The position numbers were made by a program, and so were the translations under genes. Of a stretch of 64,000 bases of DNA, positions 1 to 64,000 are shown piece by piece. The DNA comes from Candidatus Omnitrophota bacterium. GTDB lineage: Bacteria; Omnitrophota; Gorgyraeia; Zapsychrales; JANLHA01. Under the pieces are notes generated by a model. It was given only the letters and a program-made list of their open reading frames with translations, was not told the origin of the DNA and did not search any database. The stretch covers positions 14,984-78,983 of the forward strand of contig JAGLHE010000055.1 in assembly GCA_023143685.1 (NCBI GenBank). Reading direction: 5' to 3'. Every line of letters begins with the position of its first letter. Within the stretch, counting starts at the first letter, position 1.

Positions 1-1
1 T

Positions 2-625
2 TTGCCGGATAAACTTAATGACAAGGAATTCTTAAGGAAATTTGCGCGTATCGTTGGCAATGAGGCCGGGCGTATCAATAACCTTGTTGAACAACTTAAC
101 GATTTTGCCAAACCTGCCGCTCCCAAACCTGAAAAAACCAATATCCACCAACTACTTAACGATACACTAGACTTTTTAAACAGTAAATTCATTCATAACA
201 GAGTTGAAGTGGTCAAAAATTTTATACCGGAAGATTTAATTTTAAACGTCGACCCAAACCTGATCCGTCAAGCTGTCTTAAACATCATCCTGAACGCCCT
301 GGACGCCATGCCCTCCGGCGGAACCTTAACAATCGAGACCAAATGGGCTAAGATCATCGCCCCCGGCACTGATCACCAAACAGATCAGCGATCATCTGTG
401 TCTAAAAAACAATCTGCAATCATCTGCGTTAGAGATACTGGCGTAGGCATCAACAAAAAAGACCTAAAAAACATCTTCGACCCGTTCTTCACCAAAAAAG
501 ACGAAGGCACAGGATTAGGACTGGCTGTCACGCAAGGGATCATGGAAGATCACGGCGGGCAAATTAAGATTGAGAGTACGGTTGAGGTCGGGACGAGTGT
601 GATACTGGAATTTGATTTAAAATAA
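2..625 (+). CDS. Histidine kinase, C-terminal fragment (HATPase_c); the 5' part lies outside the window
   Basis: N-box NIILNALDAM, G-boxes DTGVGI and GTGLGLAV; the ORF runs off the window start. Confidence 0.75.
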   Translation: MPDKLNDKEFLRKFARIVGNEAGRINNLVEQLNDFAKPAAPKPEKTNIHQLLNDTLDFLNSKFIHNRVEVVKNFIPEDLILNVDPNLIRQAVLNIILNALDAMPSGGTLTIETKWAKIIAPGTDHQTDQRSSVSKKQSAIICVRDTGVGINKKDLKNIFDPFFTKKDEGTGLGLAVTQGIMEDHGGQIKIESTVEVGTSVILEFDLK

Positions 626-673
626 ACAACGCAAAACTTTACGCTAAACTACGCGAAAAAAAGATGTGAGAAA

Positions 674-760
674 ATAAACTCGCTTGATAGTTCTGATTGC
701 TCGCAACTATTTTATGCCCGTATAGGAATTTCGTATGGAATCTTTGAAATTCCTATACTA
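674..760. repeat. Dispersed repeat family, copy 1 (about 90 bp; contains 13-bp inverted repeat GTATAGGAATTTC..GAAATTCCTATAC)
   Basis: Near-identical sequence at about 13703-13790, 18741-18816, 38888-38945 and 62693-62745; all copies are intergenic. Confidence 0.8.
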
Positions 761-818
761 TAAATTAATATACAAAAATTTATGACAATGTCGTCCACTT
801 CGTACTTATCAAAATTAC

Positions 819-2009
819 TCAAAGTTTTCCCGCATCGAACAACTGCACGATCGCAACGGCAGGAATAGGATTAAACTGCATGCCGCTACACCGCTTAATC
901 TCTTCGATCGCGTCTTTCTTGCTATTCGCCCGTCGATACGGCCTATCTGTAATCATCGCGTCAAACGTATCTGCTACCGCGATAATCGAAGCAACCATCG
1001 GCACGTCATCACCTTTCAATCCATGCGGGTACCCTGCCCCATCATGCCGCTCATGATGATGCAACACCCCGTCTAAACTCTCGGTCAACTCTGACAGCGG
1101 CCGCAAGATTTCAACCCCATGAATCGGATGCTGCTTAATCACTTCAAACTCTTCATCTGTCAATTTGCTAGGCTTATTCAAAATCGCTTCAGGGATACCG
1201 ATCTTTCCGATGTCGTGAAAGATTCCGGCGAGGTAAAGATTTTCAAAAAATGCTTCATCAAACTGCGCGGTCCCGTTTGCCACCATCTGACGCGCAACTG
1301 CTGTCGCATAATTGGTCACACGTTCAGTATGTCCATGCGTATACTTATCCTTAGCTTCAATCGTGGATCCTAACACGATCGTCGCACGGATAAACAAATC
1401 ATGATTCTTGCGTGATTCCGCCTTTAAGTCTTCAAAAAGCTGAGCGTTACGGATCGCCATCGCCGCGTCTGACGCAAGGGCCGCAAAAAAATCAAGCTCT
1501 TCCTGCTTAAACGGTGTTCCATCCCTCTTGCTACCTAAAAGAAGCACTGCCAGAAGTTTATCTTTATAATATGCCGGCACACAAGCAGCTGCATTGATCA
1601 TCTGCATCTGGTCGCCAAACTTATGTAACAGTTCTTTAAGTCCGTTACCGTTGCTCATCAGACTCTCTTGCCAGAGCATTTTGTTAAGATCCTCGACGAG
1701 GATAGCATTTTTGTTGATCGTTAAGAACCGATACTCTTTTTCGCGAAGGAGCCTAATGACCGGGCTGTCGTGGTCAAACCGGGTAAACCCTTCAGGGATC
1801 TTGATACCGGAAGGACCGCGCGTAATTTTAAGGACATAGGTGTCGCGCACATCATCATAAAGAAGCATGCCCCCATGCTGAAGCTGGACCTTGCTGACAA
1901 TCATGCGGATAATAAGCTTAATCAACAGCTTCGGGTCATGAATCATAATCATTCCGTGGCTGGCAGCTTCGAGTTCTTTTTTGTAATCTATTTTATGTTT
2001 TGTTTTCAT
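819..2009 (-). CDS. HD-GYP domain c-di-GMP phosphodiesterase with N-terminal GAF domain
   Basis: HDIGKIGIP motif and HHERHDGAGYP (HD-GYP); GAF-like N-terminus. The ORF track starts at TTG 2027; the ATG at 2009 is more likely. Confidence 0.75.
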   Translation of the reverse strand: MKTKHKIDYKKELEAASHGMIMIHDPKLLIKLIIRMIVSKVQLQHGGMLLYDDVRDTYVLKITRGPSGIKIPEGFTRFDHDSPVIRLLREKEYRFLTINKNAILVEDLNKMLWQESLMSNGNGLKELLHKFGDQMQMINAAACVPAYYKDKLLAVLLLGSKRDGTPFKQEELDFFAALASDAAMAIRNAQLFEDLKAESRKNHDLFIRATIVLGSTIEAKDKYTHGHTERVTNYATAVARQMVANGTAQFDEAFFENLYLAGIFHDIGKIGIPEAILNKPSKLTDEEFEVIKQHPIHGVEILRPLSELTESLDGVLHHHERHDGAGYPHGLKGDDVPMVASIIAVADTFDAMITDRPYRRANSKKDAIEEIKRCSGMQFNPIPAVAIVQLFDAGKL

Positions 2010-2028
2010 GATAAAGACACTAATCAAT

Positions 2029-2145
2029 TGTCATTTCGACCGAAGGGAGAAATCTTGTTTTTTAAGATTCCTCGCTTCGCTTCGGAATGACAAAAATATT
2101 GATTTTATATTTCATATTCACAAACGTTGCACGTTGAACATCGCC
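2029..2145. repeat. 5'-leader repeat element, copy A (imperfect hairpin plus conserved AT-rich tail), upstream of the HD-GYP gene
   Basis: About 85% identical to 2587-2690; shared core ggaatgacaaaaatattgatttta...catattcacaa.cgttgcacgt. Confidence 0.7.
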
Positions 2146-2162
2146 CGTCGCACGCCACCAGT

Positions 2163-2522
2163 CTAAGCCTTAAGTTCTGCTAACACTATTTTTTCCAATT
2201 CGTCTAACACCAGCGGTTTGTGAATGAACCCTTGCACGCCTAAAGCTTCGGTTTCTTTAATCATATCTTCTTCTTCTATCCCTGAAACCATAATGACCTT
2301 CACATTGTTGCCGCTTTCGCGAATTTCGCGCAACAGCTCAACCCCTGTCTTTTCATCCATGCGGATATCCAAAAGGATCAGATCAAACTCCTGGTCTTGA
2401 ATAATTTCATGCGCTTCGTCTCCGCCGCTTGCAGTATAAACGTCAATGCCGCGCTTTTTAAAAAACCTTTTAGCAAATTCCCTGATATCAATTTCATCGT
2501 CGACAATTAATAGTTTAGACAT
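2163..2522 (-). CDS. Single-domain response regulator (receiver, CheY-like)
   Basis: LLIVDDE, conserved D in LILLDIRM, KPL motif near the C-terminus; 119 aa. Confidence 0.8.
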   Translation of the reverse strand: MSKLLIVDDEIDIREFAKRFFKKRGIDVYTASGGDEAHEIIQDQEFDLILLDIRMDEKTGVELLREIRESGNNVKVIMVSGIEEEDMIKETEALGVQGFIHKPLVLDELEKIVLAELKA

Positions 2523-2586
2523 ATTTTAGCTCCTGTTAGGTTATAAATTATATCTTGCCTGTCTAAATTACCATTTTTCCCTTGGT

Positions 2587-2690
2587 GTCATCTCGAGCAT
2601 AGCGAGAGATCTAAACAAAAGATTCCTCGCTCCTGCTCGGAATGACAAAAATATTGATTTTAATCTCATATTCACAACCGTTGCACGTCA
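2587..2690. repeat. 5'-leader repeat element, copy B, upstream of the receiver gene
   Basis: Paralogous to 2029-2145. Confidence 0.7.
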
Positions 2691-4880
2691 AGAATATGCC
2701 GGCAAAGTGATACGCACCTGTGTACCTTTCATGTGTTCTGACGTGTATTGTACTTTTCCGCCATGGTTCTCTTCAATCAAACGTTGGATAACAAACAACC
2801 CTAACCCTGTTCCTTTTCGGCTGGACAACTTGGTCGTAAAAAATGGGGTAAACAATTTTTCTTTATCTTCTTCTTTAATCCCCATGCCGGTATCTGACAA
2901 AACAATCTTCATCTTACCTGATGGTGTTGCTTCAGCTTCAATGCGAATAATCGCCTTGAAATCCGGCTCTTTAAGTTCTTCTTTTCTTTGCATCATCGCG
3001 TCAAACGCATTATCAACAAGATTAAAAAACACTTCCTGCAACTGGGTAAAATTTCCTTTAATCTTTGGAAGGTCTCTACTATACTCGCGCATAATAGCTA
3101 GCTGTCCCGGCTTGATCTTAAACTGCGTCATCTCAAGTGCAGCGTCGATCAGGGCATCTAAGTCAACGGCTGCAAACCCTTCTTCCCCCTTACGCGTGTA
3201 TTTTAAAAGCCCACGCACAATGTCACCACCCTGCGAAACATTATCTTCAATACGATGAAGAGCATGTTCAATATCAACCATCATTTCTTTAATTTCATCC
3301 GGGACAGGAACATTCTTCTTCATCTTAATCGTATCAAGCACGTCCCCCGCAATAAACCCCAGCGCATGAAAACGATTGTTGATCTGGTGCGAAAGGCCGT
3401 CAGCCATAGTCCCGATCGTAGCCATTTTTTCAGCTTTAAAAAGCTGTTCATGCGTTTCTTTCATGTCCTCATAAAAAAACGCATTCTCAATCGCAAGAGC
3501 GGCCTGGTTAGCGAGGATAGTAAAAACCGCCAAATCATCTTCGGTAAACATCTTACCTGAAAGTTTTTGGCCCAAGACAATCACGCCAACCAACTTTTCA
3601 TCCACAAACGTTGGAATAATAACTGCGGCACATAATTCTTTTAATTGCGCGTCAACTTCTTTAAGTTTTTCATCATTCCGATCTTGAGCTTTTTGGCTCA
3701 CCTCGTCAGTAACAATAGGACGTCTATATTTTTTGATTTCATCAATAAGTGCTGTTTTGGCATCGATGACTTTGGGCGGCTGGTTTGCGAGCTCTTCATT
3801 GCTTTTAATCGCACGCAAACCATACTGTTTATCTTCTTTATTATATAAATAAACCATACTGTGCGAGAGTCGCACAGTACGCGTGACAATATGCGCGATC
3901 AAACTTGTTAGCCGCCGCAAATCCTTGATCCGCCCCATACCCGCAGAGGCGCGGCGCAAAGTGTTTTGATATCGACGGCGTTCATGAAACAACTTGCTTT
4001 CAGCCCGGTTTTGAATGTAAAGATAAATAAATGGCCCAACAGTTGCCAAGACAGTTGAAGTAATCAACGGCGCCAACCACCATGACTCCCCCAGAACGCT
4101 GGTCAACCACGACCGCCCCGCAAAGGCTAAAATAAAAGGTATGCCAAGGATAAGGGAATATGTAGCAACAAATATCCCGGTGCGGGTGATGACGAGGGTG
4201 ATGTCCATGAGGCGGTAGCGAACGATGCCGTAGCCGATAATAACAGGGTAAATAGCAATTAAAAAATTTGAATACGGATAAACACCATCAACAAAAATTG
4301 TCAAAAAATTCCCGTGCGCCCCCAAGAAACCGATGCATGACCCAAGAATCAAATACTTCACAGCATTTCGTCTTACCCCAGCAGACTTGAAAAAGAATAT
4401 TAACAAGCGCGCGAACGAATACAGCAACAGAATCCAATAAAAACTGATATACATTATTACATAAAGCACCCCCTTTTTCTCAGTCCAATTGGTGTAAAAA
4501 AATTCATTAAAAACAAACCTTACACCCCCAAAAAAAGATTCTGGGAAACAAAAATTAAAGACAAGAAAGAGACACGCTAAACTATAAATTAGAAAAAGCC
4601 ATGCTGATTTTTTTAAATTGCAATACATTAAAACAAAATGCGAGAATAAAACAGGAATAAGAATCGTTCCAATATGTGCAATTTGCCAACCGAAAACTGC
4701 AAGCCTTTCAGATAAAGCTGTCGTGGCAATTAGACCGCCTAGCCCCCAGACAAAAACAGCTAAAGACGCCCAACTCCACATTTCCACAAAGGGCCTTTTA
4801 CCACTCCTTATTCTTAACAAAAACACAAGGATGCCACACATGACTACAATCAACAGATTTGATAAAGCTAATAAATGCAT
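2688..4880 (-). CDS. Membrane sensor histidine kinase (multi-TM N-terminus, GAF, HisKA, HATPase_c)
   Basis: Hydrophobic N-terminal 300 aa, H-box LSHQINNRFH, G-boxes DTGMGI and GTGLGLFV. Confidence 0.75.
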   Translation of the reverse strand: MHLLALSNLLIVVMCGILVFLLRIRSGKRPFVEMWSWASLAVFVWGLGGLIATTALSERLAVFGWQIAHIGTILIPVLFSHFVLMYCNLKKSAWLFLIYSLACLFLVFNFCFPESFFGGVRFVFNEFFYTNWTEKKGVLYVIMYISFYWILLLYSFARLLIFFFKSAGVRRNAVKYLILGSCIGFLGAHGNFLTIFVDGVYPYSNFLIAIYPVIIGYGIVRYRLMDITLVITRTGIFVATYSLILGIPFILAFAGRSWLTSVLGESWWLAPLITSTVLATVGPFIYLYIQNRAESKLFHERRRYQNTLRRASAGMGRIKDLRRLTSLIAHIVTRTVRLSHSMVYLYNKEDKQYGLRAIKSNEELANQPPKVIDAKTALIDEIKKYRRPIVTDEVSQKAQDRNDEKLKEVDAQLKELCAAVIIPTFVDEKLVGVIVLGQKLSGKMFTEDDLAVFTILANQAALAIENAFFYEDMKETHEQLFKAEKMATIGTMADGLSHQINNRFHALGFIAGDVLDTIKMKKNVPVPDEIKEMMVDIEHALHRIEDNVSQGGDIVRGLLKYTRKGEEGFAAVDLDALIDAALEMTQFKIKPGQLAIMREYSRDLPKIKGNFTQLQEVFFNLVDNAFDAMMQRKEELKEPDFKAIIRIEAEATPSGKMKIVLSDTGMGIKEEDKEKLFTPFFTTKLSSRKGTGLGLFVIQRLIEENHGGKVQYTSEHMKGTQVRITLPAYS

Positions 4881-4901
4881 AATTTAAGGATCCAGAACCC
4901 C

Positions 4902-5996
4902 TCATACATTTTGTGTTAATTTCTTGACAATTAAGAAAAAAACATGTCCGTTTTCTTCTCTAATAATCTCTACAGACATGGCTCCTAAAAATTTTCTGAA
5001 GAAATTCTGCAAGGCTACTGCATCTCGTTTATAGAAATTCCAATCACAAAACCACCCCAAAGGGAGATAAACTTCAGGATATTGCGAATCACAAGACGCA
5101 ACTACAAGTGTACCCCCAGGACGCAATTTATTATAAAAAAATTCAATAAAACGCTCAAGTGTACTATTCAAGAAATAATCAATAAGTCCCATACTGTATA
5201 TCAAATCATAATTATCAAAAAATGCGGGATCCTTCTTATCAGTTAGCCCAAGAATTTGGATCACGCTCTGGTTATAAATTCGCATACGCACATTAGGATA
5301 ACTTGACAACTCCTTTTCAGACAACGCTAATCCCTCCATATCTTGATCAACGAGAGAGCAATTAACCCTTTTAGAAACATTTCTACTTTCTGAAAAAAAT
5401 TCCCGCAATTCTCTGCATCCACCACATCCTAAATTTGCAATATTAACAACATCTCTCTCTGTCGATGCGAAAAACTCTGCTAAAATTTTTTTCATAATTT
5501 CCTTGCGGTTTATAACAGCACTACTCAAAGTATTATCAATAATAAATTTATCAAAGTAAGCCCCAATCCCCTTCGAACTATTGTATTGATCATAAATCAT
5601 TTCAAACATCATATAATCCCCAGGATATCCCCTCGGCTTCTCATAAAATCGTCGCAACAAATCCGACTTAAAAATATATTCAAAGACACTTTCTCTGAAC
5701 AAAAATCTAATTTTTTCTGCACCACCAGGAGAGATATTCTTCGATAGGCCATCGGAAGACAACAAAATATTTATCGTCTTCTCTTTTAAAATTTCATACA
5801 AGTTCGCATTAAAGGCTTTTCCTTCCTTGTCCTCCCCAGACAACCTCTCTAAGAATTCAGAATATCCCGTTAAAAGCTTCAAAAAACTTTCAAGCGTTCC
5901 TCTCCTCTCATAAGACAAAGTGTGAGCTGTTTTCTTATTATCGTCATCAATAAATACTTCACGGAAACAGCCAGAAAGTCTTTCAAGATTGCTCAT
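4902..5996 (-). CDS. Class I SAM-dependent methyltransferase-like protein
   Basis: Gly-rich SAM motif ANLGCGGCRE in an alternating hydrophobic context; overlaps the upstream oxidoreductase gene by 14 nt (operon). Confidence 0.4.
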   Translation of the reverse strand: MSNLERLSGCFREVFIDDDNKKTAHTLSYERRGTLESFLKLLTGYSEFLERLSGEDKEGKAFNANLYEILKEKTINILLSSDGLSKNISPGGAEKIRFLFRESVFEYIFKSDLLRRFYEKPRGYPGDYMMFEMIYDQYNSSKGIGAYFDKFIIDNTLSSAVINRKEIMKKILAEFFASTERDVVNIANLGCGGCRELREFFSESRNVSKRVNCSLVDQDMEGLALSEKELSSYPNVRMRIYNQSVIQILGLTDKKDPAFFDNYDLIYSMGLIDYFLNSTLERFIEFFYNKLRPGGTLVVASCDSQYPEVYLPLGWFCDWNFYKRDAVALQNFFRKFLGAMSVEIIREENGHVFFLIVKKLTQNV

Positions 5997-7416
5997 ATAA
6001 AATCCTCGTGTTTCTATTTATTTCGCTCATTCTTTTAAAAACAATCCTGGCCACCTTTTCCCCCACAATTGCAACTCCATCTATACCTTGGGCAACGGTA
6101 CTCCAGTGGCTAGACACAAAAAGATTTTCTAAAATTTTATCTCTTAAAAAATCCGGATCCATAAATTGATTAGTGCTCATAGCCCAGCCATAAGCAGCCC
6201 CCTTATAATTCCTAGTCCAATGAAACAAAGTTTGTGGGGTCGCCGCACTTTTATGCAGGATGCTTTGTCGTAATTTTGGAACAACATCTTCAGCTCTATT
6301 TATCATTTTGGCAATCATGAGTTGCTTTTGTTTAGCCCAATATTCTTTAGATTTAAAAAGGGCGTTCGCGTATATTGTGCACGTCTTTTTCGCAGAATCA
6401 AATCGAACCATCACCCAAGTAGAATCCGACGACGAAACTTTTTTAGATGTGTTAATAAAAAATTTTTTATCTACCAGCCAGACATTGCAGCGATTGGGAA
6501 GGCGGACATCAGCATCCTTGTTTAACCCCAGATAAACGACAAAGAGGGTGCGGGCTGGGACCATTTTATTTATTTTAGTTGTCGTTTTAGACGACAAATG
6601 ATTCTTTCCAATTAAAGATAAAAATGTTTGCCTTGCATCACAAGATGAGACGATAATCTGCGCTAATATCTCCTGACCTGTGTTCAAACGAATTCCCTGT
6701 GCGGTTTTATTTTTAATTAAAATTCTTTTAACTTCTTGAGATAGCAGAATTTCACCACCTAATTCTAAAAATCTTTTCCGCAGCAACTCGGGAACGATAT
6801 GCATGCCATCGGGGGGATAATAACCCCCATCAAGAATAAATTGTCGATAATGTTTAATAGCTGTAAATGCATTAATTTCATGCGCAGAAACTCCAAGATT
6901 CCCCAGAATCAAAAGAGAAAGCACGCTTTTTAAATCTTCATGGTTAAATGTTTCGTCTAAAATTTCCAAGAATGTTCGATTTCTTGTTTTAATAACAAGA
7001 TCCATGCTCTCACAATAAATAAATTCTTGAAAAAAATATTGAATTTGTTTCTCTTCTTCAGGAAAAATGGAAATAAATTCCTCAATCGTGCGTAGTTTAT
7101 TTTGCCAAAAATTTATTGTATATTCCGCAGTTACTATTTGATCCGTAGGATTATGCCTGACAAAATCCAACTGTTCTAAGACGCCCAAATCCTTAAGAAT
7201 ATTATAAAAATGTTCCCCCTTTGATAAATTTCCCAAAGTATGTGCACATGCATCAAATTGCCAATGTTTCACCTTAAACGATGTACAATACCCTCCCACT
7301 TTCTTATTCCTCTCCACAATCAACACCTTCAAACCAGCCTTGGCTAAATAACATCCACAGACAAGGCCACCAATCCCAGCCCCGATTATAATTACATCAT
7401 ATTCATCCTTTTTCAT
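5983..7416 (-). CDS. FAD/NAD(P)-dependent oxidoreductase, phytoene desaturase (CrtI)-like family
   Basis: N-terminal dinucleotide-binding motif DVIIIGAGIGGLVCGCYLAKAGLKVLIVE..GG; about 480 aa. The track gives 7446; the start at 7416 (MKKDEYDVIIIG) is more likely. Confidence 0.6.
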   Translation of the reverse strand: MKKDEYDVIIIGAGIGGLVCGCYLAKAGLKVLIVERNKKVGGYCTSFKVKHWQFDACAHTLGNLSKGEHFYNILKDLGVLEQLDFVRHNPTDQIVTAEYTINFWQNKLRTIEEFISIFPEEEKQIQYFFQEFIYCESMDLVIKTRNRTFLEILDETFNHEDLKSVLSLLILGNLGVSAHEINAFTAIKHYRQFILDGGYYPPDGMHIVPELLRKRFLELGGEILLSQEVKRILIKNKTAQGIRLNTGQEILAQIIVSSCDARQTFLSLIGKNHLSSKTTTKINKMVPARTLFVVYLGLNKDADVRLPNRCNVWLVDKKFFINTSKKVSSSDSTWVMVRFDSAKKTCTIYANALFKSKEYWAKQKQLMIAKMINRAEDVVPKLRQSILHKSAATPQTLFHWTRNYKGAAYGWAMSTNQFMDPDFLRDKILENLFVSSHWSTVAQGIDGVAIVGEKVARIVFKRMSEINRNTRILYEQS

Positions 7417-7421
7417 TACTA

Positions 7422-8654
7422 CTAAACCTCCCTGAACACTACACAAGCATTATTCCCCCCAAATGCCTGGGCGTTGTTTAATACTAGACTTACTTCTTTC
7501 TCGCGACTTTTGTTCGGTACACAGTCAATCTTGCATTCCGGATCTTGATTTTCTAAATTAATTGTTGGGGGAATTTTATTGTCTTGAATTGCCAGGCAAC
7601 ACGCAATCGCTTCTAATGCTGAAGCAGCACCCATAGTATGCCCTAACATCGACTTAATTGAACTAACAGGAATATTTTTCATGTCATTTCCAAAAACTCT
7701 GTTAAAGGCCTCGCTCTCAACCCCGTCATTCTCCTTGGTAGCTGTGCCGTGCGCGCTTATATAATCTACCTTGCTCTTTTGAATCCCCGCATTTTTAATA
7801 GCCTTTTCAATGGCATTACTAGCCCCGTTTGTCGACGGAATAGTCATATGCTGCGCATTACACGACAAACCATACCCTAGAACTTCCGCATAAACCTTGG
7901 CCTTACGCTTTTGCGCACTTTCTAAAGATTCTAAAACAAGCATGCCTGAGCCTTCACCAAGCATCATCCCTTGACGATCTTTATCAAACGGTTGACAACG
8001 CCGTTCTGCCATGGCAAACATACGGCCAAACCCTGTAAACGCAACACGTGAAAGTGCGTCTGACCCGCCAGCCAGGATGTAATCTGCTCTTCCAGAAGAT
8101 ATTAAATCTAAAGCATATCCAATGGAATAATTTCCAGCTGCGCAGGCGTTGCCAAACAGAAGATTATGTCCTGCCAGCTTTAATTCGTGTGCTACATTAA
8201 TCGGGATGACATTGTAGGGATAATAAAGTATGCGTTTTGCATATGTTATGGATTGCGTTTTTTTTATAGAATGTTTTACGAATTGTTCCGCAACTTGTAT
8301 CTCCCCCATCGTCGTCCCAACACAAACCCCCATCTTTAAATTCTTTAATTCTGCAAGGGTCAGTCCCGCATCTTTGACTGCTAACTTACTTGCTGCGATG
8401 GCAAACTTTGATGCGCGAGGAAGAAATTTTAGTTTATTTTTTCGGATAAACTTCTCCGGCTCAAAACCACTAACCTCTCCCGCATAATGACGATCATATG
8501 CTGATGTATCGAATAAAGAAATTTTGCGGATACCGGCCTTGCCGGCTAATAAGTTTTCCCAGAACGTTTGCCAGCCAATCCCTATTGAAGAAATCACTCC
8601 AAGGCCTGTGATGACGACGCGTCGGGATGGAGGTTGTTTTTTGTTTTTGGTCAT
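7422..8654 (-). CDS. Beta-ketoacyl-ACP synthase (KAS II/FabF-like)
   Basis: RVVITGLGVISSIG N-terminus; Cys in FGNACAAG, HGTAT and GHTMGAAS motifs. Confidence 0.8.
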   Translation of the reverse strand: MTKNKKQPPSRRVVITGLGVISSIGIGWQTFWENLLAGKAGIRKISLFDTSAYDRHYAGEVSGFEPEKFIRKNKLKFLPRASKFAIAASKLAVKDAGLTLAELKNLKMGVCVGTTMGEIQVAEQFVKHSIKKTQSITYAKRILYYPYNVIPINVAHELKLAGHNLLFGNACAAGNYSIGYALDLISSGRADYILAGGSDALSRVAFTGFGRMFAMAERRCQPFDKDRQGMMLGEGSGMLVLESLESAQKRKAKVYAEVLGYGLSCNAQHMTIPSTNGASNAIEKAIKNAGIQKSKVDYISAHGTATKENDGVESEAFNRVFGNDMKNIPVSSIKSMLGHTMGAASALEAIACCLAIQDNKIPPTINLENQDPECKIDCVPNKSREKEVSLVLNNAQAFGGNNACVVFREV

Positions 8655-8707
8655 AATTTTATTCCTGGATTCCTACTTTGACTATTCTGTCTTCTGTTCT
8701 CTATCTT

Positions 8708-9136
8708 TTACCGCTGTACACTAAAAAACATTTGCATCGCGGCAATTTGCTTAGCATCAACATCAACATTCACATCAGCACAACCCATATTATCGAGTAA
8801 TTTTGTTCCGCAAACTTCCAGATTCAGCACATCCCCGGCTGTGGCATGCCCCATAAACTCTGCCTTGACTTTTCCTATCACATACCGTGGCCGCTCCCCC
8901 TCTTTGACCCGGCTGACATGGTACAAAACAAGCGCGGCCTGGGCAGCGGCTTCGATTAATAACGTTTCAGGGAAGGTTTCACACTTCTGGCCGTACCCGA
9001 CGAACGGCCATTCATTGGCAGTAATATTTTTAATAGCAATAAGACTTTTGTCCTTTTTTATATCAATCACCCGGTCGATCAACAGCATCGGGTAAACATG
9101 TGGCAGGATTTGTTGTAGTTGATTGTGATTAAGCAT
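8708..9136 (-). CDS. FabZ/FabA-like 3-hydroxyacyl-ACP dehydratase (hotdog fold)
   Basis: LPHVYPMLLIDRV N-terminal motif and length typical of FabZ; first gene of the 9136-to-4902 minus-strand cluster. Confidence 0.6.
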   Translation of the reverse strand: MLNHNQLQQILPHVYPMLLIDRVIDIKKDKSLIAIKNITANEWPFVGYGQKCETFPETLLIEAAAQAALVLYHVSRVKEGERPRYVIGKVKAEFMGHATAGDVLNLEVCGTKLLDNMGCADVNVDVDAKQIAAMQMFFSVQR

Positions 9137-9396
9137 ACTTTTTAGAAAACACAGCTGAGCACAGATTTAAAATACAGATCAGCACTGATCCAAAACACAG
9201 GGCTGAAAAACGCTAATTTAGGCAACCTTAGTTAGTATTACTAAGAATATATATTATTATAAGAATATAGTGAAACGATGGCAAGGGGGAAGAAGAATAA
9301 TTACTCGCGGAGTTTACCCGCAATTATTTTGTGCGGGCTTGAGATGACAATGGGGTGAAAAACACTTCACATAACAGACAGTAATGGTGTTTTTCT

Positions 9397-9630
9397 TTAA
9401 CACCGATTTTCGCAGGGCGCATATCCGCCATAATGAAAAACTGCATGAAAACTGCAGTCTTCAAAGTTTTTCTCTTCAAGCTGAGTTGTTTCTCTATTTG
9501 CAATCAACTTGCAAATTTCCTGGTGATACCTGGCCCCCTTTTGAGTCACAAAGACATCTGCGGCAAACGCGGCACTCGTAACTGCCAAAAAGCTCAGCAT
9601 CAAAACAACTGACATTGCTTTCTTTAACAT
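9397..9630 (-). CDS. Small secreted protein (signal peptide, 4 Cys), unknown function
   Basis: N-terminal hydrophobic segment followed by AFAAD; 77 aa. Confidence 0.35.
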   Translation of the reverse strand: MLKKAMSVVLMLSFLAVTSAAFAADVFVTQKGARYHQEICKLIANRETTQLEEKNFEDCSFHAVFHYGGYAPCENRC

Positions 9631-9729
9631 CTCATTTCCCCCTTTTTGTTTGTTTAACTTTTCTTCACCTGTTCAACACGTGTTAATATCCTGTTCCTCC
9701 CGTCGTAAGCACCCCGCCAACGACAAGAC

Positions 9730-11376
9730 TCATTGTTTCATTTCCAAAATACATTTCGTAAATTCACCATCCGTTAAAGCATCGATCATAGCTGTCAACT
9801 CATCCACGCGCAGCTGCTTATCCATTGCCCAGCGCGGGTCGGGCATCAAAGAAACCGCTGCCAATAAATCCACCTGCACTCGACGGCGCTCAAAATACAA
9901 CCTTGTCACCTGGTCTAAAATGTCTTCCCTTAACTCCACCATCAATTTTGAACGTGAATCAATGCTCGTCTGATCCGTGCTCCAAACAATGTCAGCCAGA
10001 TCCCATGACAGAGAAACACCCCACCCAAAATTGCTGTAAAATGTTTTATCATCCGGCGCAAGATAATGTTGTCCGCCACTGGTGTAGCTCCCATAAATAC
10101 TGTCAGATACCGTTCTGTTCTGATCACCATCCATGCTTACGCTCAAATCCGGCAACCACGCCTTTTTCCTGGATAACTCCCGCCATTCCTTAATTTTACC
10201 GGGGTGGACTTCAGCATAATCGATAGCCATTTTGTGAACTTCCTGGACAGAAGGTTCAAATCCTAAAACTTGTTGATACGAGGCTTGAAATTCATGAAAC
10301 GAAGATTGATTCAAAGAATTTGTTTGCAGTGCTTGACGTGGCTGAGCGCAATATTTTTCTTGATCTTTAGATTCAATAAAATCATCCGAAAAGAATAGCC
10401 CCTTATCGGTTCCGGCATACAGATTTCCCTTACCATCAGCAGCTAACGATTCAACGTCCGTTGTCTCCATCCCTTGATACAACGCCTTCCACTGATCCCC
10501 ATCCAGGAAGAAAACGCCTTTTGACGTTGCCACAACAATATTACTGTTCACCATAACCAACCGGGTTCCAAATTCGACCGGCAAACCATCCACAACCATT
10601 CGCTTCCATGCACTCCCTTGACCCTGACGAACAAAAACCCCAAAATCACTCAATACATACACATTGCCTTGATTAATATAAATATCCCGGATTTTTTGTT
10701 CCAGCTCCAACGCCTGGATACCATAAAATTCATCTTCAGACACTTCTTCCGACACCTTTGATCCTAACGAAAACATTTTTTCAACCAAACCATTCACGCT
10801 GCCTATCATATATACAGCTGACGCGCTGGCAGCATAGAGGTTCTGATCATCGACAGCCAATTCATAAACCGCGGTGTTTCCCAATTCACCTTCTTGTTTT
10901 TGCCAAACCGATTCATTGACACCTTTTTGAAATATCCCCCGGTTGGTTGCGACATAGACCTGTTCCCGCATCCGCGTAATATCCCAACACTGCTTTGCCA
11001 CAGCATCGGCTGAAAAGTAAATAAGCTCCCACCTGCGACCACCATCAGGGCTATAAAAAGCACCTTCATCTGTAGCAACATAAATTTCATCCGAATTAGT
11101 TGCGGGAATATAAATAGAATGAATTTCTTTCGAACCCCCGGAAAGGCCGCTAACAGCAAAAAACTCCTTACCTTTATTATTAGATCGGTAGAGAGTTTTA
11201 TGAGTTCCGGCAAACACAATATTGGGGTCATCAGGCGCAACAGCCAGGCTTGTAATTTCACTTTCGTAAATTCCGGAAGAAATTTTTTGCCAACCCTGAT
11301 CCTGCATCGAAAACCCAGAAGCTGTTACAGCAGTCATCAGCAGCAAATACACTTGTAGAACCTTGGAATATTGCAT
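9730..11376 (-). CDS. Secreted repeat protein with BNR/Asp-box-like motifs (Ycf48-like beta-propeller region), unknown function
   Basis: Signal peptide; motifs YRSNNKGKEF, SPDGGRRWEL, ATNRG. Confidence 0.45.
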   Translation of the reverse strand: MQYSKVLQVYLLLMTAVTASGFSMQDQGWQKISSGIYESEITSLAVAPDDPNIVFAGTHKTLYRSNNKGKEFFAVSGLSGGSKEIHSIYIPATNSDEIYVATDEGAFYSPDGGRRWELIYFSADAVAKQCWDITRMREQVYVATNRGIFQKGVNESVWQKQEGELGNTAVYELAVDDQNLYAASASAVYMIGSVNGLVEKMFSLGSKVSEEVSEDEFYGIQALELEQKIRDIYINQGNVYVLSDFGVFVRQGQGSAWKRMVVDGLPVEFGTRLVMVNSNIVVATSKGVFFLDGDQWKALYQGMETTDVESLAADGKGNLYAGTDKGLFFSDDFIESKDQEKYCAQPRQALQTNSLNQSSFHEFQASYQQVLGFEPSVQEVHKMAIDYAEVHPGKIKEWRELSRKKAWLPDLSVSMDGDQNRTVSDSIYGSYTSGGQHYLAPDDKTFYSNFGWGVSLSWDLADIVWSTDQTSIDSRSKLMVELREDILDQVTRLYFERRRVQVDLLAAVSLMPDPRWAMDKQLRVDELTAMIDALTDGEFTKCILEMKQ

Positions 11377-11420
11377 ATTAAAAACTCTATGAATTGTAAG
11401 TTAAGGATGAAAGATATGAA

Positions 11421-11720
11421 CTACGAGTCCCGGATAACATCCCGGTAAATCTTCTCAATGCTCACCAGCGACAAGGCATGTTGCATAGACTCCTTGATCG
11501 CAGGATTTTCCTTTTCAACCGCTAGAAGATACTGCTCGCAATACTCGAGCATGGCCTCCAGGCCTAACTGTTGACGCATTGCAAACAGGATGCTTAAGCC
11601 TGTGTAAAACGTCACCATTCTATCTGGAGTATTAAGTGAGGTATTTGATTTGAAGCTTGGGGAGGAATTCTGGCTTAAATTGCCAAGGGGTTCATCAAAA
11701 TTACGTTCATTTAAATTCAT
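11421..11720 (-). CDS. Hypothetical protein
   Basis: 99-aa ORF with no recognisable motif. Confidence 0.3.
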   Translation of the reverse strand: MNLNERNFDEPLGNLSQNSSPSFKSNTSLNTPDRMVTFYTGLSILFAMRQQLGLEAMLEYCEQYLLAVEKENPAIKESMQHALSLVSIEKIYRDVIRDS

Positions 11721-11992
11721 TTATTTGATCATCCTTTCTAATTGCGATGATCAAGGATAGCACTATTTTGATGATTTGTCAATACACGTATTAAAATTTA
11801 ATCAAATATCTTAGCATGCCTAAATATTTGGCATAAAATAAGATACAAAATATTTTCGGATATAGATAGAAATTTTAAACATAAAAACAAAAAAATAATT
11901 CTCAGCCTTGTTGATATATCAAAACAGGAAACAAAAATTATCAGCGGCAGGCAAAGCACATACCGCTTTTTTAATACCATCTAATTCCCGGA

Positions 11993-12469
11993 TCAAGGTC
12001 TTTCAATCTTAAGAATTTTATATCGCAAAGAACCTGCCGGAACCTGGACTTCTAATTCTTCCCCGGCCTCATGCCCCATCAAGCCTTTTCCAATCGGCGA
12101 AAGAATCGAAAGTTTGTTCTCCTCATAATTCGCTTCTTCAGGGGAGACCATCATATACTTCATCTTTTCATCCGTATCGCAATCTTTCAAAGTCACAATA
12201 GCGCCAATAAAAACCTTATCCGCTGAGATATTTTGATCTTCAATCAATCGGACATTGGACAACTTCAACTCCAAGTTCGCAATCCTGGCTTCACAATGGC
12301 CTTGCTCCTCTTTCGCGGCATGATATTCTGCGTTTTCCTTAAGGTCACCCAAAAGCCTTGCCTCTCCAATAACCTTTGAGATGGCATGGCGCTTAGGGCC
12401 CTTGAGCTCTTCAAGTTCATCCCTTAATTTTTCATATCCTGCGCGTGTCAAGTAAACTTCTTGTGACAT
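11993..12469 (-). CDS. greA: Transcription elongation factor GreA
   Basis: Coiled-coil N-terminus (LTRAGYEKLRDELEELK), acidic EAKEEQ region, FKBP-like C-terminus; about 158 aa from the internal Met. Confidence 0.85.
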   Translation of the reverse strand: MSQEVYLTRAGYEKLRDELEELKGPKRHAISKVIGEARLLGDLKENAEYHAAKEEQGHCEARIANLELKLSNVRLIEDQNISADKVFIGAIVTLKDCDTDEKMKYMMVSPEEANYEENKLSILSPIGKGLMGHEAGEELEVQVPAGSLRYKILKIERP

Positions 12470-12670
12470 ACAAGTTCTCCAGTTTTTAATTAAAGGACAC
12501 GCACTAATCATTTACTTAAATACGTGCCCCCCAATTCTCGCCTCGTCGTAAATCTTGTTCATTCCCCCTGAATTCTTCGCAACCCTTCAGGGTTTGCTCC
12601 AGAATTCAAGAAGAGGGATAGTTCGCGCATATGAGCTATATCGGCTACACCTCTATAACTCATGCGTTCA

Positions 12671-12904
12671 CTACATATTCTCGACAGCTTTCATCATAAC
12701 AGGAATAACTTCCTGCGCTTCTCCCTTAGTCATGCGGCCTAATTTAGCAAAACGCCATTCTTCCGTCTGTCCTAAATTCTCACGAGAAACCTGCAATTTC
12801 TTCTCGGCACCATTATAAGAAAAAACCCCGACCGTAATACGGGTTTCACCGAAATCTTTAACTTCTTTGAACAATTCTTGATCTAACGACTTGTCGTAAG
12901 GCAT
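12671..12904 (-). CDS. Small hypothetical protein (possibly PC4/YdbC-like)
   Basis: 77 aa; weak resemblance only. Confidence 0.3.
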   Translation of the reverse strand: MPYDKSLDQELFKEVKDFGETRITVGVFSYNGAEKKLQVSRENLGQTEEWRFAKLGRMTKGEAQEVIPVMMKAVENM

Positions 12905-12953
12905 TGATCTTCCTCCTGGGTTATGATTTTGTTAAAACACTAATGAACACTGA

Positions 12954-13235
12954 TTATAAGCCTGGCATAACAGAAGCCATCTGCTTCGCTGCCATCTGCT
13001 GCGACTTCGTAATAGCTGCATTCGCACTTCTTAAAAGATCAGCTTCAAGCTTACCCTTATTCTCTAACGTCAACAAACTTTCATCTATCGCGATAGACCG
13101 AAAATTCTGTGACCCGGTTATCTCAACACGGATTCCATTACCCTCATCAACCTCGACTGTCATCCCATCAAGCTCGCGTTTAATCCTGTCCGCCTGTTTC
13201 TTCATTTCCATTAATTGTTTCATTTTGTCAAACAT
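12954..13235 (-). CDS. ybaB: YbaB/EbfC family nucleoid-associated protein
   Basis: MFDKMKQLMEMKKQ...GGMV-like core, C-terminal PGL; 93 aa. Confidence 0.8.
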   Translation of the reverse strand: MFDKMKQLMEMKKQADRIKRELDGMTVEVDEGNGIRVEITGSQNFRSIAIDESLLTLENKGKLEADLLRSANAAITKSQQMAAKQMASVMPGL

Positions 13236-13380
13236 CCTCTACTCCTTTTTAATTCGTGCTGCGTGCAACGGACTACAAAAACTTTTAACACTCTTAAACC
13301 TGAGGCCTACCCCTTATTGTTCTTGCCTATCATACTTAAAAGTAAAAAATTTGCAAGGGATTAATAACAGGCAAACATCC

Positions 13381-13677
13381 TCACCCCTTCAGCCGCAGGC
13401 CGATATCCCATAACGTTCGCACAAGAAAACCCTTCAAAAAAATCACCGCCAAAAAGGCGACAATCGGAGACAAATCAATTCCCATCGTCGGCATAAATCG
13501 TCGGATAGGCTGCAAAATCGGCTCTGTTGTCCTATGCAAAAATTGCACAATCGGATTAAAAGGATCAGGACTAACCCAACTGATCAAAGCCCGTGCTAAA
13601 ATAAGCCAATAAACAATCGACAAAACAACTTCCACAATTTGTGCTAATGCTAAAAAAAGATTTCCAAAAAGAAACAT
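13381..13677 (-). CDS. yggT: YggT family membrane protein
   Basis: Two-TM protein of about 98 aa with a YggT-like pattern (ILARALISW...DPFNP). Confidence 0.7.
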   Translation of the reverse strand: MFLFGNLFLALAQIVEVVLSIVYWLILARALISWVSPDPFNPIVQFLHRTTEPILQPIRRFMPTMGIDLSPIVAFLAVIFLKGFLVRTLWDIGLRLKG

Positions 13678-13702
13678 GCTTTCCCCTTCCTCCTGTTTAA
13701 TA

Positions 13703-13790
13703 AAATAAGCTCGCTTGATATTTTTGATTGCTCGCAGCTATTTTATGCCCGTGTAGGAATTTCTCATGGGGTCTCTGAAATTCCTATACT
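13703..13790. repeat. Dispersed repeat family, copy 2
   Basis: gctcgcttgata...ttgattgctcgcagctattttatgcccgtgtaggaatttc..gaaattcctatac. Confidence 0.8.
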
Positions 13791-14858
13791 AGAACTTACT
13801 TTTTCACCTTTTTCCTGCTCATTATTAATCGCGCGAATAGGATACGGAATAATAATCCCTTCTTGCGCGTATCGTTTATGCAGGCGTTTAATAAATTCAT
13901 GTTTGAGTAAATAATTATCCACAAACTCATGCGCGCGCAATATCACAGAAAAATTAATACTAAAATCATCAAATGTATGATATCGGATAAACGGATCAAA
14001 CTCCGCGACTGCTCCGGTTACATCTTGTAATGCTTGTTTCCCTACTTCCTTTGTCACGCGCTCAACATGCTCCAGATCTGAATCATAATGCACACCCACC
14101 TGCACGAGAACAGCCAACTCTTTTTCCGGATAATAAAAATTCGTAATACGCGAATTCACAAGCGCGTTATTCGACATAACAACCACATTGTTCGGCAACA
14201 TACGCAACCAGGTAGAACGCCACCCGATTTTATGAACGTACCCTTGCTCTCCAGATTCCAGCTGAATAAACTGTCCCACCTGAAACGGCTTATCAATAAT
14301 AATCTGAATACCGGCAAACAAATTCTCTAACGTCGGCTGCAATGCCAAGGCGATCGCCAAAGACCCGATCCCTAAAGAAGCAATAATCGGGGTAATCGAA
14401 ACTCCGAATGTATCTAACAAAATCAAAAGCCCAAGCCCGACAACAATAACACGAACAAACCCGCGCGCAACACCGCCTGTTGTTTTAAGGATCGCAACTT
14501 CCTCTTTGTACCTCTTCATCGTGCCATTTAAAAACTTATCAACAAACATAATAATCGCAATAATCGTCGCTGCCTTAAATCCAATCACAAAATATTTGGC
14601 TAATTGCGCATCCCGCATACTGGGCAACACCCACTCCACAATGAAACCACCACTGGCAAAAGCTAAAAGTGTAAGTGGAAAATCAGCAGCCTGAACAAAA
14701 ACATCATCCAGTCGCGTCTTTGTTTTTCCAGCTGCTTTCTTTACTGCCTTAAAGCATATCCTCTTAATTGCCAAAAGCACTGTCACCCAGGCAAAATAAG
14801 CTAAGGGGACAATCAGCCAGGAAGAAAATGAAAAACCTAAAAAATTAATATTTTGCAT
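13764..14858 (-). CDS. Mechanosensitive ion channel, MscS family
   Basis: Multi-TM N-terminus followed by a conserved MscS beta-domain (GDFIQLESGEQGYVHKIGWRST-like). Confidence 0.75.
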   Translation of the reverse strand: MQNINFLGFSFSSWLIVPLAYFAWVTVLLAIKRICFKAVKKAAGKTKTRLDDVFVQAADFPLTLLAFASGGFIVEWVLPSMRDAQLAKYFVIGFKAATIIAIIMFVDKFLNGTMKRYKEEVAILKTTGGVARGFVRVIVVGLGLLILLDTFGVSITPIIASLGIGSLAIALALQPTLENLFAGIQIIIDKPFQVGQFIQLESGEQGYVHKIGWRSTWLRMLPNNVVVMSNNALVNSRITNFYYPEKELAVLVQVGVHYDSDLEHVERVTKEVGKQALQDVTGAVAEFDPFIRYHTFDDFSINFSVILRAHEFVDNYLLKHEFIKRLHKRYAQEGIIIPYPIRAINNEQEKGEKVSSSIGISETP

Positions 14859-14861
14859 ACA

Positions 14862-15359
14862 TCAGCTCCTTTCTTTTAACCAAATCTTTTCCATCTCTGC
14901 GTTTATTTTTGCCTCAACGTTTTTGGAAACGTTCTTGTGTTCCTGCGAAAAACCCTTTTTGCCTGCTGCAGGAAAACCTTTTTCCCCTGCCTTGTCAAGA
15001 AATTCATACACACCCAAAACTTTCGCGCCTGATGCCCGCACATAATATTGAATCTCTCTATCTTCTGTCACAACAACAACCGACTTCTTATTAGGATGCC
15101 CATCAACCATACGCTTAATCTTTTCATCCGCGGTCTCATCCGACGTAAAAAAAACTTTCACAAATGATGCCTTCTGTGGGCCCCAAACATCTGACCGGCC
15201 ATCAAACACAACTATAACATCATTTTTTAAGCTTCCCTGCGGCCGATGTATTTCCAAGAAATGAATTAAACTTGATCGGCCATCCTCCAATGTACGGTCT
15301 GCCAACTCAGGGATACGCTTAATCACATTATACCCGTCAATAATAAATGAGACTGCCAT
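14862..15359 (-). CDS. NYN-domain protein, YacP-like (predicted RNase/RNA-binding)
   Basis: FIIDGYNVI N-terminus, VVFDG, VVTED motifs. Confidence 0.55.
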   Translation of the reverse strand: MAVSFIIDGYNVIKRIPELADRTLEDGRSSLIHFLEIHRPQGSLKNDVIVVFDGRSDVWGPQKASFVKVFFTSDETADEKIKRMVDGHPNKKSVVVVTEDREIQYYVRASGAKVLGVYEFLDKAGEKGFPAAGKKGFSQEHKNVSKNVEAKINAEMEKIWLKERS

Positions 15360-15360
15360 A

Positions 15361-16368
15361 CTACGTCCCTTGTTCAGCTTTGAGAGCTTTCTTAATCGCG
15401 GCTTCTTCTTCCGGGTTCTTTGTCAGCATATAAAAAGCACCACCCAAAAGGCCCACAAGCATCATAAACACAGAACTTCCAATAAACACAATACTGACCG
15501 CTACCCCGGAATCAACACCCACACGGACAAATAAAAACGCGGCAGCGGCTTCACGTACACCCAAGCCTCCGATCGATGGCACACACGAAGCCACGCAGAT
15601 CAATGGAGTAAAAATAATACAGTACAACAACGGCACATCTTGATGCAAGGCCTTAGCCGTCAAAAAAAACGTTGTTGCCATACATAGCTGACTAAAACAA
15701 GAAACCCCGATGGCTTTATAAATCGCATCTTTGCGCTCTCTTAAAAGAGCAATATCATAATGCATTTGCATTAAGGCCTTTTGAAATTTCGGGAAAATCT
15801 GAAAAATCTTGCAACAAAAACTATAAATCTTTTCATTGAATAAGACCACTCCGATTGACACAGACCCGCCGGCGATCATCACAATTCCAACGAGCAATGA
15901 TCTGTCTTCAATAACCTTTAACACGTATCCGACAAAAAATGAAATCACTGCCACAAGCGCGATCGCCGCAAACCCGCTTAGCCGGTCAAGAAGCGCGGAG
16001 GCTACAACCTTCGGCTTTTCAGAATGCGAAACCTGGCACAAACCAATTGTCTTAATAATGTCCCCACCGATCGCGCTCGGCAAAAAAAGGTTACCAAACA
16101 ACCCGACAAAAAAATACCGCGCAATACTTAAAAACGGGGCCCGCAACCCTAACGCATTGATAAAGATGTTCCACCGCATAAGCAAAATATAGTTAATGAC
16201 CATGAACACCAAAAACGCTAACGCAATAAAACCCCCATCCGCAGACTTTACCGCATTCCAGGTTTTATCCACATCAATTGTGTTATAAAGATAGACTAGC
16301 AGGGCACCGCTTAATCCAAACCGAAGCAAATTTGACAACAAATTCTTTGATTTCTGTTTTAAAGTCAC
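15361..16368 (-). CDS. UPF0104 / lysylphosphatidylglycerol-synthase-TM-like (flippase-like) membrane protein
   Basis: About 8 TM segments; GLRAPF-type motif, 335 aa. Confidence 0.45.
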   Translation of the reverse strand: MTLKQKSKNLLSNLLRFGLSGALLVYLYNTIDVDKTWNAVKSADGGFIALAFLVFMVINYILLMRWNIFINALGLRAPFLSIARYFFVGLFGNLFLPSAIGGDIIKTIGLCQVSHSEKPKVVASALLDRLSGFAAIALVAVISFFVGYVLKVIEDRSLLVGIVMIAGGSVSIGVVLFNEKIYSFCCKIFQIFPKFQKALMQMHYDIALLRERKDAIYKAIGVSCFSQLCMATTFFLTAKALHQDVPLLYCIIFTPLICVASCVPSIGGLGVREAAAAFLFVRVGVDSGVAVSIVFIGSSVFMMLVGLLGGAFYMLTKNPEEEAAIKKALKAEQGT

Positions 16369-17309
16369 GCAATATCCTTTATGTTTACAGCTCGATATCC
16401 TCGTTCGGCCAGATAAGAACTACGTACCAGCGGGCCGCTCTCAACATACTTAAAGCCAAAATCCTTACCCATTTGTGAATATTCCCGAAATTTCTCCGGC
16501 GCAATAAATTCCGATACCGGCACATGTCGGCCTTCTCTCGTCGGAGCAAGATATTGCCCTATCGTCAAAAGATCACAGCCGGCAGACAGCAGATCTTTCA
16601 TCGCCTCCCGAACCTCTTTTTCAGTCTCACCTAAACCAACCATCAAACTTGATTTTATAAAAGCAGCCGACATCTTACGCATATTACGCAACACGTCTAA
16701 AGACCGATCATAGCTAGCTTGTGGCCGTATCTTTAATGAAAGACGACGAACCGTTTCCAGATTATGCCCAATCACATCAGGCTCAGCAGTTCCGATTTTT
16801 TTTAAACTTTCTTCATTATTTTTAAAATCAGGGATCAATACCTCAATCTTTATTTGACGCGCATGCTTCTTAATTTGCCGAACCGTTTCAGCAAATTGCC
16901 CTGCCCCACCATCATCCAAATCATCACGTGTAACCGATGTCACAACAACATACCTTAAATTCAACGCCCTCACAGCCAAGGCAACCTCTCCGGGTTCCCT
17001 GATATCCAAAGATTCCGGACGCCCGGCCTTAACCGCGCAAAAACGGCACGCGCGCGTGCACAAATCTCCCAAAATCATAAATGTTGCTACACCCTGCCCC
17101 CAACACTGTCCCTGATTTGGACATCGCGCGCTCTCACACACCGTTGAAAGATTCCTGCTATGCAATAAATCTTTCATTTTTTTTATTTTTTGCGTATCAG
17201 GGAGAGGTTGACGGAACCAGGCAGGAAGCCTATGAGATAAACCACATATTTTTTCTTTACAGGTGGCTGTCATCGATCTTTTATATACTCTCTGCGGAAA
17301 GCTCTTCAA
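16365..17309 (-). CDS. lipA: Lipoyl synthase
   Basis: CPNQGQCW and radical-SAM CTRACRFCAV motifs. Confidence 0.9.
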   Translation of the reverse strand: MKSFPQRVYKRSMTATCKEKICGLSHRLPAWFRQPLPDTQKIKKMKDLLHSRNLSTVCESARCPNQGQCWGQGVATFMILGDLCTRACRFCAVKAGRPESLDIREPGEVALAVRALNLRYVVVTSVTRDDLDDGGAGQFAETVRQIKKHARQIKIEVLIPDFKNNEESLKKIGTAEPDVIGHNLETVRRLSLKIRPQASYDRSLDVLRNMRKMSAAFIKSSLMVGLGETEKEVREAMKDLLSAGCDLLTIGQYLAPTREGRHVPVSEFIAPEKFREYSQMGKDFGFKYVESGPLVRSSYLAERGYRAVNIKDIA

Positions 17310-17787
17310 GTTGTTTTCTTATCTGAAACTTTTGACGCCATCCGGCGTAATCCACAATCATTTTTCCTGACAAATGATCCATCTCATGCAAAAAAACCCG
17401 CGCCATTAACTCAGAATATTGTTTCTCAACCAACTGATTATTCTCATCAATATATTTAACGAGAATCTTTTCGGGACGTTTAATTTTCACCACAATCTCC
17501 GGAACGCTCAAACACCCCTCCTCCATCACCGCGCACCCACTTTTTTTAATAACTTTTGGATTAACAACAACAACCGGGCCTTCTCCGACATCCACCACAA
17601 AAATTTGCTTATTAACACCGACTTGAGGCGCGGCCAAACCAACGCCCTTTTCTTTATACATCGTTTCAATCATAGCTTCAAAAAGCATACGCTCTGCAAT
17701 ACCAGCTTCCTTAACAGCTTCTGCTTTCTGGCACAAACACGGATCTCCATATATGCGAATTTTTAATTTTTGGATAATTTTTTCCAT
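17281..17787 (-). CDS. def: Peptide deformylase
   Basis: GVGLAAPQVG, EGCLSVP, HEMDHL motifs. Confidence 0.9.
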   Translation of the reverse strand: MEKIIQKLKIRIYGDPCLCQKAEAVKEAGIAERMLFEAMIETMYKEKGVGLAAPQVGVNKQIFVVDVGEGPVVVVNPKVIKKSGCAVMEEGCLSVPEIVVKIKRPEKILVKYIDENNQLVEKQYSELMARVFLHEMDHLSGKMIVDYAGWRQKFQIRKQLEELSAESI

Positions 17788-17822
17788 ATCACATCTGGCC
17801 TGTTATCTCTATCAACAGCCTA

Positions 17823-18173
17823 CTAGTTCCGAACATGGTTATTCTCATCTAAATAAATAACCTTTATTTTATAATTCTTCGCATCATTCTGGTCCATCAA
17901 CGCATAACTTAAAACAATAACTTTATCCCCAACAACCCCGGAACGAGCCGCTGGGCCATTCAAACAAATCTGACCAGAGCCGGCCTTCCCCGCAATAGTA
18001 TAAGTCTCAAGGCGCGCCCCATTATTAAGGTTTAAAACTTCCACCTTCTCCCCTGGCAAAATATCTACAGATTTCAACAAATCCTCATCAATAGTAATGC
18101 TTCCTTCATAATATAATTCAGCTTCTGTCACTGTCGCATGAGCAATTTTAGCTTTACAAAACGTAATCCACAT
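17823..18173 (-). CDS. panD: Aspartate 1-decarboxylase
   Basis: [23 protein letters not shown] and the self-cleavage region around GS; 116 aa. Confidence 0.85.
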
Positions 18174-18201
18174 CTCTTTAACTCCTGTTCAAAACACTTA
18201 T

Positions 18202-18522
18202 TTACAAATTCTCATTAATTTTGGCAATCAATTGATCTTTGCCCACTGCGCCAACTGTTTGATCAACAACTTCACCCTGTTTAATAATCAGAAGAGTCGG
18301 GATAGACATAACATTATATTTGGCTGCCAATTCCTGGGATTCATCAATATTAACTTTTGCCACTTTCACCTTTCCTGCCATTTCTTCTGCAATTTCATCA
18401 ATTACAGGGCTAATCATCTTACACGGGCCACACCATTCTGCCCAAAAATCAACCAAAACAGGAAGGTCTGACTTAACAACTTCTTCTTCAAAATTTTTAA
18501 TTGTAATTTGTATTACACTCAT
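18202..18522 (-). CDS. trxA: Thioredoxin
   Basis: WAEWCGPCK active site; 106 aa. Confidence 0.9.
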
Positions 18523-18740
18523 CTTTAAACCCCTTTCGGCAATAACTTTATTAATTGCAATTAGTTAGATTCCTAACAAACAATAAACTCCTAGATATCT
18601 TTATAAGAACAAATATTATATCCGGGCAAAGTCTTTCTGGCAAGAAAATTCTCTTCACATCGATGGTGTCGAGGGATATCCTCTAATTCTTTTTGTTTCT
18701 GCGGATAAAATATAAATCAACTTTATAAAACAAGTTCACC

Positions 18741-18816
18741 TGATAATTTTGTTTGCTCGCAACTATTTCATGGCCGTGTAGGAATTTCCTTTGGGGTCTT
18801 TGAAATCCCTATACTA
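18741..18816. repeat. Dispersed repeat family, copy 3
   Basis: ttgtttgctcgcaactatttcatggccgtgtaggaatttcc..gaaatccctatac. Confidence 0.75.
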
Positions 18817-18827
18817 CAAGAAAATTT

Positions 18828-19289
18828 TTATAAATTCAGCATCAACTCAAAATTATATTGCTCACCACTCAAAATAACACGGTCTTTCTGAATATCAATT
18901 ACCGTATATTTATCTATCCGTGTCCCAATCTGAACAATCCTGTTGTTGATAATCGCTGTGGGCGTTACACTATCCCAGGCAATACCCATAAGGTGCAGAT
19001 CTGAAGATGTTTCGTCCGCTGTTCTTCGCGGGGCAGGAAAAAATGGATCCCGAGTTACCTCTAAATCTTCTGTCTCTTTCTCGAGCTTTCCGTAAAACTT
19101 TCTATCCACCACGTCAGGCTCTGAACCTGCTTGTGCTGCCAAAGTCTCGGTCGTTATACCCACAGGACTCTTCGCCCGCCTGGTTTTCTTTGCTTTCTTC
19201 TGAATCGAAGGAATAAGAAAGACCGCAAGGATCAGCAGCAATATTCCTGAAATGGATAATTGAATAATTTCTTTCTTGTTTAAATTCAT
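18828..19289 (-). CDS. PilP-like type IV pilus assembly lipoprotein/periplasmic protein
   Basis: N-terminal TM, C-terminal beta-domain; lies last in the pilM-N-O-P order. Confidence 0.45.
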   Translation of the reverse strand: MNLNKKEIIQLSISGILLLILAVFLIPSIQKKAKKTRRAKSPVGITTETLAAQAGSEPDVVDRKFYGKLEKETEDLEVTRDPFFPAPRRTADETSSDLHLMGIAWDSVTPTAIINNRIVQIGTRIDKYTVIDIQKDRVILSGEQYNFELMLNL

Positions 19290-19858
19290 GACAATAAATA
19301 TACATTCAGTTCAAGATGAACATCTAAAGTTTTTCCTGGCGCAGAACTCTTCCTGATATTCAATTTTTCAACCGTCAAATAAACCGGCAAATCAATTTTC
19401 AAACGCTCCAGATACTTAATAATAGTCGAATAATTACTTTTCAGCTTCATGGAAACAAGAACCTTGTAGCAACGCCGCCCCTCCATCACCACCTGCTGAT
19501 TATTTTCATCAAGAAACAGTGTTTTACGTTGCGTCCTTGTATTTTGGATTTCTATCTTCAATTCCCGGGCCAAGTCATTCATCAACCGCAAAGCATCCTC
19601 TTCCCTTTTAGGAAACTTTCGCTCCAATCCATCATATTGATTCGCAATATCTTGCAATGCTTCTTTAATTGTTTTTTTCTGATCAATAACAGATTCAATT
19701 TGCTGAATCTGGCTTTCAATCCCTTTCATCTCATCTTTTAGCCGCCCAATAACACCCTGCCCGGGCAAATAAATAAAAAGCAGGACAATCAAAACAATGC
19801 CCACACCGATACTCATAAACATAAAAATCTTTTGTTGAGCTAAACTGATCTTTTGCAT
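19286..19858 (-). CDS. PilO-like type IV pilus assembly protein
   Basis: N-terminal TM, coiled coil; 190 aa; overlaps the neighbouring genes. Confidence 0.55.
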   Translation of the reverse strand: MQKISLAQQKIFMFMSIGVGIVLIVLLFIYLPGQGVIGRLKDEMKGIESQIQQIESVIDQKKTIKEALQDIANQYDGLERKFPKREEDALRLMNDLARELKIEIQNTRTQRKTLFLDENNQQVVMEGRRCYKVLVSMKLKSNYSTIIKYLERLKIDLPVYLTVEKLNIRKSSAPGKTLDVHLELNVYLLS

Positions 19859-19897
19859 TTTCTCTTACCTGTGCCCCGGCAACACTCACTCAGAACA

Positions 19898-21532
19898 TCA
19901 ATAAACTAAATCACATTTAATTTCAAACACCCTTGAAACACCTTGGATATCCGATGAAACTAACGTAGCCTCTTCAAAAAAAGATGAAGACTCTAATTGC
20001 TCCATAAGCACTGTCAAAACCGGCTCCCCAATGCTGGCACTGAAAGGAGCAGCCCCTTTCATCACCACACTATGCTGATCATGGTCAAAAAACAACTCTC
20101 GCAAAACAACGTCTTTGGGAACAATCGTCCCGACAACCTTCAGAAGGCCATTAACAGGAAGGTGGCCAGCCACAATCTTTTCCATGAGGCCTTCACGCAT
20201 AATAATCTTTTGTTTAAGAAATTTAATTTCACCCACAGCTTGCAAATGACGTTTAGCATACTCAAGCCGTGCCCGATAATCCCGTATCTGAAACTCCGTA
20301 ATGAACAATAAAAATAAAAAAATTGCCCCAACCGATACCGCACAGAGCCGCAAAAACACTCTTTGAAATTGCTCAATTCTTTGCGTTTGGATCTCAAAAG
20401 GCAACAGGTTAATTGTGCGTGCACCGCCCATCGCCGCCCCGACGGCATTAACGATTCGGTTCTGATCATCCATCCCAATCTCTAACCCTTTTTGTGGCCG
20501 GGCGTCAATACATGGCGGGAAAAAAAGATACGAAATCCCGATCCCTGTTTCTTTACGCAAATATTTCCCGAGATTTTTTAAGTTAGCTCCTTCTCCCGTG
20601 ATGTAAAGGACCTCTGGACGCCCCTGCCCGAAAGTACTGACAAAATAATCAAAAGAAAAACGTATCTCTCTCACAATAGTTTCTAACACCGGCCTGAGAA
20701 GGGATAGCACATAACTCGCAGGGATCTCTTCTGTCAACCGGGCATTCTCATCTACAGGAATACCAAATTTGTTTTTCAAGTTTTCTGCTTCATCGTACGT
20801 TAAAGAAATTCGCCCCTTTTCTGAAACCAAACTTTCTGTCAACGCTTGTGTCATCCGCTGAGCTGAAACCGGGATTTCACGTGTAAAACAAAGCTTGTTC
20901 TCCACGTAAATACTTAAAACCGTATCTTTGCAATCAATATCTAAAACCGCTGAAATCTCGGGGTTCCCCGGTAAGTCTTTAAATAAATCACTATAATTAA
21001 AAGACGCACTGGTAATGCCAAATGGACTCAGGCCGCATTCGTCAAGAATAGACAAATAAGAATCCACTGTCTGTCTGGCGATAGCAATAAAAACTATTCC
21101 GACCTTCCTGGCGCCATCAGCATCTTCATACTCCCGAACCACATGCCAGTCAATGCAAGCTGTTTCAATATCAAAAGGAGCCTCTTCCTTCAATTTCCAT
21201 TTCGCCGCGCCCAAGAGTTCATCTTTCGGCAAAACAGGAAGTTCCAGATGCTGAACAAACACAAACTCCACATCAGAAATACTCACAACAACTTCTTTTT
21301 CCTGAATATTATTATCCTTAAGAAAACTCTGAATAATTCCTGTCATCACCTTAGAAAGATCTCCGACGTCATCCGGGATTCCCTGAAAGGCATAGGCTAG
21401 TATACGATATCCCTTCGCCGACGACTCCATATGAACAAGCTCAACCGATGAATGATTAAAGTCAATCGACAAAAACCTTGTCATCTTCTTTTGAAAAGGC
21501 TCAATAAATTTAAGAATCGTTTTGTATTTCAT
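19898..21532 (-). CDS. Fused PilM (actin-like ATPase) - PilN type IV pilus assembly protein
   Basis: Actin-like PilM region of about 350 aa, followed by INLLPFE plus a TM and a PilN-like C-terminus. Confidence 0.65.
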   Translation of the reverse strand: MKYKTILKFIEPFQKKMTRFLSIDFNHSSVELVHMESSAKGYRILAYAFQGIPDDVGDLSKVMTGIIQSFLKDNNIQEKEVVVSISDVEFVFVQHLELPVLPKDELLGAAKWKLKEEAPFDIETACIDWHVVREYEDADGARKVGIVFIAIARQTVDSYLSILDECGLSPFGITSASFNYSDLFKDLPGNPEISAVLDIDCKDTVLSIYVENKLCFTREIPVSAQRMTQALTESLVSEKGRISLTYDEAENLKNKFGIPVDENARLTEEIPASYVLSLLRPVLETIVREIRFSFDYFVSTFGQGRPEVLYITGEGANLKNLGKYLRKETGIGISYLFFPPCIDARPQKGLEIGMDDQNRIVNAVGAAMGGARTINLLPFEIQTQRIEQFQRVFLRLCAVSVGAIFLFLLFITEFQIRDYRARLEYAKRHLQAVGEIKFLKQKIIMREGLMEKIVAGHLPVNGLLKVVGTIVPKDVVLRELFFDHDQHSVVMKGAAPFSASIGEPVLTVLMEQLESSSFFEEATLVSSDIQGVSRVFEIKCDLVY

Positions 21533-21541
21533 AATAATTTC

Positions 21542-22099
21542 TTATTGAAACTTTTTAACCGCTACCGACGTGCTCATATCTGCCCGGCCTTCCCAGGCGT
21601 CGTAACTTCCCGTGCCAGTCTGTGCAACCAAATTATTTATTACTATCCTCCGGACATCCTCCGGCACACTGGTGACTGCTCCAGCCCCATCATAAAAAGA
21701 AAATAACTGTGCGCTATCCGTGGACAAACTTACGCCAGCTATTTGATAATACGGAATAAAACTCCACGGGTCACCATCAACCGAACGCTCCAAACGATCC
21801 GTGGCTTGATTTAAACGATATCGGATTGTCTGGCTATCCTGGTTAATAAACTCAACCTGGCTGCCGCTTATCGCCGTAATTTCTTTACTGAAACGCAATC
21901 CTTTCGCCTGGGCATCACCGTCCACAATAATATCCAAAGCATCCGCGGCCAGCATGTCCATATTCAGCTGATTCGGGAGAAACACCGTATTCTGCACCAA
22001 AAAGACCATAATGTAACCTCCTGATACAGAAAGTGTTGCAATAATTGCAATCACCATAACCAGCTCAATCAGTGAAAATCCTCGTTGATTATACCCCAT
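21542..22099 (-). CDS. Minor pilin / pseudopilin (type IV prepilin N-terminus)
   Basis: GFSLIELVMVIAIIA prepilin cleavage/methylation motif. Confidence 0.7.
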   Translation of the reverse strand: MGYNQRGFSLIELVMVIAIIATLSVSGGYIMVFLVQNTVFLPNQLNMDMLAADALDIIVDGDAQAKGLRFSKEITAISGSQVEFINQDSQTIRYRLNQATDRLERSVDGDPWSFIPYYQIAGVSLSTDSAQLFSFYDGAGAVTSVPEDVRRIVINNLVAQTGTGSYDAWEGRADMSTSVAVKKFQ

Positions 22100-22496
22100 A
22101 AGTCACATTCTTGGCAACATAAGTTACTAAACTTACGAGCACAGTTGCACTGCCTGACTTTGTTACCTGGACAGTGATTTGTTTTAACGCCTCAACACTT
22201 GAATCATTGCCAGAAGCATAACTAACCGTTCGCGTGACATCATAATCATAGCTTTGATAATTCGGGAATGAAGCTGTTGTAATATTTGCAAAATCCAGGT
22301 TATCAACTAACTCTATTTCATATTGCGCTAAATAAAGGGCTGCAGTGTAATCCTGGGATAAAAACGCACTCTGTATGTAACGTGCTACCAGCGATGCTAA
22401 AGGCAACGCCACAATCGTGACAATAACGATTGTCATAATCAGCTCGATTAATGTGAACCCTTTTTGTTTACGGCATGATCTCTGTATTAACTTCAT
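22089..22496 (-). CDS. Minor pilin / pseudopilin
   Basis: KGFTLIELIMTIVIV prepilin motif. Confidence 0.7.
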   Translation of the reverse strand: MKLIQRSCRKQKGFTLIELIMTIVIVTIVALPLASLVARYIQSAFLSQDYTAALYLAQYEIELVDNLDFANITTASFPNYQSYDYDVTRTVSYASGNDSSVEALKQITVQVTKSGSATVLVSLVTYVAKNVTYGV

Positions 22497-23256
22497 AATA
22501 ATTTGTAATATTTCCTATTATAGCATTATAATCGGCATGGATTGTATGATAAATACTGGACCCAGCTATTTTCCCTGTGGATTCAACAGAAAAGTTATAA
22601 TTATTCGATGCGGGGAAAACCGTCACATCTTTTATGGAACCGCCGGTCATAACAAACTGCACATTAACAGTTGACCCTGTCATATCTTTATCAAAACGAA
22701 AATAATCAATTGCATATCTTGTCGGGATGATATCAAGTGTAAAATCACTAATATCCGCATCAACAGGAGACGCCAAATTCCCAGTCCAAACATTTTTCCC
22801 ATTAATACGGATCCTGCGTAAAGATGGACTTGTATCCCAGGAAACGATCATACGCTCAATAATAATCGGCTGCGAATTCGTTGCATTCTGAATATAAATT
22901 TCTTCAAGTAAATTATTTTTAGATCCTGTCAAAACAGATGCTGACAGGTCCACCATTAAAAGGCCTGCATCACCACCGCTACTGCTTGCGCCTAAGACAA
23001 AGTAACTATCGTCTATGTTTGTTTGGCCTAAAGAAAAGTATCCATTACCGACTGTATCTTGAAAACGAAAATTATAGATCGCACTCTGAATACCAGCCTG
23101 GGCAAGGTACAAAGCCTTCTTATCAATTTCTTTAACACCTGTTTGAGACAATCTTTGAATAATAAAAGTAGCAACCCCTAAAACAGCGACGGATGCAAAT
23201 ACCATCAGCATAATTGAGGCAACGAGAGTAATTCCTTTTTTATTTGGTAAGATCAT
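22468..23256 (-). CDS. PilX-like minor pilin
   Basis: N-terminal hydrophobic helix KKGITLVASIMLMVF, about 260 aa. Confidence 0.5.
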   Translation of the reverse strand: MILPNKKGITLVASIMLMVFASVAVLGVATFIIQRLSQTGVKEIDKKALYLAQAGIQSAIYNFRFQDTVGNGYFSLGQTNIDDSYFVLGASSSGGDAGLLMVDLSASVLTGSKNNLLEEIYIQNATNSQPIIIERMIVSWDTSPSLRRIRINGKNVWTGNLASPVDADISDFTLDIIPTRYAIDYFRFDKDMTGSTVNVQFVMTGGSIKDVTVFPASNNYNFSVESTGKIAGSSIYHTIHADYNAIIGNITNYYEVNTEIMP

Positions 23257-23404
23257 ATCTTTAAAGAAGCTTCTGCGGGAGATTTTGGCATAATGCCCCT
23301 TTCAGCTATTTGATTCCAGCCGAAAGGGGCATTATACATGAAACACCAACTAATTAACCTAACACACCAGGAATTACGAAAACCCTTTTTAGGCCGGGCT
23401 TGTA

Positions 23405-23800
23405 CTAATTACCTATAAAACCCCCATCTCCAACGGTGTAGGTGTATGTTAGTCCAGTATCTGTGTCCGGACCAGTATAAGTCGTAGCGCCTTGTTTTGT
23501 CCAACCTTCTGTAATCCCCCCTTGTGATAAAATTGTATCAAAACAAGGAGCGCTGGCTGAACATGCGGTTGGTGCGCCTGCATTGCCATCCAGCGTTGCA
23601 GGAAAAGCCTTGTTCTGCGCAAAATAAGTTTGGATCCCGGCACGGACACCACCCACAACACCTTTTTCAGCAGCTGTGTTAGCATCACTTTGCAGGTCAT
23701 AATATCTCGGAATCGCTACCGCAGCCAAGACACCCAGGATCACGATGATCATGATCAATTCGATGAGGGTAAAACCTTTGTTTCTTCTCATCTGCTCCAC
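23405..23800 (-). CDS. Type IV major pilin (PilA-like)
   Basis: KGFTLIELIMIIVILGVLAAVAIP; 131 aa; C-terminal Cys pair. Confidence 0.8.
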   Translation of the reverse strand: MEQMRRNKGFTLIELIMIIVILGVLAAVAIPRYYDLQSDANTAAEKGVVGGVRAGIQTYFAQNKAFPATLDGNAGAPTACSASAPCFDTILSQGGITEGWTKQGATTYTGPDTDTGLTYTYTVGDGGFIGN

Positions 23801-23930
23801 CTCCTTTGTTGGTTAAACATAAACTTTTTACCCAAAATGCCAAAATCTTTTTTTACAGTTTGGATCATTTAAGGCTTCCTCTGATTAATTAAAACTTTTG
23901 CATCCTTCCTCAACAGGTAAAACAAAAATT

Positions 23931-25151
23931 CTATCTCTTAAACAAGCTCATCAAATCCCACATCGGCAAAAAGATTCCTAATGCCACAAACAAAACAATT
24001 CCGCCAAGGACAAAAACTAAAATCGGTTCAATCAAAGACACCAAATTATTAATCGTATGGTCTGCCTGGGAATCATAATAGTCCGCAATATGAAGCAACA
24101 ACTCATCCAGCTTGCCTGTCTCTTCTCCAACCGCGACCATCTGCGTGACAACCGGTGAAAACAATTCACTCTGCTGGATCGGGGCCAGCATTCCGCTTCC
24201 TTCATTCACACTTTCTTTAATATCCTCAATCGCGCGCGCAACAATAATATTGCCAACACTTTCTTTAACAATACCAAGGATCTGCAAAATCGGCACACCA
24301 CTGTGCATCAATGTTCCTGTAACACGACAGAACCTTGACATAGTTAACTTTAAAAAGAGCGGGCCGAAAATTGGTATTTTTAATTTTAACCTATCCCAAA
24401 TGATTTGTCCTCTATTTGTTTGAATAATTTTATGCGCCAAAAAAATAATGCCAGCAACAGCCAGGGCCAATAACCACCAATAATTTCGAACAAGATAATT
24501 CGTCCCCAACAACACACGCGTCGGGAAAGGCAACTCAGTGGTAAACTGGTCATACAGATTTGAAAACTTGGGGACAACAAACGTCACCAACCCCAAAAAG
24601 CCAAGGACAAGAGACACGACGACAAGAAGAGGATAACGCATCGCCCCCTCTATGCGCATACGGATAACTTCGTCATGCTCCCCTAACTTTGCCAGCCGCT
24701 CTAAGGTTTCTGGCAGACGGCCGGAAACTTCACCAGACTCAAGCATATTCACATACATCCGGTTAAAAACTCCAGGATGCCGGCCAAAGGCTGTTGAAAG
24801 ATTTGATCCTGCCTCAATATCCCGGGAAATCTGGCCTAAAACATCTCTCAAAACAACATTCGTTGCCTGGTCTTTAAGTGCACGCAAACTTGCAAGAATC
24901 GGCAAACCAGCTTTTTGTAACGCAAAAAGCTGACGGGTAAACATATTAACATCCTGAAAGCGCACCCTTTTAAACTTATCTATAAGCTTCGCGCTAGGCA
25001 GTTCTGTTTCCCTTTGCTCATTAATCGCAATAGGCAAATACGCCATCTGTTCCAATTTAGACGCAACCGCATCCCTGGAATCAGCACCCATAACCCCTTC
25101 AACCAATTTTCCAAATTTGTCTCGAGCTTTATAACGATAGGTCGTAGCCAT
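23931..25151 (-). CDS. pilC: Type IV pilus inner-membrane platform protein PilC (GspF family)
   Basis: Two GspF repeats, about 406 aa from the internal Met MATTYRYKARD. Confidence 0.8.
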   Translation of the reverse strand: MATTYRYKARDKFGKLVEGVMGADSRDAVASKLEQMAYLPIAINEQRETELPSAKLIDKFKRVRFQDVNMFTRQLFALQKAGLPILASLRALKDQATNVVLRDVLGQISRDIEAGSNLSTAFGRHPGVFNRMYVNMLESGEVSGRLPETLERLAKLGEHDEVIRMRIEGAMRYPLLVVVSLVLGFLGLVTFVVPKFSNLYDQFTTELPFPTRVLLGTNYLVRNYWWLLALAVAGIIFLAHKIIQTNRGQIIWDRLKLKIPIFGPLFLKLTMSRFCRVTGTLMHSGVPILQILGIVKESVGNIIVARAIEDIKESVNEGSGMLAPIQQSELFSPVVTQMVAVGEETGKLDELLLHIADYYDSQADHTINNLVSLIEPILVFVLGGIVLFVALGIFLPMWDLMSLFKR

Positions 25152-25188
25152 AAATCGCATTTTGCATTTTGCATTTCGCAAAAGCAAA

Positions 25189-26871
25189 CTATTCCACCTC
25201 TGTAACGCGCACCACCTCTTCAATCGTGGTAATGCCCTCTTTTGCCTTAAGAAGGCCATCTTCACGCAGTGTTTTCAAACCCTTTTCCCTGGTATATCTC
25301 TTTATTTCATCCACAGACTTTCGTTCATCAACCATCTTGCGAATTTCTTCATCAATCGTTAAAATTTCAAAAATCCCTGTCCGGCCTAAATATCCTGTTT
25401 GATGACATTCCTTGCACCCTTTTCCACGATAAAATGTCGTTCCATTCTCAATCCCTAATTCCCTAAATGCCTCCTCCGACAGAGCCTCTTTATCCCTACA
25501 CTTCGGACAAATCACCCGCACTAACCGTTGCGCTACGACACCGACAATCGCACTCGAAATCAAGAACGGTTCTACACCCATATCTATCAATCTCGTTAAC
25601 GCCGACGGAGCATCATTTGTGTGCAATGTTGAGAAGACCAAGTGGCCTGTTAGTGCCGCCTGAATAGAGACATCCGCTGTTTCTTTATCCCGGATTTCCC
25701 CGACCATAATAATATCCGGATCTTGTCGCAAAATACTGCGCAACCCCTTTGCAAACGTAATATCAGCTTTTGGATTAATCTGCGTCTGACGAATCAACGG
25801 CAACTCGTATTCCACGGGATCTTCAATTGTAATAATGTTCTTTTCAATTGAGCTGATCGTCGTTAAGGCCGCATAAAGGCTGGATGTCTTTCCGCTTCCC
25901 GTCGGCCCTGTTATCAAAATAATTCCATTTGTCCGACGGATCAACTTATCAAACACTTCCAAATCCTGCCCGACAAAACCTGTTTCTTTCAACCCCAAAA
26001 CAACTGATGAGCGGTCCAGCAAACGCATCACAACATTTTCTCCATGGATTGTCGGAAATGTTGAAACACGCACATCCAGATCTTTATTTTCAATCTTCAA
26101 ACGGAATCGGCCGTCTTGCGCTTTACGGCTTTCCGCAATATCCAATTTTGACAGAATTTTAATACGAGAAATAACGGCCCCTTGCAGCCTTTTTGGCAAA
26201 ACCGTTATTTCGTGAAGCAACCCATCAATCCGGTTACGGACACGCACACCTTCTTCCTCGGGTTCAATATGAATATCCGAGACCCGATCCTTAACCGCTT
26301 GCGACACAATCGTGTTAACTAATTTAATAACCGGGGCTTCTTCTGCGACCTCAACCAGGCTATCCACTCTCCCTGCAATCTCTTTATCAATCGACTGAAC
26401 AATATCTTCAATCGTTCCACCCCCCCGATAAAAAGTGTCTAAAATTCTTTGAATCCCTTTCTCTGAAACCGCTACCGGCTCAACCATCTCCATCTTACTG
26501 ATTCGACGGATATGATCCACGGCGACAATATCCTGCGGATCAAGCATTCCGATTGTCAAACTGCTCCCTATCTTAAAAAGTGGAACAACCTTATATTTTT
26601 TAACAACATTCTCAGTGATAAGCTTTGTGATTTCCGGATCAATAGCATAATCCGTTAAATCGACATAAGGAAGCCCAAGCGCAATGGCCTGGGCTCTAAC
26701 AATGTCTTCTGAAACAATAAATCCAAGTTTTTCCAAAGCCTTTTCAATACTAAGGCCTGTCCGCATGGCCTCTTGTCTGGCTTTTTCCAGGACCTCTTGA
26801 TTAACAAGGCCTTCCTTAAGCAGAAGGTCAATGATCTCTCTTTGCCGACGGACAATATTTTGTTTTTCCAT
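25189..26871 (-). CDS. pilB: Type IV pilus assembly ATPase PilB (GspE family)
   Basis: Walker A GPTGSGKT, Asp box, His box, tetracysteine CPKC...CKEC; N-terminal GspII domain. Confidence 0.85.
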   Translation of the reverse strand: MEKQNIVRRQREIIDLLLKEGLVNQEVLEKARQEAMRTGLSIEKALEKLGFIVSEDIVRAQAIALGLPYVDLTDYAIDPEITKLITENVVKKYKVVPLFKIGSSLTIGMLDPQDIVAVDHIRRISKMEMVEPVAVSEKGIQRILDTFYRGGGTIEDIVQSIDKEIAGRVDSLVEVAEEAPVIKLVNTIVSQAVKDRVSDIHIEPEEEGVRVRNRIDGLLHEITVLPKRLQGAVISRIKILSKLDIAESRKAQDGRFRLKIENKDLDVRVSTFPTIHGENVVMRLLDRSSVVLGLKETGFVGQDLEVFDKLIRRTNGIILITGPTGSGKTSSLYAALTTISSIEKNIITIEDPVEYELPLIRQTQINPKADITFAKGLRSILRQDPDIIMVGEIRDKETADVSIQAALTGHLVFSTLHTNDAPSALTRLIDMGVEPFLISSAIVGVVAQRLVRVICPKCRDKEALSEEAFRELGIENGTTFYRGKGCKECHQTGYLGRTGIFEILTIDEEIRKMVDERKSVDEIKRYTREKGLKTLREDGLLKAKEGITTIEEVVRVTEVE

Positions 26872-26965
26872 ATCCCCCACCCCGTTTCGCATCACACGTT
26901 GTTATACTGCAACTCCGAATTCAGGCCGCGTAGCGACACAACAACAAAATACTATTCACGAAATA

Positions 26966-27340
26966 CTAACTTTTATTAATCAACTCTTTCACTTTTCCCA
27001 TCAATATTTCCGGGTCAAATGGTTTCGTGATATATGCATCCGCGCCGACTTCATACCCGAGTTTTCGATCTTGCTCCTGGACGCGAGCCGTAAACATAAT
27101 AATCGGAATATCTTTATATTTCTCGTCAAACTTGAGCATCCGGCAGACCATATATCCATGCATTTTCGGCAACATAAGATCAAGAATAATTAAATCCACC
27201 GATTCACCGCGCGCCTTATCCAAAGCAACCTGGCCATCCGTCGCTGTTACGACCTCATACCCCCTGGCCTCAAGCTGCATCTTGACCGCGTAGACCATAT
27301 CCTCTTCATCGTCGACTAAAAGAATTTTTTTCTTACTCAT
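26966..27340 (-). CDS. Single-domain response regulator (receiver)
   Basis: ILLVDDEEDM, DLIILDLMLPKMHG, ITKP motifs; 124 aa; overlaps the upstream kinase gene. Confidence 0.8.
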   Translation of the reverse strand: MSKKKILLVDDEEDMVYAVKMQLEARGYEVVTATDGQVALDKARGESVDLIILDLMLPKMHGYMVCRMLKFDEKYKDIPIIMFTARVQEQDRKLGYEVGADAYITKPFDPEILMGKVKELINKS

Positions 27341-29483
27341 AATACAATTTCAATTCTTCCGAAAGAAGTTTTTGATCCTTTTTTGATATTTTTGTAAATT
27401 CAATACCCATTCGATACCGCGGCATCGTCTCTCCGGGAGGTATTCCCAAGTCTTTAATCCATGCCATACGCCCTGCTGCTTGAATAATCTCCCTTTTTTT
27501 AATAAGCTCAATTTTCACTTTGAATATCTCATCCGTTTTTATCGGGACATGACTATCAAAACAAGAACCATTTTCCGAAAGATCAACTGTCTGACATAAA
27601 CGACTTGCCTTATCCGGATATATCGCTTCCAGGGCGGTATTATACTTAATTCTTTTACTACGTCGTATTTCTGAGCCAATATAAATCTCTTTAATATTAA
27701 GATTTGTCCTGGATCCTGCGTTGTCCTGAGGATAATCATTCACCGAATATGCCATCATTCCCAATGCAATAAAAACATCATCAATATTATTTTGCAAAAA
27801 ATAAAATTTTGTTTTATCCCGCACACATTCACAAAAGTCGGACATAACCCTGGCCTTAACGCCGGAAAATATAACGCTGTACTTCCCTTGTTGAATCTCT
27901 GCAATCTCAATTTGATTGTCTTCCCTCATGTGTTCATGAAAAATTTCCTGATGCGCTTCATCCATAATCCGCCTGAGCTGGCCATAAAAATCCTTTGGCT
28001 TCACATCCACCTTTTTCTTAAACTCGTCGTAATTGACAATCATAAGATTAACCAAAAACACCGACTTATCTAATGCCAGAAACTCATTAATCCTTTCCTG
28101 AGTTGCTTCCGGGACAACCGTGGCTGTGTAGAATCTAAAAAGCGTAAAATAAATTTTTGTCCCTACCCCGGCTTCGGACTCAGCCCAAATCTCTCCGCCA
28201 TGCTGCTCAACCAACTCTTTAACAATAGCAAGGCCTAACCCTAATCCCTTTTTGCGGTCTTCACTTTTTTTCCCTACCTGGACAAATTTATTGAAAATCT
28301 TCGGCAAGTCTTCTTCCGAAATCCCCATACCCGTATCAATCACACCCACGCGCACCTTTGACTGCAAGACCTCCAGCTGAACCTTAATAGATCCATTTTC
28401 TCCTGTAAACTTGATCGCATTCGTAACAAGGTTAGTAATAACCTGAACGATTCTTTCCGCATCCACAAAGATCGTGATGGCATGTTTAGGCAATTGATAC
28501 GTAATTTTAATATTTTTCTCAGCAGCCTGTTTTTTAAAATAAGTTCTCGTCTCCTTCAAAAGGGCACTAAGATTAACTAACGAATATTGCAATTTAAGCG
28601 TTTCACGTTCAATACGCGAGGCATCCAGAAGCTTATCAATAATCCCTGTCAAACGGTCAATTTGAGAGCGAACCTTAACAACAATTTCTCTTTGTTTGTC
28701 ATTGATCGGCCCTGGAATCTCATCATAAATCAACAAAAACAATTGTTTCATAACAGCTAACGGTGTACGCAACTCATGCGAAACAGCCGATATGAATTCC
28801 GACTTCATTTCATTGGAACTGTCTTCCTCCAAAGATTCTATTTGACGTTCAACTTCCGCGCGCTTCTCACGCGCCTGCTCCGCCTTAAGACGCTTTGTCA
28901 CATCCCGGGTTACACAAATCATACCAATAATTTTCCCACTCTTATTATAATGTGGGACTTTGGTTGTAGAAACAAAGTTATCCTGGCCATCCGGCCGCGT
29001 AGCGCGTTCAATTTTATCAATAATCGAATACCCTGTCTGCATAACAAAATTATCATCTTCCGTCATTCGCTCCGCGCGATCTTTCGGGAAGAAATCAAAA
29101 TCCGTTTTCCCGATAATTTGCGCTGGCTTTAATTTAAGTCCCTTCGCGTAGGCCTTGTTAACCAGCACAAACTGCCCCTTGAGGTTTTTAAAATAAACGA
29201 CGTCGGGAACCTGATCCATAAAGTCCGTGAACAGTTCAAGGCCTTGCGGCACAACAGGTAAAATTTTTGCAATTGATTTTGTTTTAATAGCCCCGGAAGG
29301 AACTTTTGCTTTTGATTTGAGGCTTATCCTGGATTTTGTAGAAGTTTTTATGACTGCTTTCTTCTTTTTCATAGCGGAAACCTTACAAAAATCCTTTAGA
29401 AATCGTGGCTTATTTTCGAAAAATTTAATACAATATTTATTATTAGTAAAATTTATATTCGGGGATGATATTCGTGCTGTCAA
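27333..29483 (-). CDS. PAS-histidine kinase with a C-terminal degenerate GGDEF-like region and a PilZ domain
   Basis: PAS (VLVNKAY...), H-box SHELRTPL, G-boxes DTGMGI/GLGLGLAIV; C-terminus RRSKR...DLSENGSCF, a PilZ-like RxxxR / DxSxxG signature. Confidence 0.65.
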   Translation of the reverse strand: MTARISSPNINFTNNKYCIKFFENKPRFLKDFCKVSAMKKKKAVIKTSTKSRISLKSKAKVPSGAIKTKSIAKILPVVPQGLELFTDFMDQVPDVVYFKNLKGQFVLVNKAYAKGLKLKPAQIIGKTDFDFFPKDRAERMTEDDNFVMQTGYSIIDKIERATRPDGQDNFVSTTKVPHYNKSGKIIGMICVTRDVTKRLKAEQAREKRAEVERQIESLEEDSSNEMKSEFISAVSHELRTPLAVMKQLFLLIYDEIPGPINDKQREIVVKVRSQIDRLTGIIDKLLDASRIERETLKLQYSLVNLSALLKETRTYFKKQAAEKNIKITYQLPKHAITIFVDAERIVQVITNLVTNAIKFTGENGSIKVQLEVLQSKVRVGVIDTGMGISEEDLPKIFNKFVQVGKKSEDRKKGLGLGLAIVKELVEQHGGEIWAESEAGVGTKIYFTLFRFYTATVVPEATQERINEFLALDKSVFLVNLMIVNYDEFKKKVDVKPKDFYGQLRRIMDEAHQEIFHEHMREDNQIEIAEIQQGKYSVIFSGVKARVMSDFCECVRDKTKFYFLQNNIDDVFIALGMMAYSVNDYPQDNAGSRTNLNIKEIYIGSEIRRSKRIKYNTALEAIYPDKASRLCQTVDLSENGSCFDSHVPIKTDEIFKVKIELIKKREIIQAAGRMAWIKDLGIPPGETMPRYRMGIEFTKISKKDQKLLSEELKLYYE

Positions 29484-29537
29484 GGTAAAGTTAAGTAAAA
29501 AATGGCATAACTCTATTCTTTCATTGCGAAAATTCTT

Positions 29538-32192
29538 TTATTTGACTTCTTGCGTTGGTAATATTACTTTAAATGTGCTGCCTTCTCCTACCTTTGATTC
29601 TACTTCAAGAGTCCCTCCGTGGTTCTCTATTATATTATGACTAACTGAGAGCCCTAATCCTGCGCCATCACCAACATCTTTGGTAGTGAAGAAAGGATCA
29701 AATATCATATCTTTGTTTTCTTCAGAAATTCCACCGCCATTATCTTTAATCTCAGTTATTAAACGATTACCGTCCTGATAAATTTTAATGCATATTTTTC
29801 CTTGTTTGCTTTCTTTTGCATATGTCTCGTTAATGCAATATATGGCATTCATTAAAATATTTGTAAAGACTTGTCCTAATTCATTCGCATTACCCTTTAC
29901 CTGAGGAACATTACCATATTCTTGTTCAACGGTAATACAATTATGCAACAAATCATGATTAATCAGAATGAGGGTATCTTCAACTATTTTTTTAATATCA
30001 ACAAAATCAAATTCTTCCTTTGATTTTCTGGAGTAATTCAATAACTGTTCAACGATAACCTTACAGCGCAGAGTGCTTCTTTCAATTAAGTTTAAAGACT
30101 CTTGCTGAAACTCATCAGTAGTTTCAAGTTTGAGCATCTCGGCATTTGTCAAGATAGTGCCTAATGGAGTATTAATTTCATGTGCTACTCCCCCGGCTAA
30201 CACACCGACTGTTGCCATTTTTTCAGATTGGACTAATTGTTTTTGTGTTGATTTTAGCTTTTCATAAGCTTCTTCTAAATCTTCATTCTTTTCCTGTAAT
30301 ATATCTACATATTCTGCCTTGGTTTCAGCCTTAGCCATTCTTTGGGTGAGTTTTTTCTCTTGATCAATTAATTTAGCATTTCCGATTGCAATAGTGGCCT
30401 GATTTGCAAGAATCGACAAAATCTGCAAATCATCTTTTGTGAAAACCTCTGAACTTCTTTCGATATTTAAAACTCCAATAACCGTATCTTTCTCTATGAA
30501 AGGCACACTTAATAATGATTCCGTATAATAACTTTCCTTATCATTATTTTTAAATCTCGAATCATTTTTCACACTGGGAACTAATAATGCTTTTTTCTCC
30601 TGAGCGACCCATCCCGAAATGCCTTCCCCTATATTGGCTCTTGTCTCTTTTGAATCATTTTGATCAATACCAATACTGGAAAAAACGGATAGATAGGGAT
30701 TATTATCAAATAGTAAAAAGGCGCATTTATCAGCGCCTAATATACGATGGGCACTGCTCGTAATAATTTCATATAAATCGACAATATTAAATATGGAACA
30801 AATAGTAGTTCCTACGCCGAAAAGGTCGGATAATCTTTTAGTGAACTGTTTCAATTGATCCTGCAACGCTTTTGTACGTAATAATGCATACACGCGAATT
30901 AACAAATCAATTTTATTAACGGGCTTTGTCATATAATCATCCGCGCCCATATTATAGCCATATATTTTATCTATTAAGGTATCTTTGCCTGTTAACATTA
31001 TTAATGGTATATCTTTTAACATATCATTTTTTCTTATTTCCTTGCAGAATTCATAACCTGACATCCTCGGCATCATTAAGTCAAGAATAATCAGGTCTGG
31101 TTTTTTCTCTGTTGCTAATTGCAAACCTTCAACCCCGTCAGGAGCAGAGATAACATTATAATTGTTTAATTTTAATCTGCTGTCAAGGACTTCAATATTT
31201 ATGGGTTCGTCATCTATAACCAATATAGTCTCGCCATTACCTTTTGGCTCCTTCTTGAATTTTTCTTCATCCTGTTTTAATTCATAAACCTTGCTGACGG
31301 GTTTCTTTTCAGTTTGTTCAGCCATGCCTGGTTGAGCCCTTCTTAACAGTGCCTGCATCCTGGCTATCAACTCTTCGTTATCAAATGGTTTTACTATATA
31401 ATCATCCGCGCCCAAGTTGAACCCTTCTACTTTATCTGCAGTGGTTACCTTGGCTGTTAATAATATTATCGGAATATCTTTTATTGTTTCATCCTCTTTT
31501 GCCATCTTGCAAAATTCAAACCCGTCCATTCCAGGCATCATGACATCCAATACCACTACGGCAGGCTTCACTTCGCGCATTTCTTTTAAGCCCTTTACTC
31601 CATCCTGAGCAGATATAGTTTTGTAGTTATGTGAACTTAAGGCCACCTTAAGTGCCTCAATATTGATAGGCTCGTCATCTACAACCAGTATAGTTTCACC
31701 ATTGCCTTTATTAGCTTTTACTTTGACAGTTTCTTCAATCTCCGGGACTGCTTTTAACATCTGCTGCCTGTCTGTCCTTTTTGTCTCCATCTGATCTTTC
31801 TGTTTCTCACTATTCCCAGAATCTATCTCAAATGGTTTTTTGGGAACAGTGAAATAAAAAGTAGTTCCTTTATCTAATTCACTCTCAACCCATATTTTAC
31901 CTTTTTGGAGTTCAACCATTTCTTTAGTGATTGCCAGCCCCAAACCAGTCCCTTCATATACTCTTTTAGCTGAACCATCAGCTTGTCTGAACCTTTCAAA
32001 GATTATATCTAAATCTGATTGATTCATTCCAATGCCGGTATCACCTACAGCTATCTTTATTTCATCCTCATTTTCATCATAAATATCGATACTTACTTCA
32101 CCATTATGTGTAAATTTCACTGCATTACCTACCAAGTTCAGCAGGATCTGCCTGAGTCTTCTTTTATCACCATATACAGTTATTTCATCCAT
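29538..32192 (-). CDS. C-terminal part of a split multi-domain hybrid sensor kinase (HATPase_c N-box onward - REC - REC - GAF - HisKA - HATPase_c)
   Basis: Starts directly in the N-box (RLRQILLNLVGNAVKFT); two DDEP..D..MP receivers; second H-box HEINTPL; terminal GDGAGLGLSV. Confidence 0.6.
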   Translation of the reverse strand: MDEITVYGDKRRLRQILLNLVGNAVKFTHNGEVSIDIYDENEDEIKIAVGDTGIGMNQSDLDIIFERFRQADGSAKRVYEGTGLGLAITKEMVELQKGKIWVESELDKGTTFYFTVPKKPFEIDSGNSEKQKDQMETKRTDRQQMLKAVPEIEETVKVKANKGNGETILVVDDEPINIEALKVALSSHNYKTISAQDGVKGLKEMREVKPAVVVLDVMMPGMDGFEFCKMAKEDETIKDIPIILLTAKVTTADKVEGFNLGADDYIVKPFDNEELIARMQALLRRAQPGMAEQTEKKPVSKVYELKQDEEKFKKEPKGNGETILVIDDEPINIEVLDSRLKLNNYNVISAPDGVEGLQLATEKKPDLIILDLMMPRMSGYEFCKEIRKNDMLKDIPLIMLTGKDTLIDKIYGYNMGADDYMTKPVNKIDLLIRVYALLRTKALQDQLKQFTKRLSDLFGVGTTICSIFNIVDLYEIITSSAHRILGADKCAFLLFDNNPYLSVFSSIGIDQNDSKETRANIGEGISGWVAQEKKALLVPSVKNDSRFKNNDKESYYTESLLSVPFIEKDTVIGVLNIERSSEVFTKDDLQILSILANQATIAIGNAKLIDQEKKLTQRMAKAETKAEYVDILQEKNEDLEEAYEKLKSTQKQLVQSEKMATVGVLAGGVAHEINTPLGTILTNAEMLKLETTDEFQQESLNLIERSTLRCKVIVEQLLNYSRKSKEEFDFVDIKKIVEDTLILINHDLLHNCITVEQEYGNVPQVKGNANELGQVFTNILMNAIYCINETYAKESKQGKICIKIYQDGNRLITEIKDNGGGISEENKDMIFDPFFTTKDVGDGAGLGLSVSHNIIENHGGTLEVESKVGEGSTFKVILPTQEVK

Positions 32193-32229
32193 TTTATATT
32201 ACTCTCCATAAAGATCGCGTCCTATTATT

Positions 32230-33375
32230 CTAAGTATGTACCTCTAACTTAACATTTACATCCGGCTTATCTCTTACCAGCCCTTCTGCTATAGGCATAA
32301 CTGTGTCCATTACATCTTTGAGGTTAAACTCCTGAACATCAAACTCCATCAAGCCGGCTTCAAGCTTGGAAAGATCCAGAAGGTTATTTACAAGTTCAAG
32401 AAGGCTTACACTGCATTTTTTTACCATCTGCATATGTCTGTCCTGTTCAGCATTAACAGGGCCGTCCGCGCCATCGAGTATTGAGTCTACCAGGCCGATT
32501 ATACCATTCAGGGGAGTTCGCAGTTCATGAGAAGTGTTTGCCAGGAACTCACTTTTCAGTCTGTCGAACTCTTTTAATTCCAGGTTCTGTTGGTCTAATT
32601 TCTGTATACCTGTAGACATCTTTTCAGTCATTTCATTAAATGCAACGGCTAATTCTCCGATCTCATCTCTTGTTTTGATTTGTATTCTGTGCTCAAGATC
32701 TCCTGAACCGATTTTCTGCGCGCCAAGGTGTAATAATTTAATCGGTTGAGTTAATGTACGCACAAAAATAACAGCAACAATGACACCAAATATTAGAATC
32801 CCCAGAGATATAAGAAAAATCTTTACAGTCACAACACTGACCAGCCTTTTCATTCTCTCTTGTGATGCGCCTAATATTAACGCACCAATAAGCCTGTCAT
32901 CTATTCTTATTTCACGTTTTATCTCGAGGATTTCTTCATTTTCATATCTGACCTTTTCAATATAGAAATTATTATCTTCATCAATATCATATTCATAATT
33001 AATAATTTTATTAAATGCCTCAACATTTGTTTTTCCAACTTTATTTTGATCACTATCACCGATTATTCTACCGGTATCATCAAATAGCGTTAAATATAAT
33101 ATGTCCGTTTCCTCTATAACATTAGTACAAATTTTTATCAACAGAGTATAATCCCAGCTTAAAGTTGCCTCTTTACTGTTTTGTGCCAGGCTGGATGATA
33201 ATGTTTCTAAACGCATCATATTCTCAGTCCGGATCATATTTCGTATATTATTCAGGAAGAATATACTCGAAGCCAGAATAGCAAGCACTAGAAGGGAAAT
33301 GGTTACAATGAGGTATTTTTGCAGAATGCTTAAGGTTAATCTTTCTTTCTTAACAGGGATTTTCAATTCGTCCAT
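32230..33375 (-). CDS. N-terminal part of the same split sensor kinase (2 TM periplasmic sensor - HAMP - HisKA)
   Basis: H-box SHELRTPLNGIIG; ends 13 codons before the N-box would be expected; about 37 nt with stops in both frames separates it from 29538..32192. Confidence 0.6.
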   Translation of the reverse strand: MDELKIPVKKERLTLSILQKYLIVTISLLVLAILASSIFFLNNIRNMIRTENMMRLETLSSSLAQNSKEATLSWDYTLLIKICTNVIEETDILYLTLFDDTGRIIGDSDQNKVGKTNVEAFNKIINYEYDIDEDNNFYIEKVRYENEEILEIKREIRIDDRLIGALILGASQERMKRLVSVVTVKIFLISLGILIFGVIVAVIFVRTLTQPIKLLHLGAQKIGSGDLEHRIQIKTRDEIGELAVAFNEMTEKMSTGIQKLDQQNLELKEFDRLKSEFLANTSHELRTPLNGIIGLVDSILDGADGPVNAEQDRHMQMVKKCSVSLLELVNNLLDLSKLEAGLMEFDVQEFNLKDVMDTVMPIAEGLVRDKPDVNVKLEVHT

Positions 33376-33402
33376 ATTTGGAATCTGCCTTGTTGTAAAT
33401 TT

Positions 33403-33455
33403 TAAGGAGAGCCTGAACAGTGCAGAAATTACACACTGTTCAGGCTCTCCTTTTT
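33403..33455. terminator. Perfect 18-bp stem hairpin followed by a T-tract on the + strand (intrinsic-terminator-like)
   Basis: aggagagcctgaacagtg..cactgttcaggctctcct then ttttt; sits between the SBP and the kinase genes. Confidence 0.5.
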
Positions 33456-33460
33456 GATAA

Positions 33461-34393
33461 TTATTTATTACCTTTCTTTTCTTTTTTCTTCTTGTCAGCC
33501 ATTGATTGCCAGTGGTCGAGATCATAAAATTCGGGGCCATAAACAGTATCAATTACTTTTTTTATTCCTATATAATCTTCCCATGTGACAGATACCCATT
33601 TATCATATTTTCTAGCAACCTTTAACATACCTTCCATATCTTTCTCGTGCATATTCAGGACAGCATCCTTAACTTTTTTCAAGGTCGCTTCATCAACTTT
33701 TTCTGTGTTTACGCAAAAAGGAAATTCAGGAACAGCAGTATGTCTCCAAAGACTCCTTAATTTTGCGCCTTCTGTATTAAATGAATCGAAGGTTGCCTCA
33801 TTAATAAAACAGCCATCGAATTGTTTACTAATTACGGATTGCGCGGCATTGTCATGCCTTCCCAAGTATTCAAATGTACCAAAATAAGTAAACTTATCAA
33901 TGTTTTGATTTTTAAGCCAGGCACTGGGCATTAAATTCCCTGATGTTGAAGAGGCACTGGTTCCGCATACTTTCTTGCCTTTCAGGTCTTCAAGTGACTG
34001 AAAAGGAGCATCTACTCTTACTGCAAGATGTCCGTGATAAGCTGGTGCTCCGGATTTTTGAGCACATGCAAATGGAACAACAGGACCGGTTTCATGTGCC
34101 TGCACACAGGTAACAGAGGCAAGCCAGGCAAAATCAATCTTACCGGTTGATATATCTCTGACAATAGCCGTGTATCCGCCGGTATATCCTGTAGTCGGAT
34201 ACAGTCTTAATCGAATGTCCAGCCCGGTTTCTTCTTGTAAATGTTTTTCAACTGCATCAAATCTTTTTAACATTTCAGAGGGTTTTCTCAGAGGGAGGAT
34301 TCCTAGGTAATAAGTTCTTGCCCAAGCTGCTTCAGCTTGTGAGAAGAAAATACACAAACATACCAACGTGATTCCTATAACTTTTTTGACCAC
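33461..34393 (-). CDS. PhnD/SsuA-like periplasmic substrate-binding protein (phosphonate ABC-type SBP fold), probably a sensor partner of the kinase
   Basis: Signal peptide; type-2 periplasmic binding fold motifs (YPTTGYTGGYTAIV, GTSASSTSGNLMP). Confidence 0.55.
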   Translation of the reverse strand: MVKKVIGITLVCLCIFFSQAEAAWARTYYLGILPLRKPSEMLKRFDAVEKHLQEETGLDIRLRLYPTTGYTGGYTAIVRDISTGKIDFAWLASVTCVQAHETGPVVPFACAQKSGAPAYHGHLAVRVDAPFQSLEDLKGKKVCGTSASSTSGNLMPSAWLKNQNIDKFTYFGTFEYLGRHDNAAQSVISKQFDGCFINEATFDSFNTEGAKLRSLWRHTAVPEFPFCVNTEKVDEATLKKVKDAVLNMHEKDMEGMLKVARKYDKWVSVTWEDYIGIKKVIDTVYGPEFYDLDHWQSMADKKKKEKKGNK

Positions 34394-34748
34394 ACTACAC
34401 CGTCCTTTCTGTTTTTTTATTAAACTTTATTTTTTCTAAATATAACATGTTTCCAACAAATCCACAAACAATTCATCGATTTTTTAAAAAAAATTTTTCA
34501 CTACTGTCCTGACATAAGTTAATTATTTGTAATAAGTTATGACTTTCGCAAGTTCTAAAAACATAATTTTTGCTAGTTTCTCGTCGACAACGACTTTATT
34601 CTGTGGCTGTGAAAAGCATGAAAAAATGTAATACTGGAAGTCGAAACGCAGTTGATAATTGTCATAATTTTGAGGGTCGACCTCAATACGATCTGGCAGT
34701 ATAAATAAACACTTGTACAAAATTCGCGTAAATGCGCGGATTCAATTA

Positions 34749-35037
34749 GCAAGTGCAACACTTTGTTCTAGAAAGACCTGAACAGGAATTTTAAATCCTA
34801 GACATTTGCGAGGCCTATTGTTTAACAGAAATTCAATTTCTTTGATGCGTTTATGAGTTATTTTAGCAAAATCTGTTTTCTTGGGAAGAAATCTTCTGAT
34901 TAATCCATTAACATTTTCAACAGAACCTTTCTCCCAGCTGTGATAGGGATTACAAAAATAAGAGTCAGAGTTTAGCTCATCGTTGATAAGTTCTTGTAAA
35001 ACATTCTCTGAGCCATTGGAATCAAAAATATCATAAA
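34749..35037 (-). pseudogene. IS30-family transposase, C-terminal remnant (truncated; N-terminus missing)
   Basis: Minus-strand frame translates to FYDIFDSNGSENVLQELINDELNSDSYFCNPYHSWEKGSVENVNGLIRRFLPKKTDFAKITHKRIKEIEFLLNNRPRKCLGFKIPVQVFLEQ, the conserved IS30 DDE C-terminus (DNGSEF...PY.SWERG..EN.NGL.R...PK.TDF....LNNRPRK). Confidence 0.75.
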
Positions 35038-35081
35038 ATCATTTTGACGATTTCCAAAATTATTCAGGAACGAAAAAAATT

Positions 35082-36263
35082 TTAACAAATTACTGTCTTG
35101 TATAAACTTAACGTTGCCTGGGCAACATCTATTTTCCTGTAAGATGCCTCTACCATTTTACGTCCTGTTGCTCCTAATCTTGCTCTAAGATCTTTGTCAG
35201 CCATAACCTGAATTATCCTTGAAGCTAACTCTTCAGAATCCTTAACAGGGATCACAAATCCGTTTACCGCGTCAGAGATAATCTCAGGCATCCCCCCTGT
35301 TTTTGTAACAATCATCGGCCTTGAACATGCCATTGCCTCTAACATCGTTAATCCGAACGGCTCAAAACTTGAAGAGGGATAAACACAAACTTGTGAAACG
35401 TTATAAAGAGCCGGCATATCAGTTAAGTCATATGAATCAATAAGAACATTGTCCCTTAGGCCAAATTTCTCGACTAGCTGAACCATATAAGCAATATCCT
35501 TCTGCTGAGTGTCTCCCCAATCAATAATATTCTTTGTCCCTGCCAATACAAGCATAACATCCGGATATTTCCTTTTAACAGTCCGTAATGCCTTTATGCT
35601 CACATCACATCCTTTTGCCAGGCCCATACGCGCCGGATGAAAGATAACTCTTTTCCCCTTTAACTGAGGATATTTCTTAAGTATCTTTTTTGTATCAGCA
35701 TTGGGATTAAACATGTCCTCATCAACGCCATGGTGAATTGTTGTGACAATCCTATGATCACATCCTATTCCGTTTAATTCCTTAGCAATAAAATGGCTGA
35801 CAGCAATAATATGATTCCATGCAATCGTAGAGGTCAACTCCAAAAACTGAACATCATCCCAAGCATTGTGTGCGGTCAGAAAAAGAGGAATACCTTTTTG
35901 AATGGCCAAGCGCTCCAATGCTTTAATATGAGCTTTACTGAAATAATTCATATTGTGCGCGTGAAGAACATCAGGCTTGTTCTTATCAATAAATTTCTTA
36001 AAGACTCTTGCAGTTTCTACCTGGATTCCATCCAGCCCTCTTTTATACAGCCAGTTCAAATCCATAACCGGGTTTCGTGTAACTTTGACACCGTTATAAT
36101 CATCTTCACCGGGATACCCTTCAAAACTGCACGTTAATAAGCTTGCTTTATGCCCCATGGACACAAAGGCCGGCAATAAAATCGTAAGATGCGTTTCAAC
36201 CCCGCCTATGACAGGCGGGAATCCCCAATGCAAATGCGCAATATTTAGTTTCTTTTTAGACAT
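35082..36263 (-). CDS. Glycosyltransferase family 4 (GT4)
   Basis: GT-B fold; EPFGLTMLEAMACSRPMIVTKTGG (E-x7-E-like motif). Confidence 0.75.
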   Translation of the reverse strand: MSKKKLNIAHLHWGFPPVIGGVETHLTILLPAFVSMGHKASLLTCSFEGYPGEDDYNGVKVTRNPVMDLNWLYKRGLDGIQVETARVFKKFIDKNKPDVLHAHNMNYFSKAHIKALERLAIQKGIPLFLTAHNAWDDVQFLELTSTIAWNHIIAVSHFIAKELNGIGCDHRIVTTIHHGVDEDMFNPNADTKKILKKYPQLKGKRVIFHPARMGLAKGCDVSIKALRTVKRKYPDVMLVLAGTKNIIDWGDTQQKDIAYMVQLVEKFGLRDNVLIDSYDLTDMPALYNVSQVCVYPSSSFEPFGLTMLEAMACSRPMIVTKTGGMPEIISDAVNGFVIPVKDSEELASRIIQVMADKDLRARLGATGRKMVEASYRKIDVAQATLSLYKTVIC

Positions 36264-36323
36264 TAATGACTCCTTAATTTATATTGTAGTAGCCCGTGGG
36301 GAACGGTTTAAAACCGTTCCCTA

Positions 36324-38648
36324 CTAATAATATCCAGCTTCTACCAGTTTCTCTTTACGTCGAAAAATGTGTTCTTTTGCCGGGCTCAACAGATGGGTTT
36401 TCCCGAAAACCTGAATCTTCACCTTCTTCTTATTTCTTGATTCACATTTAATCCGTACTTCATTATTCTTAACTTCAAATCTTAAAATATCTTTTTTCCA
36501 AAACAACGCGAACTTCATCTTCCGCCAGGTTCCAGGAACCCTTGGATTCACGCGGAGAAGGCCGTTTAATCCGCGAACACCGGCAAATCCATGAATAACA
36601 TCTTGCCAAACCCCTCCCAAAGAAGCAGCGTGAATTCCTTCGGGTGTATTTCCATGCAGATTACTGATATCAGCTCTTAAGGCTACATTAAAGAACTGAT
36701 ACGCTTGACTAACAGCTCCAACTTCAAGAGCAATAAGAGCGTGCATTGAAACACTTAATGATGATTTATGCAATGTTCGACTGTAGTAATACCAGAAATT
36801 GCTTTCTTTGGTTTTCTTATTAAATATATCAGAAAGCAGAAAGAGACACATCAACACATCCGCCTGCTTCACTAACTGCGTCTTGTTGTAATCCTTTACT
36901 TTAATTCCGTCGGGCAAAGACGGGATATTGTTCTCATCGAACTTAACAAGATCTATCATCTTCTTTTTGAAGAACCCGTCAAACTCCTCTATAACATTAT
37001 CCTCTCTTATCTTAATATCGATGCGAGGCGCAATATATTTCCACTTCTTCACTTCTTTCTCAGCTAAAGATGTTGTTTTAACCAACTTGTCAAAAAGCCT
37101 TCTATTGCTTTTCTTAAGAGTATTATAATATTTGTACGCGGTTAACAAACACCACTTAGCCATGACATTTGTATAAGCATTATTATTCACATCTTCATGA
37201 AATTCATCCGGGCCGATAACATTTCTTATTTCATATCTACCTCTTCTATTACGAACAGTCCTGCTTGCCCAAAACCGGGCGATTTCAAAAATCATTTCAT
37301 ATCCTTGATCCTTCATAAATTCTTTATCGTCTGCAACCTGAAAATACTGAACAATCGCATAAGCGATATCCGCTGCGATATGATGCTCCAGGTCATTTGT
37401 CCTTATAGGAATAACTTCCCCGTCCAAATTTTTTGCCCATGAAGGCGTTTCTTCTTCACCTGTGCCTGCAGACTCCCACGGGAACATTGCACCTTCATAG
37501 CCTTTTTCTTTCGCGATTATTTTTGCCTGCTGTATTCTTTTATGCCTGTACATCAGCATGTTCTTTGCTACATCCGGCATGACATACGCGTAAAACGGCA
37601 GCAAAAATATTTCGGCATCCCAGAAGATGTGGCCTCTATATCCTTCGCCGCTGAGCGTCCGCGCGCCAATGCTTGAAAAACCCTGATCATCATGAGCACA
37701 GATAAGCATATGATAAATATTGAAGCGGACATTCTTTTGAATATCTGCTGTTCCCTCAATAATAACGTCCGCAATCTCCCATAATTTGCGCCATTGCTGG
37801 ATATGCTTCTTAAAAAGACTTTCAAAATGGCCACGATACGCTTTTTGAAATTCAATCTGTGATTTCTTCTTATTCTTTTTAAATTCAGATTCACCTTGTC
37901 CCATAACAGATATATGGTAAACAACAGTGAAAACAACGGATTGCTTTTTCTTAAGTTTTAAACGCACAAAATTGTCCCGCGCGTATATTTTTTTATTACC
38001 AATTTTGTAATAAAATCCATTTCGATAAATAACGCGATTGGTTTTTTCAAGTGTATCAATGACACGATAATTAGCATTATCTTCGCGCTCTAAATCCCTA
38101 ACAACAAAATGTCTTTTTCGCCCTTCTGTCAGGACCCCCCTGTTATGAACGCCCGTGTCAATATCTGTTTGTACTTCAAGCTTCACATCTTGATCTAACG
38201 GTGTAAGAACTATCCGCATAATCATTAAATTCTTATCGTGCATGGACATAAATCTCATAGATTGATAATCGTATCGTCTTTTCTTGCTATCCGAATAAAC
38301 AGTCCGTCTTACCACTAAGCCATCTTGCATATTCAAAATTCTTTTATGCTCCAGAATATCCATAGCAACGGCCCCCAGTTTTTCACCGTTAGCTGTAATT
38401 TTAAAATTAACTGGATTCGGAAAATTAACCAACTCACTTACTTGTGAAGTGAATCGATCAAAAACACCGGCGATATAGGTTCCCGGCATAGCTCCCTGGG
38501 GAATTTCTTCCAGGACACCACGCGTTCCAAGCAACCCATTACCCAAGGCAAACTGAGTCTCTCGAATATCCTGAATCTCTTTATCAAAGCCGTCTTCTTT
38601 GACGCACCAGAGATCCCCTGCCGTATATTTTGAAAATATTTCTTTCAT
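36324..38648 (-). CDS. Glycoside hydrolase family 65 (disaccharide phosphorylase, kojibiose/trehalose/maltose phosphorylase-like)
   Basis: About 774 aa; central (alpha/alpha)6 catalytic region with WDAEIF... and catalytic-acid context GYEGAMFPWESA. Confidence 0.7.
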   Translation of the reverse strand: MKEIFSKYTAGDLWCVKEDGFDKEIQDIRETQFALGNGLLGTRGVLEEIPQGAMPGTYIAGVFDRFTSQVSELVNFPNPVNFKITANGEKLGAVAMDILEHKRILNMQDGLVVRRTVYSDSKKRRYDYQSMRFMSMHDKNLMIMRIVLTPLDQDVKLEVQTDIDTGVHNRGVLTEGRKRHFVVRDLEREDNANYRVIDTLEKTNRVIYRNGFYYKIGNKKIYARDNFVRLKLKKKQSVVFTVVYHISVMGQGESEFKKNKKKSQIEFQKAYRGHFESLFKKHIQQWRKLWEIADVIIEGTADIQKNVRFNIYHMLICAHDDQGFSSIGARTLSGEGYRGHIFWDAEIFLLPFYAYVMPDVAKNMLMYRHKRIQQAKIIAKEKGYEGAMFPWESAGTGEEETPSWAKNLDGEVIPIRTNDLEHHIAADIAYAIVQYFQVADDKEFMKDQGYEMIFEIARFWASRTVRNRRGRYEIRNVIGPDEFHEDVNNNAYTNVMAKWCLLTAYKYYNTLKKSNRRLFDKLVKTTSLAEKEVKKWKYIAPRIDIKIREDNVIEEFDGFFKKKMIDLVKFDENNIPSLPDGIKVKDYNKTQLVKQADVLMCLFLLSDIFNKKTKESNFWYYYSRTLHKSSLSVSMHALIALEVGAVSQAYQFFNVALRADISNLHGNTPEGIHAASLGGVWQDVIHGFAGVRGLNGLLRVNPRVPGTWRKMKFALFWKKDILRFEVKNNEVRIKCESRNKKKVKIQVFGKTHLLSPAKEHIFRRKEKLVEAGYY

Positions 38649-38887
38649 AATATAATTCTACCAAAATCTTATCTGTTTTAAGACTAAAAATCTTTATTTC
38701 TTTTCAATATCCCGCACGCTTGCCTCTCCAAGATGCCTAACAAAGCCGCTCTTTCTTGACACTATAATATCTGCCTCGCGAATGGATCGCAGGGTATTCG
38801 AATTTATAAAAAACATAACTTGCTTCTTTATGTCCGTCTTTATCATCATGCAAAGACGTGTAATGGTTAAATATTTTTCCTCAAGTT

Positions 38888-38945
38888 AGCTCGCCCTAGC
38901 TCGCCACTTGCAACCGTATAGGAATTTTTCAAATTCCTATACTAA
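38888..38945. repeat. Dispersed repeat family, copy 4 (compact form: 12-bp arms with a 3-nt spacer)
   Basis: gtataggaattt ttc aaattcctatac. Confidence 0.7.
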
Positions 38946-38953
38946 AATTTAAA

Positions 38954-39109
38954 TCACTCCAATTTATCCTGAAATTCCCTACGGTGAACATGGCAGTATT
39001 GTTCCGGATTATAAACACTCAAGCGCTTCGCGCAACCATATTTCTTGCAGACCCGCCCCTTTTTATATTGTTTAGGCGGATTTTTTTTTGTAATTATTCG
39101 GGCATACAT
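38954..39109 (-). CDS. Unannotated small ORF (51 aa) with a zinc-ribbon-like C-x4-C-x12-C-x2-H pattern
   Basis: MYARIITKKNPPKQYKKGRVCKKYGCAKRLSVYNPEQYCHVHRREFQDKLE; absent from the ORF track (below 60 aa). Confidence 0.3.
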   Translation of the reverse strand: MYARIITKKNPPKQYKKGRVCKKYGCAKRLSVYNPEQYCHVHRREFQDKLE

Positions 39110-39419
39110 CGAACTTAACCTATCCTTCAACTTTTAACGATAAAATTAATCGCTTGCATTAACAATTGTTCGGCGTTTTATATACGCCTGCTCATTACTC
39201 GTTGGCGCTAAAACAAGCATTATAGCACTAAAAGATAACAACATGGGCAAAATTACAATATTACATCATTCCTCGTCATATGCCCCCCCCGATTGATCAC
39301 CAACCTGCCCATTACAAATTAAAAATTCTTATTACAATCTTTTATTCTTTATGTATAATATACACTCTCTTATATTTAATAATTGGTATTAGTAAATATA
39401 CCTTCAACAGGAGCCCTAT

Positions 39420-40169
39420 ATGGAAAACAATAAAATCATTAACGCAGAAAAATTACCCCTTGAGGTTCAGAACAAGTTTATCCCTTACCTGAAGATGATG
39501 GTAGAGATTCATAAGGATCATCTAATTTCTGTTTTTATTTATGGGTCTGCCACAGGAAAAAATTATATACCAAAAGTTTCTGATATTAATTCCGTATTTA
39601 TTTTTAAAAACCTTGCCTTCGCATCGCTCACGGATAGTCTCAAGACAGTTTCCAAAGGAATTTCTAAAAAGATTGCGGCCCCATTATTCTTAACCAAGAA
39701 ACATATTGAAACTTCCCTGGATGTCTTTCCTATAGAATTCTTAGACATGAAAGAAAACTATATCTTGCTGTATGGCACGGATTTTTTATCTGCCTTAAAT
39801 ATCAAAGAGGAACATATCCGCCTTTTCTGCGAACAACAAATCAAAGGGAAACTGATACGGATACGCCAGGCTTACCTGGAGGTTGGGCTTAAGAAAAAAG
39901 GGTTGGAATCTTTATTAAAAGAATCTCTTAATTCACTCATTCCTGTTTTCAGAAATCTCATCCGTCTCAAGGGAAGCCAACCCCCAACGGAAAAAAGTGA
40001 GATCATTAAACAACTTTGTTCGGAATTCGGCCTTGATGAAAATGTTTTTCTGCCCATCTATAAAGACACAAGCAATGATGAAAAAATAGCCAATCAGGAC
40101 GTCGTTGTTTTCATAGAAAAATATTTGGACCAAATAAAAAATCTGGCTGTTGGAGTAGATCAGCTATGA
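39420..40169 (+). CDS. Nucleotidyltransferase-domain protein (pol-beta-like NTase fold)
   Basis: FIYGSATGKNYIPKVSDINSVFIF (GS..G...SD.D motif); its stop overlaps the start of the TPM gene (ATGA). Confidence 0.5.
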   Translation: MENNKIINAEKLPLEVQNKFIPYLKMMVEIHKDHLISVFIYGSATGKNYIPKVSDINSVFIFKNLAFASLTDSLKTVSKGISKKIAAPLFLTKKHIETSLDVFPIEFLDMKENYILLYGTDFLSALNIKEEHIRLFCEQQIKGKLIRIRQAYLEVGLKKKGLESLLKESLNSLIPVFRNLIRLKGSQPPTEKSEIIKQLCSEFGLDENVFLPIYKDTSNDEKIANQDVVVFIEKYLDQIKNLAVGVDQL

Positions 40170-40957
40170 CAAAAAAAATCAGTAAATTTACTAAATTTAT
40201 TCTAACGTTCTCCCTTTTCTTCTCTCTGTTAGTTTCTTCTACTCTGGCTCAAGAGGTGAAAATTCCCACTCGAGGGCAAGGTTATGTCAGCGACTTTGCA
40301 GGCCTGCTAAAACCGGCAGACAAGATGGCCATCACAAAATTTGCCAGTGAATTAGAAAAAAAGACTACAGCCCAGCTAGCCGTCGTTACGATTCAATCGA
40401 CTCAACCGGAAACAATACAAGGCTTTTCCGTTAGACTTTTCGATCAATGGAAGATAGGACAAAAGGGCAAGGACAACGGTGCTTTGATACTCGTTGCTGT
40501 TAATGATCGCAAGGCATGGATTACAACCGGTTATGGTTTAGAGGGGGCCATCCCTGATGTGATTGCAACTAAAGTGGTTCAGAAAAAAATGATCCCTTAC
40601 TTTAAAGGCGGACAGTATTCCCAAGGCATCAAAGAAGGCTCTATTTTTGTTATCAGCCTTATCGCAAAGGAATATGATGTCTCCATAACAGGCCAAGAGG
40701 CGCAAGTTTACCAAACGGTTCATCGAAAAAGCAGCCCATTGCAAATGCTTTTTACGATTCTTATGTTTATATTTATCATAAGTTCCCGTTCGGGTTTTCT
40801 GGGATATTTTTTGATGGGTTCTCTGCTCGGAGGCAGAAGACGGGGTGGGTATTGGCACGGAACAGGATTTGGTGGAGCCAGCGGAGGATTTTCAGGAGGT
40901 TTTGGCGGCTTTGGCGGCGGGATGACAGGCGGTGGTGGTGGCGGCGGGGGATGGTAA
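40166..40957 (+). CDS. TPM-domain protein (YgcG-like), signal peptide, C-terminal TM and Gly-rich tail
   Basis: VSDFAGLL..., conserved TPM fold features, GGGGGGGW tail. Confidence 0.7.
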   Translation: MTKKISKFTKFILTFSLFFSLLVSSTLAQEVKIPTRGQGYVSDFAGLLKPADKMAITKFASELEKKTTAQLAVVTIQSTQPETIQGFSVRLFDQWKIGQKGKDNGALILVAVNDRKAWITTGYGLEGAIPDVIATKVVQKKMIPYFKGGQYSQGIKEGSIFVISLIAKEYDVSITGQEAQVYQTVHRKSSPLQMLFTILMFIFIISSRSGFLGYFLMGSLLGGRRRGGYWHGTGFGGASGGFSGGFGGFGGGMTGGGGGGGGW

Positions 40958-41016
40958 CGGTTCAGGCAGGCCTAAACCCTACAGGATAAAAATATTCCAA
41001 AAACGGAGGTTAAAAA

Positions 41017-41583
41017 ATGAAAAAAATCTGGATTACCCTGGGTGTTGTTGTACTAGTTTTATTCATGACTTTTGGTTGGTATAAAGGGGGTTATAATCAA
41101 GCCATTGCTAAAGATGAGGAGGTTAAATCCGCATGGGCGCAAGTCGACAATCAACTGCAAAGAAGAAATGATCTTATCCCTAATCTTATCAGTACGGTCA
41201 AAGGGTTTGCCTCTCATGAAAAAGAAATCTTTACGGAAGTTACACGACTTAGAAGCCAATGGGGAAAATCTGCCTCTGTCGGACAAAAGGTTGAAAATGC
41301 CAACGCTATGGGTGGGGCCCTTTCGCGTCTTTTATTAGTCGCGGAGAATTACCCTCAACTCAAATCAAATGAAAATTTCTTAGCCTTACAGGCCCAACTG
41401 GAAGGCACAGAAAACAGAATAGCTGTCGAACGCATGCGATACAATCGTTCTGTTAAAGATTTCAACCGATTTCAGCGTTTATTTTTTGGACGATTTTTTG
41501 CAAGCCAGGCAGGGGTGACAGAACCGGCTGTGTATTTTGAAGCGGTTGAATCAGCATCCGAAGTGCCGGAAGTAAAATTTTAA
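41017..41583 (+). CDS. lemA: LemA family protein
   Basis: N-terminal TM, DEEVKSAWAQVDNQLQRRNDLIPNL, ENYPQLKSNENF motifs. Confidence 0.8.
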   Translation: MKKIWITLGVVVLVLFMTFGWYKGGYNQAIAKDEEVKSAWAQVDNQLQRRNDLIPNLISTVKGFASHEKEIFTEVTRLRSQWGKSASVGQKVENANAMGGALSRLLLVAENYPQLKSNENFLALQAQLEGTENRIAVERMRYNRSVKDFNRFQRLFFGRFFASQAGVTEPAVYFEAVESASEVPEVKF

Positions 41584-41677
41584 TCGCTGGTTTCATATTT
41601 TAATACGCTGCCAAACTTGAACGCGTGCATGTTCTTATCTTTTATGATGGCAGCTCTGATTTCCCTTTGATGTTTTC

Positions 41678-43258
41678 CTAACTCTTCATCCACGCAACGA
41701 GTCCGCCAGCGGCAATGAATACAGGCATAAGGAAAAGAAGTGCTGCAATCTGGCGTCTTTGCTTGCTTGTTAAATCCAATCGCTCGACCTTGATTTCTTT
41801 TTGATCAAGAAAAACTTTGTAATCCAACTCCGATAGCCAATTAATAATGTTCAGCCCCATCTCGGCGTTACTATACTGATCGATATAAACATTCGTCAGG
41901 AAATCGGCATCCGTAAAAACAATAATACGCGTATCTGATTGATCACCTTCCTCCTTTTCTTCCCAAATAACAAACGATATCGGTACCGGCCCTGGGGTGT
42001 CCACTGTTTCATCAAAATGTATTTCTAAGGCCCTGTTGGTCTCAGCCCAACTATTTTCTTTTGTTGCTGTCAATACAATGGGCGCGAGCTTAATTGATGA
42101 TCGACGTTCATCTAAAACAGTCATAGAGCGGGGACGGACATAAAATGTATAATCCAATCCTTCTGTTATCGCTTTATGACGCATGTAGTTTCGGGTTGCG
42201 GGGCTTCCGACATCCGATCCGGCGTGACTGCTTAAATCTATAACCATATCGGATTCAACATTCACTCCCCATTGATTGAGAATACTGTTTAAAGAAGGAT
42301 TTTTGTGTTTCTCTTCATCCGTTAAAGGTTTATCGGGCGTGGTTACAATAACGTGTTCAATGAGAAATAACGCATCCCCTCCCTTTTTTAAATATCCTTC
42401 AATCGCTGCCTCTTCTTTTTTTGTTAAATCATTCCGCGGTCCCGCGATGATAAGGACATCACAATCCTCAGGGATGTTCTCTTCAACACCTAACATAAGA
42501 GTTTTACTTATAGTGTTATTCGACTCCAACAGCTTTGCGAAAAGACTAAACCCCTGATTTTCTTCACTCGCCAATGCAAATTCTCCGTGACCCGTGAGAA
42601 AATAAACATGCCGCTCTTCCCTTGTCACACGCACAATGGCATTTGTTAATTGTTCCTCAGATAATGCTGCTTGAGTAAAATCAATGTCTCTGCGTTCATC
42701 TCCAGCACAGACAACAACCTTTCTTTCTTGACTGTTGATAACACTGCCGAATTGAGCCGCGTAGCCAATCTGCTCGATCGGATCGATGATTTCAGTTTTA
42801 ATATTTCCACCAGAAATTCTCTCGTATTCTTTAAACAGATCTTCCAAATATTTTGGCGGCAAACCAACATAAAGAGCCGTTAATTGAACAGGGGGGGTTA
42901 ACCCGGCAACGAACTCGGCAGTACTTGCTGTTAATGTATGCTGTTTAGCCCGCGTTACATCCCATCGCCATGGAAGAGAATACGCCAAATAATTTATTCC
43001 TGCGGAAAAGACGACAGAAAGAAAGACCACCGTCAAGATAACACCCGCCTTCTTCCACTGAGATAATTTGAAATGCCTTTGAGAAAATTTACCTTTATGG
43101 ATAAAGCATATTAATAAAGAAACAAGCCCCAATAAAGAAAGCGAAATCGTTAAAACACTAAAACGCTGTTCTACATAAAAAGAAACGATTCCCCACGTAA
43201 GACAGACCATTCCTAATCCGAACAGAATAGAGTAATTTTTATTATTTTTATGATTCAT
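41678..43258 (-). CDS. GldG-like auxiliary component of an ABC-type system (Gldg family)
   Basis: N-terminal TMs plus a large extracytoplasmic domain, C-terminal TM; downstream of the ABC-2 permease and ATPase. Confidence 0.55.
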   Translation of the reverse strand: MNHKNNKNYSILFGLGMVCLTWGIVSFYVEQRFSVLTISLSLLGLVSLLICFIHKGKFSQRHFKLSQWKKAGVILTVVFLSVVFSAGINYLAYSLPWRWDVTRAKQHTLTASTAEFVAGLTPPVQLTALYVGLPPKYLEDLFKEYERISGGNIKTEIIDPIEQIGYAAQFGSVINSQERKVVVCAGDERRDIDFTQAALSEEQLTNAIVRVTREERHVYFLTGHGEFALASEENQGFSLFAKLLESNNTISKTLMLGVEENIPEDCDVLIIAGPRNDLTKKEEAAIEGYLKKGGDALFLIEHVIVTTPDKPLTDEEKHKNPSLNSILNQWGVNVESDMVIDLSSHAGSDVGSPATRNYMRHKAITEGLDYTFYVRPRSMTVLDERRSSIKLAPIVLTATKENSWAETNRALEIHFDETVDTPGPVPISFVIWEEKEEGDQSDTRIIVFTDADFLTNVYIDQYSNAEMGLNIINWLSELDYKVFLDQKEIKVERLDLTSKQRRQIAALLFLMPVFIAAGGLVAWMKS

Positions 43259-43969
43259 TTATCGCCACAATCGATTTTCAATACTCAAACGGGTTAATAC
43301 AATACAAATTAAGATTCCATTTAAATAATACACAACGTCCCCAACCGTAATAATACCAACCGCAAAATTCTCCAAATGACTCCAAGTGCTAAGTTGTCGA
43401 ATAACAATTTCAGCCGGACCTCTGAAATATGCTGTGAAACTGATCGAGAAATATATAAGAAACAAAATGACATAAGAAGTCATCGCCGAAACAATTTGAT
43501 TACGTGTCCAAGACGATGTCATCATACCAATACTAAGAAAAAAAGCCCCTTCCAACCAAATCCCTAGATAACCTGTTAACGTTGTCATCCGGTCGGGGTT
43601 CCCGAAATATTCAACAATTCCATAATAAACAAAGGTCATGCTGATCATAATTGAAAAGAAAATCAAAGCCCCTAAATATTTCCCCAAGACAACAGCTGTA
43701 TTGGTCAACGGTGCTGTCATAAGAAACTCAATCGTTCCCGTTGATTTCTCCTCTGAAAATATCCTCATAGTTAAGAGCGGCACTAAAAAGACAAACATAA
43801 ATTCCATCACCTGAAAAACATCCTTTAGGGATACCTCTCGATTTTGGTCAATAATCATAAAAAAGAAGATGTTAAATATTGTAATCGTAAGGATGAGAAT
43901 AATATACGCGATCGGCGACTTAAAATAGGTGAGTAATTCTTTTTTTGCGATGGCGAAAACTTTATTCAT
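43259..43969 (-). CDS. ABC-2 family permease (GldF-like)
   Basis: Six TM segments, about 236 aa from the internal Met. Confidence 0.6.
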   Translation of the reverse strand: MNKVFAIAKKELLTYFKSPIAYIILILTITIFNIFFFMIIDQNREVSLKDVFQVMEFMFVFLVPLLTMRIFSEEKSTGTIEFLMTAPLTNTAVVLGKYLGALIFFSIMISMTFVYYGIVEYFGNPDRMTTLTGYLGIWLEGAFFLSIGMMTSSWTRNQIVSAMTSYVILFLIYFSISFTAYFRGPAEIVIRQLSTWSHLENFAVGIITVGDVVYYLNGILICIVLTRLSIENRLWR

Positions 43970-44708
43970 AATTCTCATTACTTTCGCTGTGCAGCTTAAT
44001 AAAAACTTCTTCAAGTGTCGGCTGAGTGCCTTGAGCATCATCCGGAGTTTTTAAAAGTATCTCTAATGATTCATCAACAATAATCCGGCCTGACTTAATA
44101 ATGAGCACTCTATGAGCAATTTGTTCAATCTCTGAGAGAATATGCGTGCTTAAAATTACAGTTCTCTTTTCTTCTATGTCTTTAATCAGATTGCGTATTT
44201 GTAAATTTTGCACCGGGTCGAGTCCGCTGGTTGGTTCATCTAAGATAAGCAATTTGGGTTCGTGGATAATGGCCTGTGCTATTCCTACACGCTGTTTGTA
44301 TCCTTTTGACAGCGTTTCTATAGTGTTATGCTTGACATTCTGTATATGACATTCTTCTAAGACTCTATCAATTTGGCAGCGTTGTTGTTTGAGGGGAACA
44401 TCTTTGATTTCCGCGGCAAACTTGAGATAATCTTTCACTGTCATATTTTCATAAAGCGGCGGGGTTTCCGGCAGGTATCCTATTTTTTGCCGAATCGTTA
44501 AAGAATTCCTGGCAATATCATCACCATCAATCATAACAGTTCCGGATGATGCTGGAAGATAGGAAGTTAAAATACGCATCAACGTGGTTTTGCCCGCGCC
44601 ATTTTGACCCAGGAAGCCTACGATCTCACCTTTATTAATTTCAAAGGAAACATCCTTCAAGGCCTGAAATGAACCGAAATATTTTGTAATATTTTTAGTT
44701 GTAATCAT
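43962..44708 (-). CDS. ABC transporter ATP-binding protein (GldA-like)
   Basis: Walker A GQNGAGKTT, signature LSKGYKQR, Walker B LLILDEP. Confidence 0.85.
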   Translation of the reverse strand: MITTKNITKYFGSFQALKDVSFEINKGEIVGFLGQNGAGKTTLMRILTSYLPASSGTVMIDGDDIARNSLTIRQKIGYLPETPPLYENMTVKDYLKFAAEIKDVPLKQQRCQIDRVLEECHIQNVKHNTIETLSKGYKQRVGIAQAIIHEPKLLILDEPTSGLDPVQNLQIRNLIKDIEEKRTVILSTHILSEIEQIAHRVLIIKSGRIIVDESLEILLKTPDDAQGTQPTLEEVFIKLHSESNENYE

Positions 44709-44753
44709 AATGCTTTCTGAAATAGGGTACTGATTATTTGGCGCCTTTCCCCT

Positions 44754-45278
44754 TTAGGCTCCTCCTTCACTAACGAACGAAAATAAAAATGCTAAAAGGA
44801 CGACCTGAATGATCCAGCCGATGATGCACACGCCAACCGCCCGACCAGTGCTTTTATAGTCAAGCGCCTGTCGCACTGCAATAACCATAGCGACCAGCAT
44901 CCAAATTCCAGCCACAGTGAAGACCAATTTAGTGAGCACCGGGATTATTCCTAAAACCCGTATCAGACCCGGTGCACTGGAAAAGCCGATCGTTCTTAAC
45001 AGTTCCCCATGATCGGCCTTTGTTTGCGCTTCGGGAAGGAATTTAGTGCCGATAAAATACGTGAGATACGCCCAGACATACCATCCCACTAACGCCACGA
45101 TTGTTCCCCAAAACAAATTTCTGCCTCCCATGGATATACTGCCGATGCCGGCAGCAAGGGAAGACAAAACCACCACGCCCATCGCCTGGCCTATGGACGT
45201 CTTATCAGCTTCCACCTCTTCATAAAGGTTCACATCTAACTTAGCTGCGCGAATCATGCGTTCAGTGAATTTCGACAC
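44754..45278 (-). CDS. Yip1-like membrane protein
   Basis: Four or five TM segments after a soluble N-terminus; 174 aa. Confidence 0.4.
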   Translation of the reverse strand: MSKFTERMIRAAKLDVNLYEEVEADKTSIGQAMGVVVLSSLAAGIGSISMGGRNLFWGTIVALVGWYVWAYLTYFIGTKFLPEAQTKADHGELLRTIGFSSAPGLIRVLGIIPVLTKLVFTVAGIWMLVAMVIAVRQALDYKSTGRAVGVCIIGWIIQVVLLAFLFSFVSEGGA

Positions 45279-45485
45279 AGGCGCCTCCTTTTTAAATTAT
45301 CCAACCCCATCCACCTCCGTGGGGAGAAGGAAACATTCGGGGACATAATACTCATTTTTAGGCTTTCCATTAAATATTACGCCACCGGAATTATAAATGG
45401 ATTTATAACATTTTAGCACAAAAAAATGGACAAAATATCCCCTGTTGAATGCTTTCTGCTGCAGAATTTTTTCTGTTTTCTTATC

Positions 45486-45569
45486 CTATTGTTTTTTTGA
45501 CTTTTGTTCCTGTTTTGATTGCTTATGTTTACTACTCTTAGCCTTATCCTTCTTGCCTTTGTCTCCCAT
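45486..45569 (-). CDS. Candidate small lysine-rich peptide (27 aa) with a strong Shine-Dalgarno
   Basis: GGAGG 7 nt upstream of the ATG; MGDKGKKDKAKSSKHKQSKQEQKSKKQ. Confidence 0.2.
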   Translation of the reverse strand: MGDKGKKDKAKSSKHKQSKQEQKSKKQ

Positions 45570-45736
45570 TGCATACCTCCTCTCTTAACGAAGTTCTTTT
45601 TTTTAGAAGCTGTCTTTTCTGGGGCACATATACCAATATAATTTTACTCCAATAAAAAACCCTTCGCAACTAATTAAGCTACTAAGGACAAAATTAAATT
45701 TTTTATTTTCGTCTCGTTTGGGGTATCCCAACAAAT

Positions 45737-45797
45737 CATTGACTCACAACGGGTTAGAAGGTGGGGTGGCTGGCTGAAGCAAGTTAGAACCTGTTTC
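45737..45797. repeat. Cassette-boundary repeat, copy 1 (3' end of the Fic gene; the Fic stop codon lies inside it)
   Basis: cattgactcacaacgggttagaaggtggggtggctggctgaagcaagttagaacctgttt. Confidence 0.7.
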
Positions 45798-46806
45798 ATG
45801 CTAAACTGTACTTAACCGCCCGCGTTGTCCCCTCCTTAACTACGATACCACACTTAACTAACGGCGCAATAAGCTGATTCACCCTTGCCCTGTTTATTTG
45901 CATATATTCACAAATTTGGGCAGAACCCATAATGCCATGCCCGGAAAGAAGATTTAACAATTCTTCTTGCTTTGGTGTTAACCGCATTTTCTTTGCTGCT
46001 TTAGTGCGCTTAACCATTTTTAACCGACGAGATACTTCGTGAACAGAATCCAACAACCCCTCAGCCACATAATCAATCCAATAAGTATAATCCCCGTCCA
46101 TATCACGGGTCTGCTGAATCATATCATAATAGCGCCCTCGATCCGCTGCAAAAAAATCATCAAGGCCAAGGGTATACAACGGATCATATCCTTTTTCAAA
46201 AAGCAACCACTGAGACGCCACCCTGGCGACGCGCCCGTTTCCATCAACAAATGGATGAATGGTTACAAACTCATGGTGAAAAATAGCATTTATAACAATA
46301 GGATGATTTTCTTGAGATTTTTTAACCCAATTAAGAAGGCTAGACATGCGTTGCGCAACTTTTCCAGGAGCAGGCGGTGTACAGACAACGACATTTCTTG
46401 AATTAACAACATAATTCTGCACATGCCTGTATTTTCCACACTTGCTTTCTGCCAACATCCCATTAGTCATCATTTCATGGAGCCTTAACAATCTCTTCTC
46501 AGTTAAATTCTTGTCTCTATTTTGAAGAATCCACTTGACGGCTTTAATACAATTATTAACCTCTCGCTTTTGGTCTTCCTCTGCGATCACATTCTTATTA
46601 GCTGCCAACGCAACAACTTGATCAAAAGATAGCCTGTTACCTTCAATCCAGGTAGACGAGTGAACACTACGATTAATAAATTCTCTCTCTAGTCTAACCT
46701 GTAAAGGTAGAGTAATATCAGCGCGTTTGATAAAGGAAACCTGGGAAGCGATTTTCTCGCAACACTTCACAAAGCAATTTGACATTCGATATTGAGGATT
46801 AAGCAT
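45796..46806 (-). CDS. Fic family protein (AMPylation/Doc-like) with C-terminal wHTH
   Basis: Fic motif HPFVDGNGRVAR; the N-terminal extension in the ORF track overlaps repeat copy 2, so the internal start was chosen. Confidence 0.8.
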   Translation of the reverse strand: MLNPQYRMSNCFVKCCEKIASQVSFIKRADITLPLQVRLEREFINRSVHSSTWIEGNRLSFDQVVALAANKNVIAEEDQKREVNNCIKAVKWILQNRDKNLTEKRLLRLHEMMTNGMLAESKCGKYRHVQNYVVNSRNVVVCTPPAPGKVAQRMSSLLNWVKKSQENHPIVINAIFHHEFVTIHPFVDGNGRVARVASQWLLFEKGYDPLYTLGLDDFFAADRGRYYDMIQQTRDMDGDYTYWIDYVAEGLLDSVHEVSRRLKMVKRTKAAKKMRLTPKQEELLNLLSGHGIMGSAQICEYMQINRARVNQLIAPLVKCGIVVKEGTTRAVKYSLA

Positions 46807-46908
46807 AATGAAAGCATAACATATTGTATAGCTTTTGTATAGGATATTGTATAGGACGACTATCCAGGAGGCCGATTCTTCGTCTAATACCAAAAAAAAC
46901 CCGCCACA

Positions 46909-46974
46909 AGTCATTGACTCGCAACGGGGTAAGAGGTGGGGTCGGTGGCTGAAGCAGGTTAGAACCTGTTTAAC
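46909..46974. repeat. Cassette-boundary repeat, copy 2 (3' end of the NYN gene)
   Basis: agtcattgactcgcaacggggtaagaggtggggtcggtggctgaagcaggttagaacctgtttaac. Confidence 0.7.
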
Positions 46975-46990
46975 AATCTAAACCATTACT

Positions 46991-47623
46991 CTACCAGCTA
47001 TCTGGCTTATAAATTTCGTCATCCCCTACTTTGAACGGACTAGAAAGCAAATTATTGATATATTGTTTTTTGCCAATAGAGAAAGATTTTGGAGCAATTC
47101 TTGCCAATTCACTATTCTTTCTATTAAAAGGAAATGCAAAAAGAAAAGTTTTATCCTCAAAAATCCTTTCACACACTTCTACAGCAGGAAAAAGATCTGT
47201 GTCCCCAGAGACAACAACAATCTGATCACAATCATCGCAATGACAAAGTTCAAACATTTTAAGTGCAATGGAAACATCCGTTTCCTTTTCCTCATGTTTA
47301 AGAATGTTACTTTTACACCGATGACAATATACGTCTTTCTCCTTAAAACGCCCCCTTACGACCTTTATATTTAAACTTTCTAAACACTTAATGTAGGTTA
47401 AATGCCTTTCAATTTTTTCAGGATACCTAGACTCTAAGTAAAACGGTATGGCTGTAAAATAGTAAATATCTTGCAAAACTGCATCACGTCCAAATAAAGA
47501 CAGATAAGATTCACAAAGAGAACGTACGTTAAGCCATTTCGCCTTATACCGAGTTTTTTGCTCTAAACTTCGAATCGAGTGATATAAATTAAATCCATCA
47601 ATCAAAAAACAAACCCTCATCAT
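46991..47623 (-). CDS. NYN-domain protein (LabA/DUF88-like predicted RNase)
   Basis: CFLIDGFNLYH, TDVSIALKMFEL, VVVSGDTDLFPAV motifs. Confidence 0.65.
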   Translation of the reverse strand: MMRVCFLIDGFNLYHSIRSLEQKTRYKAKWLNVRSLCESYLSLFGRDAVLQDIYYFTAIPFYLESRYPEKIERHLTYIKCLESLNIKVVRGRFKEKDVYCHRCKSNILKHEEKETDVSIALKMFELCHCDDCDQIVVVSGDTDLFPAVEVCERIFEDKTFLFAFPFNRKNSELARIAPKSFSIGKKQYINNLLSSPFKVGDDEIYKPDSW

Positions 47624-47864
47624 AGTCCCCCTACAAAAGAAAACCTCCGGATCGTAACCCGGAGGTGGCCAGTGGTCTCCCACTGGGGATGAAATTTGTA
47701 TATATATTTAAATATCTCTTTATCCATTTAAAGTGTACACCATTTTATTCATCTGTACCACAAAATGCAAGACTTTTTTCAAAGCACTAAAAGTTGCCAA
47801 AAATCCTTTCGGAAAGCTATCAAAATCTTACCAAGCACCCGCCAAAACCATGTCTTTAAATATC

Positions 47865-47910
47865 CGTTTGAACCGGAGTGGCTGGCTGAAGCAGGTTAGA
47901 ACCTGTTTAA
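47865..47910. repeat. Cassette-boundary repeat, copy 3 (partial; 3' end of the kinase fragment)
   Basis: ggagtggctggctgaagcaggttagaacctgtttaa. Confidence 0.65.
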
Positions 47911-47961
47911 TACTTAATTAAATATTGTGTCCCCTTATTTTTTTACAAACAAACTTAATTT

Positions 47962-48519
47962 TCAAACATATTGCTTAATTAACGCTGTTAACCTATTAGC
48001 ATTCACAGGTTTTGTGATATACCCGTTCATTCCGGCATCTATACATTTACCCTCCACCCAATCCACCACATGAGCGGTTAAAGCGAGTATGGGAACATTT
48101 TTATCGATATCTCTTCTGATTATCTCTGCCGCTTCATACCCATCTATCCGGGGCATCTTTAAGTCCATAAGCACCAGGTCATATTTCTTTCTTTTCATCT
48201 CCTTAATAACCTCTTCGCCATTACACACAAACCGGATATGACATTCAGCATCAGCGAACAATTCCATCATCAATTTCCTGCTATCTTCATCATCTTCGGC
48301 TACCAGGATATTAACCCCGGCAAGGGCCACTTCCCCGTCAGGCCGCTCCAATAAAACTTCTTTGACTTCCTCTGCCGGAGCCCCCAACTCTTTCATTTTT
48401 AAACAAAATGAAAACTTGCTGCCCTTGCCCATCTGAGACTTCACGGCCATCTCTGAACCCATCTCTTTTACAAGCGTCCGCACGATATGCAGGCCCATCC
48501 CAACACCTTCTCTATCCAT
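47962..48519 (-). pseudogene. Truncated hybrid histidine kinase fragment (end of HATPase_c G2 box + receiver domain)
   Basis: Starts in GVGMGLHIV (G2 box) and is followed by a complete receiver (ILVAEDDE...DLVLMDLKMP...TKP); no HisKA or sensor lies upstream. Confidence 0.6.
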
Positions 48520-48553
48520 GCCTTTTTCTGCTTTATAAAATCGGACATAAGGT

Positions 48554-48907
48554 TCAAAAATATGAATTCTCTAACGTAATCCTAATATGATTCATACCCA
48601 ATGAATGCTGTACTTTTACTAACAAACTCTTTCCTCTAACCTTAAAATTCGGGATATCATCATAATAAGGTTTCAACATTTCAAATATCTTCTTATCCTC
48701 AATAAACCAAACCCCATATTTATAAACACCATAAGGCTGATGCGTAATCCCTAAATCATTCATAGTTACTCTTACTGAATGCTCACTCTTCCATCTTCGA
48801 AAATACTCCATAACATCACTAACTCGCACAATACCCTGCTCTGCAACAAATCTTAATATCTGCATCTTAATTAATTGTCTCTTCATCCTGAAACCTCCAA
48901 TCTCCAA
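48554..48907 (-). CDS. Hypothetical protein
   Basis: 117-aa ORF, no recognised motif. Confidence 0.3.
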   Translation of the reverse strand: MEIGGFRMKRQLIKMQILRFVAEQGIVRVSDVMEYFRRWKSEHSVRVTMNDLGITHQPYGVYKYGVWFIEDKKIFEMLKPYYDDIPNFKVRGKSLLVKVQHSLGMNHIRITLENSYF

Positions 48908-49269
48908 AATAATTTTATTCTCTAACTTTATATAATCTTCTCTTCAATGATACCTAAGGGTCGTTTAAGACCCCTATTTCTCAAATCAAAACGTTGGTTG
49001 AGAGAGAGGGGTCTTGAACAATCTGCGAACGCCAGTGACCAGATTCCCTTTGGTAGCATTGAAGTTAGAAGATTCATTTCCTTCATATGACTTTCACGAA
49101 TGAAACTTTAATGAAATTCTTGTGAGATTTCTAAAACTTCCAATCATCTAATAAAAAAGGACATACTCGTGGGTATCCCGCCACAATTATGCCCTCTTTA
49201 TACTGCTAAAATTTAGTTGATCAGACCAAATTTTCCTCAATAATCACAAAGATCAATTTATTTCCACTT

Positions 49270-49630
49270 CTACATATGTATGGTGAAAAGATTACCTTTT
49301 TAGCCAAAAATTATTAAGAAACCCAAAATTTCTTCCCCCTACTATATAATGGCGAGTAAAGTGCCTTTTTAGACAAAGTTTTTGAAAATAATTCAAAAAA
49401 ATCACTCCCCCTATATACTAATGTTGGAAAGAATGCGTTTTTAGACACAATTTCTGAAAATAATTTAAATTTTTCGCATTCATCTACAAAACTTGATTGA
49501 TAAGCAATAACCTTAAACCCATCTAGAATGGCATTTGCGAAACAATAAAAAACCGCACCCTCTATATACATATGTTAGAAGAAATGCGTTTTTTGCCAAA
49601 ATTTTTTAAAATAATTAAAAATTTATAAAA
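49270..49630. repeat. Degenerate tandem repeat array (4 copies of a roughly 65-70 bp unit, plus a degenerate gap)
   Basis: Units begin ctacatatgtatgg / ctactatataatgg / ctatatactaatgttgg / ctatatacatatgttag; each contains ...tgcgtttttagacac...gaaaataatt. Confidence 0.6.
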
Positions 49631-49890
49631 TCTTGCCTCTTGCTTGTTATTTATTGTCACATGGAAGAACTAAAAATGAAAATAAATATCATGGTAATTA
49701 AAATTGAAGAAGGCAAAATAAAAGGTGGCTCGTCCGTCACACAAAAGGAGTTCTAGAAGCCACAATACTTGATCAGACAAAAGAACAATTGCAAAAAGTC
49801 TAACAATGCACCACGACTGATTTTTATTACTTATCCTATTTAGGTTCGGACACTAGCAGAATTGCTCGCAAAATTTTTACATATTAATAT

Positions 49891-50436
49891 TTATGTATTA
49901 TTATCTTTCTTACGTAACGTCTTTTTTATTTTTAAAAAAGTTGCGTCAAAAGCAACAGAAGTAATTTTTGCAGTAACCTTATATAAATTCTTAGAATTAT
50001 TTGATATTAAAGACCCCGTATTAATTAAAATAGCTTTACCTGAATGCAAAGATTTCTTAATGATTTTAGATGGGGCTAAAGCTTTATTCTTTACAACTTC
50101 TATTCTTTGCTCAGCTCGTTGTTTTATCTCGGAAAGTTTACGGTAAATCTCCTCAATAACTGCCATCAGAATAAATCCAATAACAACAGAAAGCAAAAAA
50201 CACATTCCAATTAAAACATTTCCAAATACCTTGGGAATATCTACGTTAGAACCAATAGCACTAATTTTTGTTGTAAAGAATGAAAATAAAGATAAAAATA
50301 TAATCATAAAAAAACATATTCTAACAAGAGAAATAATTATTTTTCTAATTGGTTCTGGATATTTATCTATAACTTTTTTAACAGAATGATAGGATATCCC
50401 AATAAGAAAACCACGTATTAGCCCAGTAATTTTCAT
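49891..50436 (-). CDS. Hypothetical membrane protein (4 TM)
   Basis: Hydrophobic segments; overlaps the upstream small gene by 4 nt. Confidence 0.35.
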   Translation of the reverse strand: MKITGLIRGFLIGISYHSVKKVIDKYPEPIRKIIISLVRICFFMIIFLSLFSFFTTKISAIGSNVDIPKVFGNVLIGMCFLLSVVIGFILMAVIEEIYRKLSEIKQRAEQRIEVVKNKALAPSKIIKKSLHSGKAILINTGSLISNNSKNLYKVTAKITSVAFDATFLKIKKTLRKKDNNT

Positions 50437-50618
50437 TTATTATTAGCCCTATTTCCTTTCCCTCTTTTCCGTCCCCCTAAATAACTAATTACATTACTTA
50501 TTATTACAAAAGTTAAAATTAAAGCAACTGCCCAGCCTGCTATAGGCAACATTATTAGAATTCCCCATAATATTGCAATTAACACAAGCGCAAAAAAAAT
50601 AACTCCAAATGAACTCAT
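50433..50618 (-). CDS. Small two-TM membrane protein
   Basis: 61 aa, two hydrophobic helices, basic C-terminus. Confidence 0.3.
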   Translation of the reverse strand: MSSFGVIFFALVLIAILWGILIMLPIAGWAVALILTFVIISNVISYLGGRKRGKGNRANNK

Positions 50619-50948
50619 TTTATCCCCTCCTAATTTGTTTTAATAACAAATATAATATATCCCACAATATATTTGGAGTAAAGCATTAATCCTAGGCTAA
50701 TTCCTAATATTTTCTTTATAAATACCTTAATGTTATTAAAGAAATATTGAAATAAGGGCTTGCTTTCTAACATATTGTGGATAGTGCCTTTCTGTGGACT
50801 GCTCTTCTACCAGACCACATCATTTGGATAACTTTTTAAGTTACCCACACAATCCACAACACTGCGACTAGTTTTATTTTAAACACACAGAATTTATATG
50901 ATCAGATAATAATTTAGGAATAATGACAAGAAAGGATTTTAAAAGACA

Positions 50949-51272
50949 TTACGACATTTGGAGAAACTTTACACCCTTCTCATCAATAACTTGAAGAAGA
51001 CGGCTGGCAGGACCATTGGGTTTATTTATATCTAATTCCCATTTTTGTATTGTGGTAGATTTGGTATTTAAAATATATGCAAGCACGCTTTGACTAACAT
51101 GTATTTTCCGTCTAATTCTTCGGATATCCCTTGCTGTATATGCTTTGGGCTGAGGATATTTCAACTTATTAAATTTCCGCATAGACTCAGAAACATCCAT
51201 CACCTCGGATAAACTGCTAAGTTCATCCTCAACAATTTTTCTTATTTCATCTTTATCTCTTCTCTGGCTCAT
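50949..51272 (-). CDS. higA: HigA-like HTH antitoxin (addiction-module antidote family)
   Basis: C-terminal HTH VSQSVLAYILNTKSTTIQKWE; downstream of and overlapping the toxin gene. Confidence 0.6.
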   Translation of the reverse strand: MSQRRDKDEIRKIVEDELSSLSEVMDVSESMRKFNKLKYPQPKAYTARDIRRIRRKIHVSQSVLAYILNTKSTTIQKWELDINKPNGPASRLLQVIDEKGVKFLQMS

Positions 51273-51681
51273 AATGAATTTCCTCGAAAATATTCTTTTT
51301 TACTGCATTATTTATTATTTCTTCCGTAAATTTCTCATACTGCTGTGATAAAATCTTCAAATACTTAAATTCTTCTTTAGTTAAGTTCTCTTTATCTCCT
51401 TTTGAAAAGATATAGACTGCAATAGCCCATTTATCATTTTCCCAGAAGACAATATTTCGAAAACCTCCACTTTTTCCCTTACCTTCTTTGGCAACCCTAA
51501 CCTTATATAATTTTGCACCTAAGTTGTCTTTCTTGTGCTTATGAAAGTTTTCAAAAAGTTGCTTTGAATACTTAGCTTTATCAACTTTTTCATGCTTAAG
51601 CTCTTTCTTCAATTTAGTAACAAAAGAGCGATTCAGCAAATATCTTATTTTCATTCCTCTATCCTGTTTAAAGTATATCAT
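51253..51681 (-). CDS. higB: HigB-like RelE/ParE-superfamily toxin (addiction-module killer family)
   Basis: LYKVRVAKEGKGKSGGFRNIVFWENDKWAIAVYIFSKGDKENL matches the killer-protein core. Confidence 0.6.
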   Translation of the reverse strand: MIYFKQDRGMKIRYLLNRSFVTKLKKELKHEKVDKAKYSKQLFENFHKHKKDNLGAKLYKVRVAKEGKGKSGGFRNIVFWENDKWAIAVYIFSKGDKENLTKEEFKYLKILSQQYEKFTEEIINNAVKKNIFEEIHYEPEKR

Positions 51682-51754
51682 CTAATCATACACTTTACAA
51701 ATATTAAATTAATGCCGTATTAATATTAGTTTCACAAAATTGCTAACAACAATA

Positions 51755-52702
51755 TTAAGGCTTATCATAAACTTTAACCGTAAATGATTGAAAACTTATT
51801 TTTTCAAAGCACTCCATAAAAAAAATCAACTTTTTAAAATAAATCTTCCTATCTTTTTCATTAACATGGAATATTGTATCAAAATTCTTCAAATCACCAC
51901 CGGCAAAAAAAGACATCCATGCAGACCACAAACAAATTGTTCGAGGCGAATGGCAACCTTTTAAACCGTCTAATGATGGTCCCATATATACAACTATTCC
52001 ATTTTCTTCTTTCCAGCAATCATTAAATTTCAACTTAAACTGATTCTCAAAAAAATAATTCCACAATCGCTCTATTACGGCGATATTTGAATTTGAACTA
52101 TATTTTTTTTCTATCGCCTCTTGAATTTTCAAAAGAAAATTATTTAATATCGTAATAATTTTTACAAGATACAAGCTATTTATCTGTAATTTCTCTTCTG
52201 CTTGTGCTCCAGCTTGCTTTAAGTAAGTTTCATTTGAAATTAGATCATTATGAATTAAACAATTCCTTCTTGCTATTGATTCTCTGATCTGCTCCCAATC
52301 GTTTCCCCCAAGGTCAATTTCTATTTGCAACAATTTGCGAACCTTCTTAATCTTATCTTTAATGCATCTATTTTCAATCTGCAAAAGATATTCTTCTAAG
52401 ATGTATTCTTTAAATTGTTTTTCCTCAAAATTGTTCCTGTTTTGTGCAAAACGCTTATCAATTAATATCTCTTTTACCTTTTTTGATGTTAAGATTTCAT
52501 AAGGCCTAGCCAGTAAATATTCTTTTATAGTATCGATTAAAGATGCTTCAAAATAGGCTAATATAAGAGGCAAAAATGATTTTAAGATTAATGAATTTTG
52601 ATTTGTTTGTAAGAGAGTAGCAATTTCGGATAGATTAGAAGTTTTCTTTTGAATATGACGAATTAGATTATCTTTTGTGAGCAGATCAACGTTTTCAAAC
52701 AT
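51755..52702 (-). CDS. Hypothetical protein with a HEPN-like Rx4H motif (Abi_2/AbiD-F-like candidate)
   Basis: ESIARRNCLIHND (R-x4-H) in a predicted helical protein of 315 aa. Confidence 0.35.
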   Translation of the reverse strand: MFENVDLLTKDNLIRHIQKKTSNLSEIATLLQTNQNSLILKSFLPLILAYFEASLIDTIKEYLLARPYEILTSKKVKEILIDKRFAQNRNNFEEKQFKEYILEEYLLQIENRCIKDKIKKVRKLLQIEIDLGGNDWEQIRESIARRNCLIHNDLISNETYLKQAGAQAEEKLQINSLYLVKIITILNNFLLKIQEAIEKKYSSNSNIAVIERLWNYFFENQFKLKFNDCWKEENGIVVYMGPSLDGLKGCHSPRTICLWSAWMSFFAGGDLKNFDTIFHVNEKDRKIYFKKLIFFMECFEKISFQSFTVKVYDKP

Positions 52703-52917
52703 ATTTTACCTTTCTATTTTATGCCGAACAATTATTATACGATAGTCGCTTTTACTGGCTGTTTTGTTATCAATTACTAAAACACTAACATTTTTATCAA
52801 TTTTTGTCCATTTTTCGGACATTTTTATTATATTCCGTTATAAAGTATCACTTTAAAATATTAGCAAATATTGCGACTGTCCTACGACATAAAATTTTTG
52901 CAATACTGAACATAAAC

Positions 52918-53571
52918 TTAAATTTCTACACTTCCATTAAAACCCACTTCAACCTCCCCAAGAAGCTCACCAAACCGTGCCAGTTGCATCCTTTCTTCTC
53001 CCTGTCGAATAATGTCCAATAATTTACGAAGAGGGAAAAGTTTAACAATAACAGGGTCTTCTTTATTATTTCTTAAGAATTTTTTGATGGGCTTTGGAAG
53101 ACTCAAAATTCTGAGAAGCTTGGCGATATAAGACCAATCTTCTCCTGTGATCTTGGAAAGACCACGAACAGTATTAATTCCATGTGCTTCTTTTAATCTC
53201 AGATAATATTCTGCCTTATCCAGAGGGAAATACTCTAAACGGTTAAGATGCGATTGATGCTTTTTCCAAACCTTTTGTTCTATTGTTTCAATATGAGTTA
53301 AATCTTCGGGGCGGTATCCCATGCAGAATTTCTGCCTGCGACTTTTTATAATTATATAGAAGGGGAATTCTGTCCAGTATGTTCTAGGCTGTATTTTTTC
53401 GTATCTTTGCACATATCTTATATATTCGAACATTTCTGCAGAATTAAACCCTATCACTTCCTTTTCAGGCAAAAGAAAACCTTCGTGCAAACCGTTTTTG
53501 TGGCACAGTTCGCACGAAGGTAACATATGGGGTGGATGACTGGTAGTAGAAACCGCGCCCTTCTGAGCCAC
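52918..53571 (-). CDS. ParB-like HTH protein (paralog 1), N-terminus overlaps a copy of the tRNA-His 3' att core
   Basis: LSKITGEDWSYIAKLLRILSLPKPIKKFL resembles the ParB/Spo0J HTH (LRLL.LPE.I); about 55-60% identical to 56659..57231. Confidence 0.5.
   Translation of the reverse strand: MAQKGAVSTTSHPPHMLPSCELCHKNGLHEGFLLPEKEVIGFNSAEMFEYIRYVQRYEKIQPRTYWTEFPFYIIIKSRRQKFCMGYRPEDLTHIETIEQKVWKKHQSHLNRLEYFPLDKAEYYLRLKEAHGINTVRGLSKITGEDWSYIAKLLRILSLPKPIKKFLRNNKEDPVIVKLFPLRKLLDIIRQGEERMQLARFGELLGEVEVGFNGSVEI
53519..53539. repeat. Direct repeat of the tRNA-His 3' end plus 9 downstream nt (att core copy)
   Basis: gtaacatatggggtggatgac, identical to 57258-57278. Confidence 0.75.
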
Positions 53572-53661
53572 AAGTAAAAATCATTTTTTTAAAGTCTCCT
53601 GCCATATACTCTGATATATTAACTCCCGCAATATATTCTCTGCTTATCTCTCTCAATAACT

Positions 53662-54894
53662 TTAGTTCACATTCATTGGCTTTAATTTATCTTCAAGGCT
53701 TAAATGATATGCATGATAATCTGGGCTATCTTCTTCATTATCCATGCGACAGTGCTCAAAAGACCTTCCTCTACGCTTTGGACCGAACACTCTGGCAAAC
53801 TCACCTTGAAACGCAAGAAAGGTATTCCAGTCCTTATCATGTCGTTGTTTATCATTATAATCTTTATGCCAAGGTTTTCGTCCATATTCATCAAAAAAAT
53901 CAGCTCGCTTATTATCATACCCAATAATTATCTCACTCGAAAAAGTAACTGATCTTGGATCTGGCATTAAAAGATAACCATTACCTAGCTTATCCCATTC
54001 TCGATAAGGAATAACTTCTTCCGGGTAAAGCCATTCTTTTTTTGCTGCCGCTACATACCTATACGCTCTTTTCTTTACGATATAATTTATCTCATTTACT
54101 TCGATTTCTGATAACATTCTTTTAGTTTGAATTTGAGTAAAATTAAACATAGCCGACCTAAACATATTGGGATGTGGCCTAAGGACTCTTGGATTCTCGT
54201 AAGGATTTCTAATCCATGATAGATTAGTTAGTATAAGCATTTTATTCAAACTTAATGGGAACAATGTATGTGTTCCCATAAAAGCTATGTCCGGATCTCT
54301 ATGCCTGAGGCACCATTTCGAATTTGGTAAGCAACTTTTATTATATACTGTAACAGGATGATCAGAAATTATAAATTTGGTATCTGAGTCAGAAGCATCG
54401 ACTATGTTCCAAATACATTCAGTCCATAAAGCACAAAAAAGTTGACGAAACTCCTGCATTTTAAACAGTACAAGGTTCTTATCAGATAACCTTACAATTT
54501 CGCCTAACCAATTAAGACCTTTTAAAGTACGTAACTTTTGAATGCTCATGTACAGTAACAGATTTCTAAATGCATCACCATCAACACTTGGATGCTCAAA
54601 ATTCGTGAAGTATTCTATAGACTCCCTCCCGGAAGAGTCTATCTGACCAAAAAATTTTTGTTCTATTTCAGTTGATTCCCAGTTCCCAAAAGCTGTTGTA
54701 TATAAATCATCGACACAAAAACAACTTCGCGGTCCCCACCGAAGCAAAGCTTTCCGTGCGTACATTCCCTTTTTTGTCGATTTTCGCTCAGGATTAAGGT
54801 CTAAATAATAATACTTCTTTTCCTTATAGTCTTCAGGAATAAACCGATATTGGTACCACTTCGGCACATAATGATTTCTTGTGTACTCTGCCAA
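53662..54894 (-). CDS. DUF4238-like protein (family used as the single-gene anti-phage system Rst_DUF4238)
   Basis: N-terminal NHYVPKWYQYRF matches the HYVP.FY..F signature of DUF4238; 410 aa. Confidence 0.5.
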   Translation of the reverse strand: MAEYTRNHYVPKWYQYRFIPEDYKEKKYYYLDLNPERKSTKKGMYARKALLRWGPRSCFCVDDLYTTAFGNWESTEIEQKFFGQIDSSGRESIEYFTNFEHPSVDGDAFRNLLLYMSIQKLRTLKGLNWLGEIVRLSDKNLVLFKMQEFRQLFCALWTECIWNIVDASDSDTKFIISDHPVTVYNKSCLPNSKWCLRHRDPDIAFMGTHTLFPLSLNKMLILTNLSWIRNPYENPRVLRPHPNMFRSAMFNFTQIQTKRMLSEIEVNEINYIVKKRAYRYVAAAKKEWLYPEEVIPYREWDKLGNGYLLMPDPRSVTFSSEIIIGYDNKRADFFDEYGRKPWHKDYNDKQRHDKDWNTFLAFQGEFARVFGPKRRGRSFEHCRMDNEEDSPDYHAYHLSLEDKLKPMNVN

Positions 54895-54988
54895 CTTCTT
54901 CTCTCTCCCATTTATTGTTACTTATACCCCACCAACCACCCCGTCCGACCTGAACAAGGCGATCCCCATTAAAAACAATTCAATAAAT

Positions 54989-55804
54989 CTATCCTAACAA
55001 TTGTGCAATCCTCTCGAAAGCATCTTCCCGGACATTGCTAATAAAATAATCCGTTCCGTTTTCCCGCTCAACAGCAACCGGGCCTTTGTCATCTTTGTGC
55101 GCGAAAAAGGCTTTGATGTTGCTAAGAACCTTTTTGCCTTCCTTGCGATTTTCGATAAACTCTTTGACCTCATTCACCATCTTTGTTTTATCCGGGCAGA
55201 AGCGCAGCATAAAATAGACATAATAAAGGTCTTTTCGCTTTTTGTCCTCGTTTTCACGCAAGACAAAGGTAAGCAATTTATGAAAAACGAATACCGATTC
55301 TGTCGGGATCTGAACCTCCTGTGAGAAAAATTCGATCTTCCTGGTATATTCAAGTACAATTTCAAAATGTTTAATAGTGTTGAGTACAATCTCTTTGCCA
55401 ATCAGCTTCTCATGGATATGCTTTGGAGGATTCAGCACAGTAATAAATTCTACCTCTGCCTTTTCATTAGCCTCTTTGCCTTTGACAACTGGAACAAACG
55501 GCACCATCCTGCCCATATCTACGTGGCGTTCACTATATCCCAATTTTCTAACCCGATCAGCAATAGATTCATCACCATTATAACTTACCAATGTTACGCC
55601 AAAATCCATATCGGTCGTAGTCAGCGGTGTTGAAGATTGTAAAACGCCTGTTCCCAGACCTTGTCCAGTTAATTCTTTGGGCCAGACATGCTTTTGATAT
55701 AAATATGGAATCCACCCGCCAACCAGTACAAGATAAGGTAAAAAGTCACTTAGATCATCAATAACCTTGCGTAACAATTTTTCTGTTGGATAACCTTCAA
55801 CCAA
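54989..55804 (-). CDS. AbiEii-like nucleotidyltransferase toxin (DUF1814 family) candidate
   Basis: LVGGWIPYLY...TTDMDF (GG...D.D NTase motif); 271 aa; overlaps the upstream wHTH gene by 8 nt. Confidence 0.45.
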   Translation of the reverse strand: MVEGYPTEKLLRKVIDDLSDFLPYLVLVGGWIPYLYQKHVWPKELTGQGLGTGVLQSSTPLTTTDMDFGVTLVSYNGDESIADRVRKLGYSERHVDMGRMVPFVPVVKGKEANEKAEVEFITVLNPPKHIHEKLIGKEIVLNTIKHFEIVLEYTRKIEFFSQEVQIPTESVFVFHKLLTFVLRENEDKKRKDLYYVYFMLRFCPDKTKMVNEVKEFIENRKEGKKVLSNIKAFFAHKDDKGPVAVERENGTDYFISNVREDAFERIAQLLG

Positions 55805-56468
55805 TTTCCACCTCTTTCTCTTTGAGGACTTTTAATAAATAGTCAGCGTGTTCTCGACCTCGTTGAGGAAAATGATATAAATCCAAATAAAGTTGAAGAT
55901 TTGAAACAACGGATAGCCCTTTTATTTTCTGTTTGTGAAAAAAAACCGAGTTTTTGTAATATGGTTTGATAAAACAGATATTGCCGCCTCTTTTTAATTC
56001 TTTTAAATCCAACGCCTGCCGGATTTCCAGAGACATTTCTTTGAAACAGTGACTATCCAAATAACAGTACGTCACCGGGGTATTGACATAATTACTGATT
56101 AAATTGGCTCCAGTATGAAGGGTTAAAGCGTATTTGTCTTCCCATTTTCTATTTTCCAGGAAAACTTTCATTGTCTTTAAAATGTCACTTTCACTGTAAT
56201 ATAGATGGTTTTCGTTAAGTTCAAAATTGTAAACCCGAAGCCATTCATTGATCAAGCCTTCTTTGTCAGTGAGTTGGCTGTATGCCTTCCTACCGGATGT
56301 GACCCCTCCTACAAAGCCTTTTTTCCTTAATTCCGCTAATACTTGGGCTGCCCGGCTCCTGCCCACATTAAATTCAGCTTCGAAATCACGGACCGTCCAC
56401 TTGCGCTGCGGCTCTGCAAGCATAGCCCGAATAACTACCGTGGCTTTATCACTAAAAATAGATTTCAT
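55797..56468 (-). CDS. AbiEi-like wHTH antitoxin/transcriptional regulator candidate
   Basis: N-terminal wHTH (RSRAAQVLAELRKKGFV), about 220 aa; operon partner of the NTase. Confidence 0.4.
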   Translation of the reverse strand: MKSIFSDKATVVIRAMLAEPQRKWTVRDFEAEFNVGRSRAAQVLAELRKKGFVGGVTSGRKAYSQLTDKEGLINEWLRVYNFELNENHLYYSESDILKTMKVFLENRKWEDKYALTLHTGANLISNYVNTPVTYCYLDSHCFKEMSLEIRQALDLKELKRGGNICFIKPYYKNSVFFHKQKIKGLSVVSNLQLYLDLYHFPQRGREHADYLLKVLKEKEVEIG

Positions 56469-56658
56469 AACGACTTCCCTTCCAAGAGTAAATGTCTACT
56501 TATTATAATTGTCCGATATTTAACGGACATATCAACATAATGGACATTATGACATTTATTAAAACAATGTCAAGATTTTGATTGTTATATTCATTTTCCA
56601 TTTGTTTCACCTTCAATGAATTTACCCGGACTTTAATATGACAAATATTCTTACATTG

Positions 56659-57231
56659 TCAAATTCTTACATCTATCAGCCCCTGTTCTTCCATGAACTC
56701 TCGAAAACGAATTATTTGAAGCGATTCTTCGCCCTGCCGGACAATATCTAACAATATTTTGAAATTGAAAAGCTTTACAACAGAAGGATCACTTTTATTA
56801 TTGCGGAGAAAATCCTTGATCTGTTCCGGCAAACCCAAGAGTCTAAGAACCTTGGCGATATATGACCACTCTTCACCTGTAATCGCGGAAAGGCCACGAA
56901 CCGTATTTACGCCATGAGCCTCTTTCAGCCTCAAATATAGTTCAGCTTTATCAAGAGGAAACCGATCTAAACGGTTAAGAAAGCCTTGATGCTTTTTCAA
57001 GGCTTTCTGGTTAATAGTATCAATATGGGCAAGGTCTTCCGGGCGATAGCCAAAACGGAAATGCTTCTTATGATTTTCCATAGCAAAATAAAAAGGGAAT
57101 TCACACCAATACGTGCGGGGTGGAATAGTAGCGTATCGCTGAATATAACGGACATATTCCAGCATTTCTTCAGAAGAGAATTCTACGTAGTCTTTGCTCT
57201 CTAAAGAAAAACTCCCACACGAGCTGTGGCA
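56659..57231 (-). CDS. ParB-like HTH protein (paralog 2), adjacent to tRNA-His
   Basis: LSAITGEEWSYIAKVLRLLGLPEQIKDFL; the track start (57309) reads through the tRNA, so the true start is downstream (GTG near 57231 or Met at MLEYVRY). Confidence 0.5.
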   Translation of the reverse strand, partial: CHSSCGSFSLESKDYVEFSSEEMLEYVRYIQRYATIPPRTYWCEFPFYFAMENHKKHFRFGYRPEDLAHIDTINQKALKKHQGFLNRLDRFPLDKAELYLRLKEAHGVNTVRGLSAITGEEWSYIAKVLRLLGLPEQIKDFLRNNKSDPSVVKLFNFKILLDIVRQGEESLQIIRFREFMEEQGLIDVRI

Positions 57232-57265
57232 CACAAGTGCGCCGGTTCGCGTGGGAGTAACATAT

Positions 57266-57340
57266 GGGGTGGATGACGGGATTTGAACCCGCGACCGCCT
57301 GAACCACAATCAGGAGCGCTACCACTGCGCTACATCCACC
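57266..57340 (-). tRNA. tRNA-His (anticodon GTG), with G-1 and encoded CCA
   Basis: Acceptor GTGGATG/CATCCAC, anticodon arm CCTGA-TTGTGGT-TCAGG, T-arm GCGGG-TTCAAAT-CCCGT. Confidence 0.9.
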
Positions 57341-57456
57341 ATATTATAGTTATAAATTCTTAGTGATAAATGGTCGGTAAAGAGACATCATTTTACCAAA
57401 AAATCCCATATCAGCAAGTAGTTCTTTCTCACAAACAACCCCTCGCTATCAAAAAA

Positions 57457-58506
57457 CTACTCTTCCCTAATCAAGCTCTTCCCAAATGCCTCAAATTGCT
57501 TGCCTATACTCTTTAATTCATCCTTAACATTCCCGGAACTGTCTTTTCCATATCCAACCGTACCTTTCATTGCCACCGCACCAACTTTAAAATCATCCAT
57601 TTCCGTCTTAAAAGAAAAATTCATCCCCACGTCTACGCCAAACGCCCCCAATGCATCTAAAACCACCCCTGCCCCTGATTCTTCACGATCAATCATCTTG
57701 GACTGCCGCCCCATTTGGGCAAGCTTAACACTCCCTGTCACGACCATATCATTTGCAATAGATTTAAAGTCTGCCGCCAACCCCACACGCCCGTCATTTC
57801 CAATCAGCGCCAAGGTCGCATCCATATCTTTCTTTAAAAAATTTACCCTTCCTTGCCCTTTAACACGACTGCCTAAAAACGGGATATCCTCGCCACCCAC
57901 AACTCCCTGGACTTGAAAACATGTTTCATCAGCCTGTAGAGGATACGACAATGCATGCGCTGTCAAGCTAACCTTCTGCGCTTCAGGCTGCCATCCCTTT
58001 TCAGGAAAAAATCCCTTAAATTGTATTTGCCCGTTTTTTACCGCTAAATGTTTGACAATAATTTGCTTCTTTACTTTCGTCTCTGTTTTTCCTTTATCTT
58101 CTGAAAGGTATTTTTTTTCGTTACTAAAAACGAGCACATCTTTTACTGCGGTGATTTCCGGCACCACTTCGAATGGCTGCGCTTTGGGCAAATCCCTTTG
58201 CGTGATAACAATATCAGGGTTGATAACCTTTACTTCAGATAAAACAATTTTTTGCGGCCCGCCCCCTGCCAGCTGTATAACAACCTTCTCGATTTGTCCA
58301 ATATCCTTTACATCAATACCGTCGACCCTAACCCCAAAAGGAAACAGAAACTGCACGCCCTTAACCGTTACCGTCTTTTGTAAGGCCTGGCTTAATGTTG
58401 ATTCCACCATTCGCTTGCCATACAGATTGACCACCACCGAGGCCGCCCAGAAAACAACAATAATGAAAACAAAAAGACCAATAAATATTTTAGAAATTCT
58501 TTTCAT
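57457..58506 (-). CDS. AsmA-like / DUF748-like membrane-anchored protein
   Basis: N-terminal TM, repetitive beta-rich body; weakly similar to 60917..61903. Confidence 0.35.
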   Translation of the reverse strand: MKRISKIFIGLFVFIIVVFWAASVVVNLYGKRMVESTLSQALQKTVTVKGVQFLFPFGVRVDGIDVKDIGQIEKVVIQLAGGGPQKIVLSEVKVINPDIVITQRDLPKAQPFEVVPEITAVKDVLVFSNEKKYLSEDKGKTETKVKKQIIVKHLAVKNGQIQFKGFFPEKGWQPEAQKVSLTAHALSYPLQADETCFQVQGVVGGEDIPFLGSRVKGQGRVNFLKKDMDATLALIGNDGRVGLAADFKSIANDMVVTGSVKLAQMGRQSKMIDREESGAGVVLDALGAFGVDVGMNFSFKTEMDDFKVGAVAMKGTVGYGKDSSGNVKDELKSIGKQFEAFGKSLIREE

Positions 58507-58511
58507 AATAA

Positions 58512-58567
58512 AAAAACGCGCCCAGGACGATTCGAACGTCCGACCCTTGGCTTAGAAGGCTGTTGCT
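58512..58567 (-). pseudogene. tRNA-Arg 3'-half remnant (T-arm + acceptor 3' strand + variable loop + anticodon-arm-like segment)
   Basis: 38 nt identical to the 3' end of the tRNA at 59264-59337 including the trailing T-tract; lacks the 5' acceptor strand and D-arm. Confidence 0.75.
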
Positions 58568-58721
58568 CTATTACCCAAGGCACTCAACAAATTACATATA
58601 AATTATTAAATAACAACGACTTACGGTAAAACAAAAAATGGGCTATTCAGCCCAAAAACCTCAAGTGTCCAACCTTAAGAAAAACTTATCTTGTCTCACT
58701 TACCGCCAACTATCCTAATTC

Positions 58722-59243
58722 TTAAAAATCTCCAGACTTTCCCGCTCCGCCAAAATTCCCCCCACCGAACGGTGTCACCCCAAACGGACTTACTCCATAT
58801 CCAGCCGCACCTGAACGTGGAACGACTTTAAGTTCTTGTTGCATTTCTATTATCCCTCGCCGCAATCTTTCCTTCTCCTCTTCACTTAAATCTAAATTCT
58901 TCAATCTTTGCTGTTGTTTTTCTTTCGCATCCTCAATATCTTTGTATTCTTTATTTACTAACTCAAGAAACGACATCCATTTCTCTCTTAATTTCTCATC
59001 TTCTGTCACTGCAATAAAATATCTTGCTAAATTACGTCGTGTAGCAACATTTGAGCTCAAAGCGTATTCGACATATCGACCAAACTCAGCCATTTTCTGC
59101 AACTCTAATCTTTGCTGTTGTATATCATTACTAATACTATTACCAGCATACGCGACTATTATCGCACAAATGATAGCACTTACAAATTTTAACCAATGCC
59201 CCAACCTCTCATCACTCCCGGGAAAACTGAAACCCATAATCAT
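58722..59243 (-). CDS. Hypothetical membrane-anchored coiled-coil protein with Gly-rich C-terminus
   Basis: One TM, QQQRL coiled coil, GGGNFGGAGKSG tail. Confidence 0.35.
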   Translation of the reverse strand: MIMGFSFPGSDERLGHWLKFVSAIICAIIVAYAGNSISNDIQQQRLELQKMAEFGRYVEYALSSNVATRRNLARYFIAVTEDEKLREKWMSFLELVNKEYKDIEDAKEKQQQRLKNLDLSEEEKERLRRGIIEMQQELKVVPRSGAAGYGVSPFGVTPFGGGNFGGAGKSGDF

Positions 59244-59263
59244 ATTCCTTAAAAATAAAAAAA

Positions 59264-59337
59264 CGCGCCCAGGACGATTCGAACGTCCGACCCTCGCCTT
59301 AGAAGGGCGATGCTCTATCCAGCTGAGCTATGGGCGC
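59264..59337 (-). tRNA. tRNA-Arg (anticodon TCT)
   Basis: Acceptor GCGCCCA/TGGGCGC, D-arm GCTC-AGCTGGATA-GAGC, anticodon arm TCGCC-CTTCTAA-GGCGA, T-arm GGACG-TTCGAAT-CGTCC; T-tract follows. Confidence 0.9.
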
Positions 59338-59404
59338 ATATCTCACAAATTTTAATTATATAGTTATAACAAAATAAAATAATTATGTAAACCACCAAAC
59401 AATT

Positions 59405-59713
59405 TTAGCTTTCTAATACTGCATCAATCTTATCTACCATCCTTTTAGTCATATCCATCACCCGTTTATAAATATCCTCCATATTCTGAGAAATCACACA
59501 ACTATTCGCACTCATAGAAGAAGCATCAAAAGCCAGACGATGAAAATACATTCCATTTTCAATTTCTTCATTGAGCACTTTTACTTTAAATTTAATATCA
59601 ATTATATCTTTTTGAAATTTTGAATTAAAAAGAGATAGTTTATCTAAAACAAACCCCTCTGAAAACAATTGACATTTCTTCAAACTAAGCCCAGCATCTT
59701 TCTTTGCCTTCAT
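59405..59713 (-). CDS. Hypothetical protein
   Basis: 102-aa ORF. Confidence 0.3.
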   Translation of the reverse strand: MKAKKDAGLSLKKCQLFSEGFVLDKLSLFNSKFQKDIIDIKFKVKVLNEEIENGMYFHRLAFDASSMSANSCVISQNMEDIYKRVMDMTKRMVDKIDAVLES

Positions 59714-60229
59714 TTACTGAGCTACCGCTTGAAATTCTTCACCTGTTACATCTTTTAATTCAGAAAATATTAACAACTTAGCATCTCTTTTTTTATACCA
59801 TCTACCATTATGCCAAAATATTATTTGACCCAAAATCCCAGACAACCAACCACAAGATATATAACATTAATTTTATCCATAAATTCCCTCACTGTGTACG
59901 GCGGCATTTTATCATATTAGTTTTAATATTACTAATATAAATAAAGGGCACCTGCCTTAGCACATAACTATAAGGCAGATGCTCTTTTTGAAATAAAAAT
60001 CCACAGCAGAGTTGAAATACATTATATATCAAACAGTTGCGAGATTTAACTCTTTGGTAACCCAGGGTACTTTTTCCTCTGGTGTCCATATAATGTCCAT
60101 TTTCGGGATGACACTGTTTTCTTCAAACATCAAGAACCTTTCTTTTTAAATTGGCTAAAATTAAACACGAAAGAAAACGCTTTCTTGCCCAGTGAAAAAA
60201 CTCTTGATTTCCAGAACATTTCTTTCTAT

Positions 60230-60360
60230 ACTTGAAGTAAGCATTAATTGGCAAACCCTGCGTAAGCAGGGGACGCTTAAGCCACGGATCCGATTCGTAT
60301 TACACGCTTTACCCCTACCTTCACAGAAATTCATCAGGGGCCGGATAGCCGGGTTATTAA
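60230..60360 (+). ncRNA. Candidate c-di-GMP-I (GEMM) riboswitch in the 5' leader of the receiver gene
   Basis: GGCAAACC + GNRA hairpin (CCCTGC-GUAA-GCAGGG) + GGACGCUUAAGCCACGG, matching the GEMM-I conserved core GGCAAACC..GGACGCAAAGCCACGG; a downstream CCCCGGAUUUUUU terminator-like stretch precedes the SD. Confidence 0.4.
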
Positions 60361-60423
60361 ACAATCTTTAAAGAAAAGATTTTTTAATTCCCCGGATTTT
60401 TTATTGCCGAGGGAAAACCCGAC

Positions 60424-60834
60424 ATGCAAAAGAGGCCTTTTATGGAGAAGTCAAAAATCTCAGTTCTTATAATTGATGACGAAGAAGAACCTCGAGAGCT
60501 TCTCAAAAAATACATTGAGCGCCACGGCTACTCTGCTTTCACAGCAGATAATGGCTTAGCCGGGATTGAAATGCTCACCCGGCATGAAATAGGAATTGTC
60601 TTTTGCGATATTGTAATGCCAAAGATGGATGGCATTGAATTCTTGCGAGAAGTTCAAAAAAACAAATGGCAAGTTAAGGTCATCATGATCACAGGGAACC
60701 CTACGGTCGAAAACTGCCTGGACTCCTACAAAAACGACGCCTGTCACTATCTCTTAAAACCCACTCATCGTGAAGAAATCTTGCAGTGCCTAAAGAAAGC
60801 AGAAGTAAGTATTCAAGAAAACGACTGGGCCTAA
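60424..60834 (+). CDS. Single-domain response regulator (receiver)
   Basis: VLIIDDEEEP, conserved D in VFCDIVMPKMDG, LLKP motif; 136 aa. Confidence 0.8.
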   Translation: MQKRPFMEKSKISVLIIDDEEEPRELLKKYIERHGYSAFTADNGLAGIEMLTRHEIGIVFCDIVMPKMDGIEFLREVQKNKWQVKVIMITGNPTVENCLDSYKNDACHYLLKPTHREEILQCLKKAEVSIQENDWA

Positions 60835-60916
60835 ACACTCAAAAATATCTTGCGAAAATTTATTTAAAAACTTAAGGTTCTTTCTCTGCCTACTGGAACA
60901 AACTTTCATCTTCGCC

Positions 60917-61903
60917 CTACTTCAACTTTTCTGATATTTCATAAAGCACACCCTCAGCAATCTTGGGTTTAGGGATCATCATCTTCCGGGCAGAAACCGT
61001 TACCTTGGTTTTATTCTTTTCTTGTTCAATAATATTAATCGCGACATCACTTCCATTAACCTTTGCCTTAATAAGCCCTTTTGCCTCATTCACTGATTTA
61101 ATTTTCCCCAGCTCGGCGACAATCTGCTTGCTAACACTAAAAACTTCGCTTAATCCAACATCAAATTCAGCCGTTCCTCTGTCCTTGGCAATCAAAACAC
61201 CGACCACCCCTGCAGGTAAAAACCCAACCCCTAAAATAGCTGTTGCTGCATATATCTTTGCCCCTTTAAGAACAGCCGGGCCTGCTGTCTCAACCAGAAG
61301 AATCCTCGCAAGCTGTGCAGCGCTTTTGATATCCTTATATGTTTTATCTTTATCGATATTCATAACCGAAACAACCGGCTGATCCCCTTTACTGTAATCC
61401 TTTTGAACAAGCTTGCCTATTTTAAGAGTCATCACATCGATCTGCATAGCCGTCTCTTTTGATGTCTTCTTCTCTTTCTTCTCCTGTGAGACATCTTTCG
61501 GCTCTTCGACCTCTTCTTCCTTTTCAGCAATTTTAAGAGCATCCAGATTCAAGGCCCCTTCTGTGTTCCTGACAAGAACCATCTCTTTTAAATCAAAAAC
61601 AATTAACGGGAGGTGTATCTTCCCTTTCAACAACGCAAGGACGTTACATTTTATATTTATCTCCGGAATATCAATCAGAACCCCTTCAGGAAAACCCTCG
61701 GGTTGGTACATTTTAAAATCTTTGATATAAATCTTCTGAGTTAAAATTCCTAAATGAAATTTCCCGATTTTTACAGGCGTGCCTAAAACTTGCTTCGCGC
61801 CAACCGTAACCGCTGTTTTGATTAAAACATCTTTAATAACACCAAGCGCGAAAACACAAACAACAACAACCACTAAAACCTTCAGCCATTTTTTATTTTT
61901 CAT
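60917..61903 (-). CDS. Hypothetical membrane-anchored protein (AsmA/DUF748-like N-terminus)
   Basis: N-terminal TM, Lys/Glu-rich central linker. Confidence 0.3.
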   Translation of the reverse strand: MKNKKWLKVLVVVVVCVFALGVIKDVLIKTAVTVGAKQVLGTPVKIGKFHLGILTQKIYIKDFKMYQPEGFPEGVLIDIPEINIKCNVLALLKGKIHLPLIVFDLKEMVLVRNTEGALNLDALKIAEKEEEVEEPKDVSQEKKEKKTSKETAMQIDVMTLKIGKLVQKDYSKGDQPVVSVMNIDKDKTYKDIKSAAQLARILLVETAGPAVLKGAKIYAATAILGVGFLPAGVVGVLIAKDRGTAEFDVGLSEVFSVSKQIVAELGKIKSVNEAKGLIKAKVNGSDVAINIIEQEKNKTKVTVSARKMMIPKPKIAEGVLYEISEKLK

Positions 61904-62640
61904 AAAGACACTCCTTTCTTTTCAAGAAGATAGTCATACTTTATATTTTCTAAACTGTGAATGATATTCTTTTTCACAGCTGAATTTTCTTTCTCAAGCT
62001 GCGCCAAAAGATCTTTCATAGCTCGTCTTTTCGATGTTTCATCATTCGGACATTTAAAAGGGCTGATATCCAAAAAATCACCTTCATGGGCTAAAGCCTC
62101 TACATCTTCTTCCTTAATATATGCCAACGGCCGAATAATCGCAAGTTTTCCATCAAACAACTCTTGTTTGGGGCACATCGAGCCTATTTCTCCCCGATAA
62201 AACATATTCAATAAAATAGTCTCAACGATATCATCCATATGATGGCCCAAGGCAATCTTATTACATCCCATCTTATCTGCCAATTCAAAAAGTACCTTGC
62301 GTCGCTCACGCGAACATTGGTAACAATCAATTGTCTCCCAGGTTTTTCCCTTTAACAAATCCGCCTTTTCAATATGATAGGCAACTCCCCATTCTTTAAA
62401 ATATCCTATCATTTGTTCCATCGGAAAATCCGGCATCCCCGCGTCCACATGTACCGCAACAATCTCGAGGCCCACCGGTATAAAACTCTGCCGGTATTGC
62501 ATCACTTGCAACAAAGACAGGCTATCCTTTCCCCCTGAGACTGCGACCATTATCTTGTCGCCATCCTGCATCATATCGTAATCTGCAATCGCATTCCCGA
62601 CACGTTTGCTGATAAAATTCATTTGTTGAGTAACCGCCAT
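61900..62640 (-). CDS. ttcA: TtcA-family PP-loop ATPase (tRNA 2-thiocytidine biosynthesis-like)
   Basis: PP-loop SGGKDS, CYQCSRERR and CNKIALGHHMDD motifs. Confidence 0.75.
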   Translation of the reverse strand: MAVTQQMNFISKRVGNAIADYDMMQDGDKIMVAVSGGKDSLSLLQVMQYRQSFIPVGLEIVAVHVDAGMPDFPMEQMIGYFKEWGVAYHIEKADLLKGKTWETIDCYQCSRERRKVLFELADKMGCNKIALGHHMDDIVETILLNMFYRGEIGSMCPKQELFDGKLAIIRPLAYIKEEDVEALAHEGDFLDISPFKCPNDETSKRRAMKDLLAQLEKENSAVKKNIIHSLENIKYDYLLEKKGVSL

Positions 62641-62692
62641 GATTTCTCCTACAAGAAAGTTCGCCTTTTATCTTTGACCGGGTCACATCTTC

Positions 62693-62745
62693 TATGCGGC
62701 CGTGCCGGAATTTCGTTTGGGTTTTTTGAAATTCCTATACTACAA
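62693..62745. repeat. Dispersed repeat family, copy 5 (partial)
   Basis: ccggaatttcgtttgggttttttgaaattcctatac. Confidence 0.65.
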
Positions 62746-63717
62746 GACAACCTTCCGTCTTTTCCCGTTAATAATCATAATTCGCGGACATGGATAAAAA
62801 TAAAACCCCTGATCCTTTTGTATCTCTGAGAAAACATCCGCTTGCTTTTCTTTGGGGAATTTATCTGCTTTGATTCTGCTCTGCCGCGCCAACGCCTTAA
62901 ATCCTGATTTCTCAGCCGACAAACTAAAATACAGATAAGATTCATAAGGGGTGAACCCTGCCTTAGCGCTCTTATTTAAATACGTCATCGCCTCTTGATA
63001 TTTTTTCATTTCATATGCTCTTTTTCCCACATAATAATAAAAAAACCTTTTATCTCCCGGAGATTTTTTTATACCGACCAATGCGGCATCCCGCGCACCA
63101 CTAAGATCTCCCATATGATGAATCCCTAAAACAATCAACTCGAAGGCTTTTTGATAGCCCGAACGTAATTCTTTTTTGTTTTGCTGCATATTGTCGGCAT
63201 CTAAATCTGGCCTCAAACCAAAAGGCCCCACAGCACCGGCAATAAGTGTTTTGTGCGTTGAAGATTCAACCGCCTCCCGAAAGGCTTCCACAGCTTCCGC
63301 CCATTCCTGACGCTGATAATGCATCAAACCAAGATTATAAAAAACCCCAAAAAACCCGGCATCAAAACTCGCGGCTTTTTTATAATACTGCAACGCCATA
63401 TCTTTTTTGCCAAGATGATAATAACAAAAAGCTAACGCATTATACGCTGTGGCTGAATCAGGATAAAGCTTTATAAGATTCCTATAATATCTAACGCCAT
63501 GCCTAAAATTCTTATCATTTACCTCTTCCTCGCCCAGGGCATATTCCACCAAATAAGGAGGGATGCGTTGTAAAAAATCTAATGTTTTTTTAATAACTCG
63601 CTGGTGGTCGACTCCATATAATAAAGTTAAAGCCACAATAATATAAATCGTGATACACCGATTGCGAATCGATTTCACTCCCTTCGCAAAATTCCCCACC
63701 ACATCCACATCCTTCAC
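62740..63717 (-). CDS. TPR-repeat protein
   Basis: Multiple 34-aa TPR-like units (AxxAxxYxxLG, YYxxA); signal/TM at the N-terminus. Confidence 0.6.
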   Translation of the reverse strand: MKDVDVVGNFAKGVKSIRNRCITIYIIVALTLLYGVDHQRVIKKTLDFLQRIPPYLVEYALGEEEVNDKNFRHGVRYYRNLIKLYPDSATAYNALAFCYYHLGKKDMALQYYKKAASFDAGFFGVFYNLGLMHYQRQEWAEAVEAFREAVESSTHKTLIAGAVGPFGLRPDLDADNMQQNKKELRSGYQKAFELIVLGIHHMGDLSGARDAALVGIKKSPGDKRFFYYYVGKRAYEMKKYQEAMTYLNKSAKAGFTPYESYLYFSLSAEKSGFKALARQSRIKADKFPKEKQADVFSEIQKDQGFYFYPCPRIMIINGKRRKVVL

Positions 63718-63911
63718 TTTTCGCCCCTTTGTTTCCAGAAAGAATATAAGACATAAACCAGAAATACCAGAAAATATATCTCTAAAAAGATCTGAAAACT
63801 ATGCCACGCGTTTGACCGATACCGCATCAAAACAACATTCTCACCTGCCGGCAACCATAATCCTTTAAATGCGATATTTGCCCTATAAATTTTTGTCGGC
63901 TCATTGTTCAC
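63714..63911 (-). CDS. Small hypothetical membrane protein
   Basis: 65 aa with a C-terminal hydrophobic helix; overlaps the TPR gene start. Confidence 0.25.
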   Translation of the reverse strand: MNNEPTKIYRANIAFKGLWLPAGENVVLMRYRSNAWHSFQIFLEIYFLVFLVYVLYSFWKQRGEK

Positions 63912-64000
63912 CCATGCCTGCCACCCGCTATGATAACTGTCATTGTATACAAGGAATTTTCGTGTTTTATAATATGTCTTATATCGAATAAAATTTAAAT

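Follow-up and report, generated by a model that had tools for sequence, protein, structure and literature searches.

Between a tRNA-His gene and a second copy of its 3' end, 3.7 kb away, lies a segment that encodes no recombinase of its own. How this segment came to be there, and by what enzyme, is the question raised by the locus studied here. The window, i.e. the whole stretch of Candidatus Omnitrophota DNA that was analysed, is 64,000 nucleotides (64 kb) long.

The repeat and its tRNA-His anchor

The exact 21-mer GTAACATATGGGGTGGATGAC occurs twice in the window, at 57257-57277 and 53520-53540, and no extra copy appears when up to three mismatches are allowed. A repeat of this kind was found in none of 100 dinucleotide shuffles, and none is expected by chance. 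The first-pass annotation had reported this recurrence at the tRNA-His 3' end, and we confirm it with two corrections: the distal copy had been placed one nucleotide off, at 53519-53539, and the 21-mer, split there into 12 and 9 nt, comprises 13 nt of tRNA and 8 nt of downstream sequence when the ARAGORN end, which includes CCA, is used. The features of the two junctions are as follows.

57265-57339, minus strand: tRNA-His(GTG), anchor and proximal attachment site (ARAGORN; Rfam RF00005, 68.7 bits)
57257-57277, unstranded: proximal copy of the exact 21-bp repeat, made of the last 13 nt of the tRNA plus TATGTTAC (exact-match search)
57206-57258, minus strand: hairpin 1 with U-run, terminator-like, proposed conserved right arm of the site (fold -30 kcal/mol, z -5.4)
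53528-53573, minus strand: left arm of the distal repeat, a pseudo-tRNA-His 3' half that runs from the anticodon loop to CCA (read and aligned with the tRNA)
53520-53540, unstranded: distal copy of the exact 21-bp repeat (exact-match search)
53475-53521, minus strand: hairpin 2 with U-run, proposed right arm heading module 2 (fold -27.6 kcal/mol, z -6.6)

The repeat behaves as an att core at the tRNA-His 3' end, as initially proposed. The flanks, described at first as diverged, have done so only in part, as a degenerate tRNA-His 3' half precedes the distal copy and homologous hairpins follow both. The two hairpins are GC-rich, end in a U-run and differ by compensatory stem changes; across 29 sequences, such changes affect six of the nine stem pairs. 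Hairpin 1 matched no Rfam family. Its GCGAAC is invariant, 16 nt past CCCCA, and this right-arm spacing (CCCCA, 16 nt, GAAC) is unchanged in more than 60 sites, while the sequence in between varies. On the left side, 15 nt separate the T-arm GGTTC of the window tRNA-His from its terminal CCCCA, and 17 nt separate the degenerate GGTTT of the pseudo-tRNA half from CCCCA.

The anticodon loop is a classic crossover position of tyrosine integrases, and a pseudo-half starting there is common to five junctions in four genomes, among them L012 (whose arm is homologous to that at 53528-53573), copy 2 of L005 and both junctions of L006. Module 1, as we call the 3.7-kb segment, could have been put in by a tyrosine integrase crossing over in this loop and since lost or acting in trans, as with tycheposon remnants or cis-mobilisable elements; the distal pseudo-tRNA, similar to tRNA-His from the anticodon loop on, would then be the displaced original 3' half. 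L006 does have a tyrosine integrase, at a distance of 5.4 kb from tRNA-His, and islands formed by tyrosine integrases typically contain partial tRNAs and remnants in stacks (10.1101/2020.12.28.424599). We nevertheless regard this origin as quite unlikely. A displaced half should decay evenly, yet here the last 21 nt are perfect and identity drops to about 65% in the preceding 33 nt. One ancestral copy, instead of five separate events, may also have given rise to the five pseudo-halves, and the sole tyrosine recombinase in our census of 1.6 Mb of related loci does not lie within the island but across the tRNA from it.

Gene content of module 1

56659-57165, minus strand: ParB-HTH gene 1 (168 aa), ParB/Noc/KorB-type DNA-binding protein heading module 1 (PF17762, HTH_ParB, 25.7 bits, above cut-off)
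55797-56468, minus strand: AbiEi_2-like antitoxin/regulator, cargo (PF09952, 28.1 bits)
54989-55804, minus strand: nucleotidyltransferase, putative AbiEii-like toxin partner, weak assignment (PF12281, NTP_transf_8, 23.7 bits, below the 26.3 cut-off)
54918-54969, minus strand: conserved G-rich intergenic element upstream of DUF4238 (86-92% nucleotide matches in loci L005 and L059)
53662-54894, minus strand: DUF4238 protein (410 aa), last gene of the module (PF14022, E 1.4e-16)

Of the gene content proposed earlier, Pfam supports the ParB-like HTH, AbiEi_2 and DUF4238 proteins, but the AbiEii-like partner scores below cut-off. The gene of this partner overlaps the AbiEi_2-like gene by 8 nt, and PADLOC matched neither of them. 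The G-rich element holds an equal position in L005 and L059, although the adjoining AbiE genes belong to different families, and in L062 and L064 remnants of DUF4238 occupy the equivalent slot, immediately before a pseudo-tRNA and a ParB gene.

The bracketed segment was also said to lack a recombinase; this is borne out, as no recombinase gene was found in the 3.7 kb or elsewhere in the 64-kb window, where tblastn likewise detected neither a gene nor a remnant of a large serine recombinase (LSR; E > 0.1). The suggestion that the ParB-like protein might hide a recombinase or relaxase fold did not hold. Its AF2 model (pLDDT 81.6), searched with Foldseek, and PDB HMM searches gave matches only to Noc, ParB and KorB, with no catalytic fold. 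This protein is probably not the recombinase, and may rather serve as a DNA-binding accessory, such as a regulator, a directionality factor or a maintenance factor.

A tandem array of cassettes

Beyond the distal repeat, the following features were identified.

52918-53433, minus strand: ParB-HTH gene 2 (HTH_ParB by Pfam), just past the distal repeat, 64-67% identical to copy 1
51755-52702, minus strand: HEPN (RiboL-PSP-like) protein, module 2 cargo, weak assignment (PF18735, 22.3 bits, below cut-off)
51253-51681, minus strand: RelE/HigB-like toxin, module 2 cargo (PF06296, E 4.7e-18)
50949-51272, minus strand: MqsA/HigA-like antitoxin, module 2 cargo (PF15731, weak)
47843-47908, minus strand: junction D2a, where the LSR-type left arm alone survives, AAACAGGTTCTAACCTGCTTCAGCCAGCC... 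(repeat family D2; sequence)
46991-47683, minus strand: NYN-domain single-gene cassette matching candidate defence gene HEC-09 (PF01936; PADLOC HEC-09, E 1e-43)
46892-46971, minus strand: junction D2b, with LSR-type left arm, core, hairpin and U8 run (repeat family D2; sequence)
45796-46806, minus strand: single-gene cassette with a Fic domain, a match to the defence gene SoFic, start codon uncertain (PF02661; PADLOC SoFic, E 1.1e-53)
45731-45796, minus strand: junction D2c, with LSR-type left arm, core and decayed hairpin, distal end of the island (repeat family D2; sequence and fold)

Three further homologous junctions thus extend the island to 45731-57277 (11.6 kb). D2a, D2b and D2c bracket the single-gene defence cassettes (NYN/HEC-09 and SoFic), and past D2c ordinary genes resume (Yip1, ABC transporter). 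In D2b, GGTTC lies 20 nt ahead of CCCCA, and a folding energy of -19.7 kcal/mol (z -3.2) was obtained for the hairpin; no ParB gene comes after this junction. The left arm of the distal 21-bp repeat, taken at first for diverged flank, is a pseudo-tRNA half, unlike the LSR-type arms at the other window junctions.

The first-pass annotation had suggested two related elements in tandem. ParB-led modules do stack in tandem, as they also do in L005, L081, L136, L140 and L149, but the array is larger, with four to five modules down to 45731. The cassettes of this 11.6-kb stack are of the anti-phage and toxin-antitoxin kinds, and the 3.7-kb segment, devoid of a recombinase, is one of them. Local duplication does not account for this stack, since the two ParB copies of the window share 64-67% identity with each other versus up to 90% and 89% with proteins of other genomes; the closest relative of copy 2 (89%) stands behind an LSR-type arm in the genome of L074.

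A lineage-wide unit at tRNA-His

A unit made of tRNA-His, a conserved hairpin and a small ParB/KorB-type HTH gene recurs across Omnitrophota, with about 95 nt between the tRNA end and the ParB-HTH gene in most close relatives. Our ParB census covered about 140 loci, partly redundant: 69 copies adjoin a full tRNA-His, 40 stand behind pseudo-tRNA or att-only junctions, 40 (mostly of a distant subfamily) have no att, and 11 are at contig edges. The ParB-like head gene is not peculiar to the island; together with the hairpin, it is a fixture beside tRNA-His throughout the lineage. Cargo is variable and mostly of the defence or toxin-antitoxin kind, as it is in all examined loci but L068, a complete chromosome in which the ParB gene adjoins tRNA-His and is followed by ordinary genes, with no island. 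The ParB gene could thus be a resident neighbour of tRNA-His.

Such an arrangement fits a scheme in which no dedicated recombinase is involved: tRNA-His, hairpin and ParB gene would form the chromosomal anchor of a defence hot spot, whose modules are swapped by homologous or homology-facilitated illegitimate recombination, a foreign copy of the anchor recombining in the longest identical stretch. What is duplicated is indeed the whole unit (pseudo-tRNA, hairpin and ParB gene) and not merely a short core, and the majority of arrays have no recombinase. ParB is moreover strongly conserved (211 homologues of copy 1, the best 120 being 57-90% identical), versus only 22-33% identity for the neighbouring DUF748 gene. 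We consider this scheme unlikely, as an identity of 21 bp is short for a RecA-dependent crossover, and as it leaves several properties of the LSR genes, presented below, without explanation.

Large serine recombinases in related loci

LSRs, which fall into two clades, were found in about ten loci of the 1.6-Mb census; in about 90% of related loci, none is present within 10 kb. The CCCCA core marks the end of the LSR gene in at least seven related loci, six of which have the hairpin and ParB gene immediately after this core; the LSR of L074 is located 3.6 kb upstream. The 3' ends of the LSR genes in L083, L158 and L074 read NGTTC, 20 nt, CCCCA. About 37 LSR proteins remain alike as far as GACCCCA, which is read in three different frames, and diverge past the core. 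Four LSR genes run antisense through a tRNA-His gene. The anchor scheme accounts neither for the precise end of LSR genes at the core in two clades, nor for the loss of similarity there in three reading frames, nor for the arm spacing (15 versus 20 nt) and the indel-free right arm.

GGTTC is separated from the core by 15 nt in every real tRNA and by 20 nt in 13 arms of the LSR type, among them those of D2b and D2c. This difference agrees with the A118/LI integrase model, in which the zinc-ribbon motif of attP is displaced outward by 5 bp as compared with attB (PMC3783163). Judged by sequence, the Omnitrophota sites also resemble those phage sites in size (about 46 bp) and in the inverted outer motifs (GGTTCG...CGAACC) around a core, the outer motif of the element-borne arm apparently being 5 bp more distant from the centre than that of the chromosomal arm (PMC3783163). 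Unlike in phage sites, the shift appears in one arm only and the arms seem far more identical than in a typical attP/attB pair.

LSRs of this family probably build tRNA-His stacks of the window's kind, and for the window itself we favour, as rather probable, serial accretion of this type at tRNA-His with non-autonomous cassettes, as in Dehalococcoides ssrA islands or ccr-less SCC. The array at 45731-57277 would have grown by successive site-specific insertions into the tRNA-His 3' end, with the 3.7-kb segment as its newest, tRNA-proximal module. The site would be centred on the terminal CCCCA, within which the exact crossover position would fall, with the T-arm GGTTC as left arm and the conserved GCGAACC of the downstream hairpin as right arm, and the enzyme acting on it would be the LSR known from related Omnitrophota genomes. 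As suggested by the relatives' loci, an autonomous element would run from core, hairpin and ParB-HTH gene through cargo to LSR gene and core, the last LSR codons supplying the left arm of its own site. As the window modules carry no LSR, they would be non-autonomous cassettes, either decayed or moved only by an LSR in trans.

The junction of module 1 itself would also be the work of an LSR, although several observations count against serial LSR accretion. The window has no LSR gene or remnant, about 90% of related loci have none nearby (within 10 kb), and in L068 the ParB gene beside tRNA-His is followed by ordinary genes. The distal left arm of module 1 is a pseudo-tRNA half that starts at the anticodon loop, with a 17-nt spacing, not an LSR-type arm. 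The 5-bp shift is confined to left arms, and the uniform right-arm spacing misfits a canonical symmetric attP. Finally, serine integrases require just a 2-bp identical core, so that an exact 21-bp repeat exceeds the requirement.

As only the ParB-HTH gene and hairpin are common to nearly all modules, one may also ask whether these two form a new recombination or cassette-capture machinery, with LSRs as occasional passengers; in one version, a host enzyme would be recruited to the folded single-stranded hairpin, as for integron attC sites or Xer-exploiting elements. The hairpin abuts the core directly, and its invariant loop-side GCGAAC goes beyond what the stem explains. This motif is however at least equally explained as an LSR half-site mirroring the T-arm, and the G-U pairs on the tRNA-sense strand and the U-run fit an ordinary RNA terminator. 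As D2a-c serve as boundaries without a ParB gene, and as the protein shows DNA-binding matches only (ParB/Noc/KorB), we hold such a machinery to be very improbable.

Mobilisation in trans, raised by the first-pass annotation, gains a concrete candidate under serial LSR accretion, namely the relatives' LSRs that end at the core or run through tRNA-His, which could move recombinase-less tRNA-His cassettes. Mobility of the 3.7-kb unit itself is something that we infer, as neither an empty site nor a circular junction was found for it; strain polymorphism at the array was not found either.

Comparison with known systems

In staphylococcal SCCmec and pseudo-SCC elements (also discussed in PMC3146451), Ccr large serine recombinases place cassettes at the 3' end of a conserved gene, with direct repeats as a result; these cassettes pile up into composite islands, and ccr-less ones persist and can be moved by Ccr in trans. 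Their target is however a protein gene (rlmH/orfX), they are not known to have a ParB-like head gene or a conserved hairpin arm, and host phylum and cargo also differ. Cis-mobilisable elements that accrete with ICEs and IMEs are flanked by att sites, free of integrase and transfer genes, arranged in tandem at one site and dependent on a helper. Their recombinases, as described from Firmicutes, are of the tyrosine or DDE type, and they are not known to have a conserved head gene.

Prochlorococcus tycheposons integrate into tRNA genes, newcomers pushing older elements deeper into the island, and these islands, like ours, contain dispersed partial tRNAs and degenerate elements (10.1101/2020.12.28.424599). 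Unlike in our case, they use tyrosine recombinases, none of which accompanies the Omnitrophota arrays studied.

The ssrA islands of Dehalococcoides (ssrA-GIs; McMurdie et al. 2011, PMC3146451) likewise stand in tandem downstream of a small stable-RNA gene, are bounded by a direct repeat of about 20 bp from its 3' end, and have an integration module composed of a CcrB-like large serine recombinase and a ParB-domain protein; some stacked islands lack this module and are read as cis-mobilisable. They differ in their target (tmRNA, versus tRNA-His in Omnitrophota) and in the ParB-like protein (described as ParBc, versus the HTH DNA-binding part only). A second, small serine recombinase (DsiA/CcrA-like) was not seen beside the examined Omnitrophota LSRs and the window itself is recombinase-free, unlike ssrA-GIs. 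In most LSR-bearing Omnitrophota loci, the LSR gene is located distally and its 3' end serves as site arm, and cargo consists of defence and toxin-antitoxin genes, in contrast with the dehalogenases of ssrA-GIs.

The repeat at the tRNA-His gene and the first module

The following elements delimit module 1, the tRNA-proximal 3.7-kb segment, and open the module behind it (module 2):

57265-57339, minus strand: tRNA-His(gtg), called by ARAGORN, with which Rfam concurs
57257-57277: tRNA-proximal copy of the 21-mer GTAACATATGGGGTGGATGAC
53520-53540: distal copy of the same 21-mer
52918-53433, minus strand: ParB-like gene opening module 2

An exact search of the window confirmed that the 21-bp repeat is present in two identical copies, as the first-pass annotation had described, although the distal coordinates given there were off by one. 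The repeat is made up of 13 nt of the tRNA-His end (CCA included) and 8 further nt, which replaces the earlier division into 12 and 9 nt. No additional copy with up to three mismatches was found in the window, nor any in 100 shuffles. The distal boundary carries a direct repeat of the tRNA-His 3' end, of which three further, degenerate copies exist. The repeated unit extends beyond the 21 bp and consists of a pseudo-tRNA, the core (the terminal CCCCA of tRNA-His), a hairpin and a ParB-like gene: on the tRNA strand, each copy leads directly into a strong hairpin and a U-run (folding energy -30 kcal/mol, z -5.4, for the proximal copy and -27.6 kcal/mol, z -6.6, for the distal one) and then into the gene.

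Gene content had been read correctly as well. Pfam identifies HTH_ParB, AbiEi_2, a nucleotidyltransferase (below cut-off) and DUF4238 between the copies, and a second HTH_ParB gene past the distal one. The 3.7 kb had been said to lack a recombinase; Pfam, including precomputed Pfam annotation, shows none there or in the whole 64-kb window, in which tblastn also detected no remnant of a large serine recombinase (LSR). AbiEi_2 scores 28.1 bits, over its cut-off, while its partner matches PF12281, and not PF08843, at 23.7 bits, under cut-off. PADLOC reports no AbiE match in the window; bona fide AbiEi/AbiEii pairs occupy the equivalent position in relatives.

If module 1 were excised, the restored site would read ...GGGTTCAAATCCCGTCATCCACCCCATATGTTACCTTCGTGCGAACTG and the circle junction ...GGTTTCTACTACCAGTCATCCACCCCATATGTTACTCCCACGCGAACCGG. 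Neither an empty site nor a circular junction was recovered from JGI metagenome contigs, in which the 21-mer was not found. Looking up the DUF748 protein encoded upstream likewise yielded no record, probably because of a differing gene-start call. The only long contigs carrying the cassette, including an independent ENA assembly, show the identical arrangement, and no strain variation of the array was found among them.

The interval between the AbiEii-like gene and DUF4238 contains, at 54918-54969, a G-rich element of about 50 nt that is conserved, GGGGATCGCC..CAGGNCGGACGGGGTGGTTGGTGGGG. It also occurs in two related Omnitrophota loci (L005, 8564-8615, and L059, 12768-12807), and the AbiE genes of the three genomes belong to different Pfam families. 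This element may mark a sub-cassette boundary or act as a leader of DUF4238.

An array of modules in the window

Beyond module 2, three more junctions belong to a second repeat family (D2a, D2b and D2c):

47843-47908: second-family junction
46906-46971: second-family junction
45731-45796: second-family junction

The family has the sequence AAACAGGTTCTAAC...GCCAGCCACCCCA, followed by the hairpin, either intact or decayed. Taken together with the 21-mer junctions, they indicate that the island extends from 57277 to 45731. It comprises four to five modules, all in tRNA orientation, and ordinary genes lie beyond. Module 2 has a G+C content of about 29%, versus about 40-44% in the flanks. The cargo of the distal modules is as follows:

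module 2: a weak HEPN-like protein and a RelE/HigA-like pair
single-gene cassette between second-family junctions: NYN protein, PADLOC HEC-09 match (E 1e-43)
single-gene cassette between second-family junctions: Fic protein, PADLOC SoFic match (E 1e-53)

Direct repeats occur in the low-GC part of module 2 (49255-49624): four diverged copies, each about 78 nt long, share 62-79% identity, lie about 70-150 nt apart and contain a promoter-like TTGTCTAAAAA...TATATAG...GGGGGA. They were detected by a repeat search and missed by Tandem Repeats Finder; an 85-aa ORF running across them is probably spurious. At the distal end of module 2, adjoining junction D2a, the ORF at 47962-48519 joins a receiver domain to what is left of a histidine-kinase ATPase domain, its final 40 residues; it appears to be a gene cut short at a cassette boundary.

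A lineage-wide unit of tRNA-His, hairpin and ParB-like gene

A search with the 168-aa ParB-like protein recovered 211 homologues. Identity is 57-90% for the best 120, and wherever a source is named, it is Omnitrophota. Among species-representative genomes and JGI metagenomes, most close relatives have the end of tRNA-His some 95 nt ahead of the gene, frequently as part of a tRNA-Pro / tRNA-Arg / tRNA-His neighbourhood. A census of about 140 partly redundant loci assigned 69 ParB copies to a full tRNA-His alongside and 40 to a position behind a tRNA-less junction; 40 others, mostly from a distant subfamily, have no recognisable junction, and 11 are at contig edges. The hairpin (about 55 nt) is conserved in sequence, shows compensatory changes in six of its nine stem pairs and contains many G-U pairs on the tRNA-sense strand. 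It matches no Rfam 15 family, only two tRNAs being significant between 45000 and 60000.

Genes located 3' of the ParB-like gene vary among loci and mostly encode defence or toxin-antitoxin functions. In relatives, they include AbiEi/AbiEii, AAA_14/DUF4143, RloB/OLD-like ATPases, SLFN helicases, KAP NTPase, type I restriction-modification, an ABC-3C system, a reverse transcriptase and AbiGi. Ordinary genes rather than defence cargo follow the ParB-like gene in the one complete chromosome examined.

Modules led by a ParB-like gene are stacked in L005/L062, L081, L136, L140 and L149 (three copies in the latter), and tandem stacks that include recombinase-less members are found in the window, L005, L006, L059, L081, L136, L149 and L152. 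In L059 and L006, further junction copies are located at the distal ends of the islands, and core genes follow. The two ParB copies of the window are 64-67% identical to each other, while their best matches elsewhere reach 90% and 89%; as each copy is closer to genes of other genomes, a recent duplication in place was rejected, and the copies were brought together. A viral origin was also considered and rejected: a search of IMG/VR found no relative of the ParB-like protein, and its three exact matches to a 17-nt hairpin motif lack tRNA or hairpin context and are attributable to chance.

The stretch from the U-run to the presumed ATG of ParB holds a second small hairpin in many lineages, the 3' arm of which ends in ..AGAAATG and the arms of which covary (CTGAGG/CCTCAG, CTGGGG/CCCCAG, CTGATGG/CCATCAG). 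What other lineages and both window copies conserve instead is (V/I)EFxPxEM, a peptide-like motif that shares the ParB frame. This interval (57166-57205 and 53434-53474 in the window) is found at the same position in about 30 loci. On the other side of the tRNA, a DUF748/AsmA-like gene (57457-58506) keeps its position in many genomes, with 22-33% identity between genomes versus 60-75% for the adjacent ParB-like gene (L006, L059, L068 and others). The difference points either to exceptionally strong constraint on the ParB-like gene or to its horizontal exchange. In L059, the acceptor stem of tRNA-His contains a G-U wobble that could be taken for a scar of 3'-end replacement; such wobbles are found in many lineages, which makes this one uninformative.

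The ParB-like protein is not a recombinase

A search of the ParB-like proteins for a hidden recombinase or relaxase fold had been proposed as a check. Structure and profile searches give no indication of a recombinase. The ParB-type HTH domain is supported by PF17762 at 25.7 and 26.0 bits (cut-off 22.6), and no Pfam match to ParBc was obtained for the protein. For its AlphaFold model (pLDDT 81.6), the best Foldseek matches are Noc, Spo0J, ParB and KorB, with probabilities of up to 1.0 but E values of at least 0.016; they cover the C-terminal two-thirds and concern DNA-binding domains only. A sequence profile search of the PDB returned the same families (4umk at E 7e-4), with one alignment entering the region where the N-terminal ParB/Srx CTP-binding domain with its GERR box would lie (query 9-134 against 4umk 57-185). 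Residues 1-68 are modelled as a short alpha/beta unit with an invariant G39-x-R41 and no match to a catalytic domain. On the basis of this predicted structure and the profile matches, we conclude that the ParB-like protein is not a recombinase. We also rejected the open frame running from the tRNA through the hairpin into ParB as a conserved coding frame, since the CCCCA-ATG spacing differs modulo 3 between loci.

Large serine recombinases in related loci

We searched all stop-to-stop ORFs (2,895) of the fetched loci, representing 1.6 Mb, with phmmer, using as seeds lambda Int, E. coli XerD, two phage integrases and the serine recombinase of L074, a small seed set which limits sensitivity. LSRs were found in about 10 loci (among them L043, L047, L074, L083, L143, L147, L152 and L158), and Pfam confirmed their Resolvase, Recombinase and Zn_ribbon_recom domains. 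As the window encodes no LSR, its modules can only be non-autonomous members of LSR-driven arrays.

The LSR genes are closely tied to the junctions. In L043, L047, L083, L143, L147 and L152, the LSR gene runs up to the junction that lies directly upstream of the hairpin and the ParB-like gene, and is on the same strand as they are, and this linkage is common to two LSR clades only about 22% identical. In L083 (1155-3737) and L043 (8954-10477), a single open frame even runs from the LSR through junction and hairpin into the ParB-like gene. The order in L152 (LSR, ParB-like gene, about 9 kb of cargo, second LSR) suggests an element of the form junction, ParB, cargo, LSR, junction. In L158, the LSR ends a run of co-oriented mobile-element-like genes, including one for a Replic_Relax protein. 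The first clade numbers 85 proteins at E <= 1e-20; identity to the query is at least 50% for about 73, and several of the proteins share contigs with ParB matches.

The 3' ends of these genes provide the link to tRNA-His. In L083, L158 and L074, they consist of NGTTC, 20 nt and CCCCA; the LSR gene of L074 even ends in ...TTCATCCACCCCA, which is nearly the tRNA end of the window. LSR protein tails are similar up to the GACCCCA codons, in three reading frames (...FAGGKxxDP in about 20 proteins, ...SQGVTxATP in 11 and ...VRTGEHxGPQ in 6), and diverge beyond. Conservation that is independent of frame and stops at one nucleotide position points to a DNA site and junction. Four further LSRs end in ...EEQMGWATGIEPATPRSTILCSNQLSYAHH, which matches the antisense translation of Omnitrophota tRNA-His genes (HMGWLTGFEPATTRSTILYSNQLSYSH), indicating that these four genes run head-on into tRNA-His. 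Judging from these sequences, the LSR family of the relatives appears specific for the tRNA-His site, its gene adjoining or overlapping the att core.

More distant LSR relatives (P0196-P0199, 35-37% identity) have tails such as ..MVGREGLEPPTSWV and ..VPDGIRTRDSLGHNQAL, which by eye look like other tRNA genes translated in antisense, so that a preference for tRNA 3' ends may extend more widely within this LSR lineage.

Geometry of the candidate attachment site

In every real tRNA-His, 15 nt separate the GGTTC of the T arm from CCCCA. The corresponding spacing from NGTTC to CCCCA is 20 nt in 13 tRNA-less junctions, including three verified LSR ends and D2b and D2c of the window, and 22-23 nt in four more. 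A zinc-ribbon-domain motif lying 5 bp farther out in attP than in attB is a hallmark of serine integrases (PMC3783163). The 5-bp outward shift is seen in the left (T-arm) side only. To the right of the core, on the hairpin side, the spacing to GAAC(C) is fixed at 16 nt across more than 60 sites, with variable bases between. GGTTCGNAT ... ATGCGAACC make up a roughly 46-bp dyad with CCCCA at its centre, which would explain the invariance of GCGAAC within the putative terminator hairpin.

Other types of site fit less well. A dif/XerCD-like site could be proposed from TATGTTA, which resembles a XerD arm, but by eye there is no convincing XerC arm or spacing. Read directly, the junctions depart from the integron attC core-site consensus (RYYYAAC/GTTRRRY), and neither IntI nor a tyrosine recombinase was found in the window. 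A TTAC target of the IS200/IS605 type is rejected as TnpA is absent.

The distal 21-mer junction

One junction departs from the LSR type. Upstream of the distal 21-mer lies a degenerate tRNA-His 3' half (53528-53573) starting at the anticodon loop, so that the left arm is a pseudo-tRNA half with a spacing of 17 nt, like that of L012. Five such arms are known, all starting at the anticodon loop: those of the window and L012, the second copy of L005, and two in L006. The anticodon loop is the classic crossover position of tyrosine integrases. A tyrosine-integrase island would account for the partial tRNA repeat starting there, but the accompanying tyrosine recombinase is lacking: with our few seeds, the 1.6 Mb yielded a single one, located in L006 on the far side of tRNA-His and outside the island. 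The five arms may also all derive from a single ancestral unit that travelled with a ParB / AbiE / DUF4238-type module. That module architecture, with the G-rich element upstream of DUF4238, is common to the window and L005/L062.

Probable serial accretion and comparison with known systems

We consider it probable, from sequence comparison, that the island arose by serial site-specific accretion at the tRNA-His 3' end through the tRNA-His-specific LSR family, in which case the window modules would be recombinase-less cassettes. A more elaborate proposal, which we regard as rather unlikely, is that tRNA-His, hairpin and ParB-like gene go beyond a landing pad and form the working half of an LSR-run, integron-like, lineage-wide platform for cassette capture. 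The terminator-like hairpin would double as right half-site, and the free element would read LSR and ParB together across the site, as in the single frames of L083 and L043. Integration would uncouple the two and set the ParB-like gene behind the strong tRNA-His promoter, where its product could serve as a directionality or regulatory switch, while defence genes would be gathered and reshuffled as short recombinase-less cassettes.

Serial accretion has described analogues, the closest being the Dehalococcoides ssrA genomic islands and another being SCCmec, alongside which ccr-less pseudo-SCC cassettes exist. SCCmec and these cassettes are also discussed in the study of the ssrA islands (PMC3146451). 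The ssrA islands are arranged in tandem at the tmRNA gene with 20-bp repeats and a CcrB-like serine recombinase, carry a ParB-domain protein in their integration module and have recombinase-less neighbours read as cis-mobilisable (PMC3146451). Tycheposon islands show the same stacking and partial tRNAs, but use tyrosine recombinases (10.1101/2020.12.28.424599). The arrays reported here differ from these systems in their tRNA-His target, Omnitrophota hosts and defence cargo, in a head gene reduced to the HTH part of ParB and associated with a conserved hairpin arm, and in the use of the LSR 3' end as a site arm.

Omnitrophota are uncultured, and our literature searches brought up no report of mobile elements or of defence islands at their tRNA-His genes. 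The locus is recurrent and recognisable by its tRNA-His, its 46-bp dyad site with hairpin and its small ParB/KorB-like gene. Short anti-phage or toxin-antitoxin cassettes build up there, and the locus is tied to a coherent tRNA-His-specific LSR family (about 73 members at >=50% identity to the query). It can thus be used as a map to mine new defence genes in a poorly sampled phylum, and, following the ssrA islands, adds a second natural case of cassettes stacked by a serine recombinase with a ParB-like partner. The absence of an integrase from individual cassettes is their usual state rather than an anomaly. The new serine integrases, with a candidate attB (tRNA-His and hairpin) and attP arms that can be read from sequence, are of interest for genome engineering.

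Variation at the junctions

Several loci show unusual junctions. In L006, an IS with an rve-family transposase (8572-9907) has landed precisely at the boundary of TATGTTAC and the hairpin, where it interrupts the proposed attachment site, and puts 1.3 kb between tRNA-His and its hairpin and ParB-like gene. In L136 (around 300-345), the 12-nt core GACCCCATATGT is tandemly doubled right before the hairpin (GGGACCCCATATGTGACCCCATATGTGACCCTCATGCG), which could be the footprint of aberrant recombination at the core. Finally, in the distant ParB subfamily with no tRNA nearby, the core upstream of the gene is reversed (AACAAATGGGGTC) and still flanked by GGTTCG...CGAACC (L039, L040, L043-L047, L140, L143, L149 and L152), sometimes as two or three repeats or as a long inverted repeat.

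Follow-up and report, generated by a model that had tools for sequence, protein, structure and literature searches.

The locus described here raises the question of whether an RNA leader that has the scaffold of a c-di-GMP riboswitch, but a ligand pocket that departs from the consensus, still senses c-di-GMP, and how it acts on the gene behind it. The leader stands 5′ of a stand-alone receiver gene in the window, by which we mean the whole 64-kb stretch of DNA that was analysed. On balance we take it to be a receptor-less ‘type II’ GEMM-I c-di-GMP riboswitch working as a transcriptional ON switch, a reading that we hold with moderate confidence. Helices are named after the crystal-structure scheme, and the P1 and P2 of Weinberg are P2 and P3 here.

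The leader belongs to the class-I c-di-GMP aptamer family

The initial annotation had called a c-di-GMP-I (GEMM) riboswitch at this site and had named a scan with the RF01051 covariance model as the check. We scanned both strands of the window with Infernal against 4227 Rfam families at their gathering thresholds, and the result was positive above the curated threshold: RF01051 (c-di-GMP-I) matched the leader on the plus strand with 45.6 bits (gathering score 35 bits, E 1e-5), the alignment ran end to end over model positions 1-87 of 87, and zero non-canonical pairs were flagged. The whole-window scan returned three matches, two tRNAs and the c-di-GMP-I element, the sole non-tRNA match in 64 kb. 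GC content is 39% in the window and 55% in the aptamer. The match is far beyond chance, and the leader is a genuine member of the class-I c-di-GMP (GEMM-I) aptamer family. Moreover, two independent metagenome assemblies of one organism (L001 and L002) agree at every base of the leader, and hence its unusual bases are not assembly errors. That the resemblance is fortuitous, or that the leader is a structured element of another kind, for example a protein-binding leader, has nothing in its favour except the modest bit score and is very improbable; an E-value of this size over the whole window at a score above the curated threshold, the correct strand, the 5′-UTR position, the overlapping terminator and the presence of the same aptamer family ahead of homologous genes effectively refute it.

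A second model, RF03167 (c-di-GMP-I-GGC), gives the leader 44.1 bits, a near-tie with RF01051 that is nevertheless below the gathering score of 59, and the G47 that defines that family is U here, which places the leader outside it. A short, receptor-less P3 is common to the leader and to RF03167, and the near-tie reflects this feature and not the pocket, because an aptamer with an AAA linker on a viral contig (L149) also scores best there. The L149 aptamer (607-682, minus strand) has the linker GACGC-AAA-GCC and was matched by RF03167 (68.1 bits, threshold 59), not by RF01051; the RF03167 model appears to track the short receptor-less P3 architecture and not a G at 47, which is a caution for automated annotation.

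Table 1. Coordinates of the features discussed, in positions of the window
Feature	Position	Strand	Basis
Promoter-like site: TTGATT (60204-09), 17-nt spacer, TATACT (60227-32)	60204-60232	+	9/12 consensus matches
GEMM-I aptamer, full RF01051 match	60240-60361	+	Infernal
P1 5′ strand UUAAU	60244-60248	+	predicted from complementarity to AUUAA (60356-60360)
Conserved G, G20 equivalent	60250	+	RF01051 alignment
GGCAAACC	60250-60257	+	sequence indexing
P2 hairpin	60251-60276	+	RF01051 alignment, fold
Hairpin CCCUGC-GUAA-GCAGGG	60256-60271	+	sequence indexing
GGACGCUUAAGCCACGG	60271-60287	+	sequence indexing
J2/3 linker UUAA (family: AAA = A47 A48 A49)	60277-60280	+	RF01051 alignment
P3	60280-60355	+	RF01051 alignment, fold
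C92 equivalent, U	60357	+	RF01051 alignment
Intrinsic terminator: 18-bp interrupted hairpin (60349-60395), then A and UUUUUU (60397-60402)	60349-60402	+	fold
Shine-Dalgarno AAGAGG (60430-35) and probable start AUG (60442-44)	60430-60444	+	database protein, homologue N-termini
Stand-alone CheY-like receiver gene	60442-60834	+	Pfam PF00072
HD-GYP-type protein, GAF+HD_5 with GYP motif	819-2027	-	domain match
PAS-HisKA-HATPase histidine kinase with C-terminal PilZ domain	27333-29483	-	domain match
HEPN RiboL-PSP	51755-52702		
DUF4238	53662-54894		
NTP_transf_8 (AbiEii-like) nucleotidyltransferase, overlaps the AbiEi antitoxin-like regulator	54989-55804		
AbiEi antitoxin-like regulator	55797-56468		
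ParB-HTH ORF	within 51755-57339		

Architecture of the aptamer

The leader motifs quoted in the initial annotation are all present (Table 1), and the minimum-energy fold of the aptamer (-34.2 kcal/mol) is the GEMM-I structure with P2 and P3, as had been predicted, with a short P1 (60244-48 with 60356-60) available. In P2 the pairs G51-C76 and C52-G75 (numbered by the last two digits of their window positions) stand with an AAA internal loop and a 6-bp stem, CCCUGC/GCAGGG, which is capped by a GUAA tetraloop (60262-65) of GYRA type within the GNRA family, and the 3′ side carries GAC, of which C60274 is the C44 equivalent. GYRA loops accompany receptor-less ‘type II’ GEMM-I aptamers (PMC1950547, PMC11218506), and no tetraloop receptor was found in P3 of the leader aptamer. 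The lower stem of P3 is formed by AGCC-A-CGG with CCG-GGUU and the upper stem by AUCCG/CGGAU, with the bulged A84 present and an AG bulge that includes G60348, the equivalent of G83, the partner of C44. The C44-G83 interhelical pair is universally conserved (PMC3764141, PMC4744006), and C60274 and G60348, which hold these positions, would be expected to form it. All 8 pairs of the P2 region and all 12 of P3 are standard, and the pairs G21-C46 and C22-G45 are kept together with A48 and A49, bases with roles in the known structures (PMC3764141, PMC5049679). The distal part of P3 is a 50-nt branched insertion (60294-60343) with two small hairpins, where the consensus tip has roughly 16 nt.

Adding P1 costs +2.1 kcal/mol in the nearest-neighbour model, and this helix is thus marginal without ligand. 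In the canonical register it would consist of U44-A60, U45-A59 and A46-U58 only, with A47 U48 U49 G50 then forming J1/2 (window positions, abbreviated as above). Its top pair, G14-C93 in Vc2, is A60246-U60358 here, a compensatory change.

The leader shares with ‘type II’ GEMM-I aptamers (Weinberg 2007, Fig. 2B type) the core G-GC-AAA-P2(GNRA)-GAC-GC ... AGCC-A-CGG ... AG-CCG-GGUU, the GYRA loop without receptor, the C44-G83 pair, the 5′-UTR position and a cheY-type gene downstream; it is unlike them in having UUAA and not AAA, U92 and not C, a P1 of A-U pairs only, the branched insertion at the P3 tip, and a score of 45.6 against 68-88 bits. The three-helix junction architecture is also that of Vibrio cholerae Vc2 and Vc1 (3IRW/3MXH; Vc1 lies upstream of gbpA), and the lower P3 of Vc2 (AGCC-N-CNG / ...GGUU) and its G20 are the same in the leader, whereas Vc2 has a GAAA loop with tetraloop receptor, A47, C92 and a P1 topped by G-C, and the leader has none of these four.

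A ligand pocket off the consensus

The ligand in Vc2 is read by G20 at one guanine, by C92 at the other and by A47 stacked between them, with G20 pairing via the Hoogsteen face (PMC5888326, PMC5049679) and C92 forming a Watson-Crick pair with the second guanine. Aligned to RF01051, the leader keeps G20 and the equivalents of A48 and A49, and it has U or UU in the slot of the intercalating A47, at which the alignments place a gap or an insert; with U in place of C92, two of the three ligand-contacting bases (A47 and C92) are off the norm. The initial annotation had recorded the UU, in GGACGCUUAAGCC, and its significance was missed there, since this UU replaces the ligand-intercalating adenine. 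The pocket is off the consensus at the A47 slot (UU) and at C92 (U), and c-di-GMP is hence a predicted ligand.

The linker has been described as ‘virtually always AAA’, with two exceptions in 322 (PMC1950547), and the intercalating A47 was reported to be conserved in all class-I members, C92 being less conserved than A47 (PMC9049102). For comparison we read the linkers of nine further genuine GEMM-I aptamers (L006, L007, L107, L108, L139, L140, L142, L143 and L149), and none of the nine has U at the 47 slot; positions 91-92 are G-C in all eight that remain after removal of L143, whose 3′ side was unparsed, and U92 was found in none of these eight. U92, which would make a G-U wobble with the ligand, is reportedly a common natural variant, said to be described by Smith in 2010. 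Strong members of the family can carry an extra linker base (AAAA in L107, 71.9 bits; UAAA in L108, 68.4 bits), both keeping three adenines, and the leader differs from an L108-type linker by one A-to-U change plus C92U. The J1/2 of the leader (AAUUG) is within normal variation. In the window, L107 and L108 the 4-nt linker goes along with a J1/2 that is short and U-rich; a coupling of the two was considered and is unsupported, because J1/2 is highly variable in five viral-contig aptamers with AAA linkers, a sample too small for rejecting it.

A second UUAA linker was sought in species-representative genomes with the pattern GGCAAACC-N(8-38)-GGACGCNNAAGCC for 4-nt linkers, and none was present among the matches listed (at least 120, with exact flanks required); almost all of the matches listed are chance occurrences in GC-rich coding DNA, and the real GEMM-I aptamers among them are L107 and L108 only. 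In JGI metagenomes, with a pattern that demanded exact GGCAAACC and GGACGC and which divergent relatives escape, there were three matches, all by chance and without a P2 hairpin.

Changes at two of three contact positions, with helices and tertiary-contact bases intact, are the signature used for specificity variants, and the leader might accordingly be a retuned GEMM-I scaffold that prefers a related dinucleotide and uses the same terminator-based ON mechanism. The candidates would be 3′3′-cGAMP or c-di-AMP (U92 could form a Watson-Crick pair with adenine), or a linear dinucleotide. Rare natural variants do sense c-AMP-GMP (PMC7266159), G20A binds cGAMP and G20A/C92U binds c-di-AMP (PMC7288161), and neither U at the 47 slot nor U92 occurs in the other genuine aptamers that were read. 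In the c-AMP-GMP (3′3′-cGAMP) riboswitches, GEMM-Ib of Geobacter, the scaffold is the same and a pocket substitution retunes specificity (PMC7266159, PMC7288161), but there G is changed to A at 20 with A47 and C92 kept, whereas the leader keeps G20 and is changed at 47 and 92, and their gene context is exoelectrogenesis, not a receiver. GEMM-Ib is recognized by A at 20 with the rest of the pocket canonical, and position 20 of the leader is G. This unchanged G20, the base altered in natural cGAMP riboswitches, thus argues against retuning, as does the confinement of the variant to a single lineage, which with no second UUAA linker in the scans gives no conserved variant class; moreover, a receiver that has HD-GYP and PilZ genes in its neighbourhood is a typical c-di-GMP context, and no synthase for another dinucleotide was seen within 64 kb. 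We regard a retuned scaffold of this kind as unlikely, and are similarly doubtful that the aptamer binds some different ligand, such as a cyclic or linear dinucleotide with adenine in it, and founds a new specificity variant in the little-studied Omnitrophota.

Judged from the sequence, c-di-GMP is a likely ligand of the leader RNA, and it is the most likely one, because G20 is kept in a genomic context typical for c-di-GMP, because the wild-type affinity of the class is picomolar (PMC7288161), so that the sensing of cellular levels would survive much loss, and because the V. cholerae Vc1 mutant A39T, an A-to-T change at the A47 equivalent, showed wild-type-like regulation in vivo (PMC4744006).

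The receiver gene and its surroundings

The downstream gene had been annotated as a stand-alone receiver, and PF00072 bears this out with 95.4 bits (cut-off 30.2) as the sole domain of the protein, which has no output domain. D18, D19, D62, T90 and K112 align with D12, D13, D57, T87 and K109 of CheY, and the receiver is intact, with the acidic pair, the phospho-acceptor Asp, the Thr and the Lys all kept. Its C terminus is about 12-14 residues short of the conserved tail of the three closest homologues. The Shine-Dalgarno sequence AAGAGG sits 6 nt 5′ of the AUG at 60442, which is also where the database copy starts (P0001, a ‘response regulator’ of 130 aa in a Candidatus Omnitrophica MAG) and with which the N-termini of homologues agree; the protein database record has this 130-aa form and does not have the 136-aa form starting at 60424, and the true start is most likely 60442 and not the ATG at 60424. 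The gene that follows is convergent, which leaves the receiver monocistronic and the sole gene under the control of the leader. On either side of the riboswitch locus a DUF748/AsmA-like membrane protein is encoded (57457-58506 and 60917-61903, both minus strand), and the two are paralogues. A second hairpin with a U-run (GCACCUGCCUUAG...CUAUAAGGCAGAUGC, then UCUUUUUG) is present at 59946-59992 (plus strand) in the long intergenic region, about 210 nt 5′ of the riboswitch promoter, and might serve to insulate the transcription unit of the receiver.

The initial annotation had pointed to c-di-GMP signalling genes, and HD-GYP-type and PilZ proteins are indeed encoded within the window (Table 1). 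The PilZ-bearing histidine kinase (27333-29483, minus strand) shares the window with the riboswitch-controlled receiver, and is itself a candidate for direct c-di-GMP input to a two-component pathway. Elsewhere, an inverted repeat of 19 perfect base pairs, with a loop of 11 nt and UUUUU behind it, lies at 33404-33452 (-36.1 kcal/mol, z = -7.9), where the minus-strand ORFs 32230-33552 and 33461-34393 meet, and looks like a strong intrinsic terminator, possibly a bidirectional one; sub-threshold ‘mir-5879’ matches on both strands at this site were rejected as artefactual, the site being palindromic. Genes of defence or toxin-antitoxin type follow one another at 51755-57339 (Table 1), adjoining a tRNA gene (57268-57339, minus strand), and this stretch may have been integrated as an island.

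Leaders of homologous receivers

The receiver has no close relatives, the best being 46-51% identical. GEMM-I-like aptamers and terminators are found in the leaders of two of the three closest homologue groups, represented by L007 (RF01051 score 40.6 bits, above threshold) and L006 (30.3 bits, sub-threshold), and no GEMM was found in the 150-nt leaders of L004 and L005 from the third group (homologue P0002). Because homologous receivers share GEMM-I leaders, the association of aptamer family and receiver family predates the lineage of the window. The P2 stems are CCCUGC/GCAGGG in the window, CCAAGA/UCUUGG in L007, CCAAGG/CCUUGG in L006 and CCGGGU/GCCCGG in L108, and their differences are compensatory. 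The terminators of L006 and L007 are downstream of the aptamer and do not overlap it; thus the comparison lends no support to the switching direction proposed below, and the switching logic of these two leaders may differ from that of the window. Both also carry a two-hairpin insertion of ~60 nt (L007 656-717, L006 957-1017) between GGGAC (C44) and the G45-C46 closing pair, an unusual site that is common to the two, and their Rfam scores are lowered by this insertion.

A terminator that competes with the aptamer

The initial annotation had pointed to a CCGGG/CCCGG alternative pairing followed by a U-tract as a terminator-type expression platform, and this was borne out: CCGGG (60349-60353) pairs with CCCGG (60391-60395) at the foot of a long terminator hairpin, which is in competition with the aptamer and which a simple terminator scan misses because of its internal loops. 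The 5′ arm of the terminator (60349-60361, 13 nt) doubles as the 3′ strand in lower P3 and in P1, and because this segment serves both, the aptamer and terminator folds exclude each other. The folding energy over 60240-60405 is -43.8 kcal/mol in the terminator state and -36.3 kcal/mol in the aptamer state, a difference of about 7.5; the terminator hairpin alone has -17.6 kcal/mol, and when the aptamer is held a residual AU top hairpin of -2.6 kcal/mol is left. Since the terminator fold is the more stable, termination would be the default and ligand would give read-through, an ON direction to which structure and energies point. Weinberg 2007 found that in 78 of 322 GEMMs the second hairpin is overlapped by a terminator on its 3′ side, predicted that ligand raises expression, and listed cheY among the recurrent GEMM-controlled genes (PMC1950547).

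The aptamer lies in the 5′-UTR, on the strand of the gene, and ends 80 nt ahead of the start codon. From the position of the promoter-like site (Table 1), transcription would start at about 60238-60241, just ahead of the aptamer; promoter-like sites are no commoner here than in shuffled sequence, and the promoter assignment, a weak one, counts against the reading as a switch. In the proposed mechanism, RNA polymerase would start near 60240 and transcribe the aptamer with P2, the long P3 and the short AU-only P1. If no ligand is bound, the next 45 nt would nucleate a small hairpin (60363-60381), which would zip downward, displacing the 3′ strand of P1 and then the base of P3, and the 18-bp terminator would be completed before the U6 tract, so that transcription would end ahead of the gene. 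If c-di-GMP occupies the three-way junction, P1 would be held together with the lower end of P3, only the weak AU hairpin could form, and the polymerase would read through so that the receiver is made. That the receiver gene has stayed intact is an argument for read-through taking place.

UUGGCAA (60248-60254), which holds G20 and the G21-C22 core, is complementary to UUGCCGA (60404-60410) immediately after the U-tract, and this pairing is present in the minimum-energy fold of the full leader; such pairing might tie up the core of the aptamer in transcripts that read through, or be a coincidence.

The leader might also descend from a c-di-GMP riboswitch that has lost ligand binding and be left as a constitutive attenuator or structured leader, with the long terminator fixing a low level of read-through. 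The loss of A47 and C92, the weakening of the top pair of P1 to A-U, the direction of the changes, all towards U or A in a genome of 39% GC, the low score beside other members, and a receiver without the last residues of its homologues are all what such decay would leave. Random decay should nevertheless strike stems, and here every P2-region and P3 pair is standard, C44/G83 and the GNRA loop are intact, the change from G14-C93 to A46-U58 is compensatory, and the mutually exclusive terminator is precisely positioned; moreover, the receiver keeps every catalytic residue, suggesting that its expression still matters, and from a picomolar wild-type affinity (PMC7288161) a large loss could still leave a physiological sensor. 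A decayed sensor is in our view a lesser possibility, though one to be taken seriously, and a working switch is favoured over a relic because none of the 20 modelled pairs departs from the standard ones, no tertiary-contact base is missing and the change in P1 is compensatory, and because the competing terminator is precisely placed ahead of an intact receiver gene. Counting against a working c-di-GMP switch are a score that is about 25-40 bits under that of typical members (68-88 bits), a variant pocket that is found in one lineage only and has no sign of selection on it, and a P1 of merely 3-5 A-U pairs.

Implications

The leader adds one more case to a riboswitch class that is well known, and its ON-switch platform is a textbook one; it is ordinary in design and odd in its pocket. 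A full-text search returned no riboswitch papers for the phylum; only a ComFB receptor paper and its preprint mention both terms, separately. For annotation, an uncultured Omnitrophica genome gains a putative c-di-GMP receptor, with a CheY-like receiver as the gene under its control, and the locus would link the level of a second messenger to the dosage of a two-component signalling protein. It also offers a natural test of the ligand-stacking base that is best conserved in the class: if c-di-GMP is still bound, A47 would be dispensable in a native context, and if another ligand is bound, the leader would be a new specificity variant of the GEMM-I scaffold.
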